The notes below the pieces were generated by a model, which was not told the DNA's origin, ran no database searches, and saw only the letters and a list, made by a program, of their open reading frames with translations. A stretch of DNA of 64,000 nt from an uncultured Bacilli bacterium (GTDB lineage Bacteria > Bacillota_I > Bacilli_A > RF39 > UBA660): positions 3,050-67,049 of the forward strand of contig CAKPSO010000002.1 of the NCBI GenBank assembly GCA_934183185.1. Reading direction: 5' to 3'. Shown piece after piece: positions 1 to 64,000 of the stretch. Position 1 is the first letter of the stretch, and each line of letters opens with the position of its first letter. The position numbers were made by a program, and so were the translations under genes.

Positions 1-1283
1 ATTCCTGATAAGCTAATACCATTTAGAATAGCTGCCATAGCGTGTTCACGAACTCCAAACCAGATGTTTTTACCGGTTCTATTAGTTGGGGAGAAGTCAC
101 CCATATCTTCTAAATAAGTTTTGGTTGAAGAACTAAGATCAGCACTACCGCCCATTATAAATGGGTAAGTTTTAGCATATTGATTTAGTATTTTACCATT
201 AGTTACTCTTAGGGCTTCATTTTCAGTAGCTATAATAGAATAATCGATATTATTATCTAGAATAATACTATTCTTCTGAGTTAAATTTTCTAAATCAGCT
301 TTATCTTCTGGCGTAAGTCTTGCTTCTGTTTCTAATGATGCCTTATAGTAAGGCTCTATTCTCTCATGAATTAATCCTTGCATTAAGTCTATAGTATCTT
401 GAGAGACAGTAAATGGTATATCGCGTAGTCCTAACTGAGTTTTAATAGTCTTTATTTCTTCTTTATCTAAAACCATACCATGAGCAAGGTTAGTTCCTTG
501 ATTTTTAGAATATCTTCCTATTACAGTTTGAACTATAATTAGCGTTGGTTTATCGATTGATGTTTTAGCTTTTTCAATAGCATGATCTAGGCTAGTTAAA
601 TCTTCTCCATCCTGTACTACTAGAACATTCCAATTCATTCCTTGAAATCTAGTCATAACGTTTTCTGTAAAAGTCATATTAATATTTCCATCTAATGTGA
701 CTTGGTTACAATCATATATAGCTATTAAATGACTTAGTTTTAAAGTACCAGCTAAAGATGCAGCTTCATATGATACTCCTTCCATTAAATCACCATCACT
801 ACATAATGTATATGTATAATAGTTTATGAATGGTAGGTTCTTTTTCAAATAATAGTTACGTAAGTATTCTTCAGATATAGCCATACCTACTGCTGATGCA
901 AAGCCTTGCCCTAATGGTCCAGTAGTCATATCAACCCCAGGCGTTACTCCATATTCAGGATGTCCAGGTGTTTTAGAATCTATTTTTCTGAATTGTTTCA
1001 AATCTTCTAAAGTTAAATCGTAACCTGATATAAATAAAGTTGCATAGAGTAAAGCAGAAGCATGACCGCATGATAACACGAAATGATCCCTATTATACCA
1101 TTTAGGATCCTCAGGATTTATTTTTAAGTGTTTTGCGTAAAGTGTATATAGTATTGGTGCAGCATCTAATACTATTCCTGAATGACCACTACCAGCTTCA
1201 TTAATCATGTCAAGTGCTAAGCAACGTATTGTATCAACTATTTTTTTCTCTTCTGTAGACTTATCTTTATCCCAAAATAACAT
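1..1283 (-). CDS. tkt: Transketolase, N-terminal portion (C-terminus lies beyond window start)
   Basis: Minus-strand translation from ATG at 1283 (RBS AGGAGTG) gives SGHSG TPP-binding motif and RDHFVLSCGHAS/LLYATLFISGY transketolase signatures; ORF runs off the window edge. Confidence 0.85.
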   Translation of the reverse strand, partial: MLFWDKDKSTEEKKIVDTIRCLALDMINEAGSGHSGIVLDAAPILYTLYAKHLKINPEDPKWYNRDHFVLSCGHASALLYATLFISGYDLTLEDLKQFRKIDSKTPGHPEYGVTPGVDMTTGPLGQGFASAVGMAISEEYLRNYYLKKNLPFINYYTYTLCSDGDLMEGVSYEAASLAGTLKLSHLIAIYDCNQVTLDGNINMTFTENVMTRFQGMNWNVLVVQDGEDLTSLDHAIEKAKTSIDKPTLIIVQTVIGRYSKNQGTNLAHGMVLDKEEIKTIKTQLGLRDIPFTVSQDTIDLMQGLIHERIEPYYKASLETEARLTPEDKADLENLTQKNSIILDNNIDYSIIATENEALRVTNGKILNQYAKTYPFIMGGSADLSSSTKTYLEDMGDFSPTNRTGKNIWFGVREHAMAAILNGISLSG

Positions 1284-1337
1284 ATATTTTCACTCCTATC
1301 ATTATTAGTATAACATAATTCATAGAAAAAGACGATT

Positions 1338-2741
1338 TTACTCGTCTTCGAATAATTTTTCTACATCATTACGTACTTTTTCATCTGATTTATTATCAAC
1401 AAAATCATCTGGTCTAAACTCACGTGTAGCTTCTAAATCACCGGGCATAATACTATTTGATTTTTTAGTAGTACTTTCTTCTTTAACATCATTATCAGTT
1501 TGGTTAATGGTTTCTTTTTCTTTTTCTTTTTCTTTATCTTTATCTATATTTTTATTTTTCTTTTTACTTTTCTTATCTTTCTTTTTAGTTGATGTAATTA
1601 TATAGAAGTATATACCTATACCACCAATAGCTAATAGAATAAGGCAACCAATAGTTACAAAAACATATCTTAAGGTATGATTAGAACCACTATCTTCATC
1701 TGATGTTCCTACTCCCGTAGCATTACTAGAAGTTGGTGATGTATATTTACTAGAATGTCCTGTTTCTACTCTTTCATCTTCAGCTAATCTAGTAACTACT
1801 ATTTTATATGTCCTTTGATTACCAGAGGTATCAGTAACTGTAACTGTAACTGTATTTTTACCAACTATTAAGCCAGTTGCTCCAGTAATTTTTACGGTAG
1901 CATTACTATCTTCAGTAGCAGCTTGAATAGTAACATCCGTTGCTTCAAATGGAATATCTGCTGTATATTCTAGAATATTAGTATTAAATGTTTCGTTTAG
2001 GGCATACCCTTTTATCTTAAGTGATTTTAAGTTTAGGTTTGATTCTTCTTTTTTTACTGTAAATTTATAAGTCTTATTAGTTTTACCATCTTCAGCTGTT
2101 ACTACTACTTTAACGATAGTACCGGTATGAATTGATGAATTATTAGCTATTTTAGTTCCAGCTTTTTTATCAGATAATTCAATATTGAATTCTAGTTCAG
2201 TAACATCTTTAGCTACAGTTACTATATATTCTTCATCTGATTGTTTAAAAGCTTTATCTAAAGTACCATTTTTGATACTTAGATTTTTTATAGTTGCATC
2301 ATTTGATTTAACTGTTTCTTGTTTTGCTGCTACTTCTATTTCACAGGTAGCTTTTTTAGCTTGATCATCTTTTGCAGAAGCTGTAATAGTTGCATTTCCA
2401 GCTTTTATAGCTGTTACTTTACCATTTTCATCAACAGTAGCTACGCTGGTATTACTACTAGACCAAGTGATTTTGGTATTAGTTGCGTTATCTGGTGTAA
2501 CTGTAGCTTCTAACTGCTTTGTATCACCTACTACCATGTTAATTTTACTTAATGATAGATTAACACCAGTTACTGCTATAGTTGGTTCAACTGATGGTGT
2601 TGGAGTTGGTGATACTACTGGATTAGTAGTTGGCGTTGGAGTTGGTTCTCCCTCCTCAGCAAAAGCCATAGTTGGCATTAATAATAGCATTGTGGTTATA
2701 ATTAATAACTTATTTCGTTTCTTCATATTAAATATAGACAT
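1338..2741 (-). CDS. Membrane-anchored surface protein: signal peptide, TP-rich linker, Big_2 Ig-like domain, two cadherin-like beta-sandwich repeats, C-terminal TM helix and K/E-rich cytoplasmic tail
   Basis: N-terminal hydrophobic signal (LLLMPTMAFA), PTPTPT linker, Big_2-like segment (VTGVNLS...ATVTP), TM segment LRYVFVTIGCLILLAIGGIGIYFYII followed by KKKDKKSKKK and EKEKEKEKE tail. Confidence 0.55.
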   Translation of the reverse strand: MSIFNMKKRNKLLIITTMLLLMPTMAFAEEGEPTPTPTTNPVVSPTPTPSVEPTIAVTGVNLSLSKINMVVGDTKQLEATVTPDNATNTKITWSSSNTSVATVDENGKVTAIKAGNATITASAKDDQAKKATCEIEVAAKQETVKSNDATIKNLSIKNGTLDKAFKQSDEEYIVTVAKDVTELEFNIELSDKKAGTKIANNSSIHTGTIVKVVVTAEDGKTNKTYKFTVKKEESNLNLKSLKIKGYALNETFNTNILEYTADIPFEATDVTIQAATEDSNATVKITGATGLIVGKNTVTVTVTDTSGNQRTYKIVVTRLAEDERVETGHSSKYTSPTSSNATGVGTSDEDSGSNHTLRYVFVTIGCLILLAIGGIGIYFYIITSTKKKDKKSKKKNKNIDKDKEKEKEKETINQTDNDVKEESTTKKSNSIMPGDLEATREFRPDDFVDNKSDEKVRNDVEKLFEDE

Positions 2742-2789
2742 TTTACTACCCTCTCTTTACTATATCAATGAGTATATCATATTTAATAG

Positions 2790-2818
2790 AAAAAGGAAAG
2801 CTATTTTGTGTGCTTTCC
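2790..2818 (-). terminator. Rho-independent terminator immediately after htpG stop
   Basis: Minus-strand hairpin GGAAAGC-ACACAAAAUA-GCUUUCC followed by UUUUU. Confidence 0.6.
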
Positions 2819-4693
2819 TTATACTAAATGGTCACAAATTAAATTACTAAGTTCAGTTGGATTATCTATAGGTAATCCCTCTATTAAACGGGCTTGAGCA
2901 TATAATATTTTACTATATTCTTTTACTGCTTCTGGATTTTCTTGGTAAAGATTTTTTAGTTTTTCAAAAATTGGATGTTTTTCATTTATTTCTAGAATGG
3001 TAGTTGCTTTTACATTTTCATCTGTAGGCATAGCATTAATAACTTTCTCCATTTCAATAGAAACATTACCATCACTAACTAGACATACTGGGTGATTTTT
3101 TAGTTGGTTAGTAATACGTACATCTTTAACATCTTTTATTGCTTCTTTCATTAATTCTAGCATATCATGATTGTCTTTATTTATTTTTTCAAGATCTTTC
3201 TTTTCTTCTTCTGAAGCAAGATCTAGTTTATTAGTAGAAGCATTAATAAATTTTTTATTTTCATATTCTCCAAGTGTCTGTAATACAAATTCATCTACGT
3301 AATCAGTACAATATAGAACATCATAGTTCTTATCCTTTAACTGTTCTACTTGCGGAAGTAAGGCTATTTTGTTTATATTTTCACCACAAGCATAGTAAAT
3401 GGTAGTTTGATCTTTAGACATATTATCTATATATTCTTTTAATGTTATTAGTTTTTCTTGTTTACCAGAATGGAATAAAAGTAAATCTTTTAGACTATCT
3501 TTATGAATACCAAATTCATTGTAGATACCAAATTTTAATTGCATACCGAAGGCTTTATAAAATTTTTCATAGTCCTCACGATTATCTTTTAACATTATTT
3601 CTAGTTCTTTTTTAATTTTTGATTCAATATTTTTAGCTATTAGCTGTAATTTATGATCTTTTTGAAGCATTTCCCTAGAAATGTTAAGTGATAAGTCTGG
3701 GCTATCTACTACTCCCTTTACAAAACTAAAGTAATCTGGCAATAAGTCACTACATTTTTCCATGATTAGAACTCCATTTGAGTATAATTGAAGTCCTTTT
3801 TCAAATTCTTTACTGTAATAATCAAGGGAAGCATGAGATGGAATATATAGTAATGAATTAAATGAGACAAGTCCTTCTAGTGAGTTATGTATTACTCTTA
3901 GCGGTTTTTCATAATCAAAGAATTTATCACTATAGAAAGTATCATACTCATCTTCAGATATTTTATTCTTATCACGTTTCCAAATAGGGATTAATGTATT
4001 AATAGTCTTTATTTCTTTAACAGTTTCGTATTCATCACTGTTTTCTTTTTTCTTTCTAGATTCTACTTCCATTTGAATAGGATATGTGATGTAATCGGAA
4101 TACTTTTTAATTAAATGTTCGATAGTATATGTGTCTAGGTATTGATCATAGTCTTCATCATCTGTATTTTCCTTGATAGTTAAAATTATTTTAGTACCAT
4201 TATCTTTTTTATCTGTTTTTTCAATGGTATAGCCATCTATACCGGTAGATGTCCATTTATACGCCTCATCGCTAGTAAATGATTTAGTGATTACTTCTAC
4301 TTTGTTGCTTACCATAAATGCTGAATAGAAGCCAACTCCAAATTGTCCAATTATATCAATGTTTTCCTTAGCTTCGTTTTCTTCTTTGAATGATAGAGAG
4401 CCACTTTTTGCAATAGTACCAAGATTGTCTTCAAGCTCTTCTTTAGTCATACCACAACCAGCATCAGTAATAGTTAGAGTTCTTTTATCTTTATTAATTT
4501 CAATAAAAATTTTAAAATCGTCTAAGTTTACTTTAACATCTTGATTAGTTAATGATAAGTAATGAAGTTTATCCATTGCATCACTGGCGTTAGAAATTAT
4601 TTCTCTTAGAAATATTTCTTTATTTGTATAGATTGAATTAATCATTAAATCCATTAATTTTTTTGATTCTGCTTTAAATTGGTGTTTTGCCAT
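2819..4693 (-). CDS. htpG: Molecular chaperone HtpG (Hsp90)
   Basis: 624 aa; HATPase_c motifs (NASDAMDKL, ITDAGCGMT, IGQFGVGFYS) and Hsp90 middle/C-terminal domains. Confidence 0.95.
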   Translation of the reverse strand: MAKHQFKAESKKLMDLMINSIYTNKEIFLREIISNASDAMDKLHYLSLTNQDVKVNLDDFKIFIEINKDKRTLTITDAGCGMTKEELEDNLGTIAKSGSLSFKEENEAKENIDIIGQFGVGFYSAFMVSNKVEVITKSFTSDEAYKWTSTGIDGYTIEKTDKKDNGTKIILTIKENTDDEDYDQYLDTYTIEHLIKKYSDYITYPIQMEVESRKKKENSDEYETVKEIKTINTLIPIWKRDKNKISEDEYDTFYSDKFFDYEKPLRVIHNSLEGLVSFNSLLYIPSHASLDYYSKEFEKGLQLYSNGVLIMEKCSDLLPDYFSFVKGVVDSPDLSLNISREMLQKDHKLQLIAKNIESKIKKELEIMLKDNREDYEKFYKAFGMQLKFGIYNEFGIHKDSLKDLLLFHSGKQEKLITLKEYIDNMSKDQTTIYYACGENINKIALLPQVEQLKDKNYDVLYCTDYVDEFVLQTLGEYENKKFINASTNKLDLASEEEKKDLEKINKDNHDMLELMKEAIKDVKDVRITNQLKNHPVCLVSDGNVSIEMEKVINAMPTDENVKATTILEINEKHPIFEKLKNLYQENPEAVKEYSKILYAQARLIEGLPIDNPTELSNLICDHLV

Positions 4694-4726
4694 AATAATC
4701 GTCTCCTTTACATATTGGCATAAAGT

Positions 4727-4755
4727 AATATAACTCTATTTTTGGCAGTTGTCAA
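4727..4755 (-). promoter_or_regulatory. Sigma-A type promoter for htpG (-35 TTGACA, 17-nt spacer, -10 TATATT)
   Basis: Minus-strand TTGACA at 4750-4755 and TATATT at 4727-4732, about 35 nt upstream of htpG ATG. Confidence 0.5.
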
Positions 4756-4768
4756 TAATGAGTGCTAA
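4742..4768 (-). promoter_or_regulatory. CIRCE-like inverted repeat (candidate HrcA operator) overlapping the htpG promoter
   Basis: Minus strand reads TTAGCACTC-N9-AACTGCCAA: perfect CIRCE left half, 9-nt spacer, right half 6/9. Confidence 0.45.
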
Positions 4769-4773
4769 TTTTT

Positions 4774-5034
4774 TTAGCTATTATAAAGAAAATTTGATTT
4801 AATGTATTCTAATAAATCTTTAAATTTTATTTTCTTTTCATAACCATTTATAAATATATCATCACATTCATCAAACATTAAGTAATCTATTTCATTAATA
4901 GTTATTATATGAGGTTTAACATAAGCAAACTTACATATCATATCAACTTTCTTTTTTAATTTCTCACTTATATTTAATTCTTTAGTTTCTATTGTTAACA
5001 CATAATCACTCTCACTTTTTTTCTTAAATAACAA
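4774..5034 (-). CDS. Small hypothetical protein, paralog of ORF 9523..9804; doubtful TTG start without RBS (possibly a remnant)
   Basis: Shares ICKF/ICEF-centred similarity with the 93-aa ORF next to tRNA-Leu; start codon lies in the T-run of an upstream terminator. Confidence 0.3.
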   Translation of the reverse strand: MLFKKKSESDYVLTIETKELNISEKLKKKVDMICKFAYVKPHIITINEIDYLMFDECDDIFINGYEKKIKFKDLLEYIKSNFLYNS

Positions 5035-5079
5035 AAAAAACTAACATTTGTGTTAGTGCTTATTACTCTCGAGACTTTA

Positions 5080-5170
5080 AAAGTTCGAGTTTTCTATCTA
5101 TATGGTGCGAGCGACGTAGAGGTCTACAACTTTTTTTCGGCAATAACGATTCATATGAATCAATCTATAT
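5080..5170. repeat. att-like repeat copy A: diverged copy of the tRNA-Leu 3'-flank (GGTGCGAG..CGTAG..TCTACAACTT)
   Basis: Similar to 7333-7440 and to 9874-9910; preceded by minus-strand terminator hairpin CUAACA-CAAA-UGUUAG plus U-run at 5031-5058. Confidence 0.5.
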
Positions 5171-5255
5171 AAATTATACACTTATTATAAATAATAATAA
5201 AGTTTTTTTAATAAAAGCCATTTAAAAATAGTCTAAAAATTAGACTATTTCGCTA

Positions 5256-5798
5256 TTACATAGTTCTTCCAGATTTTTTCGAACTTTGAATAGAAGCTAA
5301 AACTTCTTCTCTTAATCCTAAACCTTCTACATAAGAATTTAATAATTCATCTGCTTCTTCAAAAGAAATACTTTCTTTATCAGTAATTGATGATAATGGT
5401 TTCATTCCAATTGCTGGATCATATTCACCGTTAATTTTAGAAACAACATTAGCAACTTTCATTTTTTCTTCACCATCAAATTCTTTAGCAAATCTAGCAA
5501 TACTATCACCAATTGCACTATATGATTTTGGTTGTGAATTTTCCCAGTTTAATTCTCCAAGAACTACATTACCAGTTAAATCTTCATATAATTGAACGCC
5601 TTCTAATTTTGGTGTTCCTATTCCAGTCATATTAATTGGATGAATACTTTGACTTATAATATCTTGACCAATTCCATCTACTTTTTTAAATATACCTACA
5701 CCATATTCACCTGTAGTTTGTTTTTCTCCATCTTGTTCCATGTATTTTTGATATACTGCAACAAATGAATTTTGAACATTAATATTTTCCATTTCCAT
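5256..5798 (-). CDS. Hypothetical protein (180 aa)
   Basis: Intact ORF, no recognisable motifs. Confidence 0.4.
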   Translation of the reverse strand: MEMENINVQNSFVAVYQKYMEQDGEKQTTGEYGVGIFKKVDGIGQDIISQSIHPINMTGIGTPKLEGVQLYEDLTGNVVLGELNWENSQPKSYSAIGDSIARFAKEFDGEEKMKVANVVSKINGEYDPAIGMKPLSSITDKESISFEEADELLNSYVEGLGLREEVLASIQSSKKSGRTM

Positions 5799-5922
5799 AT
5801 TTATACCTCCTTGTACAATTTAATTATATCATAAATATTGTTAAATCAATCTTTTTTTATAATTATTTTACATTATAATTCAATCGAACCATTTCTCTCT
5901 AACTGTGATTTCTTAGTTAATT

Positions 5923-6243
5923 TTACGGCTTCATATATATCATATTCTGCGTCTTCCCAATTCTTTTTAATGATTCAAATTTTACATTTTCTTTCACTGA
6001 TATAGCTTTTAAACTCAATACTTCTCCATTATATTCAATATCTCTTTGAGTTAAAGACTTCTTTGCACCTTCTACTGCTTTAATCATATTTCCTGTTTTT
6101 TTATACCAATCTGAAAGTGTTGATCTATTTATACCTTCTTTTTTTGCAATATCAGCCTGACTTAACATTTCGTCAAGATATTCATATAACTCTCCTCGCA
6201 TAATTTTCCTCCATTGCCAAATCATGTCTTTATAAAAATTCAT
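5923..6243 (-). CDS. Small HTH-containing protein (terminase-small-subunit/transposase-HTH-like)
   Basis: LSQADIAKKEGINRSTLSDWYKK helix-turn-helix-like segment. Confidence 0.35.
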   Translation of the reverse strand: MNFYKDMIWQWRKIMRGELYEYLDEMLSQADIAKKEGINRSTLSDWYKKTGNMIKAVEGAKKSLTQRDIEYNGEVLSLKAISVKENVKFESLKRIGKTQNMIYMKP

Positions 6244-6246
6244 AAA

Positions 6247-6585
6247 CTATTCTAAAATAATATTTTTAACACTAATTATTTCTTCATCAATCCACTTTAA
6301 ATATTCTTTATTTATACTTGATATATCATATATAGCAAACTCAAAGCATTCATAACTATGAACATTCCTTATAACATCAAATATTTTAGTTGAACAACTT
6401 TTTTTCGTCTTCATTTGAAGTAAATATTCTTTAGCAGCTTCTCGTTCATTCTTCCAATTCCAAATACTTTCACTTTCTATAGCATGACAACTTGCCACTA
6501 ATTTCTTATCTAATAATTGATTTATAACATTATTTAATTCTTCTTTATTATCAAATGCACTTTCTATCATACAATAATCATTCAT
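6247..6585 (-). CDS. cutA: CutA1 divalent-ion tolerance protein family
   Basis: 112 aa with VASCHAI...SIWNWKNE...NVHSYECFEF pattern typical of the CutA1 trimer family. Confidence 0.65.
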   Translation of the reverse strand: MNDYCMIESAFDNKEELNNVINQLLDKKLVASCHAIESESIWNWKNEREAAKEYLLQMKTKKSCSTKIFDVIRNVHSYECFEFAIYDISSINKEYLKWIDEEIISVKNIILE

Positions 6586-6598
6586 TATAAAAACCTCC

Positions 6599-7168
6599 CT
6601 ATAAATTTAAAATGAAATTATTTCCTTTATTTCTTATTTGTTCCATTTTATCTTTAGTATCTTTTAATTTATAGTCAAATCTATCAACTAACTTATTAAC
6701 ATAATCTAATTCTCTAATATAATTTAAACTCTCATCAAAATATAAACCATATATAAATGCAATATAAGAAATCCATATGTCAATTGGTGTTTTCCTATTC
6801 TTACTTAATATAGTTTTTTCATTCATAAAATCATTAAAAATATTATCTGATATTAATGAATTTTCAATTTCCTCTTGTGTCATATTTGCCATCGTATAAA
6901 TATCATCTTCATACTTTGCTCTAAATGAATCCAATTTATCAGCATCTCTAATAATTTTTGAATGTAATGCTTGTATTTCATCCATACTATCAAAATCAAC
7001 GATATATTTACTATGATTAGATATAGCAATTTTTATAATTTCATCATATTTATCAAATTCAACAAAACTTCTAATTAAATTATTTTCTATTAATAATTTA
7101 TCATTATTTATTTGTTGTTGTAATAATTCTAAATCTTTAATATTTTTATTATTCTTTAATACTTCCAT
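6599..7168 (-). CDS. HD-domain phosphohydrolase-like protein, probably C-terminal fragment
   Basis: Contains IIRDADKLDSFRA (terminal Asp motif of HD domains) but lacks the upstream H..HD motifs. Confidence 0.35.
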   Translation of the reverse strand: MEVLKNNKNIKDLELLQQQINNDKLLIENNLIRSFVEFDKYDEIIKIAISNHSKYIVDFDSMDEIQALHSKIIRDADKLDSFRAKYEDDIYTMANMTQEEIENSLISDNIFNDFMNEKTILSKNRKTPIDIWISYIAFIYGLYFDESLNYIRELDYVNKLVDRFDYKLKDTKDKMEQIRNKGNNFILNL

Positions 7169-7284
7169 TTATTATTATTGGAATAGTATTACAAAAATCA
7201 CATATTACCTTAACCTCGATTCTAAAGATTCTTCAATTTCAATTTCTTCTTTAATAATATTTACCATAGACAAATCCTTTCTAT

Positions 7285-7440
7285 GATTTTTTCAAAAAAA
7301 ACGAAAAAATCAATCATTTCTGATTGATTCATATATATAAGTTCGAATAGTTCGAACAGATTCTCTAGTGGTGCGAGTGTCGTAGTAATCTACAACTTTC
7401 TCACAAAGACGATTGATATTAGAATCAATCTCTAAATTCA
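7285..7440. repeat. att-like repeat copy B: copy of tRNA-Leu 3' end (TGGTGCG), its 3' flank hairpin and a terminator-like hairpin
   Basis: 7333-7375 AGTTCGAATAGTTCGAACAGATTCTCTAGTGGTGCG identical to 9874-9910; upstream 7285-7332 imperfectly matches 9821-9873. Confidence 0.6.
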
Positions 7441-7479
7441 TTTTAACATAAAAAATAAATAGTAGCAATAATTATGCCA

Positions 7480-8274
7480 CTATTTTCTTTTTTTTGTTAA
7501 AGTTGGTCCGTTTTCAGTATGTGATTTTTGTGTTGCTTGTTGTTCTTCTAGTAATTCATTTTTTAAATTTTCTAATGCTTGTTTTTGGTCGCTAATACTT
7601 AATTCTTGTACAGGTTTAGCAACTTCTTCTTTTTTATCATCTGAACTATGACTTAAATCTAAATTAGTGTTATTTCGTAGTGCATTTGCAAAACTCTCTT
7701 TATCACCATATTTTTCCATTCCTGCTGAAACAATATTTTTCCAAGCCTCAATAACTTTTTTCTTTTGTTCATCTACTGTTAATCTAGAAGCATCACCATT
7801 AACTTTTAAAATTGTGATATTTTCTAATGAATCATCCATTTCGTAGAATATTTCACTTTTTTCAGTGTCAGTCTCAATTTTAATTGAAGCAGCTTTTGAT
7901 ATTCTTATTTCATCCTTTAGTGGAATAAGAAGAGCATTTAATCCTGTTGGTTTTTTTTGATATTCTTGCTTTTCTATTTCTGACATTTCTTCTAATGCAT
8001 CCATCACATTTAATTGATCCAATATCATAGGTCTAGCATTATTATATTGAACTGTTCTTTGAAAAACTTGCATAATGTTAAATATTGGTATTAACATTGA
8101 TAAAAGTGTAGCTTTTGATGCATTTGGATTTAATTGTTTACTTAAATCTGACAATCTTCTTATATCAATTTTATATCCAGCATCAGCAACATCCTTAAAC
8201 ATTCTCAATTCATTTGCCATTTCCATGCAAAAACTTGCAATACTTGTACCTAACCATAAAACTAAAAGTTCCAT
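7480..8274 (-). CDS. Hypothetical protein (264 aa), N-terminal hydrophobic segment
   Basis: Intact ORF within the tRNA-associated module, no motifs recognised. Confidence 0.4.
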   Translation of the reverse strand: MELLVLWLGTSIASFCMEMANELRMFKDVADAGYKIDIRRLSDLSKQLNPNASKATLLSMLIPIFNIMQVFQRTVQYNNARPMILDQLNVMDALEEMSEIEKQEYQKKPTGLNALLIPLKDEIRISKAASIKIETDTEKSEIFYEMDDSLENITILKVNGDASRLTVDEQKKKVIEAWKNIVSAGMEKYGDKESFANALRNNTNLDLSHSSDDKKEEVAKPVQELSISDQKQALENLKNELLEEQQATQKSHTENGPTLTKKRK

Positions 8275-8327
8275 AATAAATTCCTCCTTTGAATTAGATC
8301 ATATAATAACACATTTACATATATTAG

Positions 8328-9520
8328 TCAAATTTCCATTTCAAAATCATCTTTTTCTCTTTCATAATCGTGATTTTTACTAAATTCATAAGTATCTTGT
8401 AAATCATCAAATGTCTCTTCTTCAATAATTTTCTTTGAATATAAATCTTCTGCAACGTCCATATATTTTTCACGTTCTTTTTCTTTTCCAAATAGTTTAT
8501 CTTTGATGAAAGATATTACTTTCAAAAATTTATCTTTCCAAAATGATAATGATTGTCTTAAAGAAAGGTTTTCTTCTTTTAAATCTTTGATTGGTTTATC
8601 TTTAACTTTATTATTTTTAGTTAGTGTATCAACTCTTAATTGTAATGCCTCATTATTTTCAGTTAGAGTTTGTATTTCTTTTTGATTTTCTTGTATCCCT
8701 TTATCTACATTATTAAGAGTAATAGATAATGTTTGAATATTTTTATATTCATCATTTGTTGTATCAACTTGATTCATATATTTTTCAATTTTGTCTTTAT
8801 CTTCTTGTTTTAAAATATAGTTGTCTTTCTTAATTAGTGTTGGTTTTAAATCACTTGTTATTTCTTTAACTTCTTTTGACTTGTTATCTAGTTCAAGAGA
8901 TTTTTTATTAGCTTTTTCTAAATTTTCTTGATTCTTTTCTAGTTGTTCTTTCATTTCCATATAATTATCCATTTCAGTTATATGATAATCTCTATTTCTA
9001 CCTTTTTGCTTTTTCTTTAAAGAGTTTGTAAGATTATATTCTTTATTAAATGATTCAATACATAATCTTATCATTTTATCTTGAAGTTCTATTAGTTTTG
9101 TTTTAGTAAAACCATCAGATTTACCAACTTGTTTAGACATACCATTTTTACTTTTATATTTTATTGGAACACCTACAATATGCATATGTGGACTTGTTTC
9201 ATCATAATGAATAATTGCACTTGCTACTTTAAAATTTGGAATTAGATTTTCTAAATCTTTTACTTGTTCTTTATAGACATTAGACATTTTATGTTTAAAA
9301 TTATCATCTTTAGTATCCCAGTACTTTTTATCTCCAAGTTCAATAATTATCTCGCAATCCAAATCATTTTTTGAATTATCACTAATCTTTTAGAAATAGT
9401 CATCTATTTTTCTATCATCTCTTGTTTGTTTTGCATTATATTCAAGTCTTGCTTCTTCAAACTCTTCTTTATATAAATTTTTAACATCATCATATAGTGA
9501 AGTAGTACTCTAACTATTTC
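8328..9520 (-). pseudogene. mob: MobV-family (Mob_Pre) relaxase, N-terminally disrupted/frameshifted
   Basis: 8328..9362 encodes the HYDETSPHMHIVGVPI HxDE..PHxH relaxase motif and a coiled-coil C-terminus, but starts only at TTG. N-terminal-like residues (DDVKNLYKEEFEEARLEYNAKQTRDDRKIDDYF) sit in another frame at 9390-9500 after a stop. Confidence 0.5.
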
Positions 9521-9522
9521 AA

Positions 9523-9804
9523 TTAAATGCCTTTTAAATAATCTTCTAACTCTGATATTTTAATCTTTTGTGATAAATTTTTAATATAAATCTCATTAGA
9601 ATAATTAAAAGCAAGAAATGTTACACCTTTAATGATTATCTTATGTGGCTCTACATAAGAAAGATTAGTTCTTGCTACCTTATGAATATAACCATTTATA
9701 AAAGTAGGTGTAGTATGTGAAAATTCACATATAAATTCTAATCTTTGTCTTAAAGATTCATCAAATGCAATTTCTTGCTTAATAATATTAATCATAAATA
9801 CCAT
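9523..9804 (-). CDS. Small hypothetical protein (93 aa), paralog of 4774..5034
   Basis: ATG with AGGAAAGG RBS; first gene downstream of the tRNA pair. Confidence 0.4.
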   Translation of the reverse strand: MVFMINIIKQEIAFDESLRQRLEFICEFSHTTPTFINGYIHKVARTNLSYVEPHKIIIKGVTFLAFNYSNEIYIKNLSQKIKISELEDYLKGI

Positions 9805-9820
9805 CCTTTCCTAATAGGAT

Positions 9821-9903
9821 GATTTTCCATAAAACGAAAAAATCAACCCAATTTGAGTTGATATTTATATTTAAAGTTCGAATAGTTCGAACAGATTCTC
9901 TAG
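9821..9903. repeat. att-like repeat copy C: native 3' flank of tRNA-Leu (hairpin GTTCGAA-TAG-TTCGAAC plus rho-independent terminator)
   Basis: Minus strand after tRNA 3' end: UCAAC-UCAAAUUGG-GUUGA followed by UUUUUU. Confidence 0.6.
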
Positions 9904-9988
9904 TGGTGCGGGTAACAGGAGTTGAACCTGCAAGCCTTGCGGCGCTAGATCCTAAGTCTAGTGCGTCTGCCAATTCCGCCATACCCGC
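9904..9988 (-). tRNA. tRNA-Leu (anticodon UAG), long variable arm, encoded CCA
   Basis: Reverse complement GCGGGTATGGCGGAATTGGCAGACGCACTAGACTTAGGATCTAGCGCCGCAAGGCTTGCAGGTTCAACTCCTGTTACCCGCACCA. Confidence 0.9.
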
Positions 9989-9993
9989 AAAAA

Positions 9994-10070
9994 TGGTGGA
10001 CCCTGATGGACTCGAACCATCGACCGCCCGGTTATGAGCCGGATGCTCTAACCAACTGAGCTAAGGGTCC
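9994..10070 (-). tRNA. tRNA with CAU anticodon, sequence resembles tRNA-Ile2 (lysidine) more than elongator Met; encoded CCA
   Basis: Reverse complement GGACCCTTAGCTCAGTTGGTTAGAGCATCCGGCTCATAACCGGGCGGTCGATGGTTCGAGTCCATCAGGGTCCACCA closely matches Bacillus tRNA-Ile(CAU) architecture. Confidence 0.8.
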
Positions 10071-10151
10071 ATGACTATTTAATAATAGCACAAAGATAAA
10101 TAGTATGCAACAACTTTTGTTAAAAAAAATTAATTTCCCTTAATTTTATTT

Positions 10152-11051
10152 CTATAGTCTGGATGGTGATTTAATTTTTTCTTTTAATTTGTCTTCTGGC
10201 ATACCTATACTAATGTTTTTTCTTCTTATTAAACCGTCTTTATTCATTTCAGTAAATAAATCATATAGAATTAATCTTTTTGCATTTTTTAGATTAATAA
10301 TATCACTGTCATTATTAGCTAAATAATTTATTGATTTATGTTCACAATAATGCTTTCTAAATATAAACCTTTGAGTACTGTCAGTTAATCCTTGAGATAC
10401 TTGATGAAATTTATCATATATTTTTATAATACTATTAGGATCCATTATTAGCAGTTTTATATCATTATATATTAAATCCATTTCAAAGGGATTTAATATA
10501 TATTTTATTTTTTCTTGTGGCACATGAATATAATAAAGTATTTCTCTATTTTTGATTGCAAATTTAATTCCTAAACTTTCTGGATCAACTGGTTCTCCAT
10601 CTTTACGTAGTAAAGCATTTCGTTCATATAATTTATCTATTGACTCTTTATTACTAGTATCAATACTTCCATATCCAAAAGTATTTTCTAAACTGCAGTT
10701 TCTATCTAATACTGCTACTTTATTTATGTCTTGGCTAACATAAAAATCAAGCATATTAAATGGTGATTTAGAAAATGAAATCCAGCGTGTAGGTACATGA
10801 GTACCATTTAGTAAATGAGCAGCTATATCTTTTCTTATATCTTTATTAAGGTCTTCTGAAATTTGTTTATTTACTATCGATGTAAAACTAGGATTATTAA
10901 TTAGGTCTTTGATATGAATGTTACTATCAAAAATGTTTTGATTTAGTAATATTTCTTCTTTCAATCTTACCAAAATATCTTTACTATACATTCCAAGATT
11001 CTGTTCTACTGTAGCTAAATCAAATTTATTTAAGGCACGATAGATATACAT
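10152..11051 (-). CDS. Hypothetical protein (299 aa)
   Basis: Intact ORF adjacent to tRNA genes, no motifs recognised. Confidence 0.4.
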   Translation of the reverse strand: MYIYRALNKFDLATVEQNLGMYSKDILVRLKEEILLNQNIFDSNIHIKDLINNPSFTSIVNKQISEDLNKDIRKDIAAHLLNGTHVPTRWISFSKSPFNMLDFYVSQDINKVAVLDRNCSLENTFGYGSIDTSNKESIDKLYERNALLRKDGEPVDPESLGIKFAIKNREILYYIHVPQEKIKYILNPFEMDLIYNDIKLLIMDPNSIIKIYDKFHQVSQGLTDSTQRFIFRKHYCEHKSINYLANNDSDIINLKNAKRLILYDLFTEMNKDGLIRRKNISIGMPEDKLKEKIKSPSRL

Positions 11052-11132
11052 TATGCAACACCTCTTTTTTTGCCAATTAATATAACACTAATTATAATTA
11101 ATGTAAATAATAAAAGTAGGAATTTTTATTCC

Positions 11133-11561
11133 CTACTTGTGCAACATATTCATTAATTCAATTTTAAACATATCTCTTTTGGCATTTGACTTAGAAACCA
11201 TAACTCCCTTATATGTTGATAATTCTATTCTATGTCCCTCTTCAAAGATATCTTCTGGAGTTATATTGGTTAGTAATATGGTATTATTCTTAGAAAATAT
11301 AGTATAGTGTAATCTGATTACACCATGAACTTTTTTAAATAAATCATCAGTTGGCAACTCCAATTCATATGATACACTTGATTCATTTTTATTTTCTTCA
11401 ACAACTTTGCCTAAAAAGTTTCCATTTTTAAGCTCAGGATAATACTGGAATACTAATTTTTTATATGCTAACATGTTATATTTACGAAGTGAACGTTCTT
11501 TTAATCTAAAATCGTTTTCATTTAGATAATCAAAAATATATCCTTTTTTCATTTCAACCAT
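11133..11561 (-). CDS. Hypothetical protein with weak RelE/ParE-like C-terminal pattern
   Basis: HGVIRLHYTIFSKNNTILLTNI resembles the RelE/ParE beta-strand core; low confidence. Confidence 0.3.
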   Translation of the reverse strand: MVEMKKGYIFDYLNENDFRLKERSLRKYNMLAYKKLVFQYYPELKNGNFLGKVVEENKNESSVSYELELPTDDLFKKVHGVIRLHYTIFSKNNTILLTNITPEDIFEEGHRIELSTYKGVMVSKSNAKRDMFKIELMNMLHK

Positions 11562-11720
11562 CCCCTATTCATTGTCCCCCAACCTTATTTATATGCTCTA
11601 TGTCTATAATACAAGGTATTCATGATGTTACCACAAAATACCTTTAAAATCAAGCATTTTTAGCTAATATTAGACAGTTAAAAGGAAAAAGTACTAGAAT
11701 TTGACATCTAGTACTCTATT

Positions 11721-13472
11721 TTAATCTTTATTTATTAAATCAATTCCTAAATCAGTTAACTGATTTTTTTCTACAAAATTTGGGCATTCACTCATTAAAC
11801 ATGATGCACTAGCTGTTTTAGGGAAAGCAATTACGTCACGAATGTTTTCTGTATTTGTTAAAAGCATTGTAAGCCTATCTAGTCCTAACGCTAATCCTCC
11901 GTGTGGTGGAGTTCCATAGTCAAATGCTTCTAAGAAGAACCCAAACTTTTCCTTTGCTTGTTCAGGAGTAAAACCCAAAGCTTCAAACATTTTAGCTTGT
12001 ACTTCGTGTTTATGAATACGAATACTTCCACCCCCAGCTTCATAACCGTTAATAACGATATCATAAGCTTTTGAATAGCAGTGTCCTGGATCGGTTATTA
12101 ATTTATCTATATCACTATCTTTAGGGGCTGTAAAAGGATGATGACAAGCTACATATCTATTTTCTTGTTCGCTATATTCAAATGATGGGAAATCTACTAC
12201 CCATAGTAATTTATAGTCATCTTTATCAATAAGATCTAAATCACGAGCTAATTTACATCTTAAAGCTCCTAAAGCTATTTTGGTAATATTATATGAGTTA
12301 GCTACTATTAGTATTAAATCGTTGTTTTCAATATTTAATTTATCTTTTAAAGATTCTAGTTCTTTATCACTAACTACCTTACGAATACTTCCAGTAAATT
12401 CATCATCAGTATATTTTAACCATGCAAGTCCACTAGCTTTATAAGTTTTTACATAGTCAGTTAACTTGTCTATATCCTTACGAGAATATTTATCAGAAGC
12501 ATTTTTAACTACTAAACAGTTAATGATTCCATTATTATCTAAAACTGTTTTAAATACAGTAAATTCTGTACTTTTAAATATATCAGTAATATCCTGTATT
12601 TTCATATCGAATCTTAAATCCGGTTTATCTGAACCATAATTACTAATAGCATCATCATATTTCATTTTCATAAGTGGAAGAGAAATATCTATACTTTTTA
12701 CTTCTTTAAATACTTGGGCTACTAATTTTTCTGTAATACTCATTACATCTTCTTCTTCAACAAAACTCATTTCCATATCAATTTGAGTAAATTCTGGTTG
12801 ACGATCAGCTCTTAAATCTTCGTCTCTAAAACACTTAGCTATTTGAAAATATTTTTCTACTCCACCAATCATTAATAACTGTTTAAATATCTGAGGAGAT
12901 TGTGGTAGGGCATAGAACTTTCCTTTATTAACACGTGATGGTACTAAGTAATCTCTTGCACCTTCAGGAGTTGATTTACATAATACTGGAGTTTCTACTT
13001 CTATAAAGCCATTACTTGCTAGGAAGTTTCTAACAGCCATAGTAATTTTACTACGTGTAATCAATTTATTTTTTAATTCATCTCTTCTTAAATCTAGATA
13101 ACGATATTTAAGTCTAGTGTCTTCTAGAGCAGTTGTGTTATCAGTAATTTCAAATGGTAAGTCATTAGCCATGTTTATAAGTTCTAGACTGGATACTATC
13201 ACTTCTATTTCTCCTGTTGGGATTTTAGTATTTTTACTTTCTCTTTCAACTATTTTTCCAACTATATGGATAACTGATTCACTTTTTAAGCTACTAGCTA
13301 AATCATAATCTTTTGTTTCAGGTCTTACTACAAGTTGAATAATACCACTTCTATCTCTTAAATCTATAAATATTAAGCCACCAAGATTTCTCTTTTTAGC
13401 TACCCAACCATATAATTCTACTTCTTCACCAATATTTTTAATATTAAAATCTGTATTATTATTTTTCTTCAT
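11721..13472 (-). CDS. aspS: Aspartate--tRNA ligase
   Basis: 583 aa; class II aaRS motifs ([35 protein letters not shown]) and N-terminal OB anticodon-binding domain. Confidence 0.95.
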
Positions 13473-13487
13473 ATTTTCAACTTCTTT

Positions 13488-14861
13488 CTAAAACTCTATG
13501 TCATCATGGCAGTGACAATCACCATTACATGAACAGTCGTCACCATTATCATGGCAATTACATTCATGATCGCTGCAACAACATGCATCATCATCTACTA
13601 ATGATTCATCTAAATAATACATTAAATAATCAAGTTCAACTGTTGTTTCCTCTTTAGTTTTATTATTTTTAACTTTAATTTCATTATTTTTTAAGTCTTC
13701 ATCATTTAGAATGATTAGGAATTTACTATTTAATCTATCTGCCTGTTTAAACTGTGATTTTAAACCTCTACCTGTATATTCAGTATCTACTTTAAAGCCA
13801 CTCATACGAAGTTCCTGTACTAAGGTTGCTGCATATTCTTTTTCTGTATCAGATACATACATAACGAAACAGTCAATAGTATTATCTATTGGTAGTTCTA
13901 TGCCTTCTTTTTCTATAGCTAACATAAGTCTACCTATACCCATAGCGAAGCCTATTCCTGGCACTTCTGGCCCACCTAATTGACTAGATAGTGAATTGTA
14001 TCTTCCACCAGCCCCAAGTGCATTTTGACTACCGAATCCCTCAACCATTGCTTCTATCTCAAAAACAGTGTGATCATAATAATCAAGTCCACGTACGACA
14101 TTTGGATTTACTTCAAAATCAATATCCATCTGTGTAAGATATTCTTGAACATTCTCAAATCTTTTGCGGCTTTCATCATTTAGATAATCTATAATCTTAG
14201 GAGCTTTTTTCATAATATCAGTATTTTCATCTACCTTACAGTCTAAAATACGTAGTGGATTTTTCTCTAAACGATTCTTACAGTCATCACACATTTTATC
14301 AATATAAGGTGTAAAGTATTCAATTAAAGATTTGCGATAATTATCACGTGATTCTTTGTCACCTAGTGAGTTAATATTTACTTTAATTCCTTTTAATCCT
14401 ACTAATTTATAGATATTTACAGCCATAGAGATAACTTCAGCATCTATCATAGGATCATCACTACCTATTACTTCTACACCAAACTGAGTAAGTTCTCTAT
14501 CTCTACCTGATTGTGGTCTTTCATAACGATACATTGTACCATTATAATATAGTTTGATAGGTTGTGTTGCTTCTCCATACATTTTGTTTTCAATGTAACT
14601 TCTAACTACTCCAGCTGTTCCTTCTGGTCTTAGAGTCATTTTTCTATCTCCTCGATCGATAAAATCATAGGTTTCTTTAGTAACTATATCACTAGTTTCA
14701 CCTACCCCTCTATGAAATAATTCACTAGATTCAAATATTGGTGTACGAATATACTGATAGTTATATTTTTCACATACTGAGTCTATTAAATCATTTACAT
14801 ATTTCCATTTTTTTGCTTCTATGCCATATATATCATGACATCCCTTTGGTTTTGTTATCAT
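13488..14861 (-). CDS. hisS: Histidine--tRNA ligase with unusual Cys/His-rich C-terminal tail
   Basis: Class II HisRS motifs (RYERPQSGRDRELTQFGVE, GGRYNSL); last ~35 aa DDDACCCSDHECNCHDNGDDCSCNGDCHCHDDIEF. Confidence 0.9.
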   Translation of the reverse strand: MITKPKGCHDIYGIEAKKWKYVNDLIDSVCEKYNYQYIRTPIFESSELFHRGVGETSDIVTKETYDFIDRGDRKMTLRPEGTAGVVRSYIENKMYGEATQPIKLYYNGTMYRYERPQSGRDRELTQFGVEVIGSDDPMIDAEVISMAVNIYKLVGLKGIKVNINSLGDKESRDNYRKSLIEYFTPYIDKMCDDCKNRLEKNPLRILDCKVDENTDIMKKAPKIIDYLNDESRKRFENVQEYLTQMDIDFEVNPNVVRGLDYYDHTVFEIEAMVEGFGSQNALGAGGRYNSLSSQLGGPEVPGIGFAMGIGRLMLAIEKEGIELPIDNTIDCFVMYVSDTEKEYAATLVQELRMSGFKVDTEYTGRGLKSQFKQADRLNSKFLIILNDEDLKNNEIKVKNNKTKEETTVELDYLMYYLDESLVDDDACCCSDHECNCHDNGDDCSCNGDCHCHDDIEF

Positions 14862-14881
14862 ATTATATTCCTTCTTTCTTT

Positions 14882-15340
14882 TTATTTTTTATATTGTTTG
14901 ACAAATTGTTCTAAACTTTCTAAATTCTTACAAGCATTAACACAAAAAAATAATCCTTCTGTAATTTCTTCATATTTCTTATCTTGATCTAAAACGTCAT
15001 AGTAATAATAATCAGAATCAAGATGCTTAAATAATGTTAATTCTTCTTTATCGTTTAAATCCACTAATTTATTTCCATTTATATCATAAATATTTTTCAA
15101 ACCATTGGCATGATTTTTGACTTTAGTTCCTATATAATAAATTTTCATATTTTCAGGTTTTGATAATTCAGAAATTTTTGATAAAGCAAATTGATAATTT
15201 GGTAGTTTTTCTTCAAAAATTTTGGCTATTACTTGTAAATTTTCAATATATTGACTATTTTCTAATTGTACATTTTCTGATTTCGTTGATCTGAAAAATT
15301 TGGGTAATATAGATAATCTACTTACTTTAATATGTTGCAT
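14882..15340 (-). CDS. Hypothetical protein (152 aa) between the His T-box leader and hisS
   Basis: Intact ORF with GGAGGAT RBS directly downstream of the T-box terminator. Confidence 0.4.
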   Translation of the reverse strand: MQHIKVSRLSILPKFFRSTKSENVQLENSQYIENLQVIAKIFEEKLPNYQFALSKISELSKPENMKIYYIGTKVKNHANGLKNIYDINGNKLVDLNDKEELTLFKHLDSDYYYYDVLDQDKKYEEITEGLFFCVNACKNLESLEQFVKQYKK

Positions 15341-15344
15341 AATA

Positions 15345-15590
15345 TCCTCCTTACAATATAAAAAGGTAGTCCATCTAAGGACGAGTTTCCCCGTGGTGCC
15401 ACCTTTATTTTTTCTTAATTCTTTAACGCAGACATACGATTACCATAAATGAAAAGTGTCTTCATTAGTTATTACTAAGTATTTCCATCAACCATACTCT
15501 TTCTATAAGAGATATACTAATTACTCTTCTTTTCAGGTATAAGTTAATTTTACTATAATCATTGGGATTTTTCAAGCTGATTTTCATTTA
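15345..15590 (-). promoter_or_regulatory. T-box riboswitch leader (His specifier CAC) controlling the 152-aa ORF-hisS-aspS operon
   Basis: Minus strand contains T-box sequence AAAGGUGGCACCACGGGG, a terminator plus U-run, stem I AGAGU region and a specifier-like loop GACACUU. Confidence 0.65.
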
Positions 15591-15592
15591 AA

Positions 15593-16600
15593 TTATCTTA
15601 ACGTGAATCTTTTAGCCTTAACTGCATGACATGGATCTCTACTAATTTCTTGATAGTTCTTTAGATATTGTCTTAAAAAGTAAACTTTATCAAGATTGTT
15701 ATCAAATATCATATCTACTAGTTCAAGGGCAAGTGGAAGATTGATTCTGTTATACATATTTAATTCAGTAGCTGAAATTCTATTATTTTCCAGCTTATAA
15801 TCTAAAAAATCTTCATCAATTAATCCTTTAGTTGGTGCAGTCATTAATTTAGCTGCTGTATTAATATTATTTTGCCATATAACTTCATTTAGGGTTCCAT
15901 TTGATGCTCTAAACTCTACGGTATTATCTCCGTATTTATCAGCAAGATCAAAAATATTAATATGCACAAAACTTAAAGCATTATATTTTTCACTTAATAA
16001 GTAACCGTTCTTTAGCATTTCTTTAGTATCTGTATACTTATATGATTTTAAAAGTTGACAGTATATTGCATCAGCTGTTGGCGGGGCATACTGCCATATG
16101 TTTTTTCTGGCATTTACTTTATCTCCATAGAAAAAACGTAATAGTATACTTTCATAGGCTGCATACACTTTCATGAATTGTAACCAGTACTCTCTATTTT
16201 CTCCTAAAATACTAGCTCCAATATGAATGTGGGCACCAGCATTAATATCTGCATTTGCATGCCTATTTTTTAATTTTTGACATATCAGTTTTATTTCACT
16301 CCAAGTTTGTTTTCTATCAGTTAATATTGGTGATATAACTTCACCAACAGATATTAATGAACTATCAGTTGTTGATTTCCAATTACTAACCTTTTTACTT
16401 ACAAATCTATCAATTACTCGCTTTGATAATTTTTCATATTCAATCTCGATTCCGAAAGTAACTGATTCATCCAAGTTTAAACTAGTACGATAAGATAAGT
16501 AATAGTTTTCTATTTGATTAATTAATCCTTCTATATCTGATTTTCCTAATTCTTGAAAGCTATCATTTCTGGTTTCATCAATATAGTTCATATTCATCAC
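15593..16600 (-). CDS. Amidoligase-like enzyme (glutamine-synthetase-fold Amidoligase_2 family)
   Basis: FGIEIEYEK and GAHIHIG motifs match the putative-amidoligase family signature. Confidence 0.45.
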   Translation of the reverse strand: MMNMNYIDETRNDSFQELGKSDIEGLINQIENYYLSYRTSLNLDESVTFGIEIEYEKLSKRVIDRFVSKKVSNWKSTTDSSLISVGEVISPILTDRKQTWSEIKLICQKLKNRHANADINAGAHIHIGASILGENREYWLQFMKVYAAYESILLRFFYGDKVNARKNIWQYAPPTADAIYCQLLKSYKYTDTKEMLKNGYLLSEKYNALSFVHINIFDLADKYGDNTVEFRASNGTLNEVIWQNNINTAAKLMTAPTKGLIDEDFLDYKLENNRISATELNMYNRINLPLALELVDMIFDNNLDKVYFLRQYLKNYQEISRDPCHAVKAKRFTLR

Positions 16601-16661
16601 CTAAATCGTGGCATATTATACTATAAAATACATTAATAGTCAATTAAAATAAGGCTAATAA

Positions 16662-17309
16662 CTATTTATCTAAGTCAGAATGTTTGATTATAAAAAGGCT
16701 TTTTTCTTTATAGAAAGCATAAAAAATATCAGATAATAATACTTTTTCTTCCTTTAGAGTATTTTCTAACCAAGCCCTATCTTTACCTATTGCGTTTAAT
16801 GTTTCATTTTGAATATCACCATCTAGTATGAGTGGTAATGGATAGTTACCAAATTTATTACCTTTCTTTAAAAATATACTTAACTTACCACTAGTTTCTA
16901 GAATTGCATACTCTACTTCTTCTATACTTCTTACATGTTGTTCTCTTAACTGAGTTAATAAATCATCGATGTTGTATCTTTGCTTTACCATTTCTTTAAA
17001 GTTAATTATACCTTTATTTATCATAACTGATGGCACCCCATCAAAGGCATCTCTTACTTTGGCATTTTTTAGAGAATAAAAAGCCATACCTATTTGTATT
17101 AAAACTAAAACTATAATTGGAATGATCGATAAAAAAATACTTTCATGTCTGTTATCTATTGATATAGCTGCCAGTTCAGCTATTAAGATAGAGACTATTA
17201 AATCAACTATTCCTAATTGCCCTACTTCTCTTTTTCCCATAAAACGATATAAAAAAGTAATTAGTACATAAAATAAAATAGTTCTTTCTAACACAATCCA
17301 ATATTCCAT
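16662..17309 (-). CDS. DUF421/YetF-family membrane protein
   Basis: N-terminal TM helices and LRE..V...ELSIFLK architecture typical of YetF/DUF421. Confidence 0.55.
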   Translation of the reverse strand: MEYWIVLERTILFYVLITFLYRFMGKREVGQLGIVDLIVSILIAELAAISIDNRHESIFLSIIPIIVLVLIQIGMAFYSLKNAKVRDAFDGVPSVMINKGIINFKEMVKQRYNIDDLLTQLREQHVRSIEEVEYAILETSGKLSIFLKKGNKFGNYPLPLILDGDIQNETLNAIGKDRAWLENTLKEEKVLLSDIFYAFYKEKSLFIIKHSDLDK

Positions 17310-17374
17310 AGTATCACCTAATTTTATTATGATATTTAGAATACTTTTTTATTCAGATTCATATCTTTAATTAG

Positions 17375-17749
17375 GTGATTTATATGAATTTATTAAAATA
17401 TGCTAAGGTATTATTATATATTTTAGTACCTATTTTAATACTTAGTGTGATTGTGTCTTTATTATATTATTTTAATTTTATTAATATTGTTAGTAGTAGT
17501 TATTTGAAACTGATTATTACTTTACTATCAACTTTAGTTGGAGGAATTTATATAGGAAATAAGGCTACAAAAAAGGGGTGGTTAGAAGGTATAAAGGTTG
17601 GATTTGAGGTAGTAGTACTGTTATTCTTAATAAGTTATTTAGGGTTTGATAAGGGTATAAGTATTAAAACTATGATTTATTATTTCTTGATAATTGCTTC
17701 ATCTATGCTAGGTAGTATGGTTGGTATAAATAGAAGAAAAAGTAACTAA
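17375..17749 (+). CDS. Small polytopic membrane protein (hypothetical)
   Basis: 124 aa, 3-4 predicted TM helices; one of only two plus-strand genes. Confidence 0.4.
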   Translation: MIYMNLLKYAKVLLYILVPILILSVIVSLLYYFNFINIVSSSYLKLIITLLSTLVGGIYIGNKATKKGWLEGIKVGFEVVVLLFLISYLGFDKGISIKTMIYYFLIIASSMLGSMVGINRRKSN

Positions 17750-17755
17750 ACTTAA

Positions 17756-19405
<1,650 letters not shown>

Positions 19406-19414
19406 GGGTATCTC

Positions 19415-20452
19415 CTAATATTTTATTAGCATACTATCGCCAAATGAGAAGAAACGGTATTTTTCTTTTACTGCTTCTTTATAAGCGTTTAGTACATTTT
19501 TTCTACCGGCAAGAGCACTAATTAGCATGATAAGAGTTGACTTTGGTAAATGAAAGTTAGTAATTAAATAGTCAATGGCTTTAAACTCATAACCTGGATA
19601 AATAAAGATATCAGTGTTACCAGTACATTCCCTAAACTCACCATACTTAGTCATAATAGTTTCAAGGGTTCTAACACTAGTTGTTCCAACAGCTATTATT
19701 TTTTTATGATTTTTATGAGTTGATGTTAAAATTTTGGCTGTTTCTTTACTCATTTCATAATATTCTGTATGCATTTTATGTTCAAGAATATTTTCTTCTT
19801 GAACTGGTCTAAAGGTACCAAGCCCTACATGCAAAGTAACATAAGCTATATTTATACCTTTTTCTTTAACTTGTGCTAGTAATTCTTTAGTAAAATGTAG
19901 ACCTGCAGTTGGAGCTGCACTACTACCTATGTTTTTAGCATATACGGTATTGTATCTAGTTTGATCTTCTAGTTTTTCGTGTATATATGGTGGTAGTGGC
20001 ATTGTACCTAGTTTATCAAGTATTTCTAATAATATTCCATTATATATTAATTCATACTTACGAATTCCATCTTCACCCTCAAAAATACATTTAGCTTTTA
20101 ATTCACCATTACCAAAAGAAATAATGGTTCCAACATGTACTCTTTTAGCTGGTCTAGTTAAACATTCCCAAGTGTCATCTTGAATATCTTTTAATAATAA
20201 TACTTCAATAATGGCGCCAGTATCTTCCTTAGTTCCAATTAATCTAGCTGGTAATACTTTGGTATCATTAAGTACTAAAGTATCTCCTTCTTCCATATAA
20301 TCTAAAATGTCTGTAAAATGTCTGTGTTCTATTTCTCCAGTATTTTTGTCTAATACCATTAATCTGGATGAATCTCTTTTTTCTAATGGTACTTGGGCTA
20401 TTAATTCTTCTGGTAAATAATAATCAAAATCTTCTAGTTGCATTATAATCAC
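19415..20452 (-). CDS. queA: S-adenosylmethionine:tRNA ribosyltransferase-isomerase
   Basis: [14 protein letters not shown]-terminus and QueA core motifs. Confidence 0.9.
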
Positions 20453-20459
20453 ATCTTTT

Positions 20460-21026
20460 CTATTTTTCTATTAATTTTAATATTTCGTAATAATCTAATT
20501 TTTCTATATGAGAAGCAAATTCTTTAGCAAATTCATCTATTTGATTGGATTTTACTTTGTTTACTTGAGATAATTTGTAGGCATATTCTAGCATTTCAAC
20601 TCTAGTAAGATTTTCTAATGTTTTAGTACGAACAGCATTTAAAATAGTGCTATTGCCAACTATTGGTAATTCTTTTTCAATAGCATTTATTTCTTTTTCG
20701 TTAAAGTAATCAGTTAATACAAATAAGCTTCCATATTCTAGTTTAGTTATATCTAATTTTCCAAACTTGATTAAACATGAAAGTGTAATGATATAACTGA
20801 TTTTTTCATCTTTAGAAATAAATAAACCATCTATAAATTCTATAAATTCCAAGATATGTAACTGAACTTCTTCACTTTCTAATAAAAGTATTGGTAGGTT
20901 AGTCCATTTTTGAATGTCATCACTATTTTCTACAATTTCAAATTTTTTACCTACTATTTTATTTATTTTGTCAATAACTTGTTTTAAAGTCATTGGCTTC
21001 ATCGGATCTAGTATCTTATCTTCCAT
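20460..21026 (-). CDS. Hypothetical protein (188 aa) between ruvB and queA
   Basis: Intact ORF, no motifs recognised. Confidence 0.4.
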
Positions 21027-21044
21027 TTTTTATTCCCCTTTTCT

Positions 21045-22070
21045 TTAATTAAAAATACTATTTTGATATTCTATTTGCAAGTGTTCATAAGCTAAAGATG
21101 TTACCATTCTACCACGTGGTGTTCGTTTTAGAAAGCCTTGTTGTAGAAGATATGGCTCATATACATCTTCTATAGTAGTAACTTCTTCACCAATAGCTGA
21201 AGCAACTGATTCAATACCTACTGGGCCACCGTTAAATTTATTAATAATTGCTAATAATAATTGGTGGTCAGTATCGTCTAATCCCTTATCATCAATCCTT
21301 AGACGTTGTAGTGCTTTTTTAGTAATATCAATGTCTATTATACCATTTCCTTCAACTAATGCAAAGTCCCTAACACGTTTAAATAAACGGTTAGCTATTC
21401 TTGGCGTACCTCTACTTCTTCTAGCAAGTTCTCGGCTTGCATCGTCTTCAATTGGTACATTTAGTACTTTAGAAGTTCTCTTGACGATATCTATTAATTC
21501 TTCTTCTGTGTAATATTGAAGTTTAGCAATGATTCCAAAACGGTCTCTAAGTGGTGATGTTAAATCTCCAGCTCTAGTTGTAGCTCCCACTAGAGTAAAT
21601 GGTGGTAGGTTAATTCTAATATTTCTACTATTTCCTTCACCACCAATAATTATATCTAATACATAGTCTTCCATTGCTGGATATAATATTTCTTCAATGT
21701 ATGATGGCATACGATGTATTTCGTCTATAAATAGGACATCTCCCGGCTCCAATGAAGATAAAATTGCAGCTAAATCTCCCGATTTTTCAATGCTCGGCCC
21801 ACTAGCTGTTTTTATATTTACACCTAATTCATTAGCAATGATATTAGCTAGGGTAGTTTTTCCTAAACCTGGTGGCCCATAGAGTAAAACATGATCTAGT
21901 GGTTCAGATCTCATTTTGGCTGCTTCAATATAGACTTTAATGTTTTCTTTTACTTCTTTTTGCCCAATATAGTCAGCTAAATACTCCGGTCTTATATTCT
22001 GTTCTACACTATCTTCTTCTAGTTCCTCGTTTGTTATTATTCTATCATCCATCTTATTTTCTCCTTTCAC
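21045..22070 (-). CDS. ruvB: Holliday junction ATP-dependent DNA helicase RuvB
   Basis: Walker [18 protein letters not shown], sensor motifs and RuvB C-terminal winged helix. Confidence 0.95.
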
Positions 22071-22824
22071 CGATTTCTTTTTTTGAAATTATATATGTCA
22101 ACAATTCTTTTACACTATCAGGAAATTTTTCTTCCCAATCTCTGTAAATAATTCCTAAATTAATGTATTTTTCTACTAAATCTAGTGATTCTATTGATAA
22201 ATGTCTTTTTACTCCTATAATCATACTAATATCATCATATTTCACAGTTCTTAGAAAGCCAAAGCGTTCAACTAAGTTGATTACAGAATATTTATTAAAA
22301 TCTACTTTCTGCCACAAATCATTATCTTTAATCAATAAATTATTCAAAATAGTATTAGCTGTAATTTCATGATTTCCGAATTCTTCATCACTTTTGGTTA
22401 TCATGGCTATACCATTTGGATCGATTAACCAACTCTTTAGCAGTTTACCAGTAGGTGATTCGATATTAAGTTCACTATTACTGCTAATAACTAAATCACA
22501 ATAGTAACCAGCGTTATTTTTATCAATAGCATAATTAGATACTTCTTCATATGTAAGGTTACCATCATCAGACTCTATTATAAATAGTTTATTTTTAACT
22601 GCTTTTAAGTAATTCTTATCTTTCATAAATGGATTTATAAATACGTATTTTAGTTTAGTCATAACATAATCAAAATACGGATCAAAGTATGAATAATCTT
22701 TACTAAATTTAATAAAATCATCATAGTTATCTATATTTTCACAAACTATTCTGCAAAAATCATTTACCTCATCATAATCCATAAAAACTGTTTGATTATT
22801 TGGTAACATGAAACCTACTTTCAT
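22054..22824 (-). CDS. Hypothetical protein (256 aa) inserted between ruvA and ruvB
   Basis: Intact ORF; stop overlaps annotated ruvB start; no motifs recognised. Confidence 0.4.
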
Positions 22825-22834
22825 TTAAATACAC

Positions 22835-23395
22835 CTACTTTAATAATAGTTTTAGTGATTCCTTAACTTGGTCTTCTAGAGATAGTTCTTGACTAACTTT
22901 TACTACTACTGATTTTATTTCTTTTTCTTTATAGCCTAATCCTTTTAATACCTCAATTAATTCTTCATAACTATTATTGTTATTAGAATTTTCCACACCT
23001 GTAATAGAAATTTTTCCTTTTAAGTCTAGAATTATTTGCTTAGCTACTTTATCACCTATCTTAGGAAATTTTTTAAGATATAAAATATTTTCTCTTTCAA
23101 TAGCATCCAATATTCCTTTTATAGAACCTGTAGCTAGAATCGGAAGAGCCATTTTTGGTCCTAATCCTTTAACACTGATTAATTTTAAAAACATTTCTTT
23201 TTCTTCCTTAGTCTTAAAGCCATATAAACTATTTTCATCTTCTCTTATAACTTGATACAAATATATTTTTGCCTCGCTATTTACATCAAATGAATATGGA
23301 TTAGGTGTATTTATTAAGTAACCAATTCCATTAACATCAAGAGTAACATTAGTTGCATCTATTTCGGTAATTGTGCCTATCATATAACTATACAT
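22835..23395 (-). CDS. ruvA: Holliday junction DNA helicase RuvA
   Basis: MYSYMIGTITEI N-terminus, HhH motifs (LISVKGLGPKMAL), C-terminal domain III; ORF-track start at 23458 probably too long. Confidence 0.9.
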   Translation of the reverse strand: MYSYMIGTITEIDATNVTLDVNGIGYLINTPNPYSFDVNSEAKIYLYQVIREDENSLYGFKTKEEKEMFLKLISVKGLGPKMALPILATGSIKGILDAIERENILYLKKFPKIGDKVAKQIILDLKGKISITGVENSNNNNSYEELIEVLKGLGYKEKEIKSVVVKVSQELSLEDQVKESLKLLLK

Positions 23396-23502
23396 ATTAA
23401 ATCCTCCAATAACTATATCAATTATATAATATTTTTTAGTAATTGAAAATACGAACAAGAGATTTATAAAATAAAAAGAAGCTTTAGGCCTCCTAAAAGA
23501 TA

Positions 23503-23949
23503 TTAAGAATTTAATTTATTTTTGATTATACTAGATACTATTCCCATATCAGCTTTTCCCTTAACTTTTGGAGTTACTGCTGACATTACTTTTCCCATAT
23601 CTTTGATACTAGTTGGTTTTACTTCCTCAAATACTTGGTTAATAATATCTGTAATTTCTTTTTCTGATAACTGTTCTGGTAAATATTTACTTAAAATATT
23701 AATTTCTGCTTCTGTCTTATCAATTAAGTCCTGACGATTACCTTTTTCAAATTCTTTGATTGATTCGTTTCTAGTTTTAATCTCTTTTGATACTACATCA
23801 ATTAATAATTCATCATTTATTTCTTTTTTGTGATCAATACTTTGTAGCTTCATAGCTCCTTTTACGCCACGAAGTGTTGCTAGGCGGATGCTATCTTTTG
23901 CCTTCATAGCTTCTATAATTTCTCTATCTAATTCTTTTACTAAATCCAT
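23503..23949 (-). CDS. yqeY: GatB/YqeY domain protein
   Basis: 148 aa, typical YqeY-rpsU gene pairing. Confidence 0.7.
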   Translation of the reverse strand: MDLVKELDREIIEAMKAKDSIRLATLRGVKGAMKLQSIDHKKEINDELLIDVVSKEIKTRNESIKEFEKGNRQDLIDKTEAEINILSKYLPEQLSEKEITDIINQVFEEVKPTSIKDMGKVMSAVTPKVKGKADMGIVSSIIKNKLNS

Positions 23950-24002
23950 TTTTATTTCTCCTATTCTTAAATCATTTTTATAGAAAAAGACTAATACTAC
24001 GA

Positions 24003-24203
24003 TTAGTCTCTATTCTTATTAGCTCTATTACGTTTACGAGTATTTTTAATGCCTTCTTTTTTGGCATTTCTTCTTTTTACTCCTGGTTTATCATAACCTT
24101 CTCTTTTCTTACATTCAGAAGGGACTCCATCTCTAGCAACTTTTTGTTTGAATTTTTTTAATGCAAATTCTAGATTTCCATTTTTTACTGCCACTTGTGT
24201 CAT
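24003..24203 (-). CDS. rpsU: 30S ribosomal protein S21
   Basis: 66 aa basic protein MTQVAVKNGNLEFALKKFKQKVARDG... Confidence 0.85.
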   Translation of the reverse strand: MTQVAVKNGNLEFALKKFKQKVARDGVPSECKKREGYDKPGVKRRNAKKEGIKNTRKRNRANKNRD

Positions 24204-24279
24204 ATTTTCCCCTCCTTCCGCGTTTACTAAAATAGATTATACCTCAAAGTTCCTTATATTTCAACATTTTTTGACATTT

Positions 24280-24642
24280 TTATTTCATAACAGGCGTTTT
24301 TGATAAAAACAGGCATTTATTGTTACCATTATTAGTATTTATTGATTCGATAAAGTTACTTCTAATACTTTCTAATTCAGTCATGATATTGGGGTCATCG
24401 TACCATGAAATTATCTCTTTTGATACTAAATCAAATATCTTTATACTTTCTTTCTCAAAGTCTTTTTCAAGTAATATATCCCTAATATATTCTAGAGGAT
24501 TATTTTTATCTTCAAGATAATCATTTAATATTTTTCTTTCATCAATGGTTAATAAATCTTTACCATCTAAATAGTCATAAAGTACTTTTTCTAGATCATA
24601 TTTAATAACTAATACTCTTAAATCTAATGTTTCTCTATTCAA
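24280..24642 (-). CDS. Hypothetical protein (120 aa)
   Basis: Intact ORF downstream of bacteriocin operon terminator. Confidence 0.35.
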   Translation of the reverse strand: MNRETLDLRVLVIKYDLEKVLYDYLDGKDLLTIDERKILNDYLEDKNNPLEYIRDILLEKDFEKESIKIFDLVSKEIISWYDDPNIMTELESIRSNFIESINTNNGNNKCLFLSKTPVMK

Positions 24643-24785
24643 AATATCCTCCTACTAATACTGCATGAGTTTATAATAACAGGATATTTTTACTATGTCA
24701 AAGGAAACTATAAAAATTAATTTTTAATTTTTCTTATATGAAAAGAGAAAATATTTCTATCTTCTCTAACATACAATTCGAAAAA

Positions 24786-24818
24786 CTAAACGGAAGAAGG
24801 TACCTAAGTACCTTCCTA
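24786..24818 (-). terminator. Rho-independent terminator ending the bacteriocin operon
   Basis: Minus strand GGAAGGUAC-UUAG-GUACCUUCUUCC then GUUUAGUUUUUCG. Confidence 0.55.
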
Positions 24819-24929
24819 GCCATAAAATGGTTAAAATACTATAGTTTAATACTACACATATAAGGGGGCATACAACTATTAAAGCAATATTTTTTAATAG
24901 ATTATTATTTAGATTTAGTTTTTTATTCA

Positions 24930-25097
24930 TTATAGTGAACACATTCTATTAGATCCTATTCTGCGAAGAGCTGATCCAAAATTTCTTCCTAAATCAGCAA
25001 CTGTTTTAAACATATTAGAAAAAGCATTTATAATTACGCCGGTAACGTTAAATCCTCCTTCAATGTTCATTAATTCTGTTTTTGATAACTGTGACAT
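24930..25097 (-). CDS. Class II bacteriocin precursor peptide 2 with double-glycine leader (not in ORF track)
   Basis: RBS GGAGGA then MSQLSKTELMNIEGG / FNVTGVIINAFSNMFKTVADLGRNFGSALRRIGSNRMCSL; leader matches the LSxxELxxIxGG consensus exactly. Confidence 0.75.
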   Translation of the reverse strand: MSQLSKTELMNIEGGFNVTGVIINAFSNMFKTVADLGRNFGSALRRIGSNRMCSL

Positions 25098-25109
25098 ATT
25101 TTATTCCTC

Positions 25110-25250
25110 CTATCTACATTTTATTGGTCTAGCTATACCATCAATAACGCCTACTATAAATACTAAGGCATTCACGATACCAAAAGCTGCCCAAAAAGAA
25201 AGCCCACCACCTTGGGTATTTTTTAATTCATTTTGTGTTAATTCTTGCAT
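25110..25250 (-). CDS. Class II bacteriocin precursor peptide 1 with double-glycine leader (not in ORF track)
   Basis: RBS GGAGGA then MQELTQNELKNTQGG / GLSFWAAFGIVNALVFIVGVIDGIARPIKCR; small-xxx-small motifs in mature peptide. Confidence 0.75.
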   Translation of the reverse strand: MQELTQNELKNTQGGGLSFWAAFGIVNALVFIVGVIDGIARPIKCR

Positions 25251-25251
25251 A

Positions 25252-25683
25252 TTACTTCCTCCAAACTTTTTCTTTTAAATAATCCCATAGAGTCATTTTA
25301 TTCTGTTCTAATGATACTTCAATCAGAGGTATAGGAGTAGATAGTTTAGACGTTTCTATTAGAACCGGTAGATAAACTTTATTATTTTCCATTATACTTT
25401 CTCTCTCTATTTTCTTTATATCATATGTATATTTCTTTTTATTGTATAGAAATTTATTACTATTAAGCCATAAATCTATATCTTGGTATGGAACTATTAC
25501 TTGATATAAATTATTCTCTTTTATCTGTATTATAAACTTTTTCTGACCTACATAAGATAATTTAAAAAATATTAAAATAAATAATATTATAAAAATCAAT
25601 AAACTACGATGAAGTACATATAAAGGTAATTTGAAATAATCTCGTTCATAATTACCACTAGTAAGACTATTAATTATTTTCAT
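25252..25683 (-). CDS. Small membrane protein between exporter and bacteriocin genes (candidate immunity protein or truncated HlyD/LcnD-type accessory)
   Basis: 143 aa, one N-terminal TM helix (LLIFIILFILIFF); far shorter than the ~450-aa accessory proteins. Confidence 0.4.
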   Translation of the reverse strand: MKIINSLTSGNYERDYFKLPLYVLHRSLLIFIILFILIFFKLSYVGQKKFIIQIKENNLYQVIVPYQDIDLWLNSNKFLYNKKKYTYDIKKIERESIMENNKVYLPVLIETSKLSTPIPLIEVSLEQNKMTLWDYLKEKVWRK

Positions 25684-27751
25684 AGCAGATACCTTCTCTC
25701 ATTTCTATTTTTCGATTAAATAGATCATTATTGTGGTAACGGTGTGAAATAATTATAAAAGTCTTTTCAGGATACTTAGTAAATATATTGGTAAGTATTT
25801 CTCTTTCTCTATCAATATCTATTTCATTTAGACTCTCATCAAATATATACAAATCAGCATTCTTATAAATAGCTCTGGCAAGAATTATTCTTTGCCTTTC
25901 TCCACCACTTATATTAAAGCCATTTTCTTCTAATAGCATATTATATTTTAATGGATTGTTTTCTACTATTTCATCTACTTTGCATAAGGCGCATATATCT
26001 AAAAATGATTCATATTCTTCTTCGCTATCTAAATGAATATTTTGGTATACTGAGTCTTGAAATAAGATTTCATTCTGAGATAAGTAACATACCTGTCTTT
26101 TTAGAGTATCATTATCATACTCAGATAATGGATATTTATCTAGAGTTATACTTCCAGTAACTTGGGGTATTATTCCAGCTAATATTTTAGCTAGAGTACT
26201 TTTACCACTACCGCTTTTACCATAAATTAATACACGGTCACGAGCTTTTATTTCTAACGAAATTCCATTTAGAATTTTTCTTTTAGGACTATATTGATAA
26301 CTTAAATCCTTTACCATTATATTTCCAATAATTTTCTCTTTCTTCATTTTGATATTCTGAGCTTCATCTTGTGGTATTTGAAATAAGTCATCTACTCTTT
26401 CAATGGAAAGTTTGGCATCCCTCCACTTATATCCTATATCAAAAAGATTTCTAATTGGTTCAAAAAAATAAACTAATAATGTATAGAAAGTGAGAAGTTG
26501 TCCTAATGATATATTATCTTTTAGGACCATGAAAGAGCCTACAATTATAACCAAGAGAATGCCTATTTCTTCGATTAAATCACTTAGTGAACGTAAGTAG
26601 GTAAAAATAGTTGAAGTTCTGTAACTTACTTGTAAATACTCTTTTAATTTGGTAATGAAATTATGTTCTACATACTTTTCTATACCAAATCCACGTACTG
26701 TTTCCATTCCTGATATTGTTTCAACTAAATAAGAATTAGTAATATTAGCTTTTTCTTTTAATACTTTCATTCTTTTAGAAAACAATTGCCAAGATATTAG
26801 TATTATAATAACTAATATTAAAGTAATTACTATTAATATGCTTGATAATTGTATGCTTAGTTTAAGTAATACTATAATAACTGTTATTAAAAGAAAAGTA
26901 TCAACAAAGCAGGTAACAAAAACTTTTCCTAGAAAATCTTTTATATTTTCTAAATCCTGAACTCTAGCTACTATTTCTCCTGTAGAATGATTTTTATAAT
27001 ATAAATATGGGAGGGATAATAATTTGTGGTAAACATCTGTAAGAAGACTATTACTAATTACGTGATTGAAATGATGTAGTAATAAGTTTCTCCATAATTC
27101 AAGCCATTTTTTTAATAATATTACGAACATAAATGAAATTCCACCAAAATAAAGATTCGTAATGGATGAATATTGGATCACATAATCTAGTAATACTTGG
27201 AATTCAAATGATGAGACTATACTTAAAAAAGTAGTAAATGCTGATATTAAAGCTAAGCATATTAAATTCTTTCTATACTTATAAATTATCTTCTTGATTT
27301 TTGGCATTATTAATGATGAGTCTGTGTAATTAGGTATTTTCTTAACGGGGTATAAACATAAATATAAATCAGAAGATATTTTATTGAAGTCAAGAAAACT
27401 TATTTTTTTAATAGACGAGGCTGGATCTGCTATTAAAATCTTTTTTCTTTTATAGTCTATTTTGTAGATAACTATAAAGTGTTGGTAACTATTATTTATA
27501 ACTACGTGGGCTATACATGGTAAATCATTTTGATCCATATCTTCAATTTTACCTTTTAGTCCTTTAGTAGAAAAATTAAACTTTTTTGCAGCTTCCAATA
27601 AAGAATAGGCATCTACTCCATCTTTGGTTGTATGAGTAATATCTCTTAAATATTCTTTTGAAGCTCCACCACCATAATACTTCATTATCATAAGTAAGGA
27701 TGCTACCCCACAATCTTTAATTCCATCTTGAGATACAAATGGATATTTCAT
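25670..27751 (-). CDS. Bacteriocin ABC transporter with N-terminal C39 double-glycine peptidase domain
   Basis: C39 catalytic Cys (QDGIKDCGVASLLMI) and His (QHFIVIY), six TM helices, Walker A GKSGSGKST, signature LSGGERQR; probable start MKYPF at 27751. Confidence 0.9.
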   Translation of the reverse strand: MKYPFVSQDGIKDCGVASLLMIMKYYGGGASKEYLRDITHTTKDGVDAYSLLEAAKKFNFSTKGLKGKIEDMDQNDLPCIAHVVINNSYQHFIVIYKIDYKRKKILIADPASSIKKISFLDFNKISSDLYLCLYPVKKIPNYTDSSLIMPKIKKIIYKYRKNLICLALISAFTTFLSIVSSFEFQVLLDYVIQYSSITNLYFGGISFMFVILLKKWLELWRNLLLHHFNHVISNSLLTDVYHKLLSLPYLYYKNHSTGEIVARVQDLENIKDFLGKVFVTCFVDTFLLITVIIVLLKLSIQLSSILIVITLILVIIILISWQLFSKRMKVLKEKANITNSYLVETISGMETVRGFGIEKYVEHNFITKLKEYLQVSYRTSTIFTYLRSLSDLIEEIGILLVIIVGSFMVLKDNISLGQLLTFYTLLVYFFEPIRNLFDIGYKWRDAKLSIERVDDLFQIPQDEAQNIKMKKEKIIGNIMVKDLSYQYSPKRKILNGISLEIKARDRVLIYGKSGSGKSTLAKILAGIIPQVTGSITLDKYPLSEYDNDTLKRQVCYLSQNEILFQDSVYQNIHLDSEEEYESFLDICALCKVDEIVENNPLKYNMLLEENGFNISGGERQRIILARAIYKNADLYIFDESLNEIDIDREREILTNIFTKYPEKTFIIISHRYHNNDLFNRKIEMREGICYENN

Positions 27752-27850
27752 AATTATTATCACCTCCTGATAATAATTATTATAAGAAAGTTGGAAGATG
27801 ACTGCATTTTTTTTCAAAAAAGTTAAAAAAAATGAAAAAAACAGTATTTT

Positions 27851-30235
27851 TCAACTGTTTCTTACGTAAGAATTGGTTTTTTTCGTTACTTCATCAATTA
27901 TTTTATTAAATATGATCATTACTTCTTCATCACTTAAAGTACGATTTTGATCACTAAATGTTAAGTTGAAAGCAATAGAGCGTTCGTCAGAAGCAACGTT
28001 TTCGCCTTCATATACATCAAATATAGTTATGTTTGTTAGTAAATGCCCAGCTGCTTTTTTGATAACTGTCATTAACAGTTCTGCTGTTGTACCCTTTTTA
28101 ACTACGAAAGCAATGTCTTTAGAAATAGATGGGTATTTAGATAGTTCCTTATATTGCATTTTCTTTACTCTAAATGAGAATAGTTTATCTAAATTTATTT
28201 CCATAACGTAAATAGAATCTTTAGTAATACTTGGGTGTATTTTACCTATTATTCCTATTTTAGTACCATTTAAGATAATAGATGCACTTTGTCCTGGATG
28301 AAGTTCTTTTGGAAGATCAGTAACAGTTAGGGCGTAACGATTTTGATATCCCAAGTATTCTAGTAATTCTTCTAAGATACCCTTTATATAATAGAAGTCT
28401 ACGGTTATTTTTTCTAATCCTACTGAATAATTACCTGTCATTAGTACAGCTAGTTTATTTTCTTCATAGTACTTTCCTTCTTTTTTATAGAAACCTTTAC
28501 CCACCTCATAAAGAAAAATATCTTTTTGGCCTCTAGCTTTATTATAATTATATATATCCATAAGTGATGGAATTAAGCTGTAGCGTAAGCTGTTTCTATC
28601 ATTACTCATTGGATCTAGGACTTTAACCATTTCTACATCATCAGTAGTATATTTGCCTGCTTCTTTATCTGATATAAGAGCATAGCTTAGGGTTTCGTTT
28701 AAGCCAAGCATAGCCATCTTATTGCGTACTATACGTAGATTTTTATTTACACTACCTGGTTTAACTGGTAAAATCATTGCTTTTCCTACTATTTTATCTA
28801 TTCCATATATTCTACCTACTTCTTCTATTAAGTCTTCTTTAATAGAAATATCAATTCTTCTAGTAGGAACTGTTACAGTAATTACATCACTATTAGTAGC
28901 TGTTTCAAATCCTAAGCGTTTAAAAATTGATAGTATTTCGTCTTTAGATATTTCAATACCTAAGACACTATTAATTTTTTCTGTAGTTATAGATATTTTC
29001 TTATCTTGAATATTTAATTTATTATATTCAACCATACCACCAACTATTTCGGCATCGGCATATTTTTCCAATAAATGACAGCTTCTTAGCATAGCCATAT
29101 AAGTTCTTTTAGGATCTAATCCTTTCTCAAAACGATTACTTGCTTCACTTCTTAATACTTTTTTAGAGGTTTTACGAATACTTGTGGCATCAAAAATAGC
29201 TGATTCAATTATTATGTTTTTAGTATCCATTTCTATTTCTGTAGTTAATCCTCCCATAACTCCAGCAAGGCCAACTGCACCATCCTTATTAGCAATTACG
29301 ATATCACTATTAGATAGTGTTCTTAATTCATTATCTAGAGTTACTAGTTCTTCGTTATCTGATGCCATTCTTACGGTTAGACTATTTCCTAACCTATCAC
29401 TATCATAATAATGTAGAGGTTGTCCTGTTTCTAGCATAACATAGTTAGAAATATCAACAATATTATTAATTGGACGAATACCTGATGCTATCAATCTATT
29501 CTTTATGAAATCTGGGCTTTCTTTGATAGTTACATTTTTTACTTGTTTAGCTAAGAATAATTGGCAATTAGAGGTTTCAATATTTAATTTGAAAGTATCA
29601 TTTATATTATCGTTATTTTCTGTAAAAGTTAAATCAATGTCTTTAACTTCTTTATCATATAGGGCTCCTATTTCATAGGCCATTCCTAGGATACTTAGTA
29701 AGTCTCCTCTATTTGAAGTAAGTTCAAAGTCAATTACTTCATCATCTAATCCTAATAATTTTATTGGATCTTCTCCAACTACAGCATCACTAGGTAATTC
29801 ATGTATACCAGCAACATCTTTTTCCTTTAAAAATTTATGTTCAAGACCAAGTTCAGCTATGGAACAAAGCATACCATTTGATTCTTCACCACGAATTGTT
29901 CCCTTTTTGATGACTCCTCCTGGTAATACAGCCCCATCTAAGGCAACTATTACTTTTAATCCAGTTCTAACATTTGGAGCTCCGCAAACTATCTGTAGTA
30001 CTTCTTTTCCAACATTTACTTTGCATATATGTAAGTGATCACTATTAGGATGATTGATACATTCTAATACTTCTCCAATCACTAAATTAGATACTGGTAA
30101 TAATGGGCCACATGAGTCGTATTCATTACCAATACTAGTCATATCTTCAGCTAATGTTTTAGTATCAACAGGAATATCTACATATTCTTTAACAAAATTT
30201 CTACTTAATTTCATTTTCTTCATCCTTTCTGTCAA
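27851..30235 (-). CDS. pheT: Phenylalanine--tRNA ligase beta subunit
   Basis: 794 aa with tRNA-binding, B3/B4, B5 and FDX-ACB domain order. Confidence 0.95.
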   Translation of the reverse strand: MTERMKKMKLSRNFVKEYVDIPVDTKTLAEDMTSIGNEYDSCGPLLPVSNLVIGEVLECINHPNSDHLHICKVNVGKEVLQIVCGAPNVRTGLKVIVALDGAVLPGGVIKKGTIRGEESNGMLCSIAELGLEHKFLKEKDVAGIHELPSDAVVGEDPIKLLGLDDEVIDFELTSNRGDLLSILGMAYEIGALYDKEVKDIDLTFTENNDNINDTFKLNIETSNCQLFLAKQVKNVTIKESPDFIKNRLIASGIRPINNIVDISNYVMLETGQPLHYYDSDRLGNSLTVRMASDNEELVTLDNELRTLSNSDIVIANKDGAVGLAGVMGGLTTEIEMDTKNIIIESAIFDATSIRKTSKKVLRSEASNRFEKGLDPKRTYMAMLRSCHLLEKYADAEIVGGMVEYNKLNIQDKKISITTEKINSVLGIEISKDEILSIFKRLGFETATNSDVITVTVPTRRIDISIKEDLIEEVGRIYGIDKIVGKAMILPVKPGSVNKNLRIVRNKMAMLGLNETLSYALISDKEAGKYTTDDVEMVKVLDPMSNDRNSLRYSLIPSLMDIYNYNKARGQKDIFLYEVGKGFYKKEGKYYEENKLAVLMTGNYSVGLEKITVDFYYIKGILEELLEYLGYQNRYALTVTDLPKELHPGQSASIILNGTKIGIIGKIHPSITKDSIYVMEINLDKLFSFRVKKMQYKELSKYPSISKDIAFVVKKGTTAELLMTVIKKAAGHLLTNITIFDVYEGENVASDERSIAFNLTFSDQNRTLSDEEVMIIFNKIIDEVTKKTNSYVRNS

Positions 30236-31259
30236 ACTGTTTTAGGAAGCGAACATCATTTGTATATAGGTAACGAATATCAGGAATAGCATAACGGAAC
30301 ATTGTGAAACGATCTAATCCAGTTCCAAAGGCAAATCCTGTCCATTCTTCTGGGTCATATCCACCCATTCTTAGAACGTTAGGATGAACCATACCGGCAC
30401 CTAGTACTTCAATCCAACCAGTTTGTTTACATAATGAACACCCTTTACCACCACATTTAAAGCAACTAACGTCTACTTCTACACTAGGTTCAGTGAAGGG
30501 GAAGAAACTTGGTCTAAATCTTACTTTCGTATTTTCTCCTAACATCTTTTTAGCAAATAGTTCTAAAGTCCCCTTTAAGTCAGCTAAACTAATATTTTTA
30601 TCTATTACTAAACCTTCTACTTGCCCAAATTGATGAGAGTGGGTTGCATCATCATCTCTACGATATACTTTACCAGGACAAATCATACGAATTGGTTTCT
30701 TTTCTTCGTTATTTTGCATAGTTCTTGCTTGAACACTTGAAGTTTGAGTTCTTAATAAATATTCATCATCAATATAGAATGTATCTTGACTATCACGAGC
30801 TGGATGTCCTAATGGAACATTTAAACGTTGAAAACAGTTCTCATCAGTTTCTATTTCTGGTCCATCTACTACATCATAACCCATTGATACAAAGAAATCT
30901 TCTACATCTTCTACTATTCTATTAAATGGATGGCGTGTCCCTCTATTTAGTTTTTTACTTGGTAAACTAATGTCAATAGTTTCAGTTAATAATTTGGCAT
31001 CTAATTCCTTCTGTTTTAACTCTTTTTCTTTATCCTCTATTATGGTAGTTACATAAGTTCTTGCTTCATTAATAACCTGACCAAAGTTTTTTCTTTCTTC
31101 TGGTAATAATTCTTTCATTTTACTAGAAAGCTCAGTTACTAGACCTTTTTTTCCTAAATATTTAACTTTTAATTCTTGAACTTCTTTTAAAGATTCAATA
31201 TTTTCTATATCACCATTTAATTCTTCTTTTATAGTTCTGATTTTTTCATTTGTTTCCAT
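30201..31259 (-). CDS. pheS: Phenylalanine--tRNA ligase alpha subunit
   Basis: Class II motifs (FRPSFFPFTEPS, GAGMVHPNVL, GFAFGTGLDR). Confidence 0.95.
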   Translation of the reverse strand: METNEKIRTIKEELNGDIENIESLKEVQELKVKYLGKKGLVTELSSKMKELLPEERKNFGQVINEARTYVTTIIEDKEKELKQKELDAKLLTETIDISLPSKKLNRGTRHPFNRIVEDVEDFFVSMGYDVVDGPEIETDENCFQRLNVPLGHPARDSQDTFYIDDEYLLRTQTSSVQARTMQNNEEKKPIRMICPGKVYRRDDDATHSHQFGQVEGLVIDKNISLADLKGTLELFAKKMLGENTKVRFRPSFFPFTEPSVEVDVSCFKCGGKGCSLCKQTGWIEVLGAGMVHPNVLRMGGYDPEEWTGFAFGTGLDRFTMFRYAIPDIRYLYTNDVRFLKQFDRKDEENEIK

Positions 31260-31951
31260 TTTCTTCCTCCTATTAAAAATGCTTGTATATAGTTTATAAC
31301 TTTTTCTTTTTTTCTTCCTTTTACTAAAACATGTCTCCCATCTTTTACAGTAGTAAAGGTAACTTTAGATGATGGTATATTTTCTTCAATATATTTAAGT
31401 GTTTTATATGGTACTACTTCATCTTTATCTCCTTGCAGTACTAAGGCTTCTACTTTTACTTCTTTTAAACAATCACGATAATTCTTGATTAATTTTCTAA
31501 ATTCCATAACGGTTGAGATAGGAACTTTAATTAGTTTATAGAAAAAGTTTTTATATGATGCTTCACTATCAGATAAGGCTTTAAGATTACGAAAATCTTC
31601 TTTATATTGACTAACACTTAGATAATCATATGCTGCTGATAAAAAGACTACCTTCTTTATTTGGGAATATTTTGATGCTAGATAGCCAGCTAAGACACCA
31701 CCCATGCTATGCCCTATTACGTATATTTTATGGTAACCATTTTTTATTAAATATTCCATCTGCTTATCTACGGCACTAACCCAATCTTCATATTTTACTT
31801 TATTAATAACATATTTTTCATGGGCAGGAAGTGTCCAAGCATATACATCAAATGAATTATTTAATTCTAAAGTATTTACCAGATATTCATTATCTGATAG
31901 ACCAGCACTAAAGCCATGGATAACTAGTATTGCCTTTCTAAATAGTTTCAT
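31229..31951 (-). CDS. Alpha/beta-hydrolase fold esterase/lipase, first gene downstream of the Phe T-box
   Basis: GHSMGG nucleophile elbow; overlaps pheS start by 31 nt; GGAGG RBS directly after T-box terminator. Confidence 0.6.
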   Translation of the reverse strand: MKLFRKAILVIHGFSAGLSDNEYLVNTLELNNSFDVYAWTLPAHEKYVINKVKYEDWVSAVDKQMEYLIKNGYHKIYVIGHSMGGVLAGYLASKYSQIKKVVFLSAAYDYLSVSQYKEDFRNLKALSDSEASYKNFFYKLIKVPISTVMEFRKLIKNYRDCLKEVKVEALVLQGDKDEVVPYKTLKYIEENIPSSKVTFTTVKDGRHVLVKGRKKEKVINYIQAFLIGGRKWKQMKKSEL

Positions 31952-31954
31952 TAT

Positions 31955-32200
31955 TTACCTCCAAAAAAGCGACCACTCGTATAAGGACGAATGATCGCGG
32001 TACCACCTTAATTCATAGTATAAACTATGCAACTTTATTTTTTTAACGCAAAATTACGTCCAATATTAATTGGAAACTCATAAGGTGAATTCATAAGAAT
32101 CTATTTATTTGTTTGCACCAACCACAAATTCTCTGATAATAGATTATCTTATTACTACTTCTTATTCAACGTTTTTATGTCAATGATTATAACTCTAATC
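31955..32200 (-). promoter_or_regulatory. T-box riboswitch leader (Phe specifier UUC) for esterase-pheS-pheT
   Basis: Minus strand AAGGUGGUACCGCGAUC T-box sequence, terminator GCGAUCA...UGGUCGC plus UUUUUU, AGAGA stem I element, GAAUUCACC specifier-like segment. Confidence 0.7.
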
Positions 32201-32218
32201 TTAGAGTTTGTAAAGGTA

Positions 32219-32764
32219 TTAAACTGTCATTAATTCAGTTTCTTTTTCTTTTAGTTTTTCTTCTATTAATTTATTGAATTTATTTACTAAGTCTTGAACT
32301 TTATTTTCTAGACTTTTCTTTTCATCATCTGAAGTCTCTTCTTTTTCAATATCTTCTAAGCTTTCATGTCTAATATTTCTAATAGATACTTTACCATCTT
32401 CTGCCATAGCTTTAACTTGCTTGGTAAGCTCTTTTCTTCTTTCCTCAGTTAATACTGGAATGATGATACGAATAGATTCTCCATCATTATTTGGAGTATA
32501 TCCTAAATTAGATTCAAAAATAGCTTTTTCGATTGCACCTAAAGAGCTTCTATCATATGGTTTAATTAATAATTGTCTTGCTTCTGGTACTGATATAGTA
32601 GCTACTTGCTTTAATGGAGCTTTACTTCCATAATAATCAACTGTAATACCGTCTAAACTAGATGGATTAGCACGTCCTGCACGTACAGTTGAAAATCTAT
32701 GATCTAGATTCTCTAAAGTTTTGTTCATTTTTTCTTCTGTTAACTTAATAACATCTGTATTCAT
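32219..32764 (-). CDS. frr: Ribosome recycling factor
   Basis: 181 aa RRF. Confidence 0.9.
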   Translation of the reverse strand: MNTDVIKLTEEKMNKTLENLDHRFSTVRAGRANPSSLDGITVDYYGSKAPLKQVATISVPEARQLLIKPYDRSSLGAIEKAIFESNLGYTPNNDGESIRIIIPVLTEERRKELTKQVKAMAEDGKVSIRNIRHESLEDIEKEETSDDEKKSLENKVQDLVNKFNKLIEEKLKEKETELMTV

Positions 32765-32838
32765 ATATTTAAATCTCCTTTATTTAACTTATATTCTTAT
32801 TTTAACATTATTAGCATTAATAAACAATAGAAATTTTG

Positions 32839-33987
32839 TTAAGAGGTTACTCTTTTCTTTTTAGATATAAAATTATTGATTAGAATAAATATAATAGAAA
32901 ATATTACTATGACTAGCATATTTATAAATATTGGTAACATATTAGATAAATTCATTACTTCAATAGCTGATAATATATTATTTGAATTAATATACCAGTA
33001 TGCTGGTAGAATATGAGCTACTGTTAGTATTGATGATGGTAACCATTCTGCAGGTATAAAAGCCCCACATAAAAAGGCAGACCCCAAAGCTATTACATTC
33101 ACAATACCACTTATAGCTTCCTTACTACTTACTATAGTACTTATTAATAGGGCTATAGTTAGAGAACAGAATGTAAAAATAAAAGTATTTATAGAATAGA
33201 TTAAACCTTTTATGGTAAATAAATCTCCCTTAAATAGGAACATTCCTAGTAAAATATATAATAACCAAACAATACATGTATAAATAAAACTTGCTAATAA
33301 GATATATTTATTATGAGTTTTATAATTCATACTACTGATAATAGTTCTCTTACGTATAGATTTTTCATGGAAACTAGATAATACTAAACAGATTATATAA
33401 ATAACTACAGCCATAATACTATAACTAGCAAAGTTAAAATATCTAGATACCTTATTCTCAGTATTAGTATCTATTTTAGAGGTTACTTCTATACTTGACT
33501 TTTTATCTAGACTTTGATTAATAGATTCTATTAGATTGCTTTCATTATCAGTAGTCTTAGCATAAATGTTCTGTGTTTTTAAGTATCTAGAGAGCATCAT
33601 TTCAGTTAGACTAGACATATAATCTTTAGTAGATTTAATATCTATCTTAGGATTCAGACCATTTAAAATATCTTTTCTATAACCATTAGGTATATAGATA
33701 ATATAATTAATTTCTCTATAAAATAGAGCATCATCTCTAGCTTCTTCACTATTCTTTACTTTAATAATATTACTATTATTTTCTAGATATTTGATTAGAT
33801 TAGCTGTAAGGCCAATATTCTCATCATTATTTACTATTAATATATCTGGTTTACTAGCAGTAAAAGTAGTAGTCTGATTATTACTTGATGCATTCATACC
33901 ACCAAATATAATAAGCATAACAGTATATATAATAATGGTAACTTTATATTTTTTAACTATTTGCCAATAAGTTTTAAATACTGTCAT
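32839..33987 (-). CDS. ABC-2 type transporter permease
   Basis: Polytopic membrane protein with large extracytoplasmic loop, downstream of ABC ATPase. Confidence 0.6.
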   Translation of the reverse strand: MTVFKTYWQIVKKYKVTIIIYTVMLIIFGGMNASSNNQTTTFTASKPDILIVNNDENIGLTANLIKYLENNSNIIKVKNSEEARDDALFYREINYIIYIPNGYRKDILNGLNPKIDIKSTKDYMSSLTEMMLSRYLKTQNIYAKTTDNESNLIESINQSLDKKSSIEVTSKIDTNTENKVSRYFNFASYSIMAVVIYIICLVLSSFHEKSIRKRTIISSMNYKTHNKYILLASFIYTCIVWLLYILLGMFLFKGDLFTIKGLIYSINTFIFTFCSLTIALLISTIVSSKEAISGIVNVIALGSAFLCGAFIPAEWLPSSILTVAHILPAYWYINSNNILSAIEVMNLSNMLPIFINMLVIVIFSIIFILINNFISKKKRVTS

Positions 33988-35155
33988 ACTTTTCTCTCCT
34001 TAATCCCTGATATGATATTAATAGCATTATAATGGAAAATACTAACAGACTAACTATATTAAAATAATATCTATTTAAAGTATCGTAATAATATAGGGAA
34101 TACAAACCATCAGTTATCATATTAGCAGGATTTATTCTATTTAATATAGGAATATTTTTATCGATAATGTATTTCATAGTAATACCCATCATTCCAGATA
34201 GAAAACTAAAGAACATGGTAATAGCTATCATAATACCTGTTTTAGTATTACTATTAGCTTTAATAACGGTAGATATCATAATACCAAAGGTTAATCCTGC
34301 TAGAGAACCTATAGCAGCTAATAATAATACTAGTGGTAAATTAGTACCGTAATCGACTTTAATTACTAGTATAGTATAAATAAATAATATCATTAGTCCT
34401 AGTAATTGAATAATATAACTAGCTAACAAACTACTAAGTAAAAGCGATGATTTATTGATTGGTGATATGGCAGTTCTCTTACCTACGCCACTCATATTAG
34501 CTAGTTTATAGTTCATAATAAACATTGATATTATGCCTCCATATAGACTAGCCATAGCTATTAGTGTGTAGTATTCAATCATAGTATAACTTAAATTAGT
34601 ATTAGAAATATCATTTATCTTAATATTAGTATTAGATATTAGATTTATGACGTTAGAATATATCTTCTCATAATCAATATTGGTATTACCACTGGCTAAT
34701 TCTTTAGCTATTTCTTGACTAGATAAAGTGTTTATTATTTCTTTCTGACTATTTATTTCATCTACTACGTATCTAAGTATAGTTTCATTAATACCAGATT
34801 TTTTAACAGTTATATTTACGTTATTATCTTTAAAGGTTAAATAGCCTGTAATTTTATCTTTAGCTAACATATCTTTAGAGTTAGATAAATCAGTATAAGT
34901 AATATTAAAAATTTGATTTTTAGTATTTTTATTACTTAAGCTTTCTATAGTATTTTTAAATATAGTGTCGTTTTGATAGTCACTATTATCTATAATAGCT
35001 ATATTTATGATATCTAATGATTCTTTATTTTCAATATCAGAAAAAGCCATATTAAAGAATGTACCTAATATAATAGGAAAGATAAAAGTCCAGAATAAAA
35101 GCATTTTATTTCTTAATAGAGTTTTTATAGTATATTTAAAGTTATGCCAAAACAT
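33974..35155 (-). CDS. ABC-2 type transporter permease
   Basis: N-terminal TM, large extracytoplasmic domain, five C-terminal TM helices. Confidence 0.6.
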   Translation of the reverse strand: MFWHNFKYTIKTLLRNKMLLFWTFIFPIILGTFFNMAFSDIENKESLDIINIAIIDNSDYQNDTIFKNTIESLSNKNTKNQIFNITYTDLSNSKDMLAKDKITGYLTFKDNNVNITVKKSGINETILRYVVDEINSQKEIINTLSSQEIAKELASGNTNIDYEKIYSNVINLISNTNIKINDISNTNLSYTMIEYYTLIAMASLYGGIISMFIMNYKLANMSGVGKRTAISPINKSSLLLSSLLASYIIQLLGLMILFIYTILVIKVDYGTNLPLVLLLAAIGSLAGLTFGIMISTVIKANSNTKTGIMIAITMFFSFLSGMMGITMKYIIDKNIPILNRINPANMITDGLYSLYYYDTLNRYYFNIVSLLVFSIIMLLISYQGLRREKYDSI

Positions 35156-36093
35156 TAGTCTCTTAGTTCCTTTCCAGTTAGTTCTAGGAAAACATCATTT
35201 AGGGTTGGTCTTTCAGAGAATATTTTACTATAAGTAATTTTATTTTCCTTTAGATAATCTATTAAGTCTATTAAGTTATTTTTACCCTTCTTATAAGTAA
35301 TTATTAGATTAGTTCTGGTTTTAGTTACTTCTGCTACATTTTTAAAGCTTTTTATTTCTTCTAAAATAGTAGGTGAAATACTATCTATTTCTATAGTTAT
35401 CTTTTCTTCAATATTAGCTAATGCTTTTAATTCATCTTTATCTCCGGTAGCAAGTATTTTACCTTTATCAAGAATAATAATACGATCACATAATATTTCT
35501 GCTTCTTCCATATAGTGAGTTGTGTAGATGATAGTTGCACCACTATCTCTAAGCTTTTTGATTCCATCTAGAATGTTGTTTCTGCTTTGAGGATCAACTG
35601 CTACTGTTGGTTCATCTAGGATAATAAGTTTGGGTTTATGTGCAATTCCACAAGCGATATTTAGACGTCTCAATAGGCCTCCTGATAGCTGTTTGGGATA
35701 GAATTTTTTAAAGTCCTGCAAACTAACTAAGTTAATTGCATCTTCTATATACTCCATTCTAATAGTTTTATCTTTAATGTATAGTCCACAGAAGTAATCA
35801 ATATTTTCATATACTGTTAGTTCTTCAAATACTGCTACTTCTTGGAAAATAACTCCTATTTGAGATTTAGTTTCATATGAGTCAGGAGTCATTTCTTTAT
35901 CAAATATCTTAATACTACCATTTTGAAATTTTAATAGTGATAAGATACAGTTTATGGTTGTTGATTTACCGCTACCATTAGGTCCAAGTAATCCTAGTAT
36001 TTCTCCTTCTTTTACAGTAAATGATAAATCATTAATAGCAGTAAGTTTATTATAAGTCTTAGTCAAGTGTTTAATTTCAATTATATTATTCAT
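35155..36093 (-). CDS. ABC transporter ATP-binding protein
   Basis: Walker A GPNGSGKST, signature LSGGLLRRL, Walker B LILDEPT. Confidence 0.85.
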   Translation of the reverse strand: MNNIIEIKHLTKTYNKLTAINDLSFTVKEGEILGLLGPNGSGKSTTINCILSLLKFQNGSIKIFDKEMTPDSYETKSQIGVIFQEVAVFEELTVYENIDYFCGLYIKDKTIRMEYIEDAINLVSLQDFKKFYPKQLSGGLLRRLNIACGIAHKPKLIILDEPTVAVDPQSRNNILDGIKKLRDSGATIIYTTHYMEEAEILCDRIIILDKGKILATGDKDELKALANIEEKITIEIDSISPTILEEIKSFKNVAEVTKTRTNLIITYKKGKNNLIDLIDYLKENKITYSKIFSERPTLNDVFLELTGKELRD

Positions 36094-36178
36094 GTTTCAC
36101 CTCTTATATTAAATGATATCATTATAATATTAATTTTAAAAATAGTAAACAAAAAGAAGGCCTAAGCCCTCAGTTTGA

Positions 36179-37057
36179 TTAATCTCCGTTTACTTGATTC
36201 ATTACTTCTTCAGCAAAGTTTTCTTGTCTCTTTTCGATTCCTTCTCCTACTTCATAACGAACCATAGATACGATCTTTCCACCATTTGCTTCTACATATT
36301 GTTTAACAGTTTCTTTATTTTCTGCTTTAATAAAGATTTGATCTTCTAAGCAAATTTCAGAATAGAATTTATTTACTTTTCCAACTAGAATATTATCAAT
36401 TCTGTCAGCTGGTTTACCTTCATTAAGTAATTGTTCTCTCATAACGTCTTTTTCACGTTCTAAGACATCAGCTGGAACTTCACTACTATTTAAGTATAAT
36501 GGATTCATAGCTGCTAAATGCATAGCTACTTCTTTTGCTACTTCTTCGTTTGCTCCTTCTAATACTACTAAACTACCAATTCTACCACCCATATGAGAAT
36601 ATGAACCAAATACTTGACTATCAGTTTTTACAACTTTTTTAAATCTTCTAAAGCTAATTTTTTCTCCTATTTGAGCAATAGCACTAGCTACCATATCAGA
36701 AATAGTTCCAGATGGCGTAGATAATTTAAGAGCACTATCCATATCAGTAACGTCATTATTCATAAGTACATCAGCTAATTCATCAACAAACTTAGTAAAT
36801 TTTTCGTTTTTAGCTACGAAATCTGTTTCTGAATTTACTTCTAATATAACGGCTTTGTTACCATCTATTAACATTTTAGTAATACCTTCAGCTGCAATTC
36901 TTCCTTCTTTTTTAGCAGCTTTAGCCATTCCGTTTTCTCTTAGCCAATCAATAGCCTTATCCATGTCACCATTTGATTCCTGTAATGCTTTCTTACAGTC
37001 CATCATTCCGGCTCCAGTTCTTTCTCTTAAGTCTTTAACATCACTTGCACTAAACAT
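36179..37057 (-). CDS. tsf: Elongation factor Ts
   Basis: MFSASDVKDLRERTGAGMMDCKKAL N-terminus. Confidence 0.95.
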   Translation of the reverse strand: MFSASDVKDLRERTGAGMMDCKKALQESNGDMDKAIDWLRENGMAKAAKKEGRIAAEGITKMLIDGNKAVILEVNSETDFVAKNEKFTKFVDELADVLMNNDVTDMDSALKLSTPSGTISDMVASAIAQIGEKISFRRFKKVVKTDSQVFGSYSHMGGRIGSLVVLEGANEEVAKEVAMHLAAMNPLYLNSSEVPADVLEREKDVMREQLLNEGKPADRIDNILVGKVNKFYSEICLEDQIFIKAENKETVKQYVEANGGKIVSMVRYEVGEGIEKRQENFAEEVMNQVNGD

Positions 37058-37076
37058 ATTAAAATCCCTCCGCTAA

Positions 37077-38015
37077 TTATTTACTTAATACACTGATTAA
37101 TTCAGCTTTTTTCATTGAAGTATATCCGTCGATTCCTTCTTCTTTAGCCATTGCTTTTAGCTCAGATACTGTTTTCTTTGATAAATCAACTTCTTCAGTA
37201 ACTTCTGCTTTAGTTTCTTCTTTCTTAGCTGGTTTTTTTTCTTCAGTAGCAACTTTTTCTTTTACTTCTTCTTTTTTAGTTTCTCTCTTAGATATTTTAT
37301 TTTTATCTTCATCAGTTAAGTAATCTATCATTTCATTTCCATTAGCTTCTGCTATAGCGTTTCCTAAAACACCAATCATTAATTTAACACTTCTTACAGC
37401 ATCATCATTACCTGGAATAACATAGTCAACCATATCTGGATCACAGTTAGTATCAACTACACCAAATACTGGTATACCTAAAATTCTAGCTTCTTTTATA
37501 GCTATTTCTTCTTTACGTGGGTCAACAATTACTAATGCATCTGGGATTTTTTTCATATCACGAATTCCACGTAAGTTTTTATATAATTTATCGTATTCTT
37601 TTTTAATTCCGATAACTTCTTTCTTAGGTAATACTTCAAATACACCGTCAGCTTCCATCTTTTCGATATCTTCTAATCTTTTAATTCTTGAACGGATTGT
37701 CTTAAAGTTTGTTAAAGTTCCTCCTAACCATCTTTCGTTAACGAAATACATGTTAGTTCTTGTAGCATTTTCTTCAGCTGCTTCTTGAGCTTGTTTCTTT
37801 GTACCAACAAATAAAACTTTTCCTCCATTAGCTGCTATTTCTTTTAATGCTTTATATGCTTCTTCTATTTTCTTAGCTGTTTTTTGTAAGTCAATAATGT
37901 AAATATCATCACGTGATGTAAAGATATATTCTTTCATTTTTGGATTCCATCTTCTCTTTTGATGTCCAAAATGTACTCCTGCTTCTAATAAATAATTCAT
38001 TGAAACTACTGTCAT
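37077..38015 (-). CDS. rpsB: 30S ribosomal protein S2 with ~70-aa Lys/Glu-rich C-terminal extension ending in a Rho_N/SAP-like motif
   Basis: S2 core then KKEEVKEK...[36 protein letters not shown]. Confidence 0.9.
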
Positions 38016-38108
38016 ATTATATTTCTCCTTTTCGTTTTTCTTCTATTAATTTCTAAAATTCATCACCATAATTGGCACTTGATAAATCAATTCATTAATA
38101 TGTTTATT

Positions 38109-38663
38109 TTATTTTAAAGCTTCTAGTAAGTCAGCTTTTTTCATTGAAGTATATCCTTCAATACCTTTTTCTTTAGCCATAGCTTTTAATTCAGCTACTG
38201 TTAATTTAGATAAGTCTTTTGCTTCTTCTTTTACAGTTTCTTTAACTGTTTCTTTTTTAGCAGCAACTTTCTTTTCTTCTTTAACTACTTCTTGTTTAGT
38301 AACTTTTCCTGCTTTACCATCTTTAGCTATTTTAACTAATTCAGTAAATGCTTTTGGATCGTTAATAGCAAGTTCTGATAACATTTTTCTGTTAATTTCA
38401 ACTCCTGCTTTATTTAATCCTTCAATAAATCTTGAATAACTGATGTCGTTATTTCTACAAGCAGCATTGATTCTTGCTATCCACAATTTTCTGAAATCTC
38501 TTTTCTTTTGTTTACGATCTCTAAATGCATATTGTCCTGAATGCATTAATTGTTCTTTAGCTGTTTTATATAATCTATGCTTGCTTCCAAAATATCCTTT
38601 AGCTTGTTTTAATACTTTTTTATGACGAGCCTTTGTTACAGCTCCATTTTTAACTCTTGCCAT
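38109..38663 (-). CDS. rplT: 50S ribosomal protein L20 with ~65-aa C-terminal extension ending in the same Rho_N/SAP-like motif
   Basis: L20 core (~117 aa) then [13 protein letters not shown]...[35 protein letters not shown]. Confidence 0.9.
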
Positions 38664-38684
38664 AGTTTTTCCTCCTCAACAATA

Positions 38685-38873
38685 TTAAATAATATTTTTA
38701 AATCTCTTAGCGTCACCTTTACTTAGTTTAGCGCTCTTTCTTACTTTACGATTAAATGCTGAAGTTTTACTTCCAGTATTATGTCTGCTACCTGGATGCC
38801 CCATAGTTACAGTTCCACTTTTTCTTACATTTAATACTTTCTTAGTACCTTTATGTGTTTTTAATTTTCCCAT
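38685..38873 (-). CDS. rpmI: 50S ribosomal protein L35
   Basis: MGKLKTHKGTKKV... 62 aa basic protein. Confidence 0.85.
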   Translation of the reverse strand: MGKLKTHKGTKKVLNVRKSGTVTMGHPGSRHNTGSKTSAFNRKVRKSAKLSKGDAKRFKNII

Positions 38874-38883
38874 AAATATCCTC

Positions 38884-39417
38884 CTATTTTTCCTTTTTTG
38901 GTGCTAATAACATAGTCATGCTTCTACCATCTAGCTTAGCTGTCTGTTCTACTAAAGCAATATCATTTAGACGTGAAGCAAACTTTTCTAGTACTTCTTT
39001 ACCTAATTCAGTATGAGCCATTTGTCTACCTTTGAAACGAATTGATAATTTGATTTTATCTCCCTTTTCAAGGTATTTTGTTACGTTACGAAGTTTAGTA
39101 TCAAAGTCACCAACATCAATTACTGGGGACAAACGAAATTCTTTTATTTGAGAATTGTTAGCCTTTTGTTTCTTGCTAGCTTCTTTTTCTTTTTTCTGTT
39201 TTTCATAACGATATTTGTTATAATCCATAACTTTACATACTGGTGGATTAGCATTTGGGCTTAATAATACTAAATCTAATCCTGCATAGTTAGCTAAAGT
39301 TAGAGCATCTTGAATTGGTTTAACTCCTACTTGTTCTCCATTAGGTCCGATTACTAGAACATTGCTTATTTTGATTTGTTCGTTAATAAGCAAATTGTTT
39401 TTATTATTTGCGATAAT
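38884..39417 (-). CDS. infC: Translation initiation factor IF-3, probable AUU start
   Basis: IF3 N and C domains (VLVIGPNGEQVGV..., DFDTKLRNVTKYLEKGDKIK); ORF-track ATG lies inside the GGAGGUG RBS, AUU 5 nt downstream of it is the likely start. Confidence 0.85.
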   Translation of the reverse strand: MIANNKNNLLINEQIKISNVLVIGPNGEQVGVKPIQDALTLANYAGLDLVLLSPNANPPVCKVMDYNKYRYEKQKKEKEASKKQKANNSQIKEFRLSPVIDVGDFDTKLRNVTKYLEKGDKIKLSIRFKGRQMAHTELGKEVLEKFASRLNDIALVEQTAKLDGRSMTMLLAPKKEK

Positions 39418-39430
39418 TAACACCTCCATT

Positions 39431-39463
39431 AAATATAAAAAAGTGAATACGAATGGTATCCAC
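39431..39463 (-). promoter_or_regulatory. Leader attenuator/terminator upstream of infC (candidate L20 autoregulation site)
   Basis: Minus strand GUGGAUAC-CAUUC-GUAUUCAC then UUUUUUAUAUUU just 5' of the infC RBS; upstream AUAUCCACCCGAUUACGAAUAG could compete. Confidence 0.4.
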
Positions 39464-39568
39464 TTAAATCACAAAATTACTAATTAATATTAGTTACTCT
39501 GGCATTTAACCCAAAACTATTCGTAATCGGGTGGATATTTCATCGCTTTCCTTTTTTAAATCTTCTTA

Positions 39569-39597
39569 ATTTTACTAAAAATATACGTAATTGTCAA
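39569..39597 (-). promoter_or_regulatory. Sigma-A promoter of infC-rpmI-rplT operon (-35 TTGACA, 17 nt, -10 TAAAAT)
   Basis: Seen on minus strand ~140 nt upstream of infC. Confidence 0.45.
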
Positions 39598-39678
39598 TAT
39601 TTTATGATGAATTTATATATTTTCACGTAAATTCGTAGATTTATTAAAAGTCAATATCGAAATACTGACTTTTATAAT

Positions 39679-42234
39679 TTATCTTGTTTTTTGCACTGAT
39701 TCTTCTACTACTTGATCAACACTATCCATTGCTTGTAAATCTTCTGAGTAGGATGATTGTTGTTCAAATTGTTTGATCAATTCATCTTCATCAAAATATG
39801 TAGCATTTGGTGGAGTAATATTACCATCTACGATTGGTGCATAATCAGGTGTTGGTGTAGGATTAACATCTGGCGTTGGAGTAACGTCTGGTGTTGGTTC
39901 TACAGTAGGTTCAGTAGTAGGTTGTGGGGTAATAACAGGTTCAGGTGTAGGAACATCTTTATTAGAATCTTCACTATTTCCTTTATTGATTACATCATCT
40001 ATTGTACCATTATTCCCTGTTGGATCAGTAGTTATTGTTCCAGGCTGAACATAATCTGGAACTTTGTTTGCTTCTTGCATACGTTTTTGATAGTCAGCTT
40101 GGCCATCTGATTTACCTTGGCTATAAGCACTACGGATAGTGCTATTTGCTGATGATGCATAACTACTATTATACTCATCTGTTCCACCTTGATTATAGTA
40201 GTTATAGGTATTAGCATATACGTTTTTATATAAGTTATCTAAGCCATCTTTCTTTGCTTTCTCATATCTATTTTTAACATTGGCATCGGTAGATGTTGAA
40301 TACTTAGTCATTTCACCAGTATTACCACTGGCAAAATAGTTAAATACATCATTATAATCAACTTGAAGTGCTGCTTTTTCTTGTCTTGCAATTTGCTCAT
40401 GTTTTTGCTTTGTGGCATCAGTATCTCTTTCAGAACCTACTGCTTTAGATGCGTCTTCTTCAGACTTAATAATTCCAGCTTCTGCCTCTGCTGGTGTGTT
40501 ACCATTGGCTACTAATGAATCTTTAGCTGCAGCTGTATTAGATGTTTCTAATATTTCTTGAAGTTTACTAGAATATGCTTTATCTGAGCCACCAATTTTT
40601 GATAATTCTTGTAAAGCTGTTTCAGTAACTTTTTCCCAGAAGGTATTAGAGTACATTTCGTTTTTGGTTAATGATTCAAGTTTTTGGTTAAGCATTGAAG
40701 CTATTAAATCATTATCATATGTATACTTAGTAAGTTCACCAATTACTGCATCTTCATTATCAAAATTCATATTACTAACTGCTTCAGCTACTTTATCAGC
40801 ATCTATTTTACCATCTTCGTCAGTATATACTGTAAGTTGTGCTTTTAAAGCTTGTTTATTATCTTCAACCATTTTGTCAGATGTCTCTAAATTTACTCTA
40901 TACTCATCGGCATCTCTAAATTTTTCTTCTTGTTCACCGCAAGATAAATCAGCTATACTTTCCTTAGTTCCATCTATTCCAAGATAATATTTTTCAGGAT
41001 TATATCCTAATTGTTTTAAGAAGTGGTTTTCATCAAACTCAGCAAATCCTTGAACATATCTACTCATAAATACTTCATCGAATAGATCTACCTTTACTTC
41101 AACTTCTTTAGCAGTACCAGTTGTATATATAGTCATTTTATCTTTATAATTTCTTAAATCAGCTTCTCTTTGATCTGCAGGTAACATTGTTCTTAATAGA
41201 TAAGAAGTTGAGCCAGCACGTGCTTTAGTTTCTTTACCTTCAATATCACTATTGAAGTAATCTTTATACATTTCTTTTTCTGCTTGCATTAATGTTTCTT
41301 TTTCATTAATTCCGGCACTCATCATTTTAGCATGATGTTCTTCAAATGTATTTATTACTTCTTTATCATGTTCATCATTGAAAAGTGATGAAATATTTGA
41401 TGTCTGATTACTTAATGAATAATATAAATTCATTTTTTCCATGAAATCATTACTTAAATCCATTATTTCATCAGCATTTATATTGCTTCCATTACAGATA
41501 GTAATTAATTCCTCATCAGTAAAATTATTAAATCTTAAATAGAAAGCCATTGTTTCTTTTGGCGTAAATCCAAATCTTGATTCTTGACCATTATTATTAG
41601 TTCTTGTCATCCAAGATTGTGAGTTATTGAATTCAAGTAGCCAAGTGCCTACTTTTGTCCAAGCTTCTTTTTGAATACTATCAATAGCATTTTCTGTGTA
41701 ATAATCCCAATCTTGACCATCCATACTAGGTTTTACTATCTCATCATTTACTTCTTCTTGAGTTTCTTCTGTAACTGGTTCTGCTTGATGATTACGAGCA
41801 TATGTAACACCCGCAACAGCTCCAGCTGTTACAGCAATGCCCAAACCAGTAAGTGCCATAGCTGTAGTAAGACGTGATTTACCGTTATTATCAACATTAT
41901 CATTCAAACTATCTCTATATTGTTCATATAATTCTAAACTTTTAGAGTTAGAAGCTTTGAAAAATTGTAAATCTTCTGAATCTTTTAATACTCCATTTTG
42001 TTTATTCAATGTGAATGAATTAGCAGAAAGACATTGACTAAATAATTTAGTCATATTTTGTCTTCCTTTAATATCATTCATTGCTTCGGCACTTACTATA
42101 CCATTTGTACCATCAGCATATTCAATTAATAATTGATAAACGCAATCTTTTTGAGTAACTTTAGGATCTGTTGCTTTATCAATTAATACTACTTTTAAAT
42201 TTTTAATATTTTTTGTATTAATTTGTTCTTCCAT
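39679..42234 (-). CDS. Large bitopic protein: ~120-aa cytoplasmic N-domain, one TM helix, ~700-aa extracellular domain, PT-rich C-terminal tail
   Basis: TM LTTAMALTGLGIAVTAGAVAGV; C-terminal TPEPVITPQPTTEPTVEPTPDVTPTPDVNPTPTPD. Confidence 0.45.
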   Translation of the reverse strand: MEEQINTKNIKNLKVVLIDKATDPKVTQKDCVYQLLIEYADGTNGIVSAEAMNDIKGRQNMTKLFSQCLSANSFTLNKQNGVLKDSEDLQFFKASNSKSLELYEQYRDSLNDNVDNNGKSRLTTAMALTGLGIAVTAGAVAGVTYARNHQAEPVTEETQEEVNDEIVKPSMDGQDWDYYTENAIDSIQKEAWTKVGTWLLEFNNSQSWMTRTNNNGQESRFGFTPKETMAFYLRFNNFTDEELITICNGSNINADEIMDLSNDFMEKMNLYYSLSNQTSNISSLFNDEHDKEVINTFEEHHAKMMSAGINEKETLMQAEKEMYKDYFNSDIEGKETKARAGSTSYLLRTMLPADQREADLRNYKDKMTIYTTGTAKEVEVKVDLFDEVFMSRYVQGFAEFDENHFLKQLGYNPEKYYLGIDGTKESIADLSCGEQEEKFRDADEYRVNLETSDKMVEDNKQALKAQLTVYTDEDGKIDADKVAEAVSNMNFDNEDAVIGELTKYTYDNDLIASMLNQKLESLTKNEMYSNTFWEKVTETALQELSKIGGSDKAYSSKLQEILETSNTAAAKDSLVANGNTPAEAEAGIIKSEEDASKAVGSERDTDATKQKHEQIARQEKAALQVDYNDVFNYFASGNTGEMTKYSTSTDANVKNRYEKAKKDGLDNLYKNVYANTYNYYNQGGTDEYNSSYASSANSTIRSAYSQGKSDGQADYQKRMQEANKVPDYVQPGTITTDPTGNNGTIDDVINKGNSEDSNKDVPTPEPVITPQPTTEPTVEPTPDVTPTPDVNPTPTPDYAPIVDGNITPPNATYFDEDELIKQFEQQSSYSEDLQAMDSVDQVVEESVQKTR

Positions 42235-42247
42235 TATGTTTCACCCC

Positions 42248-43780
42248 TTATTTATTTCTTGTTTTTCCGGTATATGTATAACCATTATTTAATAAGTTTT
42301 TATCTCCGTATGAACTCCATAAGTAAGTAGTTTTAGCTTCTTGAACATTAGTACATGTTTTCTCACGATAGAAATGAACATCACCATAAATTGCCTTTTC
42401 AGCTGATTTTTGAACTGTTTTAATTTCAGTTATAGTTCTATTTATATATAATGGGATTGAACGTGTTTCTACACTTGTACAAGTAGCTGTTACAGTAGCT
42501 GCAGAAGTGTGAGAAGTTCCATTACGTTTATATAAATGCCATACTGTATATGGGTGATTTGTACATGTTGCACCACATTCACCATAGTCTACCCCAACAG
42601 GTAACCATTTTGCAGTAGGGGTTGGATCTGATGGTGGATTGTATCCTCTATGTTCTTGTTTAGTATCATACCAATCACCTGTTACTTGAGTAATAGTATT
42701 TCCTGATACAACGTAATTATATCCTGTACATACTTTATAATCATGAGTGCCTACTTGAACTTGTTCAGGATAAGTAAATGTTACTTTTTCATAAACGGCT
42801 GGTTCAGTACCAATTTGTACTTTCTTAGTGCCTAAATCTTCTACTACTTTATAAATGTTATTTACTGTAGTTAAACTTTGTCCTGATTTAAGAAGTTTTG
42901 TTGACCAATTTGACCAGTTACTACAATAAGCTTCAGTATATTTTCTATATTCATATTCTTTTACTGGATTGTTACTTGGTTTTGGAGTACATTCATCTTT
43001 CCAAGTTTCAAAACTTACTTCAGTTGCATTTTTACCATAGTATTTACCATCTTTTATCTCACAAGCCTTTGGAACATCTGGAGTAACTGTTGGTGTTGGA
43101 GTTACTGTAGGTGTAGTTGTTGGCGTTGTAGTTGGTGTAGGTGTAGGTTTAACAGTTGGTGTATTAGTTGGAGTAAGTGTTGGTCTTGGGCTGTTACTTG
43201 GTTTAGGTGTTGGTTTATTAGTTAGTTTAGGTGTAGTTGAAGGTTTTTCAGTATTATTAGGTTTAGCTTCACAAATATCTGTTGAACAGTATGAGTAGCA
43301 TCCTAAATGTACTAAAATATAGTTTTCTTCTTCACTACATTTTAAGTTAACTTTCATTAGATATTCAGTATCTTTTTTCTCTAATGATACATATGATGCT
43401 GTTACATCACATGCTTTACCATTCTTATCAACAAATGGTATTAATAACTTCATGTCTAACATTTCTTGTAATGTCATTTTCTTAACATCACCTACATTTT
43501 CTGGTAATCTCTCAGTTGTATAGTAAGTGATTGCAGCATTCTTCATTTCTTGAATGTTAGCATTGAATATTTGATCCTTTAATGGGTTTAAAGCATCAAT
43601 ATATGAGTCCATTTTAGGCCATGGTACTAGCCATATAAGTAATAACACAAAGATGATAATCAAAATTAGCTTTAGTAAAAAGCTTTTTAGTAGATTTCCT
43701 TTTCTTTCTTCTGTATACATATTATAATCTCCCCCTTTGTTTATGTGCCGTATTATAGCATAAAACAAATTTTTTGTCAA
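42248..43780 (-). CDS. Signal-anchored Cys-rich extracellular protein with PT-rich linker
   Basis: N-terminal TM LLKLILIIIFVLLLIWLV, linker PTPKPSNSPRPTLTPTNTPTVKPTPTPTTTPTTTPTVTPTPTVTP, many Cys; 14-nt gap to upstream gene. Confidence 0.45.
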   Translation of the reverse strand: MTKNLFYAIIRHINKGGDYNMYTEERKGNLLKSFLLKLILIIIFVLLLIWLVPWPKMDSYIDALNPLKDQIFNANIQEMKNAAITYYTTERLPENVGDVKKMTLQEMLDMKLLIPFVDKNGKACDVTASYVSLEKKDTEYLMKVNLKCSEEENYILVHLGCYSYCSTDICEAKPNNTEKPSTTPKLTNKPTPKPSNSPRPTLTPTNTPTVKPTPTPTTTPTTTPTVTPTPTVTPDVPKACEIKDGKYYGKNATEVSFETWKDECTPKPSNNPVKEYEYRKYTEAYCSNWSNWSTKLLKSGQSLTTVNNIYKVVEDLGTKKVQIGTEPAVYEKVTFTYPEQVQVGTHDYKVCTGYNYVVSGNTITQVTGDWYDTKQEHRGYNPPSDPTPTAKWLPVGVDYGECGATCTNHPYTVWHLYKRNGTSHTSAATVTATCTSVETRSIPLYINRTITEIKTVQKSAEKAIYGDVHFYREKTCTNVQEAKTTYLWSSYGDKNLLNNGYTYTGKTRNK

Positions 43781-44031
43781 CTTTTCTTTTTGATAGTTAC
43801 TATTGTACTACCGTCGTTAAAAAAATCTAAATAATACTTTTCTACATAAGTATTATTCTTTAATACTTCATGAACTGTTTTTCTTAAAATACCCGTTCCT
43901 TTTCCATGAATTATTATTACCTTTTCATTTCCCATTTTGTAGTGATCACTAATGAATTCATTTACTAATATTCTGGTTATTTCTCTATCTAGACCATGTA
44001 AGTCTAAACTAGGTCTATTTTCATAATACAT
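43777..44031 (-). CDS. Smr-domain protein
   Basis: LDLHGL ... IIHGKGTG motifs of the Smr (small MutS-related) domain. Confidence 0.6.
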   Translation of the reverse strand: MYYENRPSLDLHGLDREITRILVNEFISDHYKMGNEKVIIIHGKGTGILRKTVHEVLKNNTYVEKYYLDFFNDGSTIVTIKKKS

Positions 44032-44938
44032 CTATTTTACTCCTAACTAGCACATCACTAAGTTCTGGCATAGAATTTTTACCACCAAGTTTCATTACTG
44101 ATAAAGCTCCAGCAATATTAGAAAGATTAAGTGTTTCTTCAAGAGAATAGCCATTACTGATAAAGTAAGTAAATGCTCCATGAAATATATCACCTGCACC
44201 AGTTGAATCTACTGGATGCTCAACTTTTAATGTAGGAATTATTTTATATATATTATCTATCTTGGCAAAAGATCCATAACCTTCTAGAGTAATTACTACT
44301 GTATTTTTAAATTCATCAGATAGTTCTTTATGAATTTCAATTAAAGTATTAATATCACTACAATCAATTTTCTTATTGGTATACTCTTCAGCAAAGTCTT
44401 TAGAACAAACTAAGTACTTAACATATTTACATAGTTCTACTATTGGTTCTTTTAAATTACCAGCATCTAACACACTTATACAGGTTGGATTATCAATTAA
44501 AACTCTTTTAGATATTTCTAATTCTTCTCCATCAACTAATATTACATCTGGTTTTATATTTAAATCAAGGTTTCTAACTCCATGATCTTTATTACGACTA
44601 ACAATAATCGTTCTAGAACCATTACTACTATTTGCAAGAATATAACTTGTAGTTGTGTTAAAATCATTAGCTGTTTCTAAGTAATCAATATTAGTACCAA
44701 TATCAGTAAACTCTTTCTTGATTCTTTCTCCATATAGATCATTACCTACTACTCCTACAAAGTAAGTATCCATTCCCCATTTGGATAAGAGGTAAGCTGC
44801 ATTTGCTGCAGCCCCACCCCCACACTCAACACCTGGTGCGATTCTCATTTTTGTATTTTCAATGGGAAATTCTGAAACAGGTAAAGTTATATCATAGGCA
44901 GCATGTCCTATACACATGTATTTTTTCATAACTACCAC
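44021..44938 (-). CDS. pfkB/ribokinase-family sugar kinase
   Basis: GG motif near N-terminus and DSTGAGDIFHGAF anion-hole motif. Confidence 0.7.
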   Translation of the reverse strand: MVVMKKYMCIGHAAYDITLPVSEFPIENTKMRIAPGVECGGGAAANAAYLLSKWGMDTYFVGVVGNDLYGERIKKEFTDIGTNIDYLETANDFNTTTSYILANSSNGSRTIIVSRNKDHGVRNLDLNIKPDVILVDGEELEISKRVLIDNPTCISVLDAGNLKEPIVELCKYVKYLVCSKDFAEEYTNKKIDCSDINTLIEIHKELSDEFKNTVVITLEGYGSFAKIDNIYKIIPTLKVEHPVDSTGAGDIFHGAFTYFISNGYSLEETLNLSNIAGALSVMKLGGKNSMPELSDVLVRSKIDVL

Positions 44939-45003
44939 CTACTTAAGTATAACAAATTATAGACTATCATGGAAGAATAATCTTTAAATTATTTATATTT
45001 TTT

Positions 45004-46755
45004 CTAGAAATACCAGCTGCTTAGCCATTTAAGACTATCAATATAGTCACTATTAGTAAGCATTCCTGATATTACTGGATAGAAACAAATAAACATTAAT
45101 ATTACAATAGCTACATAGAATAAGTAAACACTATTATTTTTGATTTTTTCAGTTATCCATTTAATGAAAGCTGTTATAGCTAACATAACAAATGGTAAAG
45201 TTGGGAAATAATGATACATAAACATAACTCTTCCAATAAATAAATATGGTAACCAACTACATAGTATAAATACTAGGATAAAAGCATATTCTCTTTTTTT
45301 CTTTAGAATAGTCATGATTAATACAAAGATACTTGCAAGTATTCCAAACCACCAAATAGCTGGATTACCAATACCTACGATAGTAGATTTAATATTTCCA
45401 CCGTGATATCCTACATAATACCAAACTGGTTTATACATAATTGGCCATGTATACCATTTAGAAGAAAAATCATGAGTAGCAGTTAATTTAGAATGATATT
45501 CATACATATTTTTAGTTTGTTCTATTAGGCCACTAATACCTGATACTTTACCAGGATAAATAGTTGGGAATAATAAGTATGCTAGTGTATAAATTACGAT
45601 AGGCATTACTACAAAGAATAGTATGCAAGCAAGAATTATTTTACCTAAATCTTTTTCTTTTCTACCTCTTCTATTTTGAAGAATAATATGAGTAAAGAAC
45701 ACAATAGCTAGTCCTAATCCAATGTATAATCCAGTCCATTTAGTAGCTATAGCACATCCTATAAATAAGCCTGATAGGAATAGATTTAATAATTTTTTGC
45801 TTAGTCTTTCTCTCTTATCCATAACGATATATTTATACATAAATAGTACTGATAACATCATGAATAATACTAAGAAGCTATCTACAGTTCCCATTCTGGT
45901 TTGTGCAAAATGGAAACAATCAAATGTCATAAGTAATGCTGCAAGTATAGCCCATTTTCTATTTTTGAAAATGTTTTTAGCTAATGAATAGATAACAGGT
46001 ATCATTAATATACCAGCAATATTACCCATTAGACGGTAAGCAAATGTACACATTCCAAATAACATAATTGGAAGAGTCATAAGTAATTTACCAAGTGGTG
46101 GATGAACCCATTCATTAGTTGGAATACCATGAATATATTCATAGGCACTTCTAGCAAAATAAACTTCATCAAAGTAAGCACTATTTTTATAGCTTATTGT
46201 TGCTGGAACAGTGTTTGCTTCATCTATTACTACTTTACTTTGATCATCATTAGCTATAGCAGTTATTTTTTCACCATATTTATCATATAGTTGAATTTCT
46301 CCTATAACGCTTCCTTTATCTTTAGCAACAAATTTAATATATTTACCTGTAGTATCTATATTAAAATCATTCCAAGAGAATACCATATTTTGTTCTATGG
46401 TTGTTAGATAGTCATAATTTTCTCCATCGTTAGATGCAAATATATCATAACTACCTACTTCATAACCAGAGTAGATTCTTGCAAGTCCTACTTCTTGGTT
46501 AGGTTTTTGTAATTCTAGGCCAATTTCTTCTCCAGAATATTGGAATTCATAAAAAGTTTGTGGATTTTTAAGAGTTCCTAAATCTTTAAAAGATAAAATA
46601 GCATAGAATAATACGAATACTGCAATTATTATCCAGTCTGTCTTTTTAAGTTTACGATCATCATCACGAAGATATGATTTCACTTTAGAAAACCAAGTCG
46701 TTTTCTGTTTGTTTTCTTTTGTTTCTTTTTTCTTTTTCATATGACTATGATTCAA
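45004..46755 (-). CDS. GT39 (PMT/ArnT-like) protein O-mannosyltransferase-like membrane glycosyltransferase with inserted N-terminal discoidin-like domain
   Basis: YFDEVYFARSAYEYI DE motif and HPPLGKLLM, more than 10 TM helices; ~140-aa soluble domain between TM1 and the DE motif. Confidence 0.65.
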   Translation of the reverse strand: MNHSHMKKKKETKENKQKTTWFSKVKSYLRDDDRKLKKTDWIIIAVFVLFYAILSFKDLGTLKNPQTFYEFQYSGEEIGLELQKPNQEVGLARIYSGYEVGSYDIFASNDGENYDYLTTIEQNMVFSWNDFNIDTTGKYIKFVAKDKGSVIGEIQLYDKYGEKITAIANDDQSKVVIDEANTVPATISYKNSAYFDEVYFARSAYEYIHGIPTNEWVHPPLGKLLMTLPIMLFGMCTFAYRLMGNIAGILMIPVIYSLAKNIFKNRKWAILAALLMTFDCFHFAQTRMGTVDSFLVLFMMLSVLFMYKYIVMDKRERLSKKLLNLFLSGLFIGCAIATKWTGLYIGLGLAIVFFTHIILQNRRGRKEKDLGKIILACILFFVVMPIVIYTLAYLLFPTIYPGKVSGISGLIEQTKNMYEYHSKLTATHDFSSKWYTWPIMYKPVWYYVGYHGGNIKSTIVGIGNPAIWWFGILASIFVLIMTILKKKREYAFILVFILCSWLPYLFIGRVMFMYHYFPTLPFVMLAITAFIKWITEKIKNNSVYLFYVAIVILMFICFYPVISGMLTNSDYIDSLKWLSSWYF

Positions 46756-46942
46756 TTATGAATCATTCCTCCTTTTCTTTTATATTACATCTATATAAAT
46801 TTTATAAATGCCTGAAATTCGTGGCCGCGGCTTTTCATAAAAGGAGAAAAGCTATAGCCTCATATATCAATATTTTTTTAATTAATGATTTATACTTTTC
46901 TCCAATTCCTGTTTACGCGAGTGTTAACGGCACATTCGGTGC

Positions 46943-48871
46943 CTACGGAGCAAGCACTACACGAAAAGAATTGTACGTGTCCACATCGCCTGGACCGAAG
47001 CCGAATGCAAATGCACCAGATTCAGTGGCATTGTACCAATAGCCCCCGCGTACGAACCAAGGAAAATAAAAATCAGCAAAGAGAGCGAGATCTCCATACC
47101 AACTTGATTTTTGCCTAGTTGTACCATCTGGATCTTTTTCACTTCCAAATGGGCCCATCTCTCCAGTTGCATCTCCTAAAATTCTATTATTATATTGTGT
47201 TTTAGAAATTGATGTATATTTATCCCAATATTTTGTATAAGTACTATTAGTAAAGAAGTCTTGATATATACTAGTTATTTCGCTTTTTCCCCCTACTGTT
47301 GTTGCACCAGTAGTATAGCCTGCTACATATTCCCAGGCACCTCCTGCCATATCATAAATTCCACTTCTATTTCCTGTAGTTGATGCTACACCTGAGTTAG
47401 CATTTAAATAATTTACAGTATAGGTTCCATCTACTCCTAAAGAAGTTGATTCATGTCTATTAGTATCGGTACTTGAACTAGTTGGACCAGTTGTTGGCTC
47501 AGTAGTTGATGCATAACCGGTAATATATGCTTCATTATTATTTATTCTGATACTAGCTTTACTACCATATACTGAATGTTGTAAGTATGCTACCGCTCCC
47601 CACTCTGTATTCTTCATCATATGTGAATCTAAATTTCTTTGATAATCATAACTATTTTTAAAAGCATTACCTACAGTTATATTTCGCCAACTATATACAT
47701 TTGGTTTTATTATTATCTTACTTGTATCTACACTGTTTACTTGGGCGGCACTAGTACTTGTAGCTTTATCATATCCAGTTTCAAACTTTCCTACCCAGAA
47801 ACCATTTGAATCAAAACTAGTAAATGCTGGATGAGTTAACCATGAGTCCTTAGTAGTTCCATTTGATGGAGTTGTATCTTTATTCTCAAATACTACATTT
47901 ATGGTTTGAACTTTGTTTTCGATACTAGTTAGGCTTGTATAATTACCTTCATCAAATATTTGGTATTTGAACCTAGGTATCCATACAAAGTATGACTCAA
48001 TATTATCTTCTGGTATTGTTTCTCCATTATTATAAGTTTTTGTTTCATCTTTTAATATTATGGCATTGGCCCATTCTTTATTTTCATACTTGTACCATTC
48101 TTTACTTATGTCTGCCTTAGTTACTGTTCCATCACCAGCTATTTTTATTGGTATTAAATTACCCTTTAATACTGGGTCTGTTCCATTTAATATTGTTTCT
48201 TTATATGCAGTTGTTTCTTTTTCTATATCCACATTTGAATATACATTTACTGTTGCTTTAAACGTTTTATCATTATATGGATATACTTGATTACCACTAT
48301 TATCTTTTGTTGGTGAAAAGTCTGTAGCCTCATCTATCCATATTCTTAATCTAAAACTCTTTTCATAATTAGTAGTATTTGCTTTTATTGTTGATTGGTA
48401 TAAAGTCTTTTCTATATTACCATTTACTTCTACCTTTGTATCAGCTAATTGATTATACTTAGTTGGTGCTACTAATACTCTTTCCGTTGTATCTGTAGTA
48501 TCAGTTAAATATACTTTTACTACACTAGAATCTAGTGTTGAATCGCTACTCTTTCTTAATGTTACTTCATATGGCATAATAGTATCTCCAGTATTTGTTG
48601 CCTGTACTTTAAAATCAAAAATATTATTATTACCTTCTAATAGTTTTCCTTGACTATCTGATATTGGAAAGGCATTAGTCATAGTTATACCATTTCCTCC
48701 ACCACTATTTTCTGTATATATAAATTTTAATGTTCCTGTAGTTACTGTATTATCTGTAGTTCCTAATTTTGTATAAGTAAATACTGCATAAGTTACTCCC
48801 GTAGTTATTAATAGTAGGCTAGCTATTCCAAGTAAAGATACTATTATTTGTCTACTCTTATTACTCATCAT
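46943..48871 (-). CDS. TasA/camelysin-like secreted protein (SipW-cognate signal) with C-terminal FGE-sulfatase-like domain
   Basis: N-terminus LLLITTGVTYAVFTYTKLGTTDNTVTTGTLKF matches GxTxAxF(S/T)D...GTL pattern of TasA/CalY; C-terminal GIYDMAGGAWEY and RGGYW...FRVV resemble FGE-sulfatase fold. Confidence 0.6.
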   Translation of the reverse strand: MMSNKSRQIIVSLLGIASLLLITTGVTYAVFTYTKLGTTDNTVTTGTLKFIYTENSGGGNGITMTNAFPISDSQGKLLEGNNNIFDFKVQATNTGDTIMPYEVTLRKSSDSTLDSSVVKVYLTDTTDTTERVLVAPTKYNQLADTKVEVNGNIEKTLYQSTIKANTTNYEKSFRLRIWIDEATDFSPTKDNSGNQVYPYNDKTFKATVNVYSNVDIEKETTAYKETILNGTDPVLKGNLIPIKIAGDGTVTKADISKEWYKYENKEWANAIILKDETKTYNNGETIPEDNIESYFVWIPRFKYQIFDEGNYTSLTSIENKVQTINVVFENKDTTPSNGTTKDSWLTHPAFTSFDSNGFWVGKFETGYDKATSTSAAQVNSVDTSKIIIKPNVYSWRNITVGNAFKNSYDYQRNLDSHMMKNTEWGAVAYLQHSVYGSKASIRINNNEAYITGYASTTEPTTGPTSSSTDTNRHESTSLGVDGTYTVNYLNANSGVASTTGNRSGIYDMAGGAWEYVAGYTTGATTVGGKSEITSIYQDFFTNSTYTKYWDKYTSISKTQYNNRILGDATGEMGPFGSEKDPDGTTRQKSSWYGDLALFADFYFPWFVRGGYWYNATESGAFAFGFGPGDVDTYNSFRVVLAP

Positions 48872-48944
48872 ATCACTCCCGTTTATTATTACTACTTTAG
48901 TCTACCATAATTTATTTACTTTATCAATTGTATTACTTAATAAA

Positions 48945-48981
48945 ATTTAAAAAAAGAGTTTTACATACTAGTAAAACTCTT
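48945..48981 (-). terminator. Rho-independent terminator after ABC permease gene
   Basis: Minus strand AAGAGUUUUAC-UAGUAU-GUAAAACUCUU plus UUUUUUU. Confidence 0.6.
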
Positions 48982-48987
48982 AATTAG

Positions 48988-50310
48988 TTATTTACTTTTT
49001 GCAGCTTTGAATAACCTATGCCACATCTTATCAGTAGAATAATTTAAAATACCTACTTTATATATTCTTAAACCATACTTAATAGCTATAAAAATAAATA
49101 CTATTAGGGCTATAATTGATATTAAAACATCTATTACTGTTATTTGGCCTATTACTAATAAAGCTGGTGCTAATAAACAAGATATAAATGGTAAATAAGA
49201 TAATATTCTAATAATAGTAGAGCCCTCAAACATACCTGCCATAATAGCTAAGTAGTATGATAATAAACATACTAGCATGATTGGCGTTTGTATTTGTTGA
49301 AAATCCTCTACATTTACAGTCATAGATGCTAATATTCCAGCAACTAATGAATATGCTAAGAAAGATAAAACCATTAGTATTAAAGTAAGTGGTATAATAT
49401 AATACATTTTATCCATTAAACCACTAGTTGATAGAGTCTGCCATACTTCTCCTATACTATCAGTAATACTATTAGCACTACTAGTTATACCTATACTATT
49501 TCTTATTAATAATCCAATAAACGCATATAAGAATAATAATATTCCTTGACCTATAACGAATATATTAGAAGCTAATATCTTAGAAAAGAAATGAGTTTTG
49601 GGGCTTACATTAGATATAATTATTTCCATACTTCTAGTAGATTTTTCTTCATTTATTTCAGAACCTAACATCTGTACTAAAAATACTACTAACATAAAGA
49701 AAGGTAAGATTACAGTTGGAAATACTGTACCCATTATCATAGCCATACTTTCTTCTTCACTCTTAGCTTCTTCATCTAATATAACTCTATCTATAGGTAT
49801 AGATGAAGTGATTCTATTTAATTCACTAAAGTCAATAGTAGTTAAATTCATAGCTACCTCTGTTTTAGTAGATGTTAGTGCCTGTACTAAAGTTTGATAA
49901 TACATAGTATCTATCTTCTCTTTTGACATAATAGTAGCTTTAATATAAGCACTGTCATCTTCATCAAAGATGATTGCTATCTTATTGGAATCATTTATTT
50001 CTTTCTTCAAATCTTCTTCACTTTTAGTAGTTATTTCTACTTTAGTTTTATAATCATTTCCTAAAAGTGTATTAGTACTATTTAAATTCTTTTCAAATAT
50101 ATCGCCTACTAAATTAGATTTATCTAATACAATTACATTTACTGTATCATTAAAATCTCCACCAAAAAAGTGTATGATATTATCCATATTTATTAAACAA
50201 GTTATTACGATTAATAGAATAATATTAGCTATTAAAAACCATTTAGTTTTTACCTTTTTCTTTAGTGATACTCCTACTAAATACCAAAATTTACTATTCA
50301 TACTTCTCAC
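48988..50310 (-). CDS. ABC-2 type transporter permease
   Basis: N-terminal TM, large extracytoplasmic loop, five C-terminal TM helices; overlaps ATPase gene. Confidence 0.6.
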   Translation of the reverse strand: MRSMNSKFWYLVGVSLKKKVKTKWFLIANIILLIVITCLINMDNIIHFFGGDFNDTVNVIVLDKSNLVGDIFEKNLNSTNTLLGNDYKTKVEITTKSEEDLKKEINDSNKIAIIFDEDDSAYIKATIMSKEKIDTMYYQTLVQALTSTKTEVAMNLTTIDFSELNRITSSIPIDRVILDEEAKSEEESMAMIMGTVFPTVILPFFMLVVFLVQMLGSEINEEKSTRSMEIIISNVSPKTHFFSKILASNIFVIGQGILLFLYAFIGLLIRNSIGITSSANSITDSIGEVWQTLSTSGLMDKMYYIIPLTLILMVLSFLAYSLVAGILASMTVNVEDFQQIQTPIMLVCLLSYYLAIMAGMFEGSTIIRILSYLPFISCLLAPALLVIGQITVIDVLISIIALIVFIFIAIKYGLRIYKVGILNYSTDKMWHRLFKAAKSK

Positions 50311-51223
50311 CTACTTTAGAGATAAATATTTCGTTTAGAGTTGGTTCTTCTACCACAAACTTAGTTATCTTATTCTTAGAAATAGATTCAAATACAGAGT
50401 CAACAACTTCTTCATCTTTAATTTTAACTTCGTATTCATTAGCTAATTTTTCTACTTTTATTACACCGTCTATTGATTTTATTTTTTCTATATCAATATC
50501 ACCTATAATATGGATATTCTTTTTACGATATTCTTTCTTAATATCTTTTAAATACCCTTCTAATACTACTTTACCTTTTACTAGAATTATTAATTTTTCA
50601 CAAAACATTTCTATATGTTCCATTTGATGTGATGAAAAGATAATAGAGCATCCTTTTTTCTGTAGTTCATAGATTGCTTGTTTAAACATTTCTACATTTA
50701 TTGGATCTAAGCCAGTAAATGGTTCATCTAATATTAATAGTTTTGGTTCATTTATTACTGCTGAAATAAACTGTATTTTCTGTTGATTACCTTTAGATAA
50801 TTCTTTTATTTTTCTATTTTTATATTCTTCTATTTTGAACTTTTTTAACCATTCATCAAGTCTTTCTAATACTACCTCTTCTCTCATACCTTTTAATATG
50901 CCATAATATACTATCTGATCTTTTACAGTCATTTTAGTAAGTAGGCTTCTTTCTTCAGTAACGAAACCAATTTTATCAGTAACAGTATAATCTATTTTTT
51001 TATCATCTAAAGTTACTGTACCATTATCTGCTTCTAACAAGCCCATAATAATACGAAAGGTAGTAGTTTTACCTGCACCATTAGCTCCTAATAATCCAAA
51101 TATTTCCCCATCTTTAACGGTAAATGATAAATTATCTACAGCTAAGTTACTTCCATATGATTTTGAGATATTTTTTACTTTTAGCATTTTGTCACCCCAC
51201 AATATAAAACATTGCTTAAGCAA
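50294..51223 (-). CDS. ABC transporter ATP-binding protein
   Basis: Walker A GANGAGKTT, signature LSKGNQQK, Walker B LLILDEPF. Confidence 0.85.
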   Translation of the reverse strand: MLKQCFILWGDKMLKVKNISKSYGSNLAVDNLSFTVKDGEIFGLLGANGAGKTTTFRIIMGLLEADNGTVTLDDKKIDYTVTDKIGFVTEERSLLTKMTVKDQIVYYGILKGMREEVVLERLDEWLKKFKIEEYKNRKIKELSKGNQQKIQFISAVINEPKLLILDEPFTGLDPINVEMFKQAIYELQKKGCSIIFSSHQMEHIEMFCEKLIILVKGKVVLEGYLKDIKKEYRKKNIHIIGDIDIEKIKSIDGVIKVEKLANEYEVKIKDEEVVDSVFESISKNKITKFVVEEPTLNEIFISKVGEKYE

Positions 51224-51232
51224 TGTTTACTT

Positions 51233-51709
51233 TTACTTACAAGTTGCTCCTATACTTTCGTATACAGCTTGAATATCAGCAAGTTTAACCTTACCATCTT
51301 TGATTAAACTACTATTATTACTGTCAATTTCAATTAACTTATCTGTATCAATTTTACTGTAATCAATAGTTACTACACTAGTCATTGTGTCATCTTTTAC
51401 TGTTACATCATAATCATAATATTTAACATCTTTGTATGGTGAATATATTGATTCTACTTGGGTTTTATAGGCTTCTAAATATGATTCTTGGTTGCTGATA
51501 ACTTTTTCTGTTGATTTTACAGTAGTAACATAATCTCCTTTATAGTTTACTTCATAACGTAAGTCAGCTTTAACACCATCTGTGATAGTAGTTGTGTTAG
51601 TACATGTTAGTTTTTTCTCACTTTCGTTAGATTTTGATTCACATCCAGCTAATGTGAATACTCCTACAGTAATTAGTAATAAACTTAAAAATTTTTTCAT
51701 TCCTCTCAC
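51233..51709 (-). CDS. Lipoprotein
   Basis: Signal peptide with lipobox LAGC (MKKFLSLLLITVGVFTLAGCES). Confidence 0.6.
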   Translation of the reverse strand: MRGMKKFLSLLLITVGVFTLAGCESKSNESEKKLTCTNTTTITDGVKADLRYEVNYKGDYVTTVKSTEKVISNQESYLEAYKTQVESIYSPYKDVKYYDYDVTVKDDTMTSVVTIDYSKIDTDKLIEIDSNNSSLIKDGKVKLADIQAVYESIGATCK

Positions 51710-51835
51710 CTTTCTTTTTTAAGCTTTTTTTGCTTATCTTGATGCATTACTATTTAATTCTATCATACTATTTTATGTTTGATAAGACTAATTTTTGGTA
51801 AAAAGAAAAAAGATACTCATTACTTGAGTATCCAT

Positions 51836-52171
51836 CTATATTTCTAGGTCTGATAGCTTAGTTTGAAAGCAATTAAGTTTTTCCTCAATTTTACTATCAG
51901 GTGCTTTTTCTAGGGTATACCAACCATTTTTAAACATCAGGTTGTATATGTCACGTGCCATATCTTTAGTATCTTCAAACATTGAAAAATAATTTTCATA
52001 TAAATCATCATTACTAGCTTCACTTAGAGCTATAGAATAATCGTTAGATAAATTTTTTTCTAATTCTAAGATGCTGTTTAAATAATCTCTATCATTCATT
52101 TCAATACCTGTAGGTACTTCTGTTTTTCTATTTCCCACTTTATTCTCCTTCATCATATTCCTCCTCATCAT
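51836..52171 (-). CDS. Spore coat protein F (Coat_F domain)-like protein
   Basis: DYLNSILELEKNLSNDYSIALSEASN...MFKNGWY pattern. Confidence 0.45.
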   Translation of the reverse strand: MMRRNMMKENKVGNRKTEVPTGIEMNDRDYLNSILELEKNLSNDYSIALSEASNDDLYENYFSMFEDTKDMARDIYNLMFKNGWYTLEKAPDSKIEEKLNCFQTKLSDLEI

Positions 52172-52391
52172 ATTCTACTTCTAAATAGGCATCACCATTT
52201 AAAATTGAAACCAAATATAATAAGTGATTATAGTGCATATTTTGTGCACTTTCTAGTAGTTCTTTTATTTCAGGCTGTTTGATATTAGATATATAACTGT
52301 TTATTTGCTTATATGCTGTATAATTCCATTCAAACATATCAGAAATATAAGATAAATCTTTAGTTGATATCATTTGTGGTACTGTATCCAT
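52140..52391 (-). CDS. Small Coat_F-like protein
   Basis: ISTKDLSYISDMFEWNYTAYKQ...LESAQNMHYNHL pattern; overlaps downstream gene. Confidence 0.35.
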   Translation of the reverse strand: MDTVPQMISTKDLSYISDMFEWNYTAYKQINSYISNIKQPEIKELLESAQNMHYNHLLYLVSILNGDAYLEVEYDEEEYDEGE

Positions 52392-52543
52392 AATTTTTTT
52401 CCTCCCAATATTATATTGAGATAATTTGGTTACTATTATTCACAATTTATTTATTATTTTAAATATATAGATAAACTCAAAAAAATAACTGAATTTATTA
52501 TTTTTAATAAATCAGTTATTCAACTATTGGTTAGATTTAATTT

Positions 52544-52750
52544 TTATAACGATAACTCTTTTAATCTTAATAATTCTACTACTGCTCCTGCTCTACCTGT
52601 TACTCCTAGTTTTTGAATTACGTTTGAAATATGATTTCTTACGGTTTTTTCACTAATATTTAGTTTACTAGCTATTTCTTTAGTAGTTTTATTTAAAACT
52701 AATAAAGAGAAAACTTCATATTCTCTTTTGGTTAAGATACCTGTATTCAC
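52544..52750 (-). CDS. gerE: LuxR/GerE-family HTH transcriptional regulator
   Basis: 68 aa: LTKREYEVFSLLVLNKTTKEIASKLNISEKTVRNHISNVIQKLGV. Confidence 0.7.
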   Translation of the reverse strand: MNTGILTKREYEVFSLLVLNKTTKEIASKLNISEKTVRNHISNVIQKLGVTGRAGAVVELLRLKELSL

Positions 52751-52830
52751 ATTTTCACTCCTTCTATTTAATACACATTATTACTCATATTATTTTATGT
52801 AATTAGCTATTAAATAGATAGTGAATCTGC

Positions 52831-53346
52831 CTACTTTTCAAATTTTACAGTTACATATACTTTATCCTGAAATTCTTCTTGAATAGCCTTCATTATTTGA
52901 TTGGCTAAATTACTATCATGTTCTTTTTTTACAGCCACTACTTTTACTTCACTGTTATCGATTTTAACAAAGCTATCTAGGCTAAAATTCTTTTTTATTT
53001 TTTCTTCTAGGGCTTCTTCTTTTCCTTTTATGTCTGTTAAGTATTTAATCTGTTCATAAGCATTATTTTTTTCTTCAGTAGTTGCTTTATCATTGGTTAG
53101 TGTTCCTTTTAAATCTGATACCATTTCTTCTCTTTCCTGCTCTAAATTTACTCTCATAGAAACAAGGGCTTCACTTTCTTTTATTGTAACAGTAGGTTCT
53201 TCTTCCTTATTTACTTTATCTTCTTTATCTGTATAGCTACTATTATTAGTAAGTAATAATTCATTTGGCATAGTGATGTAGTAAACACTTAATACTAGTA
53301 TTAGACTAAATAATGTTAAAAACCATAGACTTTGTTTATTTATCAT
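52831..53346 (-). CDS. Membrane-anchored hypothetical protein (possible SpoIIIAH-like)
   Basis: N-terminal TM, charged linker, C-terminal beta-rich domain; located next to efp as spoIIIA genes are in Bacillus; weak. Confidence 0.3.
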   Translation of the reverse strand: MINKQSLWFLTLFSLILVLSVYYITMPNELLLTNNSSYTDKEDKVNKEEEPTVTIKESEALVSMRVNLEQEREEMVSDLKGTLTNDKATTEEKNNAYEQIKYLTDIKGKEEALEEKIKKNFSLDSFVKIDNSEVKVVAVKKEHDSNLANQIMKAIQEEFQDKVYVTVKFEK

Positions 53347-53417
53347 ATCTATTTCTCCTCTTTTCTAATACATTGTATGAGAGCGTTATAAATTTATGCG
53401 AAAAAAAAGAGCATTAA

Positions 53418-53975
53418 TTATGCTCTTGATGCGTATTTACCATCTTTAGTAGTAACTAAGATTGTTTCACCTTCACCTATAAATAAAGGTACTTTAATAG
53501 TCATACCATTTTCTAGAGTAGCATCTTTCATTGCTCCAGTAGATGTATTACCTTTAACAGCAGGTTCAGAATGAGTAATAACATACTCAATTTTATCAGG
53601 AAGTGATATTCCTAGTACTTCACCTTCATAGAAAGTAATATTAACCATTAAATTTTCTTTTAAGAATTTGGCATCATCTCCAAGAGAAGATTTGTTTAAC
53701 TCTATTTGATCGTAAGTTTCCATATTCATAAAATAGTAAACTCCACTCATTTCATATAGGTATTGCATATCTCTCTTTTCAATACGAGCTGCTTCTACTT
53801 TAGTACCGGCATTAAATCTTTCTTCAATAATAGAACCAGTTCTTAAGTTTTTTAATTTAGCAGTAACGAAAGCTGCACCTTTACCTGGCTTTACATGACC
53901 TGTTTCTAATACTGTAAAAAGATTACCATCCATTTGAATTGTCATACCGGCTTTTAAATCATTTGTATTAATCAT
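53418..53975 (-). CDS. efp: Elongation factor P
   Basis: 185 aa, conserved KPGKGAAF loop. Confidence 0.95.
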   Translation of the reverse strand: MINTNDLKAGMTIQMDGNLFTVLETGHVKPGKGAAFVTAKLKNLRTGSIIEERFNAGTKVEAARIEKRDMQYLYEMSGVYYFMNMETYDQIELNKSSLGDDAKFLKENLMVNITFYEGEVLGISLPDKIEYVITHSEPAVKGNTSTGAMKDATLENGMTIKVPLFIGEGETILVTTKDGKYASRA

Positions 53976-54032
53976 TGTGATCCTCCTTTAGAAAATAATA
54001 GGAGAATCATGTTCTCCCTATATTTTATCTTA

Positions 54033-54197
54033 CTATTTCTTTTCTTTATGTGTTGTATGCTTTTGGCATCTTGGGCAGTATTTACTTATTTCAAGTCTGT
54101 CTGTCGTATTTTTTACATTCTTACTAACTCTATAATTTTCTTCATTACACTCTGTACAAACTAGAGTTTTATTTTGTCTATTTCCAACTTTTGCCAT
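54033..54197 (-). CDS. rpmG: 50S ribosomal protein L33 (C4 zinc-ribbon form), missing from ORF track
   Basis: RBS GGAGGG then [54 protein letters not shown]. Confidence 0.8.
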
Positions 54198-54303
54198 TAT
54201 ATCCCTCCTCGTTTCCTATATGTATTATACATTAGTATAGAGAAAAATGCAAAATCTTTTTTTACTTGTTTTAATTTTTTATACTTTTTACATAGTTTTA
54301 CAG

Positions 54304-56343
54304 TTAATTATTAGTATTATTTTTCATTTCAAAATACTTGTTTGATACAAATCTAGCTATTCTACGATTAACATAACTATGAAAATTAATATCTGTATTA
54401 GGATCTTCTACATCAGGAGATGTTACTGTAATAGTCATTTCTGGGTTTTCAAATGGAGCATAACCAACAAAGGCATTACTTACTGTTTCAGTATCTATTT
54501 TTCCATCATTATCAGTATCAATAAAGCTTTCACTTGTTCCTGTTTTACCTGCAGGATTAGGACTATCTCCCATAACATTTTTACCTAAGCCAATAGTCAT
54601 AACTGCTTTAAATCCTTCTTGAATACGAGCTAAATATTCAGGCTTAGTAGTTACAGTATTTAGAATAATTGGTTCTACTTTGTAAGCAAGTTTGCCTAGA
54701 TTATTACCTTTAGTAGATTCATATACTTCTTTTAATAACTGGGGTTTATATCTTTTACCATTAGAAGCTATTGTGGTTATATATTGAGATAATTGAATTG
54801 GAGTATAAGTATCATACTGTCCAATAGAGTAATTAAGGAGTAAGTCTGGGGCTTTATTAGTACCAATATAACCTAAGCTTTCTACTGGTAAGTCTATTTC
54901 TGTTTTTACTCCTAGACCAAATTCATTAAAGGTTTTACGATAAATATTAAAAGCATTTTCATCTATATTTAGAGGTCCATTATAAGTATAATTAGATTTA
55001 CCTACTCTCATAGCTATTTTAAACTGATATACATTTGATGATTCGGCTAACGCAATTATATCATTTAATCTACCTACCCTATGAGATGAACATTTCTTTG
55101 GCTTATTTTTTATTTTTATACATTCATCAGTCATTACTTCTCCTATTTTTAATACCTCAGTATTGTATCCAACTAACATAGATGCTCCTTTTACTACTGA
55201 ACCTGGAGCCATTGGATCAGTTAGAGCATAAGGAGTAATATCATAGCTTTTATAACTATTATCACTTTTATATAGATTACGTCCTGACATAGCTAATATT
55301 TCTCCTGTTGTTGGGCTAGTGATTATAACATAGGTTTTATTTAAATATTTAGTATTAGCTTCACTCTTAGCTCTAATTAACTGTTCTTCAATAATATTAT
55401 CTATTTCCTTTACTAAATTAATATCTATACTTAAAACAATATCATTACCACGTTTAGCATCACTTATCTTTTCTAATGTATTATTAGATTTTTTTATATA
55501 TTTAGCTTTAGTCCCTTTTAATATATCTTCATACTGTTTTTCAATGTTACTGATACCTACCTTATCAGTTAGAGAATATCCTTTATTTAGATAAGCATTT
55601 TTATTTTCTTTAGGTATACTACCTACACTACCTAGTATACTCTTTAGAGTATCTCCATATAAATACTTTCTTTTCCAAGTTACTTTAGTATTGATTCCAT
55701 TATAGGTTTCACTATTTTCAGAAAAGTAAGAAAATTCTTCATCTGTAGCATTACTTTTAATTACTTTTTCTTCATAAGAATACCCATGATTCATTAGATA
55801 ATATAAGTAGGCAGCCTTTTTATCAAGTTCAGTATAATTTTCTAAATCCTTATCAGTAATTCGATCTAATTTTAAATTTTCTATATCACTAGTAGATAAG
55901 ATTCTACGTTTTAACTTTTCATATTCTTCTTTAGTTATTCTATTTCTTGCTTCTATATTATTATTTGCTAACCAGAATTCTTTTAAATTACGAGTAGTTA
56001 GTTTAGTAGTATCTATATCTAGATGTTCTAGTATTTTATATATTAATGATATTTCTTCACTGATAGAGATATTCTTTGGCTTTTGATAATAGATTATTGG
56101 AACTGAAGCATTATCTACTAATAGATTATAATTTCTATCATATATCCTACCACGTGGAGCTGTTTCTCCTTCTATTATTACCTCAGTTAATGATACTAGT
56201 TTTTTACTATAATATTCATTTTGAAAATAAATAATCTTAACTAAAGATATAGTTAAAAAGAAAAAACTAATTATTATTAAAGTAGCTATTATATAGATTC
56301 TTTTCTCCATTTCTTTTTTTCTTTTTTTCATAGATTTCACCAT
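54304..56343 (-). CDS. Class B penicillin-binding protein (PBP2/FtsI/SpoVD-like transpeptidase)
   Basis: N-terminal TM, dimerisation domain, SVVK (SxxK), SSN and KTGTS motifs. Confidence 0.85.
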   Translation of the reverse strand: MVKSMKKRKKEMEKRIYIIATLIIISFFFLTISLVKIIYFQNEYYSKKLVSLTEVIIEGETAPRGRIYDRNYNLLVDNASVPIIYYQKPKNISISEEISLIYKILEHLDIDTTKLTTRNLKEFWLANNNIEARNRITKEEYEKLKRRILSTSDIENLKLDRITDKDLENYTELDKKAAYLYYLMNHGYSYEEKVIKSNATDEEFSYFSENSETYNGINTKVTWKRKYLYGDTLKSILGSVGSIPKENKNAYLNKGYSLTDKVGISNIEKQYEDILKGTKAKYIKKSNNTLEKISDAKRGNDIVLSIDINLVKEIDNIIEEQLIRAKSEANTKYLNKTYVIITSPTTGEILAMSGRNLYKSDNSYKSYDITPYALTDPMAPGSVVKGASMLVGYNTEVLKIGEVMTDECIKIKNKPKKCSSHRVGRLNDIIALAESSNVYQFKIAMRVGKSNYTYNGPLNIDENAFNIYRKTFNEFGLGVKTEIDLPVESLGYIGTNKAPDLLLNYSIGQYDTYTPIQLSQYITTIASNGKRYKPQLLKEVYESTKGNNLGKLAYKVEPIILNTVTTKPEYLARIQEGFKAVMTIGLGKNVMGDSPNPAGKTGTSESFIDTDNDGKIDTETVSNAFVGYAPFENPEMTITVTSPDVEDPNTDINFHSYVNRRIARFVSNKYFEMKNNTNN

Positions 56344-56398
56344 TATTAGTGTGTGAATTTTTACTATAAAAATTACATATATTTTAAAGGGAGGAAAA

Positions 56399-56647
56399 AT
56401 GAAAAAATTAATAGCACTTTATGTGCAGAATATGACTATTAATGATGCTAAAAGATTTTTAGAAAAGAATCAGATAAAAGCATCAGATCATGACTTGGAA
56501 ATAATACTTGATTATAGCAAAAAGTATTGGGAACAGATATATGAAGGTGATACTTCTATTTTTGAAAAAATAAAAAAAGATATAGCTCCTGATACTTATC
56601 AAACAATGATTAATTTGTATGAACAGTATAAAGGATATATATCTTAG
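56399..56647 (+). CDS. Small hypothetical protein (82 aa), plus strand
   Basis: GGGAGG RBS then ATG; second plus-strand gene in window. Confidence 0.4.
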   Translation: MKKLIALYVQNMTINDAKRFLEKNQIKASDHDLEIILDYSKKYWEQIYEGDTSIFEKIKKDIAPDTYQTMINLYEQYKGYIS

Positions 56648-56657
56648 TTAGGGCTTC

Positions 56658-57539
56658 TTAGGAAGCTTTTCTTATATCTTCTAGTAGATTATTATTCATT
56701 TTATTTTCTCTTAGCATTTCTATTTCATATTTATATGGTGGATATTCTTTATCTACATATGGCGTTTCAAGTATTTTAGGTATTTTAGATAGTTTAGGAT
56801 TATGAACAATACTATTTAGAGTTTCAAAACCAATAGTACCTAATCCTATATTTTCATGTCTATCTTTATGAGATGCAATTTGGTTTTTACTATCGTTTAT
56901 ATGAATGCACATTACTTTATCTAGACCTATTTTGTTATCAATTATAGTTAGTAATTCATCAAACTTAGTAAGATCATAACCAGCATCATTTAAGTGACAC
57001 GTATCTAGGCATATTCCTATTCTTTCTTTATTAGTAATACCATCTATTATTTTTTCTAATTCATCAATATTACTGCCTATTTCGGAACCTTTACCAGCCA
57101 TTGTTTCTAGTAAAATCTTAACATTATTTTGAGATAAATCAAATACTTTGTTTAGACCAAATATAATATTTTCAATTCCCTTATCTATTCCTAGTCCTAC
57201 ATGACTACCAGGATGAAGGACAACTTTATCTATTCCTAGTTCATTACATCTAGCTAATTCTTCAACAAGAAAATGAATACTAAAATCTATATTATTGATA
57301 TTAGCAAGGTTAATGATATATGGGGCATGAACAATTACTTGACTATAATCAATATTATTTTCAGCCATTAGTTTAACTGCTTCTTTAGTTTTTTCTATAT
57401 CTATTTTAGAACGATTAGTGTTTTGTGGAGCACCAGTATAAAACATGAAGGTAGTAGCATTATAACTAATAGCTTCTTTAGTACTTTTAACTAATTGATC
57501 TTTTTTATCAAAAGATACATGAGAACCAATTAATAACAT
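56658..57539 (-). CDS. nfo: Endonuclease IV (AP endonuclease, TIM-barrel)
   Basis: HAPYIINL, LHPGSH, metal-binding His/Asp/Glu pattern. Confidence 0.85.
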   Translation of the reverse strand: MLLIGSHVSFDKKDQLVKSTKEAISYNATTFMFYTGAPQNTNRSKIDIEKTKEAVKLMAENNIDYSQVIVHAPYIINLANINNIDFSIHFLVEELARCNELGIDKVVLHPGSHVGLGIDKGIENIIFGLNKVFDLSQNNVKILLETMAGKGSEIGSNIDELEKIIDGITNKERIGICLDTCHLNDAGYDLTKFDELLTIIDNKIGLDKVMCIHINDSKNQIASHKDRHENIGLGTIGFETLNSIVHNPKLSKIPKILETPYVDKEYPPYKYEIEMLRENKMNNNLLEDIRKAS

Positions 57540-57548
57540 ATTTTCCTC

Positions 57549-58148
57549 CTATGATGCACAGGTATTGCTACTATATATAGTAGCAATCCAATCTATTCTA
57601 TTACCGTTAGTATCGGTTGGTTGAAGATTTTCTAAGCCTTTGATAGTTGACAAAACAGCTTTTTTACCAGATGGGGTTCCACATAGAGACTGAATAGTTA
57701 CTTCCATTTTATTCTTAGCATCTGATATTACTTCACTACGATTTACATCATCAATATTCATTAGTGGAATAGCATGACGATCTTTGTCCTGCCCAGCTAC
57801 AAGATATGTATATTCAATATTATTAGGAGTTCCAGTATTTACAACTGCTACATAACTTTTACTTTTTACCCACTCACTGTCAAAGGAAGATGAAAATTTA
57901 CCTTTATCAAGTGGTATTGATTCTAATGAAACGATTAAAACTTGATTAAAATCTATTGGTGCCGTATAATCTTCTGCTGCTATTCCTTTACGAACTGCAT
58001 CTACATATTCAGATAAAACATCGGCGAAGGCTTCTCTTTTAGATGAATCTATATAATTAGAAGCTGCTGGAATAGCTATAGTTAAAACAATACTTAATAT
58101 TACTACTACGCCTAATAATTCTACTAGTGTAAAGCCTTTTCTATTCAT
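57549..58148 (-). CDS. Type IV pilin-like protein (prepilin N-terminus, C-terminal disulfide loop)
   Basis: MNRKGFTLVELLGVVVIL class III signal with G-F cleavage site and E+5; Cys pair near C-terminus. Confidence 0.75.
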   Translation of the reverse strand: MNRKGFTLVELLGVVVILSIVLTIAIPAASNYIDSSKREAFADVLSEYVDAVRKGIAAEDYTAPIDFNQVLIVSLESIPLDKGKFSSSFDSEWVKSKSYVAVVNTGTPNNIEYTYLVAGQDKDRHAIPLMNIDDVNRSEVISDAKNKMEVTIQSLCGTPSGKKAVLSTIKGLENLQPTDTNGNRIDWIATIYSSNTCAS

Positions 58149-58226
58149 GTTCTCACATCCCTATGTTAATAATATCATAAATTTTATAAAAGTACAAAAG
58201 AAAAACCCAACTTTGTGGGTTTCTTT

Positions 58227-58826
58227 TTATTTAGCTACTTCTTTTACAGTGATGACATTCTGTTCAGTGCTACTAGCTTTTTCTAATCTACCGTTAGTTG
58301 CTACTTTAAAATAAGTTGGTGTTGATGAAGTAGTATCATATATTTTTTCAAAACCATTGCTGTCTAGACGAATTACATCTGATGCTTTTAGACTTTTTTC
58401 ATCTATTATTTCAAGATTTTTATTTGAACCAGTTACATATTTACCATCTGATGCTGTTACATAATAATCGTATTTTGGTGAATCTGCTGATCCTGTATTT
58501 ACTATTATTACATAAGAATTATCTAACTTCCATGGTAAGTCATATGAACTATTTACTCCACCTTTTTCAATAGCGATACTTAATACGCTAAATGGTACTA
58601 CTGTTGCATCGTTAGTATCGATTGGATAACTATATTCATCTCCTAATGTTGCTCCTTTTCTTGCAGCATCTATAAATTGAATTAAGTTATCTTTATATCC
58701 ATTCTTTCTTGATTTAGTTATATATTGAGATACAGCTGGGATAGCTATTCCTAATACTACAGCTAAAATTACGATTACAGCTAGTAATTCAATTAATGTG
58801 AACCCTTTCTTATTTAATTTCTTCAT
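58227..58826 (-). CDS. Type IV pilin-like protein, copy 1 of duplicated gene
   Basis: MKKLNKKGFTLIELLAVIVILAVVLGIAIP prepilin motif; first ~140 codons identical to 61292..61873. Confidence 0.75.
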   Translation of the reverse strand: MKKLNKKGFTLIELLAVIVILAVVLGIAIPAVSQYITKSRKNGYKDNLIQFIDAARKGATLGDEYSYPIDTNDATVVPFSVLSIAIEKGGVNSSYDLPWKLDNSYVIIVNTGSADSPKYDYYVTASDGKYVTGSNKNLEIIDEKSLKASDVIRLDSNGFEKIYDTTSSTPTYFKVATNGRLEKASSTEQNVITVKEVAK

Positions 58827-58845
58827 AATAACTATTCTCCTCTCT
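58410..58845. repeat. Direct repeat copy 1 (~436 bp, near-identical to 61454..61892) covering pilin 5' half and RBS
   Basis: Line-by-line identity over coding 5' region and ATAATAACTATTCTCCTCTCT RBS region. Confidence 0.8.
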
Positions 58846-58931
58846 ATTATTATATTTTAATTTTACTACTAATAATTTTTAATTGTCAACAAAGGGCAAT
58901 ACTTTTAAAAATTATTGTCACTAGTTTACAT

Positions 58932-59435
58932 TTAGTTACTACAAGTTCTAATTCCACCAGTTACACCAGTGATACTACGAATATCGCTATCAGTTGGCAC
59001 TGTAAAGTTTTTAACTACATAGCTTAATTTGCCATCTTCATCAAGTTTTTTCTTTTCTGTTAGGCGAATTCCTCTATTCTTACCGTTTTCACCAGCTACA
59101 AGATTAACATAGTAGACTAGTTCTTCGTCTTTATGGACCACAATCACAAAGGAATCAGTTTCGCTATATTCATTTCCATCAGGATCTTTAGTTAGGTCCT
59201 GATTATCAACACATGATAGGTTGATTCTTACTATTTCACCAGCTACTGGTTTACTGATTGTGTTAGCTAATTCTGTTTTGGCTTGGGTTAAAAACTTTTT
59301 AGCATCTGATATATAAGTTTCTTTTTTGCTTTTTTCTAAGCTAGATACTATATTTGGTATAGCTATTCCCATAATAATAGAGAGAATTACCAATACTGCT
59401 AAAAGTTCTATTAATGTAAATCCACGTTTATTCAT
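58932..59435 (-). CDS. Type IV pilin-like protein with C-terminal Cys pair
   Basis: MNKRGFTLIELLAVLVILSIIMGIAIP prepilin motif. Confidence 0.75.
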   Translation of the reverse strand: MNKRGFTLIELLAVLVILSIIMGIAIPNIVSSLEKSKKETYISDAKKFLTQAKTELANTISKPVAGEIVRINLSCVDNQDLTKDPDGNEYSETDSFVIVVHKDEELVYYVNLVAGENGKNRGIRLTEKKKLDEDGKLSYVVKNFTVPTDSDIRSITGVTGGIRTCSN

Positions 59436-59466
59436 ATTTTTTCTCCTTTTTTGAATTGATTTTTAT

Positions 59467-61197
59467 TTAACTTATAACGTATGGGTCAGAACTTGTCCCA
59501 GTTCCCGTTACCAGCATGTCAGCATTCAGGCTCAAAACTGCACGAAGGCGATTAGTAACATTAACATTGTCGTTATTGATGTTACCTGACGTATTTACGC
59601 GCCATACAGTCGAACCCAAGAAGCCGGCCGGGCTCATTGTCCACCAATTAATAGCTGAATTATATAAATAATATTTACTATTATCTTTTCCATAATAACC
59701 ACCTGCATGTACTACTTCATCATAACTTAATAATCCCACACTGGCATTGACTGGTCCTTTTCCATTTCCATCGGTTGTACATTTAAAATCTGGCGTATAA
59801 CTTGAGTATAATGTCATTGTTGCACTTCCCGATGTCCAACTTGAATCACATTTAGCTTTTGCTTGTTCACAATAATAATTGCCACTAGCTACATTTTTAA
59901 CTAAGTCTGCTTTACTTCCGATATTCGTTTGATACCAGCTTTCAAGTTGAGTCTTAGCTTCACTATTTGAATAATACATATAAGTATAGTTTTTATAATT
60001 TGGATTAAATGCAATATTAGCATTACTATTGATTCCATCTTGCATTACGATTCTTATTGTTCCATCTTCATTTACTCTTACTATTCTCCATGTTTGACCA
60101 GCAAACTTTACATAGTTATTAGTAACATTTCCTCTAAAGTAATATGTTGGATTTCCTGTATTAGTAGCAGTCGATTTATATAATCCACTTGCATCACTTG
60201 TATTATTACTTGATGTAGTAAGTGTTGGATTAGCTGTAATTATTGTATTTTTCATTATTTCATCTTTTAATGGTACTGCCTGTTTTACTTTAATATTAAT
60301 TTTGTATTCTTTAGTTACTGTTTGATCTGTACTAGTAATAGTTACTTTATAGATATTATTACCACCTACTAGACTTACTTCACTATTATTTGATATTACT
60401 TGATTATCTTTTTCTATCTTTACATTAGCTAATGAATACTTAGGTACTATATTTAACTTAGTAGTAGTTTCACTATCTAACTCTACTTCATAGTTCCAGT
60501 CTTTTCCTTCTACTTTAGTTAAACTGGTATCTCCTATAGTTATATCTTTTATATCAGTATTACTTCTTAATACTTGTTCTTCAGCTGATATTACTTTAGC
60601 ATTTGAATATACATTTACTGTTGCTGTAAAGGTTTGTCCTCCTATAACGCTTAAATCTGCATTTTCATCTAACCACATTTTTAATCTAAATGTCTTTAAA
60701 TAATTATTAGTATTTCCTGCTACTTCTCCTTTATAGATACTCTTTTCTACATTATTTCCAACATCAGTAGTAGTTTGTACTAATTTACTATATAGTGTTG
60801 GTGTTAGTAATTCTGTTTGATCTATCCCATCTTGAAGATATACTTTTATATTATCTTCTCCCATAGTAGAAGTAGCTTTCTTTCTTAGTGTTACTTCATA
60901 TGGTATTACTTCACTTCCAGTATTTGTTCCTTCTACTTTGAAATCAAATACATTATTATCTCCTACTAATTCTTTACCCTTAGTATCTGATATTGGTTCT
61001 GCTTCAGTTATACTTATTCCATTACCATTAGTATTATTTTCTGTATACAAGAACTTTAATGTACCAGTAGTTATGATATTATCTGTAGTTCCTTCCTTTG
61101 TATAAGTAAATACTGCATAGGTTACTCCTATAGTTATTAAAAATAAACTTACTATTCCTAGTAATGATACTATTAGTTGCCTCCTATTAGTCTTCAT
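59467..61197 (-). CDS. TasA/camelysin-like secreted protein (SipW-cognate signal) paralog with distinct C-terminal domain
   Basis: LFLITIGVTYAVFTYTKEGTTDNIITTGTLKF; first ~200 aa homologous to 46943..48871; C-terminus WWTMSPAG...NRLRAVLSL. Confidence 0.6.
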   Translation of the reverse strand: MKTNRRQLIVSLLGIVSLFLITIGVTYAVFTYTKEGTTDNIITTGTLKFLYTENNTNGNGISITEAEPISDTKGKELVGDNNVFDFKVEGTNTGSEVIPYEVTLRKKATSTMGEDNIKVYLQDGIDQTELLTPTLYSKLVQTTTDVGNNVEKSIYKGEVAGNTNNYLKTFRLKMWLDENADLSVIGGQTFTATVNVYSNAKVISAEEQVLRSNTDIKDITIGDTSLTKVEGKDWNYEVELDSETTTKLNIVPKYSLANVKIEKDNQVISNNSEVSLVGGNNIYKVTITSTDQTVTKEYKINIKVKQAVPLKDEIMKNTIITANPTLTTSSNNTSDASGLYKSTATNTGNPTYYFRGNVTNNYVKFAGQTWRIVRVNEDGTIRIVMQDGINSNANIAFNPNYKNYTYMYYSNSEAKTQLESWYQTNIGSKADLVKNVASGNYYCEQAKAKCDSSWTSGSATMTLYSSYTPDFKCTTDGNGKGPVNASVGLLSYDEVVHAGGYYGKDNSKYYLYNSAINWWTMSPAGFLGSTVWRVNTSGNINNDNVNVTNRLRAVLSLNADMLVTGTGTSSDPYVIS

Positions 61198-61291
61198 CTA
61201 TAAATACTCCCTTCTATTTTCTACATTACCAGTATAATTCATTAGTAAAATAGCAGTCAAGAAAAAATGTATAAAAAAAGAAGAAGCTTTT

Positions 61292-61873
61292 TTATTTAGA
61301 AGCTACTTCTTTTACAGTTATTGTTCCATTAGAATCAGATGTTAGTCTACCAGTTGATGCGTTAACAGTAAATTTATTACCAACTGCTATAGTACTGAAT
61401 CCATTATTATCTAGACGAATTACATCTGCTGCTTTTAAATTCTTTTCATTAATAATTTCAAGATTTTTATTTGAACCAGTTACATATTTACCATCTGATG
61501 CTGTTACATAATAATCGTATTTTGGTGAATCTGCTGATCCTGTATTTACTATTATTACATAAGAATTATCTAACTTCCATGGTAAGTCATATGAACTATT
61601 TACTCCACCTTTTTCAATAGCGATACTTAATACGCTAAATGGTACTACTGTTGCATCGTTAGTATCGATTGGATAACTATATTCATCTCCTAATGTTGCT
61701 CCTTTTCTTGCAGCATCTATAAATTGAATTAAGTTATCTTTATATCCATTCTTTCTTGATTTAGTTATATATTGAGATACAGCTGGGATAGCTATTCCTA
61801 ATACTACAGCTAAAATTACGATTACAGCTAGTAATTCAATTAATGTGAACCCTTTCTTATTTAATTTCTTCAT
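61292..61873 (-). CDS. Type IV pilin-like protein, copy 2 of duplicated gene
   Basis: Identical N-terminal 140 aa to 58227..58826, divergent C-terminus. Confidence 0.75.
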   Translation of the reverse strand: MKKLNKKGFTLIELLAVIVILAVVLGIAIPAVSQYITKSRKNGYKDNLIQFIDAARKGATLGDEYSYPIDTNDATVVPFSVLSIAIEKGGVNSSYDLPWKLDNSYVIIVNTGSADSPKYDYYVTASDGKYVTGSNKNLEIINEKNLKAADVIRLDNNGFSTIAVGNKFTVNASTGRLTSDSNGTITVKEVASK

Positions 61874-61892
61874 AATAACTATTCTCCTCTCT
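61454..61892. repeat. Direct repeat copy 2 (~439 bp)
   Basis: Near-identical to 58410..58845. Confidence 0.8.
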
Positions 61893-61964
61893 TTATTATC
61901 AATCTAATTGTACAAGAGGAGAATAGTTTTGTCAATTATATTAGAAATTTTATTTAGAAAGATT

Positions 61965-63992
61965 TTACTCAACTTCTTCAAACTGAGAGTTATATAAATC
62001 AGCATAGAAGCCATTTTTTCTCATCAATTGATTATGATTACCCATTTCAATAATATTTCCCTCTTTCATTACTAATATTAAATCAGCATTTTTGATAGTT
62101 GATAATCTATGGGCAATTATAAATGATGTTTTCCCTTCAGTTAATTTATCCATGGCTTTTTGAACTAATTCCTCAGTTCTAGTATCAACATTAGATGTTG
62201 CTTCATCTAAAATTAAGAATGGAGCTTTTTCTATCATACCACGGGCTATAGTTAATAGCTGTTTCTGTCCCTGACTGATAGTATCACTGTCTAGAATTTC
62301 TGAATGGATACCACCTGGTAAGGTTTTAATAAAATGATCTATTCCTACTACTTTGCATGATTCCCATACTTCTTTTTCGGTTACATTTTCATTATTAAAC
62401 TTAATATTTTCTAAAATACTTCCCTCAAATAACCAGGTATCCTGTAGTACCATACAGAAAAGGTCATGAATATTTTCCCTAGTTAATTCTTTAGTTGATA
62501 CACCATCTATTAATATTTCGCCATCATTTATTTCATAGAATTTCATTAATAGATTTACCATTGTGGTTTTACCAGCACCAGTAGGACCAACAATAGCTAT
62601 TTTTTGTCCTGGTTTTACATGAACACTAAAATCTTTAATAATAGTTCTAGTATCATCATAGCCAAACTTAACGTGTTTAAATTCTATTTCACCCTTTACT
62701 TTGGTTTTTTCTAACTTTTTAGTTATATGATTTTGATTAGACATTTCTTTTTCATCTAAAAATTCAAATACCCTTTCACTAGCTGCAGCAGTAGACTGTA
62801 AGTATGTCATAGCTTGAGCAATTTGAGTAAGAGGATTAGTAAATAAACGTACATAAATAATAAAAGCAACTATTACTCCAAATGATATTTGATTATTTAT
62901 TACTAATAATGCTCCAACAATGCAAACTGCTAGGTAGCCAAAGTTTCCAATAAAGCCCATAATCGGTTGCATAAGTCCTGATAAAAATTGACTCTTACGA
63001 TTAGAATTATATAATTTTTTATTTAACATAGAAAAATGTTCTATAGCTTCATTACTACCATTATAAGCTTTAACTACATTGTGGCCTGAATACATTTCTT
63101 CAATATAACCATTTAAATCACCAAGTTCTGCTTGCTTTTCAGTAAAGTACTTTTGCGATTTTCCTAGTATTATAAACATTATAGAAAAACCAATTAAGCT
63201 AGATAATATAGCAGTAATTGCCATAATCCAGTTAGTTACAAACATCATTATTACTGAACCAATAAATAATGTAGAACTACTTACTAAGCTAGCTAAACTT
63301 TGATTTAAGTTTTGACTAATAGTATCAACATCATTAGTTACTCTTGATAAAATATCTCCAGTTTCATGGGTATCAAAATACTTAAGTGGTAATTTATTAA
63401 TTTTAGTACTTATCTTACTTCTTAGCTTTTTAGCAAAATTATTAGAAACTGTAGTCATTGAGAAGTTTTGAATAAAACTAAATATTGCGCTTATTACATA
63501 TAATGATGCTAGTAAAAATACATATTTATATACTTTATTCATATCTATTTTAGGCTCTACTAATTTATAAATAGAGGCAGGTAATTTATCTAATTCATTT
63601 AGTACTTGAGAATCTTTTTTATCACTAATTGAAGACATTAAAGTAATAAATTCTAGTTGGTCTTTACTGGTAATTGTTTGATTATCTATTTTAATGTCAT
63701 CAAACATTTCTAATAGAATATTAGGAGGAAGATTAGTTATCTGTTTTATATATTCTTTACTATTAGTATTAGTTAGAAAATCCTGTAAGGCTAGTTTATC
63801 AGTAGTACTTATGTCGGGATTAGTTAGTATATTTTTTATTTTTACTTCTAATTTATCTTCAGTAAAATTACTTGAAATAGTTTTAGTTACCTCTTCTAAT
63901 TTTTCAGTATTTGGTTTTAATCCTTCAGTTATTATATCAGTAAAATCTGATAGTTTATTAGGAGCAATTAGGGCTAATATTGCGCTAGCCAT
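61965..63992 (-). CDS. ABC exporter (fused TMD-NBD), N-terminus probably continues beyond window end
   Basis: Walker A GPTGAGKTT, signature ISQGQKQLL, Walker B FLILDEATS; frame open to position 64000. Confidence 0.8.
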   Translation of the reverse strand: MASAILALIAPNKLSDFTDIITEGLKPNTEKLEEVTKTISSNFTEDKLEVKIKNILTNPDISTTDKLALQDFLTNTNSKEYIKQITNLPPNILLEMFDDIKIDNQTITSKDQLEFITLMSSISDKKDSQVLNELDKLPASIYKLVEPKIDMNKVYKYVFLLASLYVISAIFSFIQNFSMTTVSNNFAKKLRSKISTKINKLPLKYFDTHETGDILSRVTNDVDTISQNLNQSLASLVSSSTLFIGSVIMMFVTNWIMAITAILSSLIGFSIMFIILGKSQKYFTEKQAELGDLNGYIEEMYSGHNVVKAYNGSNEAIEHFSMLNKKLYNSNRKSQFLSGLMQPIMGFIGNFGYLAVCIVGALLVINNQISFGVIVAFIIYVRLFTNPLTQIAQAMTYLQSTAAASERVFEFLDEKEMSNQNHITKKLEKTKVKGEIEFKHVKFGYDDTRTIIKDFSVHVKPGQKIAIVGPTGAGKTTMVNLLMKFYEINDGEILIDGVSTKELTRENIHDLFCMVLQDTWLFEGSILENIKFNNENVTEKEVWESCKVVGIDHFIKTLPGGIHSEILDSDTISQGQKQLLTIARGMIEKAPFLILDEATSNVDTRTEELVQKAMDKLTEGKTSFIIAHRLSTIKNADLILVMKEGNIIEMGNHNQLMRKNGFYADLYNSQFEEVE

Positions 63993-64000
63993 AGCTAATA

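Follow-up and report, generated by a model that had tools for sequence, protein, structure and literature searches.

The locus is best explained as a type IV pilin cluster in which two isoforms of a putative major pilin are kept alike by gene conversion, and which carries an independent, probably adhesin-encoding gene as a passenger; we give this reading a probability of about 0.65. The cell would encode two major-pilin isoforms, the same in the part used for assembly and differing in their exposed C-termini.

Organization of the pilin locus

In the window (the whole 64-kb stretch of DNA that was analysed), ORF calls place four prepilin genes and a gene for a 576-aa protein between an ABC exporter gene and nfo, all on the minus strand. 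The order of transcription is ABC exporter, pilin A2, 576-aa gene, pilin C, pilin A1, pilin D and nfo, with 10 nt between the end of pilin D and nfo. The first-pass annotation had described the pilins as downstream of nfo; the direction of transcription places them upstream of it. Its placing of the large gene between two pilin genes was confirmed by the ORF calls.

63992-61965, minus: ABC exporter
61292-61873, minus: pilin A2, 193 aa, second copy of the putative major pilin (ORF, repeat, A1/A2 comparison)
59467-61197, minus: 576-aa surface protein, member of a dispersed multicopy family (Pfam, homologues, AF2 models)
58932-59435, minus: pilin C, 167 aa (ORF, PF07963, TIGR02532)
58227-58826, minus: pilin A1, 199 aa, the copy of the putative major pilin that keeps the ancestral place, between C and D (sister lineage L014 has one A gene, and A1 is collinear with it)
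57549-58148, minus: pilin D, 199 aa, with a C-terminal Cys pair, the most conserved pilin in the cluster (PF07963, 31.2 bits; TIGR02532)
57539-56658, minus: nfo

Prepilins were defined by a short basic leader ending in Gly(-1), followed by Phe(+1), Glu(+5) and a hydrophobic alpha-1N segment of ~20 aa, and by an HMM score above the curated cutoff. All four pilins carry the motif K/R-G-F-T-L-[IV]-E-L-L with Glu at +5 and pass both PF07963 (31-35 bits against a cutoff of 21.2) and TIGR02532, and by these measures the four prepilin genes reported earlier are genuine. No PilB/PilT ATPase, PilC platform protein or PilD peptidase was recognisable on inspection of all ORF translations of the window, which upholds the earlier remark that no pilus machinery is in view, and the gene tables consulted for related loci show no prepilin peptidase, assembly ATPase or platform protein either. 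Judged from sequence, the pilins, if they are assembled at all, may be subunits of a type IV pilus, a Com pilus or a secretion pseudopilus. The locus would represent a conserved "orphan" type IV pilin cluster with the ancestral order pilin C-pilin A-pilin D, flanked by a MarR/ABC-exporter pair and nfo, in a clade of gut Bacilli that are uncultured and spore-forming and have a low GC content (28.5%); their pilus assembly machinery would be encoded elsewhere in the genome. From the promoter, terminator and duplication pattern, and from these only, we infer that A is the major pilin; pilin C may be a minor pilin.

A lineage-specific segment upstream of pilin C

Compared by blastn with L014, which lacks the large gene, the window shows 96.6% identity in the ABC gene and 87% in a collinear C-A-D-nfo block, with 97% for pilin D and 80% for pilin C against their orthologues. 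Only one segment is extra in the window, where it stands in place of the 112-nt spacer between the ABC gene and pilin C of the sister lineage:

59436-61964, minus: lineage-specific segment of about 2.5 kb, comprising A2, ~60 nt of upstream sequence particular to A2, and the 576-aa gene (blastn against L014, gene tables)

According to the gene tables, the large gene is missing from the ABC/nfo site in L014-16, L012/13 and L021, where the pilin cluster is a plain one. Because pilin C is retained in these lineages and their A gene is about 80% identical, they are, on sequence comparison, the ancestral state and not excision products. The same comparison shows that the window's lineage gained a second A copy and the large gene, and in this species a block of ~2.5 kb replaced the spacer upstream of pilin C. 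The A gene is duplicated in three lineages, with within-genome identities of 100, 85 and 96% in the N-part and 48, 51 and 45% in the C-part, a distribution by which A duplication is recurrent across lineages. Assemblies made independently from four or more further samples show the architecture of the window again, and therefore its repeat is not a one-off assembly artefact; the A2-large gene-C arrangement is kept in 5/5 strains of the species.

Direct repeats and gene conversion between A1 and A2

Long near-identical direct repeats around ~3 kb had been reported at 58410-58845 and 61454-61892. Alignment bore them out as exact over 438 bp and shifted the coordinates slightly:

58408-58845: first copy of the direct repeat, 438 bp, 100% identity with copy 2 (sequence comparison)
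61455-61892: direct repeat copy 2, 438 bp (sequence comparison)

The copies lie in direct orientation at an offset of 3,047 bp, and each contains 19 nt of leader, including the RBS, and the first 419 nt of the pilin A ORF (about 139.7 codons). A 438-bp exact match cannot be of chance origin. Beyond the exact repeat, weaker identity extends as far as about 58351, and the two ORFs are identical again over a block of 21 nt at their extreme 3' ends. In the encoded proteins, the first 140 aa are identical, identity past residue 140 is 48%, and the last ~7 residues (TVKEVA) are conserved.

Over nt 1-419, A1 and A2 differ within a strain at 0 sites in the window, ERZ15609761 and ERZ28614049 and at 6 sites in L020, and orthologues differ between strains at 2-9 sites. 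The three strains with identical A1 and A2 show 2-6 between-strain differences, which are common to both copies, and a strain-specific state is common to both copies at 7/11 variable sites (48, 60, 142, 165, 240, 300 and 301). Strain-specific SNPs common to the two copies show that the repeats recombine, as had been suggested; the exchange shown is gene conversion. The pattern indicates that recurrent conversion keeps the A1/A2 5' tract identical, with tract boundaries at -19 and +420 in all strains. Conversion would homogenise the tract from the RBS through codon 140; the 3' part beyond it is mostly distinct and, for each paralogue, stable across strains. The "recent duplication" proposed in the first-pass annotation is not supported; the duplication is older than the split between the strains, and conversion appears to have preserved the identity.

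The sequences compared all come from short-read metagenome assemblies. De Bruijn assemblers can pop bubbles between near-identical copies, and collapse of such copies could inflate within-strain identity. It could be argued on this ground that the copies really differ, or that a single copy exists, and that the assembler made the repeat or evened out its copies. We regard this as highly improbable. Both copies have unique flanks on each side, the samples are independent, and contig naming suggests at least two assembly pipelines. L020 spans the entire locus in a single contiguous 83-kb contig and retains the six copy-specific SNPs, and therefore the assembler was able to tell the copies apart. 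The recombinant haplotype 010100 splits SNPs 23 nt apart, a result that, by our reasoning, bubble popping between two parental paths would not easily produce, and the contig breaks in three samples fall inside the multicopy large gene and not in the pilin repeat. L020 and this haplotype also speak against an inflation of within-strain identity by collapse.

Repeats that demonstrably exchange sequence, with 438 bp of perfect direct identity, offer an ample substrate for deletion, and the ABC/pilin-C junction is an insertion hot spot. A RecA-dependent crossover between them would delete the stretch from the 3' end of A2 through pilin C, large gene included, and leave a hybrid A gene (A2 promoter and A1 3' end), switching the surface phenotype in a subpopulation; consensus assemblies hide minority variants, so a low rate of deletion could go unseen. 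However, both junctions are kept in all five strains, no ABC-A-D contig lacking C was met, and no site-specific recombinase is adjacent. The deletion would also be irreversible, so not true phase variation, and would remove pilin C, which is conserved in every lineage. An excisable or phase-variable cassette, as first proposed, is thus quite unlikely.

Predicted promoters and transcription units

Predicted transcription signals lie at the following positions:

61907-61935, minus: A2 sigma-70-like promoter, TTGACA, 17-nt spacer, TACAAT, 11/12 matches (consensus match)
61231-61260, minus: sigma-70-like promoter of the 576-aa gene, TTGACT, 18-nt spacer, TATACT, 10/12 matches (consensus match only)
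58860-58889, minus: A1 sigma-70-like promoter, TTGACA, 18-nt spacer, TAAAAT, 11/12 matches (consensus match only)
58201-58224, minus: terminator-like hairpin directly after pilin A1, a 9-bp stem followed by a T-run

The top two sigma-70 matches in 5.7 kb sit exactly upstream of A2 and A1, and a third lies upstream of the large gene. The A2 promoter is outside the repeat and different from that of A1, so that each isoform would have its own near-consensus predicted promoter. The transcription units are likewise predictions; the 576-aa gene and pilin C now appear to share a transcript, as the stop of the former and the start of the latter are separated by 31 nt in which the consensus scan listed no promoter.

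The 576-aa gene, a probable passenger among the pilin genes

The large protein begins with ...GVTYAVFTYTKEGTTDNIITTGTLKF, a signal of Sec type and not class III (no G-F-T-L-x-E). Its approximate domains are as follows:

60553-61197: N-domain, aa 1-215
60283-60552: Ig-like domain, aa ~216-305 (Ig-like fold hits)
59467-60180: DUF6273 / C-type-lectin-like region, aa ~340-576

In Pfam, aa 472-558 of the protein score 25.3 bits for DUF6273 (PF19789), above the cutoff of 23.5, and the protein has a weak Cadherin-like match; DUF6273 is also present in P0083 and P0099 (precomputed domain). More than 2,214 homologues were found, and the N-domain family falls into 1,748 clusters at 50% identity, where it is always N-terminal in proteins of 99-1,781 aa. 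Close paralogs with 83-85% identity lie at unrelated loci without pilins. A second member in the window is located 10 kb from the 576-aa gene, with no Pfam match and no pilin gene nearby:

46943-48871, minus: second family member, 642 aa, with the same N-domain (59% identity) and an unrelated C-terminus

Family members are 93-99% identical in the N-half and 73-87% in the C-half. Across strains, the orthologue is nearly unchanged over the first ~890 nt, and identity drops to about 75% over nt 894-1682. A diversity-generating retroelement (DGR) target was considered for this region and rejected. The strain differences extend over about 790 nt and involve all four bases, being neither adenine-limited nor confined to a short variable region, and therefore reflect recombination or divergence and not DGR mutagenesis. 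No DGR template repeat or reverse transcriptase was found in the window, where the 3' end of the gene occurs once and none of the ORFs is RT-like; a retroelement elsewhere in the genome could still act on the gene.

The first-pass annotation had called the protein a giant TasA/camelysin-like protein. A real, weak resemblance stands for the N-terminal ~200 aa only; the rest is Ig-like and DUF6273. When the N-domain family was aligned profile to profile with 38 proteins of the TasA family (hhalign), the match spanned 66 columns, exactly those of the signal, TYAxF and GTLxF (probability 39%, E 3e-4). The 576-aa protein itself did not match Peptidase_M73 (PF12389) or TasA (NF046066) even at E<=1, and Foldseek returned nothing significant for it. 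Among 50 diverse relatives of the N-domain, Peptidase_M73 matched three (best E 0.005) and TasA one (E 0.008), all below threshold. None of the SipW-cognate signal models matched the protein, and the NCBIfam scan gave one weak, unrelated match (BT_3928 family). No sipW or S26 peptidase lies beside the family gene in the window, L001, L005, L006 or L017, and the S26 gene ~8 kb from the L014 pilin cluster is LepB-type (TIGR02227, 165 bits; TIGR02228, 19.8 bits).

It was also proposed that the locus encodes a composite or novel fibre system. The large protein and the pilins would then function together, either with a type IV filament or pseudopilus pushing a folded adhesin or fibre subunit through the peptidoglycan, or with the large protein displayed on or with the pilus. 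The arrangement conserved in all strains, the probable co-transcription with pilin C and the loss of the ancestral upstream spacer by pilin C fit this proposal, as do N-domain residues 32-55, which in the AF2 monomer are modelled as unstructured ahead of a beta-sandwich, as a donor strand would be. In Clostridium perfringens, BsaC requires the pilin PilA3 for its secretion, and some type IV pilus genes are needed for the TasA-like BsaA oligomer to be secreted efficiently (PMC11580942). On the other hand, the sister lineages have an ordinary pilin cluster without the large gene, and no pilin motif occurs within 8-10 kb at the seven other family loci (eight other family genes). The large gene has its own predicted promoter and a Sec-type signal, the loci examined lack an adjacent sipW, the sole S26 peptidase seen is of the LepB type, and the TasA homology is weak. 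The plain clusters in the sisters are what the first-pass annotation itself had named as refuting the composite proposal; close paralogs also lie away from pilins, and we consider the proposal unlikely. The 576-aa gene is regarded as a passenger in the pilin locus and not as a pilus component. Its product is most likely an independent Sec-exported adhesin, which would be built of an N-terminal anchor or stalk remotely like TasA, an Ig-like spacer and a strain-variable, C-type-lectin-like DUF6273 head.

Comparison with known systems

In antigenic variation of Neisseria pilE/pilS, non-reciprocal exchange takes place between pilin gene copies, with a conserved N-terminal and a variable C-terminal part, and the pilS-type cassettes are silent, promoterless and partial and donate variable sequence to one expression locus. 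A1 and A2 resemble this system in both the exchange and the division into parts. In contrast, only two copies exist, and neither is a silent cassette: each is a complete, full-length ORF that has its RBS and a near-consensus predicted promoter. Conversion homogenises the conserved part without shuffling the variable part, and antigenic variation of the pilE/pilS type was rejected on these grounds.

TasA, CalY and BsaA form donor-strand-exchange fibres with SipW (PMC9674648, PMC11580942). The 576-aa protein differs from them in failing the Peptidase_M73 and TasA HMMs, in its length with added Ig-like and lectin-like domains, in the absence of a sipW or tapA partner beside the gene, and in the dispersal of its family as single genes and not in matrix operons. 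The modular pilins PilB and PilC of Streptococcus sanguinis (PMC8179133) likewise join a small N-terminal assembly or anchor module to a bulky adhesive module, with the gene among pilins; the 576-aa protein, in contrast, lacks a class III signal and is therefore by definition not a pilin. DUF6273 has a C-type-lectin-like fold that binds ligands in phage receptor-binding proteins, the tentaclins (PMC10743442), and is the N-terminal domain of the gut IgA protease of Thomasclavelia ramosa (PMC12402451); it is the C-terminal domain of the 576-aa protein that passes the DUF6273 threshold. This is the hypervariable part of the protein, which would fit a ligand-binding head.

A1 and A2 also resemble PilE1 and PilE2 of S. 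sanguinis, likewise a Gram-positive case of two full-length, separately encoded major-pilin paralogues (PMC6497953). Both pairs have identical N-termini and high overall identity, and in both the paralogues are not equivalent. Unlike PilE1/PilE2, the A1 and A2 genes are 2.4 kb of foreign DNA apart and outside any pil machinery locus, and their 5' identity appears to be maintained by gene conversion. A1 and A2 diverge in the C-terminal ~55 aa, whereas the modelled difference between PilE1 and PilE2 is a shorter alpha1-beta1 loop. As would be expected of dual major pilins, A1 and A2 have the same first 140 aa and separate predicted promoters; the shared, filament-building part would take in the class III signal and the alpha-1 helix as well as the front of the globular domain, and the differing C-termini would be surface-exposed. 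PilE1 and PilE2 co-assemble into heteropolymeric filaments, a precedent for dual major pilins with identical N-termini (PMC6497953), and co-assembly of A1 and A2 is putative. The likeliest function of the two isoforms would be co-assembly into mixed filaments or differential expression, either of which would diversify the surface or its antigens, along the lines of PilE1/PilE2.

Organization of the Pilin Locus

All genes between 56.6 and 64.0 kb, as predicted from the ORFs of the window, were located on the minus strand.

Genes of the locus in transcription order, with two predicted elements
63992-61965, minus: ABC exporter, cut by the window end, first in order
61873-61292, minus: pilin A2, 193 aa, second in order
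61260-61231, minus: promoter-like site of the large gene
61197-59467, minus: large gene encoding a 576-aa protein, third in order
59435-58932, minus: pilin C, 167 aa, fourth in order
58826-58227, minus: pilin A1, 199 aa, fifth in order
58224-58201: terminator-like hairpin directly after A1
58148-57549, minus: pilin D, 199 aa, sixth in order
57539-56658, minus: nfo, last in order

A short basic leader followed by G-F-T-L-[IV]-E-L-L was present at the N-terminus of all four small proteins, and all four pilins passed PF07963 and TIGR02532. We tentatively assign pilin A as the major pilin, with C and D in minor roles. No pilus ATPase, platform protein or prepilin peptidase was recognizable by inspection among the ORF translations of the 64-kb window. 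The G+C content of the window was 28.5%, its closest named genomes were 'uncultured Bacilli bacterium' MAGs from Hadza gut samples, sporulation genes were found among the neighbors, and a plasmid megablast with the locus gave no match.

The first-pass annotation had described a pilin cluster with a large gene and direct repeats, which was confirmed by the ORFs, the HMM passes and an exact 438-bp identity between A1 and A2 (58408-58845 = 61455-61892, offset 3,047 bp). This tract extended from 19 nt 5' of the ATG to ORF nt 419 and, as it begins upstream of the start codon, includes the RBS. The sequences 5' of the tract were unrelated, and the top sigma-70 matches of the region in a consensus scan lay one in each A upstream region, at 11/12 positions each (TTGACA-17-TACAAT for A2 and TTGACA-18-TAAAAT for A1). 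The spacing between the large gene and pilin C was 31 nt, where the promoter scan listed no match. Past nt 419 the identity of A1 and A2 fell off, and after residue 140 the proteins were 48% identical, with a conserved TVKEVA tail.

Origin of the Arrangement

In a sister lineage, represented by contigs L014-L016, the gene order was ABC-ABC-C-A-D-nfo, with a single A and without the large gene. Its pilin A was 79-81% identical to that of the window, and its DNA was 96.6% identical over the ABC gene and 87% identical and collinear over C-A-D-nfo. Compared with this lineage, the sole extra DNA in the window was 59436-61964, which takes the place of a 112-nt spacer and comprises a second A gene preceded by ~60 nt of A-type upstream sequence, together with the 576-aa gene. 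More distant lineages (contigs L012/13 and L021) carried two A paralogues in tandem, in the order C-A-A'-D. In L021 the ABC/pilin-C junction, occupied by A2 and the large gene in the window, contained an unrelated 372-aa gene in opposite orientation (4163-5281, minus). This site looks like a hot spot for insertions.

Tandem A duplicates of the distant lineages
L012 9158-10600: N-terminal 140 aa 85% identical, C-termini 51%
L021 6029-7326: N-terminal 140 aa 96% identical, C-termini 45%

Across the three two-A lineages, the first 140 aa were 100, 85, and 96% identical within a genome and the C-terminal parts only 45-51%, while the first 140 aa were 52-76% identical between lineages; a pair with conserved N-terminus and variable C-terminus is therefore a recurrent feature of the locus. 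The L012 paralogues contained no exact identity block; their identity was good over the first ~350 nt and reached 84.8% over 525 nt.

Concerted Evolution of the Two Pilin Copies

The arrangement was recovered from further metagenomes as big(C-terminal part)-C-A1-D-nfo (L007, L008, L009), as ABC-ABC-A2-big(N-terminal part) (L010, L011), and as the full ABC-A2-big-C-A1-D-nfo on a single 83-kb contig (L020) that was 95.6% identical to the window. Within a sample, A1 and A2 differed over nt 1-419 at no site in the window, ERZ15609761 and ERZ28614049 and at six sites in L020, whereas orthologous copies differed at 2-9 sites between strains, and at 7 of the 11 variable sites the strain-specific base was common to both copies of its strain. 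Because the duplication junctions were the same in all strains, the duplication is older than the strain divergence, and strain-specific changes common to both copies therefore need non-reciprocal exchange. Assembler collapse, which could also produce two identical copies, is unlikely, since copy-specific SNPs were retained in L020 and one haplotype splits SNPs just 23 nt apart. The repeats do recombine, and in this respect the interpretation of the first-pass annotation was partly upheld. The detectable outcome of exchange was homogenization, however, and the excisable or phase-variable cassette suggested there was not supported.

The 5' ends of L007, L008, and L009 and the 3' ends of L010 and L011, from three independent samples, were contig breaks that all lay within the 576-aa gene, away from the 438-bp pilin repeat. 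These breaks fit a large gene that is a more highly repeated genomic sequence than the pilin repeat.

Family, Domains and Variability of the 576-aa Protein

More than 2,214 homologues of the 576-aa protein were found, several per genome, and 83-85% identical copies occurred at unrelated loci, beside secG/rnr, cation ATPase, or STAS/sigma-factor genes. At the seven other loci examined, which carry eight genes of the family, no pilin motif occurred within 8-10 kb.

Domains of the 576-aa protein and second family member in the window
aa 1-215: N-domain
aa ~216-305: Ig-like sandwich, weak Cadherin-like hit and Ig-like fold hits
C-terminal region: passes Pfam DUF6273
46943-48871, minus: second family member, 642 aa, same N-domain, different C-terminus without Pfam hit

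A C-type-lectin-like character has been reported for DUF6273 in phage receptor-binding proteins (PMC10743442) and in a gut IgA protease, where it is the N-terminal domain (PMC12402451). Identity among family members was 93-99% in the N-half and 73-87% in the C-half. In a MAFFT alignment with the window, the large-gene orthologue of L007-L009 was near-perfect to ~nt 890 and ~75% identical over nt 894-1682, so the head domain varies between strains that are 99% identical elsewhere, and recombination among paralogues is the presumed cause. Mutagenesis of the DUF6273 head by a diversity-generating retroelement (DGR) was not supported, as no template repeat or reverse transcriptase was present in the window and the changes were not adenine-specific. 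Mobility of the large gene with conserved flanks was also not supported: upstream and downstream sequences differed between loci, with the exception of a leader shared by L005b and L006.

Contig L005 carried two paralogues of the family in tandem (8203-9990 and 10001-11731), and a ~100-nt leader was conserved between its upstream paralogue and the gene of L006 (upstream of position 10001 of L006), at a different locus in a different genome. This leader contains an ACACGT...ACGTGT palindrome and may be a common regulatory element. A PMT-family protein O-mannosyltransferase (45004-46755, minus) lay directly downstream of the 642-aa family member, an adjacency that suggests that these Thr/Ser-rich surface proteins may be O-glycosylated. 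The weak Cadherin-like signature in the middle of the 576-aa protein also occurred in a 467-aa surface protein (1338-2741, minus), which combines Big_2 and Cadherin-like domains with a transmembrane anchor at the C-terminus and a Lys-rich tail.

TasA Likeness of the N-Domain

Clustering at 50% identity divided the N-domain family into 1,748 clusters. The domain was invariably N-terminal, in proteins spanning 99-1,781 aa, many of them stand-alone with ~200-230 aa. Pfam and NCBIfam held no model for the domain, and the TasA, camelysin and SipW-cognate models did not match the 576-aa protein; sub-threshold hits to Peptidase_M73 and to TasA appeared in three and one, respectively, of 50 diverse relatives. 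With hhalign, the N-domain aligned to 38 bona fide TasA-family proteins over 66 columns at a probability of 39%, the columns being the signal peptide and the T-[YW]-A-x-F and G-T-L-x-[LF] motifs. AF2 modeling of the full protein with 56 close homologues gave a pLDDT of 62 with an unusable N-domain, and Foldseek returned Ig-like hits only. Modeled alone with 50 diverse representatives (pLDDT 86), the N-domain was predicted as an N-terminal helix, low-confidence residues 32-55 and a beta-sandwich at 60-200; Foldseek against the PDB gave only non-specific, non-significant hits, and phmmer and profile searches of PDB sequences gave nothing relevant. No sipW was adjacent to the large gene or to family genes at the loci examined, and in L014, a lineage without the large gene, the S26 peptidase gene located ~8 kb away from the pilins was LepB-type. 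The TasA resemblance noticed at first pass is thus real, but amounts at most to remote homology of the first ~200 residues.

Other Genes in the Window

Two proteins of 851 and 510 aa (39679-42234 and 42248-43780, both minus) with Pro/Thr-rich linkers (TPTPTV... repeats) had no Pfam hit and are probably further cell-surface proteins. A histidyl-tRNA synthetase (13488-14861, minus) had an unusual Cys/His/Asp-rich C-terminal tail (…DDDACCCSDHECNCHDNGDDCSCNGDCHCHDDIEF) that looks like a metal-binding extension. The orphan-gene cluster at 7480-11561 (minus), including a Mob_Pre plasmid recombination/relaxase fragment (8328-9362), is probably a decayed mobile element. At 25670-27817 (minus), the N-terminal C39 peptidase domain of an ABC exporter places it with the transporters that process and secrete bacteriocins or signaling peptides.

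Discussion

The locus represents a clean natural case of concerted evolution in Gram-positive pilin genes. The two copies are kept identical in the part that, from general pilin architecture, should build the filament, and can diverge in the C-terminal part, which should lie exposed. Comparable pairs of A-type pilins arose or persisted in three lineages of one uncultured clade of gut bacteria, a pattern suggestive of selection in the gut for pilus surfaces that are mixed or switchable.

The composite pilus/TasA fibre proposed at first pass was not borne out. Ordinary pilin clusters lacking the inserted DNA occur in related genomes, an outcome that the first-pass annotation had itself named as refuting, and the large protein, which belongs to a dispersed adhesin-like family, is most likely a passenger in the locus and not a fibre component. 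The question of a joint system was settled by sister-lineage synteny, and co-location in one genome was no evidence of such a system. A functional link between the large protein and the pilins is improbable but conceivable, as the arrangement is fixed in the species, the large gene and pilin C probably share a transcript, and there is a precedent in C. perfringens, where export of proteins encoded in the operon of the TasA-like matrix proteins depends on type IV pilins (PMC11580942). The family itself is very large and unannotated in these bacteria, combines a conserved TasA-like N-module with hypervariable lectin-like heads, and its members are candidate adhesins for binding to the host or to glycans.

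We consider it unlikely, at about one chance in ten, that the ~200-aa N-domain is an unrecognized TasA/BsaA donor-strand-exchange branch and that the gene was captured into the pilin operon for filament-aided export or display. The N-domain would then form a stalk that polymerizes or anchors the protein and carries exchangeable lectin heads ('modular TasA-like adhesins'), and the type IV filament would help the large protein across the Gram-positive wall, for export or display; pilus-aided export has likewise been proposed for the Bsa proteins of C. perfringens. For the homogenized A1/A2 pair, the closest known analogue is PilE1/PilE2 of S. sanguinis (PMC6497953).

Follow-up and report, generated by a model that had tools for sequence, protein, structure and literature searches.

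Why does a gene in DNA averaging 28.5% GC end in a block of much higher GC content, and why does a paralogous gene in the same stretch do so too? A sequence-only reading of this stretch (the window, 64,000 nt from an uncultured Bacilli bacterium) had pointed out both blocks and attributed them to a shared mobile 3′ module or recombination target rather than to chance. The gene in question, paralog 2, and the parts of its 3′ end are, in the direction of reading:

59467..61197, − strand: paralog 2, an ORF of 576 aa, the probable target gene
59620..59646, − strand: 5′ framework of the variable region, TGGTGGACAATGAGCCCGGCCGGCTTC (WWTMSPAGF), A-poor
59551..59619, − strand: variable-region core, aa 527–549, LGSTVWRVNTSGNINNDNVNVTN
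59518..59550, − strand: 3′ framework, CGCCTTCGTGCAGTTTTGAGCCTGAATGCTGAC (RLRAVLSLNAD), A-free and GC-rich, directly 3′ of the last variable codon
59467..59517, − strand: C-terminal tail and stop codon, MLVTGTGTSSDPYVIS, GC still elevated

The anomaly at the 3′ end of paralog 2 is genuine. On the sense (−) strand, the block at 59467-59652 (186 nt) has 45.2% GC, which lies 3.66 standard deviations above the window mean (z = 3.66; the standard deviation of GC for 186-nt windows is 4.6%). Only 0.39% of 186-nt windows equal or exceed this value, all of them in the paralog-2 block, the paralog-1 block (46872-47180) or two tRNA genes (9833-10127). The earlier figure of about 50% GC captured the elevation and was slightly generous as a number, the peak in 120-nt windows being 48%; the string GAAGCCGGCCGGGCTCATTGTCCACC (+ strand) and the peptide quoted with it are both found in the sequence. 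The sense-strand composition changes from 44% A, 11% C, 18% G and 27% T in the gene body to 27% A, 20% C, 25% G and 28% T in the block. The GC anomaly reflects a depletion of sense-strand A, with T unchanged. Third-position G+C rises from 12% in the body to 48% in the block. All nine arginine codons of the body are AGA or AGG and all three of the block are CGC or CGT, while leucine is encoded by TTA at 23 of 33 positions in the body and by TTG, CTT or CTG at all five positions in the block.

Paralog 1 also ends GC-rich, as the sequence-only reading had stated: its A content falls from 42% in the body to 19% in the block, where GC reaches up to 53%. Its features are:

46943..48871, − strand: paralog 1, an ORF of 642 aa, most likely a second target gene
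46943..47104, − strand: paralog-1 variable-region block, from SSWYGD to FRVVLAP plus the stop codon
46929..46943, − strand: GC-rich hairpin GGCAC-CGAAT-GTGCC, beginning at the last base of the paralog-1 stop codon

The two proteins have the same N-terminal architecture, and 300 nt of the 5′ part of their genes have 79% DNA identity. The label 'TasA-like' that had been given to them found no backing, since the N-terminus has no TasA/camelysin or other match in Pfam, NCBIfam or the PDB sequences. Their C-terminal domains differ, as had been claimed (hhalign probability of 0.2%). The paralog-1 domain has weak similarity to FGE-sulfatase (PF03781), which is the commonest Pfam match in its family (15 of 58 members, with a sub-threshold best E of 0.0024), and the window's paralog-1 protein itself has no FGE-sulfatase match in Pfam. 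An AlphaFold2 model of this domain was unusable (pLDDT < 50).

Paralog 2 consists of an N-terminal hydrophobic segment, beta-sandwich domains (weakly Cadherin-like) and a C-terminal DUF6273 that carries the variable region. Pfam places DUF6273 at aa 472-558 of 576 with 25.3 bits (cutoff 23.5), and the A-poor block, aa 518-576, forms the C-terminal end of this domain. Within the paralog-2 family, 17 of 55 members match DUF6273 and 48 of 55 match Cadherin-like. The AlphaFold2 model of paralog 2 has a mean pLDDT of 72, with low confidence for residues 1-81. A Foldseek comparison of the full-length model with the PDB returned generic beta-sandwich matches only, while the BFVD search gave phage DUF6273 proteins, with a best target-normalised TM of 0.65. 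DUF6273 is a C-type-lectin-like domain whose C-terminus is where variable regions of diversity-generating retroelements (DGRs) sit (PMC11792537, PMC10743442, bioRxiv 10.1101/2024.10.15.618418). Paralog 2 accordingly has its variable region at the 3′ end of the ORF and in a C-type-lectin-type domain.

The variation among homologues follows a distinct design. In about 115 homologues of the DUF6273-type family, hypervariable codons (positions 1 and 2 vary and the third is C or T) are set within a fixed framework, and the 115 homologues of the paralog-1 family show the same alternation of framework and hypervariable positions. In the paralog-2 core, fixed GTA-TGG, GGT, ATC and GTT framework codons are interleaved with hypervariable NNY codons, and the column entropy at variable positions is 2.7–3.6 bits (2.1 bits in the test of the codon design), where the protein as a whole averages 0.78. 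An alignment of 13 variable-region DNAs has each of the four bases at the first two positions of the variable codons and C or T at the third, and its invariant columns hardly ever consist of A. The residues that NNY codons cannot encode (K, E, Q, M and W) make up 3.4% of the hypervariable variable-region columns in the paralog-2 family and 5.3% in the paralog-1 family, compared to 19.6% and 26.5%, respectively, in the variable columns of the rest of these proteins. In both paralogs, hypervariability is confined to AAY-type codons.

Comparisons of closely related loci locate this variation precisely. Two strains at one locus (L158 and L159, 2052 nt) differ at 38 sites, of which 27 fall within 74 nt of the variable region and none in the 389 nt after it. 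These 27 differences are distributed 15/9/3 over the three codon positions, each differing site is compatible with a template A, and the template deduced from them consists of AAT/AAC codons. The window's variable region mismatches this template at 11 adenines and at 2 other bases (p = 1.7e-4). The variable regions of paralog 1 and the syntenic locus L169 differ almost only at codon positions 1 and 2, and the downstream intergenic DNA is 98% identical. Variable regions are usually stable, with 30 of 34 pairs whose gene bodies are at least 95% identical also having variable regions at least 95% identical. Indels of three and six nucleotides adjoin AAY runs, which is consistent with the template slippage reported for DGRs (PMC5758913), and the window core itself has a 6-nt deletion relative to the common form.

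In a DGR, a template repeat is transcribed, and a reverse transcriptase copies it while misincorporating opposite template adenines. The cDNA then replaces the variable region at the 3′ end of the target gene.

We consider it likely, on the evidence of composition, domain and adenine-linked variation, that the paralog-2 block is the variable region of a DGR target gene together with its flanking framework. The block appears GC-rich because its framework codons avoid adenine. Residues to be kept fixed would be written in A-free codons (CGC, CTG, CCG, GCC, GGC and TCG), and residues to be varied in AAY codons whose adenines are randomised. Placing an A-free framework and randomised AAY codons in a coding strand of 44% A would yield about 27% A and 45% GC locally, and repeated overwriting from the template would maintain this composition against AT mutation pressure. 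The surface diversified in this manner would be the C-terminal end of the C-type-lectin-like DUF6273 on a probably surface-exposed protein, which suggests that paralog 2 may act as a variable ligand-binding adhesin. Paralog 1 is most likely a second DGR-type target with a different, weakly FGE-sulfatase-like and possibly lectin-like domain.

The DNA of the 5′ framework is conserved across paralogues and species, including its synonymous sites, and is the same or nearly so in L001, L002, L158, L159 and the UMGS484 paralogues. The 3′ framework uses CGC, CTT, CGT and CTG codons that are atypical of the source genome, is identical in L158 and L159, and is a candidate homing (IMH-like) region; in locus L166, an A-free, GC-rich framework likewise follows the last variable codon (GGCGTCCGGCCCGTCGTCAGC). 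The similar terminal peptides of the two paralogs, NSFRVVLAP and NRLRAVLSL, are in each family conserved framework right after the hypervariable stretch. The paralog-2 family has two classes of C-terminal tail, and the window's tail is one of them. Downstream of paralog 1, the hairpin is present in both the minimum-free-energy and the centroid folds, with a fold z-score that is not significant, and it is kept in L169 with two substitutions (GACACCGAAGGTGCC). It could possibly serve as a DGR target-recognition hairpin, as a partial match to the published ones, which have 7–10 bp stems and GRNA loops and lie 4–34 bp past the variable region (PMC3240598). RNA folding gave no convincing hairpin 3′ of paralog 2.

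Relatives of the window genes also provide candidates for the template. Immediately 3′ of family genes, as in L157, L160, L164 and L166, lie N-rich, 5′-truncated, template-like copies whose homology has its 5′ limit inside the stretch matching the 5′ framework and extends past the tail and stop codon by about 25 nt. Their mismatches with the adjoining gene are concentrated at template adenines: 23 at A versus 1 at non-A in L164 (p = 5.7e-12), 21 versus 5 in L166 (p = 1.5e-7) and 12 versus 2 in L160 (p = 3.8e-5). There are also some non-A mismatches and length differences between template and gene, which count against the DGR reading, as does the usual stability of the variable regions. Four metagenome samples have an identical template-like copy; one variable region is common to two of them, and the other two have different ones.

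The machinery itself was sought in the window and around its relatives. A repeat finder and sensitive blastn detected no second copy (template repeat) of either block in the window. Pfam identified no RVT_1 domain in 28 window ORFs (the ORFs outside that scan include those at 53.4–57.5 kb and 61965–63992), and there is none in the Pfam list of the syntenic L169, which covers part of the remaining window ORFs. The flanks of 70 low-GC loci, 732 kb in all, yielded no reverse transcriptase in a motif scan; that scan flagged 11 of 17 viral-contig loci with a TR-like pattern, of which one was confirmed by Pfam RVT_1. Its single candidate among the family loci, L032, lacks RVT_1 and was ruled out. 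The L166 template-like copy has no reverse transcriptase in the 10 kb to each side of it, and no Avd/HRDC-type accessory gene was recognised among the neighbours of the window genes or of the template-like copies, which are a hydrolase, an MgtC-like protein, SepF and a 302-aa ORF (Rpn-like by eye). Neither a DGR-clade reverse transcriptase nor an Avd/HRDC gene was therefore found within the scanned DNA. Among metagenome contigs, a template-specific pattern had no match, and a general pattern retrieved only more full-length genes and chance matches in high-GC soil contigs. We can only infer that the source genome has its own template and reverse transcriptase and that the system is currently active there, because neither a template repeat nor a reverse transcriptase was found in the window, nor a reverse transcriptase within 10 kb of the relatives' targets.

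One tentative arrangement, which we regard as possible though rather doubtful, is a split DGR in this lineage of gut Bacilli with small genomes. Some or all targets would keep their own template, a separately transcribed, 5′-truncated copy of the 3′ end directly behind the gene, and a dozen or more scattered targets in at least two lectin-like families would depend on one reverse transcriptase, either encoded at a distance or supplied by a phage or conjugative element.

The truncated copies also invite an explanation by gene conversion from silent cassettes, similar to pilE/pilS, in which they would be donors, no reverse transcription would take place and the unusual composition would be inherited with the cassette. 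Truncated, promoter-proximal copies of 3′ ends immediately after expressed genes, the lack of a reverse transcriptase within 10 kb and the swapping of variable region plus tail between divergent genes would all be expected from such a mechanism. However, nearly all differences between gene and cassette sit at cassette adenines, which the gene replaces at random. Gene conversion is unable to yield this adenine-specific randomisation, the hallmark of DGR reverse transcriptases. In L166 the direction of change is unambiguous: mismatched sites carry A in the truncated copy and G, T or C, never A, in the gene copy. Nor does gene conversion give a rationale for the NNY alphabet or the A-free framework, and we consider it improbable as the source of the diversity.

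Recombination has nevertheless contributed to the 3′ ends of this family, as judged from sequence identities. One gene shares 98.5% identity with the window gene in its variable region and only 78% in its body, whereas the gene with the closest body (91%) has a variable region only 62% identical to the window's and a different tail. Exchange of variable region plus tail between divergent genes is apparent between the window and L002 and L001, and in five further pairs. A near-identical variable region in a 78%-identical gene, together with the 6-nt deletion, is a sign of recombination and perhaps also of a target that is quiescent or a relic in the source genome. Such recombination probably operates alongside retrohoming, not in its place.

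The proposal of the sequence-only reading, a mobile 3′ module shared by both paralogs, taken here as one acquired horizontally or by mobility from a GC-richer donor, draws on the locally foreign composition and on this mosaic history. Yet neither blastn (word size 7) nor a repeat search detected any DNA similarity between the two blocks, and their C-terminal domains have no detectable profile similarity. There is thus no common mobile module, because the blocks share no sequence at either the DNA or the protein level. Moreover, A alone is depleted with T unchanged, and the A-poor block is present at one domain position in all of the roughly 30 homologues with DNA examined, from many low-GC genomes. 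Dissimilar blocks and conserved presence in homologues are the outcomes that the sequence-only reading had itself named as refuting its proposal. Viral contigs contained no relatives by DNA pattern or protein alignment, and phage records gave no matches in blastn or tblastn. A mobile module of this kind is therefore highly unlikely. The earlier view that chance does not account for both 3′ ends holds in that they are special segments replaced as units, though not in that they share a sequence. The sequence-only reading is to that extent partly supported. What the blocks have in common is most likely a mechanism, with each block being the variable region of a DGR-type target.

We find it barely credible that the block is a by-product of the Gly, Ala, Pro and Arg that it encodes, or of a 3′ structured RNA or terminator such as the small hairpin after the paralog-1 stop codon might indicate, because the shift is seen at synonymous sites, both 3′ ends fold no more stably than shuffled sequence (z = −0.02 and −0.40), no Rfam family matches either block, and the hypervariability and its adenine-specific pattern would be left unexplained.

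A DGR system is a known kind of system, encountered here in a little-studied gut bacterium, and comparison with described systems shows where it departs from them. The DUF6273 targets of gut phages (tentaclins and Mtd-like targets; Faecalibacterium prophages; Toutatisvirus) have the same domain, a C-terminal variable region and AAY codons, and the paralog-2 model is structurally similar to them. Their phage cassettes also include Avd, the template repeat and the reverse transcriptase, adjacent to the target or close by, whereas paralog 2 is chromosomal, comes from an uncultured gut Bacilli bacterium, lies among type IV pilin-like genes, is a member of families that reach 13 or more copies per genome and has no nearby reverse transcriptase. 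The prototype, Bordetella phage BPP-1 (mtd-avd-TR-brt), likewise has a variable region at the 3′ end of a lectin-fold protein and adenine-specific differences; it also has a GC-rich element and hairpin adjoining the variable region (PMC3240598), for which the 3′ framework and the paralog-1 hairpin are the candidates here. Unlike BPP-1, the paralog-1 hairpin has a 5-bp stem and a 5-nt loop, there is no canonical cassette here, and the relatives' template-like copies are whole 5′-truncated 3′ ends with tail and stop codon. In Treponema denticola, one DGR system serves several dispersed chromosomal surface-protein targets, and targets persist in isolates without the core element (PMC4891356, PMC5758913); its template is beside the reverse transcriptase, whereas in the relatives here the template-like copy is beside the target and away from any reverse transcriptase. 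The Neisseria pilE/pilS loci and the Mycoplasma genitalium MgPa repeats are similar in having truncated donors near a surface-protein gene and mosaic 3′ ends, but the donor-gene differences here are adenine-specific and randomising, not copy-and-paste.

The surroundings of paralog 2 indicate what its product might do. The neighbouring genes are:

57549-58148, 58227-58826 and 58932-59435, − strand: three type IV pilin-like genes (Pfam N_methyl, NCBIfam IV_pilin_GFxxxE), a trio (57549..59435) immediately 3′ of paralog 2
61292..61873, − strand: a type IV pilin-like gene (Pfam/NCBIfam matches), immediately 5′ of paralog 2

The gene at 61292..61873 is identical to that at 58227-58826 over its first 419 nt and divergent thereafter. 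In L158 and L159, the family gene adjoins type IV secretion/conjugation genes. Judged by its neighbourhood, the pilin-like genes suggest a pilus-associated or surface role for paralog 2. In the pili of Bacteroides, also a gut commensal, a diversified C-terminal ligand-binding domain is encoded beside pilus genes, as it is here, although the phylum and the domain family are different, the Bacteroides pili are type V and the genes here type IV pilin-like, and the link to a pilus here is one of neighbourhood.

For the detection of such systems, a steep fall in A content where a surface-protein gene of an AT-rich genome ends, visible as a GC spike, can mark out a DGR variable region before the reverse transcriptase is found. 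Standard DGR finders start from a reverse transcriptase and a nearby template and would therefore miss split systems; if templates are truly unlinked from the reverse transcriptase, present surveys undercount them. For the biology of these bacteria, the analysis points to two large protein families of uncultured gut Bacilli, both hypervariable and probably exposed at the surface, which reach at least 13 copies in a single metagenome-assembled genome and have thousands of homologues in gut metagenomes. Their position next to type IV pilin-like or conjugation genes suggests that they may be programmable adhesins, comparable to the pili of Bacteroides.

The last 186 nt of paralogue 2 (59467-59652, the 3′ end of the 576-aa minus-strand gene 59467-61197) have a GC content of 45.2%, with a peak of 48% in 120-nt windows, inside a window whose overall GC content is 28.5%. 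This value lies 3.7 standard deviations over the mean of all 186-nt windows, and it is reached at only three places in 64 kb: this block, the 3′ end of paralogue 1 (block 46943-47104 of the 642-aa minus-strand gene 46943-48871) and two tRNA genes at ~9.9-10.1 kb. The sequence-only reading had described GC-rich 3′ ends in both paralogues and held them not to be due to chance; our measurements bear this out, and we judge the feature to be real and non-random. The anomaly is a loss of A, not a general enrichment in GC. On the sense strand of paralogue 2, A falls from 44% to 27% in the block, T remains constant at 27-28% and C and G rise; in paralogue 1, A falls from 42% to 19%. Third-position G+C in paralogue 2 increases from 12% to 48%, all 9 Arg codons of its gene body are AGA/AGG but all 3 of its block are CGC/CGT, and its Leu codons change from mostly TTA to TTG/CTT/CTG. 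Several smaller GC peaks (39798-39974, 43054-43217 and 2547-2700) are accounted for by Pro/Thr-rich repeat tracts (TPTPT...) in large proteins without Pfam matches (39679-42234, 42248-43780 and also 1338-2741).

The paralogue 2 block is best explained as the variable region (VR) of a diversity-generating retroelement (DGR). Gut metagenome assemblies contain thousands of homologues, in genomes recorded as uncultured Bacilli bacterium, uncultured Tenericutes bacterium UMGS484 and Bacillota bacterium, one of which carries at least 13 family copies, often at contig ends. Over the C-terminal 40-50 residues, both families interleave an invariant framework with hypervariable positions (WWTMSPAGF.GS.S.VW.V...G.I....V..T.RLRAVL in the paralogue 2 family and SSWYGD.A.FA.SS.PWF.RGG.W..G..SGAFAF....G......SFRVVL in the paralogue 1 family), and columns of the variable stretch have a mean entropy of 2.10 and 1.62 bits, compared to 0.78 and 0.79 elsewhere. 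Residues that NNY codons cannot encode (K/E/Q/M/W) make up only 3.4% and 5.3% of the hypervariable columns, respectively; among variable columns outside this stretch, their share is 19.6% and 26.5%. Across 13 DNAs aligned by codon, variable codons show every base at the first two positions but only C or T at the third, and invariant columns almost never contain A. This pattern is the AAY design known from DGR template repeats (PMC5758913). Two giant database proteins, P0242 (4905 aa) and P0243 (3528 aa), have 11 and 5 separate stretches resembling the variable-region/tail peptide; they may be relatives built from multiple domains, many of them lectin-like modules.

Comparisons between strains locate the variation. 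We compared a 1752-nt family gene and 300 nt of flank at one locus from two samples (L158 and L159), and found 38 differing sites. A 74-nt part of the variable stretch holds 27 of them, and the following 389 nt hold none. These 27 sites fall at codon positions 1, 2 and 3 in the ratio 15/9/3, include many transversions and have A in one allele in 21 cases. When every differing site is set to the template adenine, the inferred template reads AAT GGT TCA AAT TCA AAT GTA TGG AAC GTA AAT ACA ACA, directly continued by GGT AAC ATC AAT AAC AAC AAT GTT ACT AAT ACT AAT. A second, smaller cluster of 11 differences lies outside the VR, at gene positions 660-1014 (e.g. 683-692, 753-755 and 786-788), in or near a weakly Cadherin-like part. 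Paralogue 1 and the syntenic locus L169 have ~34 differences at the first two codon positions and one or two at the third, and over the intergenic DNA downstream they are 98% identical.

An artificial all-Asn peptide used as query retrieved the database protein P0241, and a full HMMER search with P0241 retrieved many short N-rich ORFs. The recurrent layout is a family gene followed, ~90-330 nt downstream, by a 5′-truncated copy of its own 3′ end with AAY variable codons (loci L157, L051/L136, L160-L163, L164 and L166-L168), for example:

L157, 262-442: template-like copy
L051, ~9760-9950, minus strand: template-like copy
L160, 1740-1949: template-like copy
L164, 426-638: template-like copy
L166, 10001-10252: template-like copy

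Mismatches between copy and gene are concentrated where the copy has A (23 at A versus 1 at non-A in L164, Fisher p = 5.7e-12; 21 versus 5 in L166, p = 1.5e-7; 12 versus 2 in L160, p = 3.8e-5), and A in the L157 copy coincides with 22 of the 27 VR differences between L158 and L159. The direction is unambiguous: at the mismatched sites of L166, the A sits in the truncated copy and never in the gene. The truncated copies of four samples show no difference over 210 nt, although two of these samples have one VR in common and the remaining two carry different VRs. Indels of 3 and 6 nt adjoin the AAY runs, and comparable indels have been reported for DGRs (PMC5758913). The truncated copies run through the C-terminal tail and stop codon and slightly past. 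With a terminator-like hairpin after one and a promoter-like site before another, they could perhaps be separate transcription units. Standing alone, such copies would be template repeats unlinked from the enzyme.

Just upstream of the copy, L157 (~251-272) and L051 (~9933-9954) have a hairpin with identical stems (GGGGCC / GGCCCC) and a 10-nt loop that is reverse-complemented between them (AGCTAAAGCA versus TGCTTTAGCT), as if the entire hairpin had been inverted. P0241 (L157 209-442), a spurious ORF over the template-like copy, has an in-frame TAG read as Gln and was thus called at source with an alternative genetic code.

Within the window, word-7 blastn and a repeat finder located no template for either block. 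Pfam identified no RVT_1 domain among 28 window ORFs, a set that leaves aside ORFs including those at 53.4-57.5 kb and 61965-63992; the Pfam list of L169 extends the cover to roughly 36-53 kb of the window. Across 70 low-GC family loci (732 kb), a motif scan brought up no credible reverse transcriptase; it did flag 11 of 17 viral-contig loci with a TR-like pattern, each time beside the matched sequence, and Pfam RVT_1 confirmed the enzyme of one of these 11 (L172). No reverse transcriptase lies within 10 kb either side of the template copy in the 20-kb locus L166, or within 2-10 kb of the template-like copies of relatives.

Gene conversion from silent cassettes is the alternative that explains part of the data. 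It accounts for the truncated copies and for mosaicism, but leaves the adenine-specific, randomising differences unexplained. Recombination among family members does also move 3′ ends: the VRs of paralogue 2 (window 59467-59700) and L002 are 98.5% identical and their gene bodies only 78%, whereas L001, which is closest in its gene body (91%), has a VR of 62% identity and another tail class. Compared with the common form, the paralogue 2 VR carries a deletion of 6 nt. VRs are usually stable; where the gene bodies of a protein pair are at least 95% identical (34 pairs), the VR is at least 95% identical in 30 and largely rewritten in four. The copy in the window is possibly quiescent or a relic. 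Published work describes DGRs that can stay silent in the laboratory while being active in hosts, and targets that outlast their DGRs (bioRxiv 10.1101/2024.11.15.621889; PMC4891356; bioRxiv 10.1101/2024.10.15.618418).

A foreign GC-rich module common to both paralogues fails as an explanation; the sequence-only reading had argued for a shared mobile 3′ module or recombination target. The paralogues have a common N-terminal part (300 nt of DNA 79% identical), but word-7 blastn searches of the window with each block returned only self matches, in agreement with the repeat finder, and the profile-profile probability between the C-terminal domains is 0.2%. Moreover, T content is unchanged and the block is conserved in homologues. 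The C-terminal domain of paralogue 2 is DUF6273 (aa 472-558, Pfam, 25.3 bits against a cutoff of 23.5), matched by 17 of 55 family members. Paralogue 1 itself matches nothing in Pfam, and the commonest sub-threshold match in its family is FGE-sulfatase (15 of 58 members); no model supports the label 'TasA-like' formerly given to the pair. Amino-acid composition does not explain the anomaly, as the shift sits at synonymous sites, and RNA structure is opposed by the fold statistics and by the lack of an Rfam match.

In the DGR mechanism, the template, and hence the VR, would avoid A where a residue must stay fixed for the lectin-like fold and use AAY at positions meant to vary. Against a coding strand with 44% A, such a framework would produce an A-poor, GC-elevated block. 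GC-rich synonymous codons are identical across paralogues and species (e.g. ATGAGCCCNGCCGGCTTC and CGCCTTCGT), and repeated replacement by template-derived cDNA would keep them so despite AT mutation pressure. A candidate homing element is the A-free stretch at 59518-59550, past the last variable codon; more tentatively, a hairpin at the paralogue 1 stop codon (46929-46943) might be another (compare PMC3240598).

The paralogue 2 protein has an N-terminal hydrophobic segment and beta-sandwich domains, and its gene sits among four type IV pilin-like genes. In L158 and L159 (1-9840), the family gene terminates a conjugation/type IV secretion cluster with TrbL-like and TraC-like genes, a VirB4/TraG-like ATPase, a glucosaminidase and, by Pfam in L159, a coupling protein. 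Because of these domains, the pilin-like neighbours and the conjugation genes nearby in other genomes, the protein is probably surface-exposed, and gene context makes a variable adhesin its most likely role. The pilin-like genes 58227-58826 and 61292-61873, which flank paralogue 2 and one further pilin gene, are identical over their first 419 nt and share the RBS-proximal 20-30 nt upstream, while their 3′ thirds are unalignable (41% identity). Elsewhere in the window, small ORFs without Pfam matches and a Mob_Pre relaxase-like gene (8328-9362) occupy 5256-9804, adjoining two tRNA genes (9907-10070), and may be an integrated mobilisable element; ordinary T-box leaders lie at 15374-15540 and 31980-32178, upstream of His-tRNA and Phe-tRNA synthetase genes.

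The unusual lead is that templates lie beside their targets with no reverse transcriptase near, an arrangement seen in the relatives and not in the window. DGRs are a known kind of system; paralogue 2 is best explained as a DUF6273-type target on the chromosome of uncultured gut Bacilli, and paralogue 1 as a further target whose lectin-like domain is of another type.
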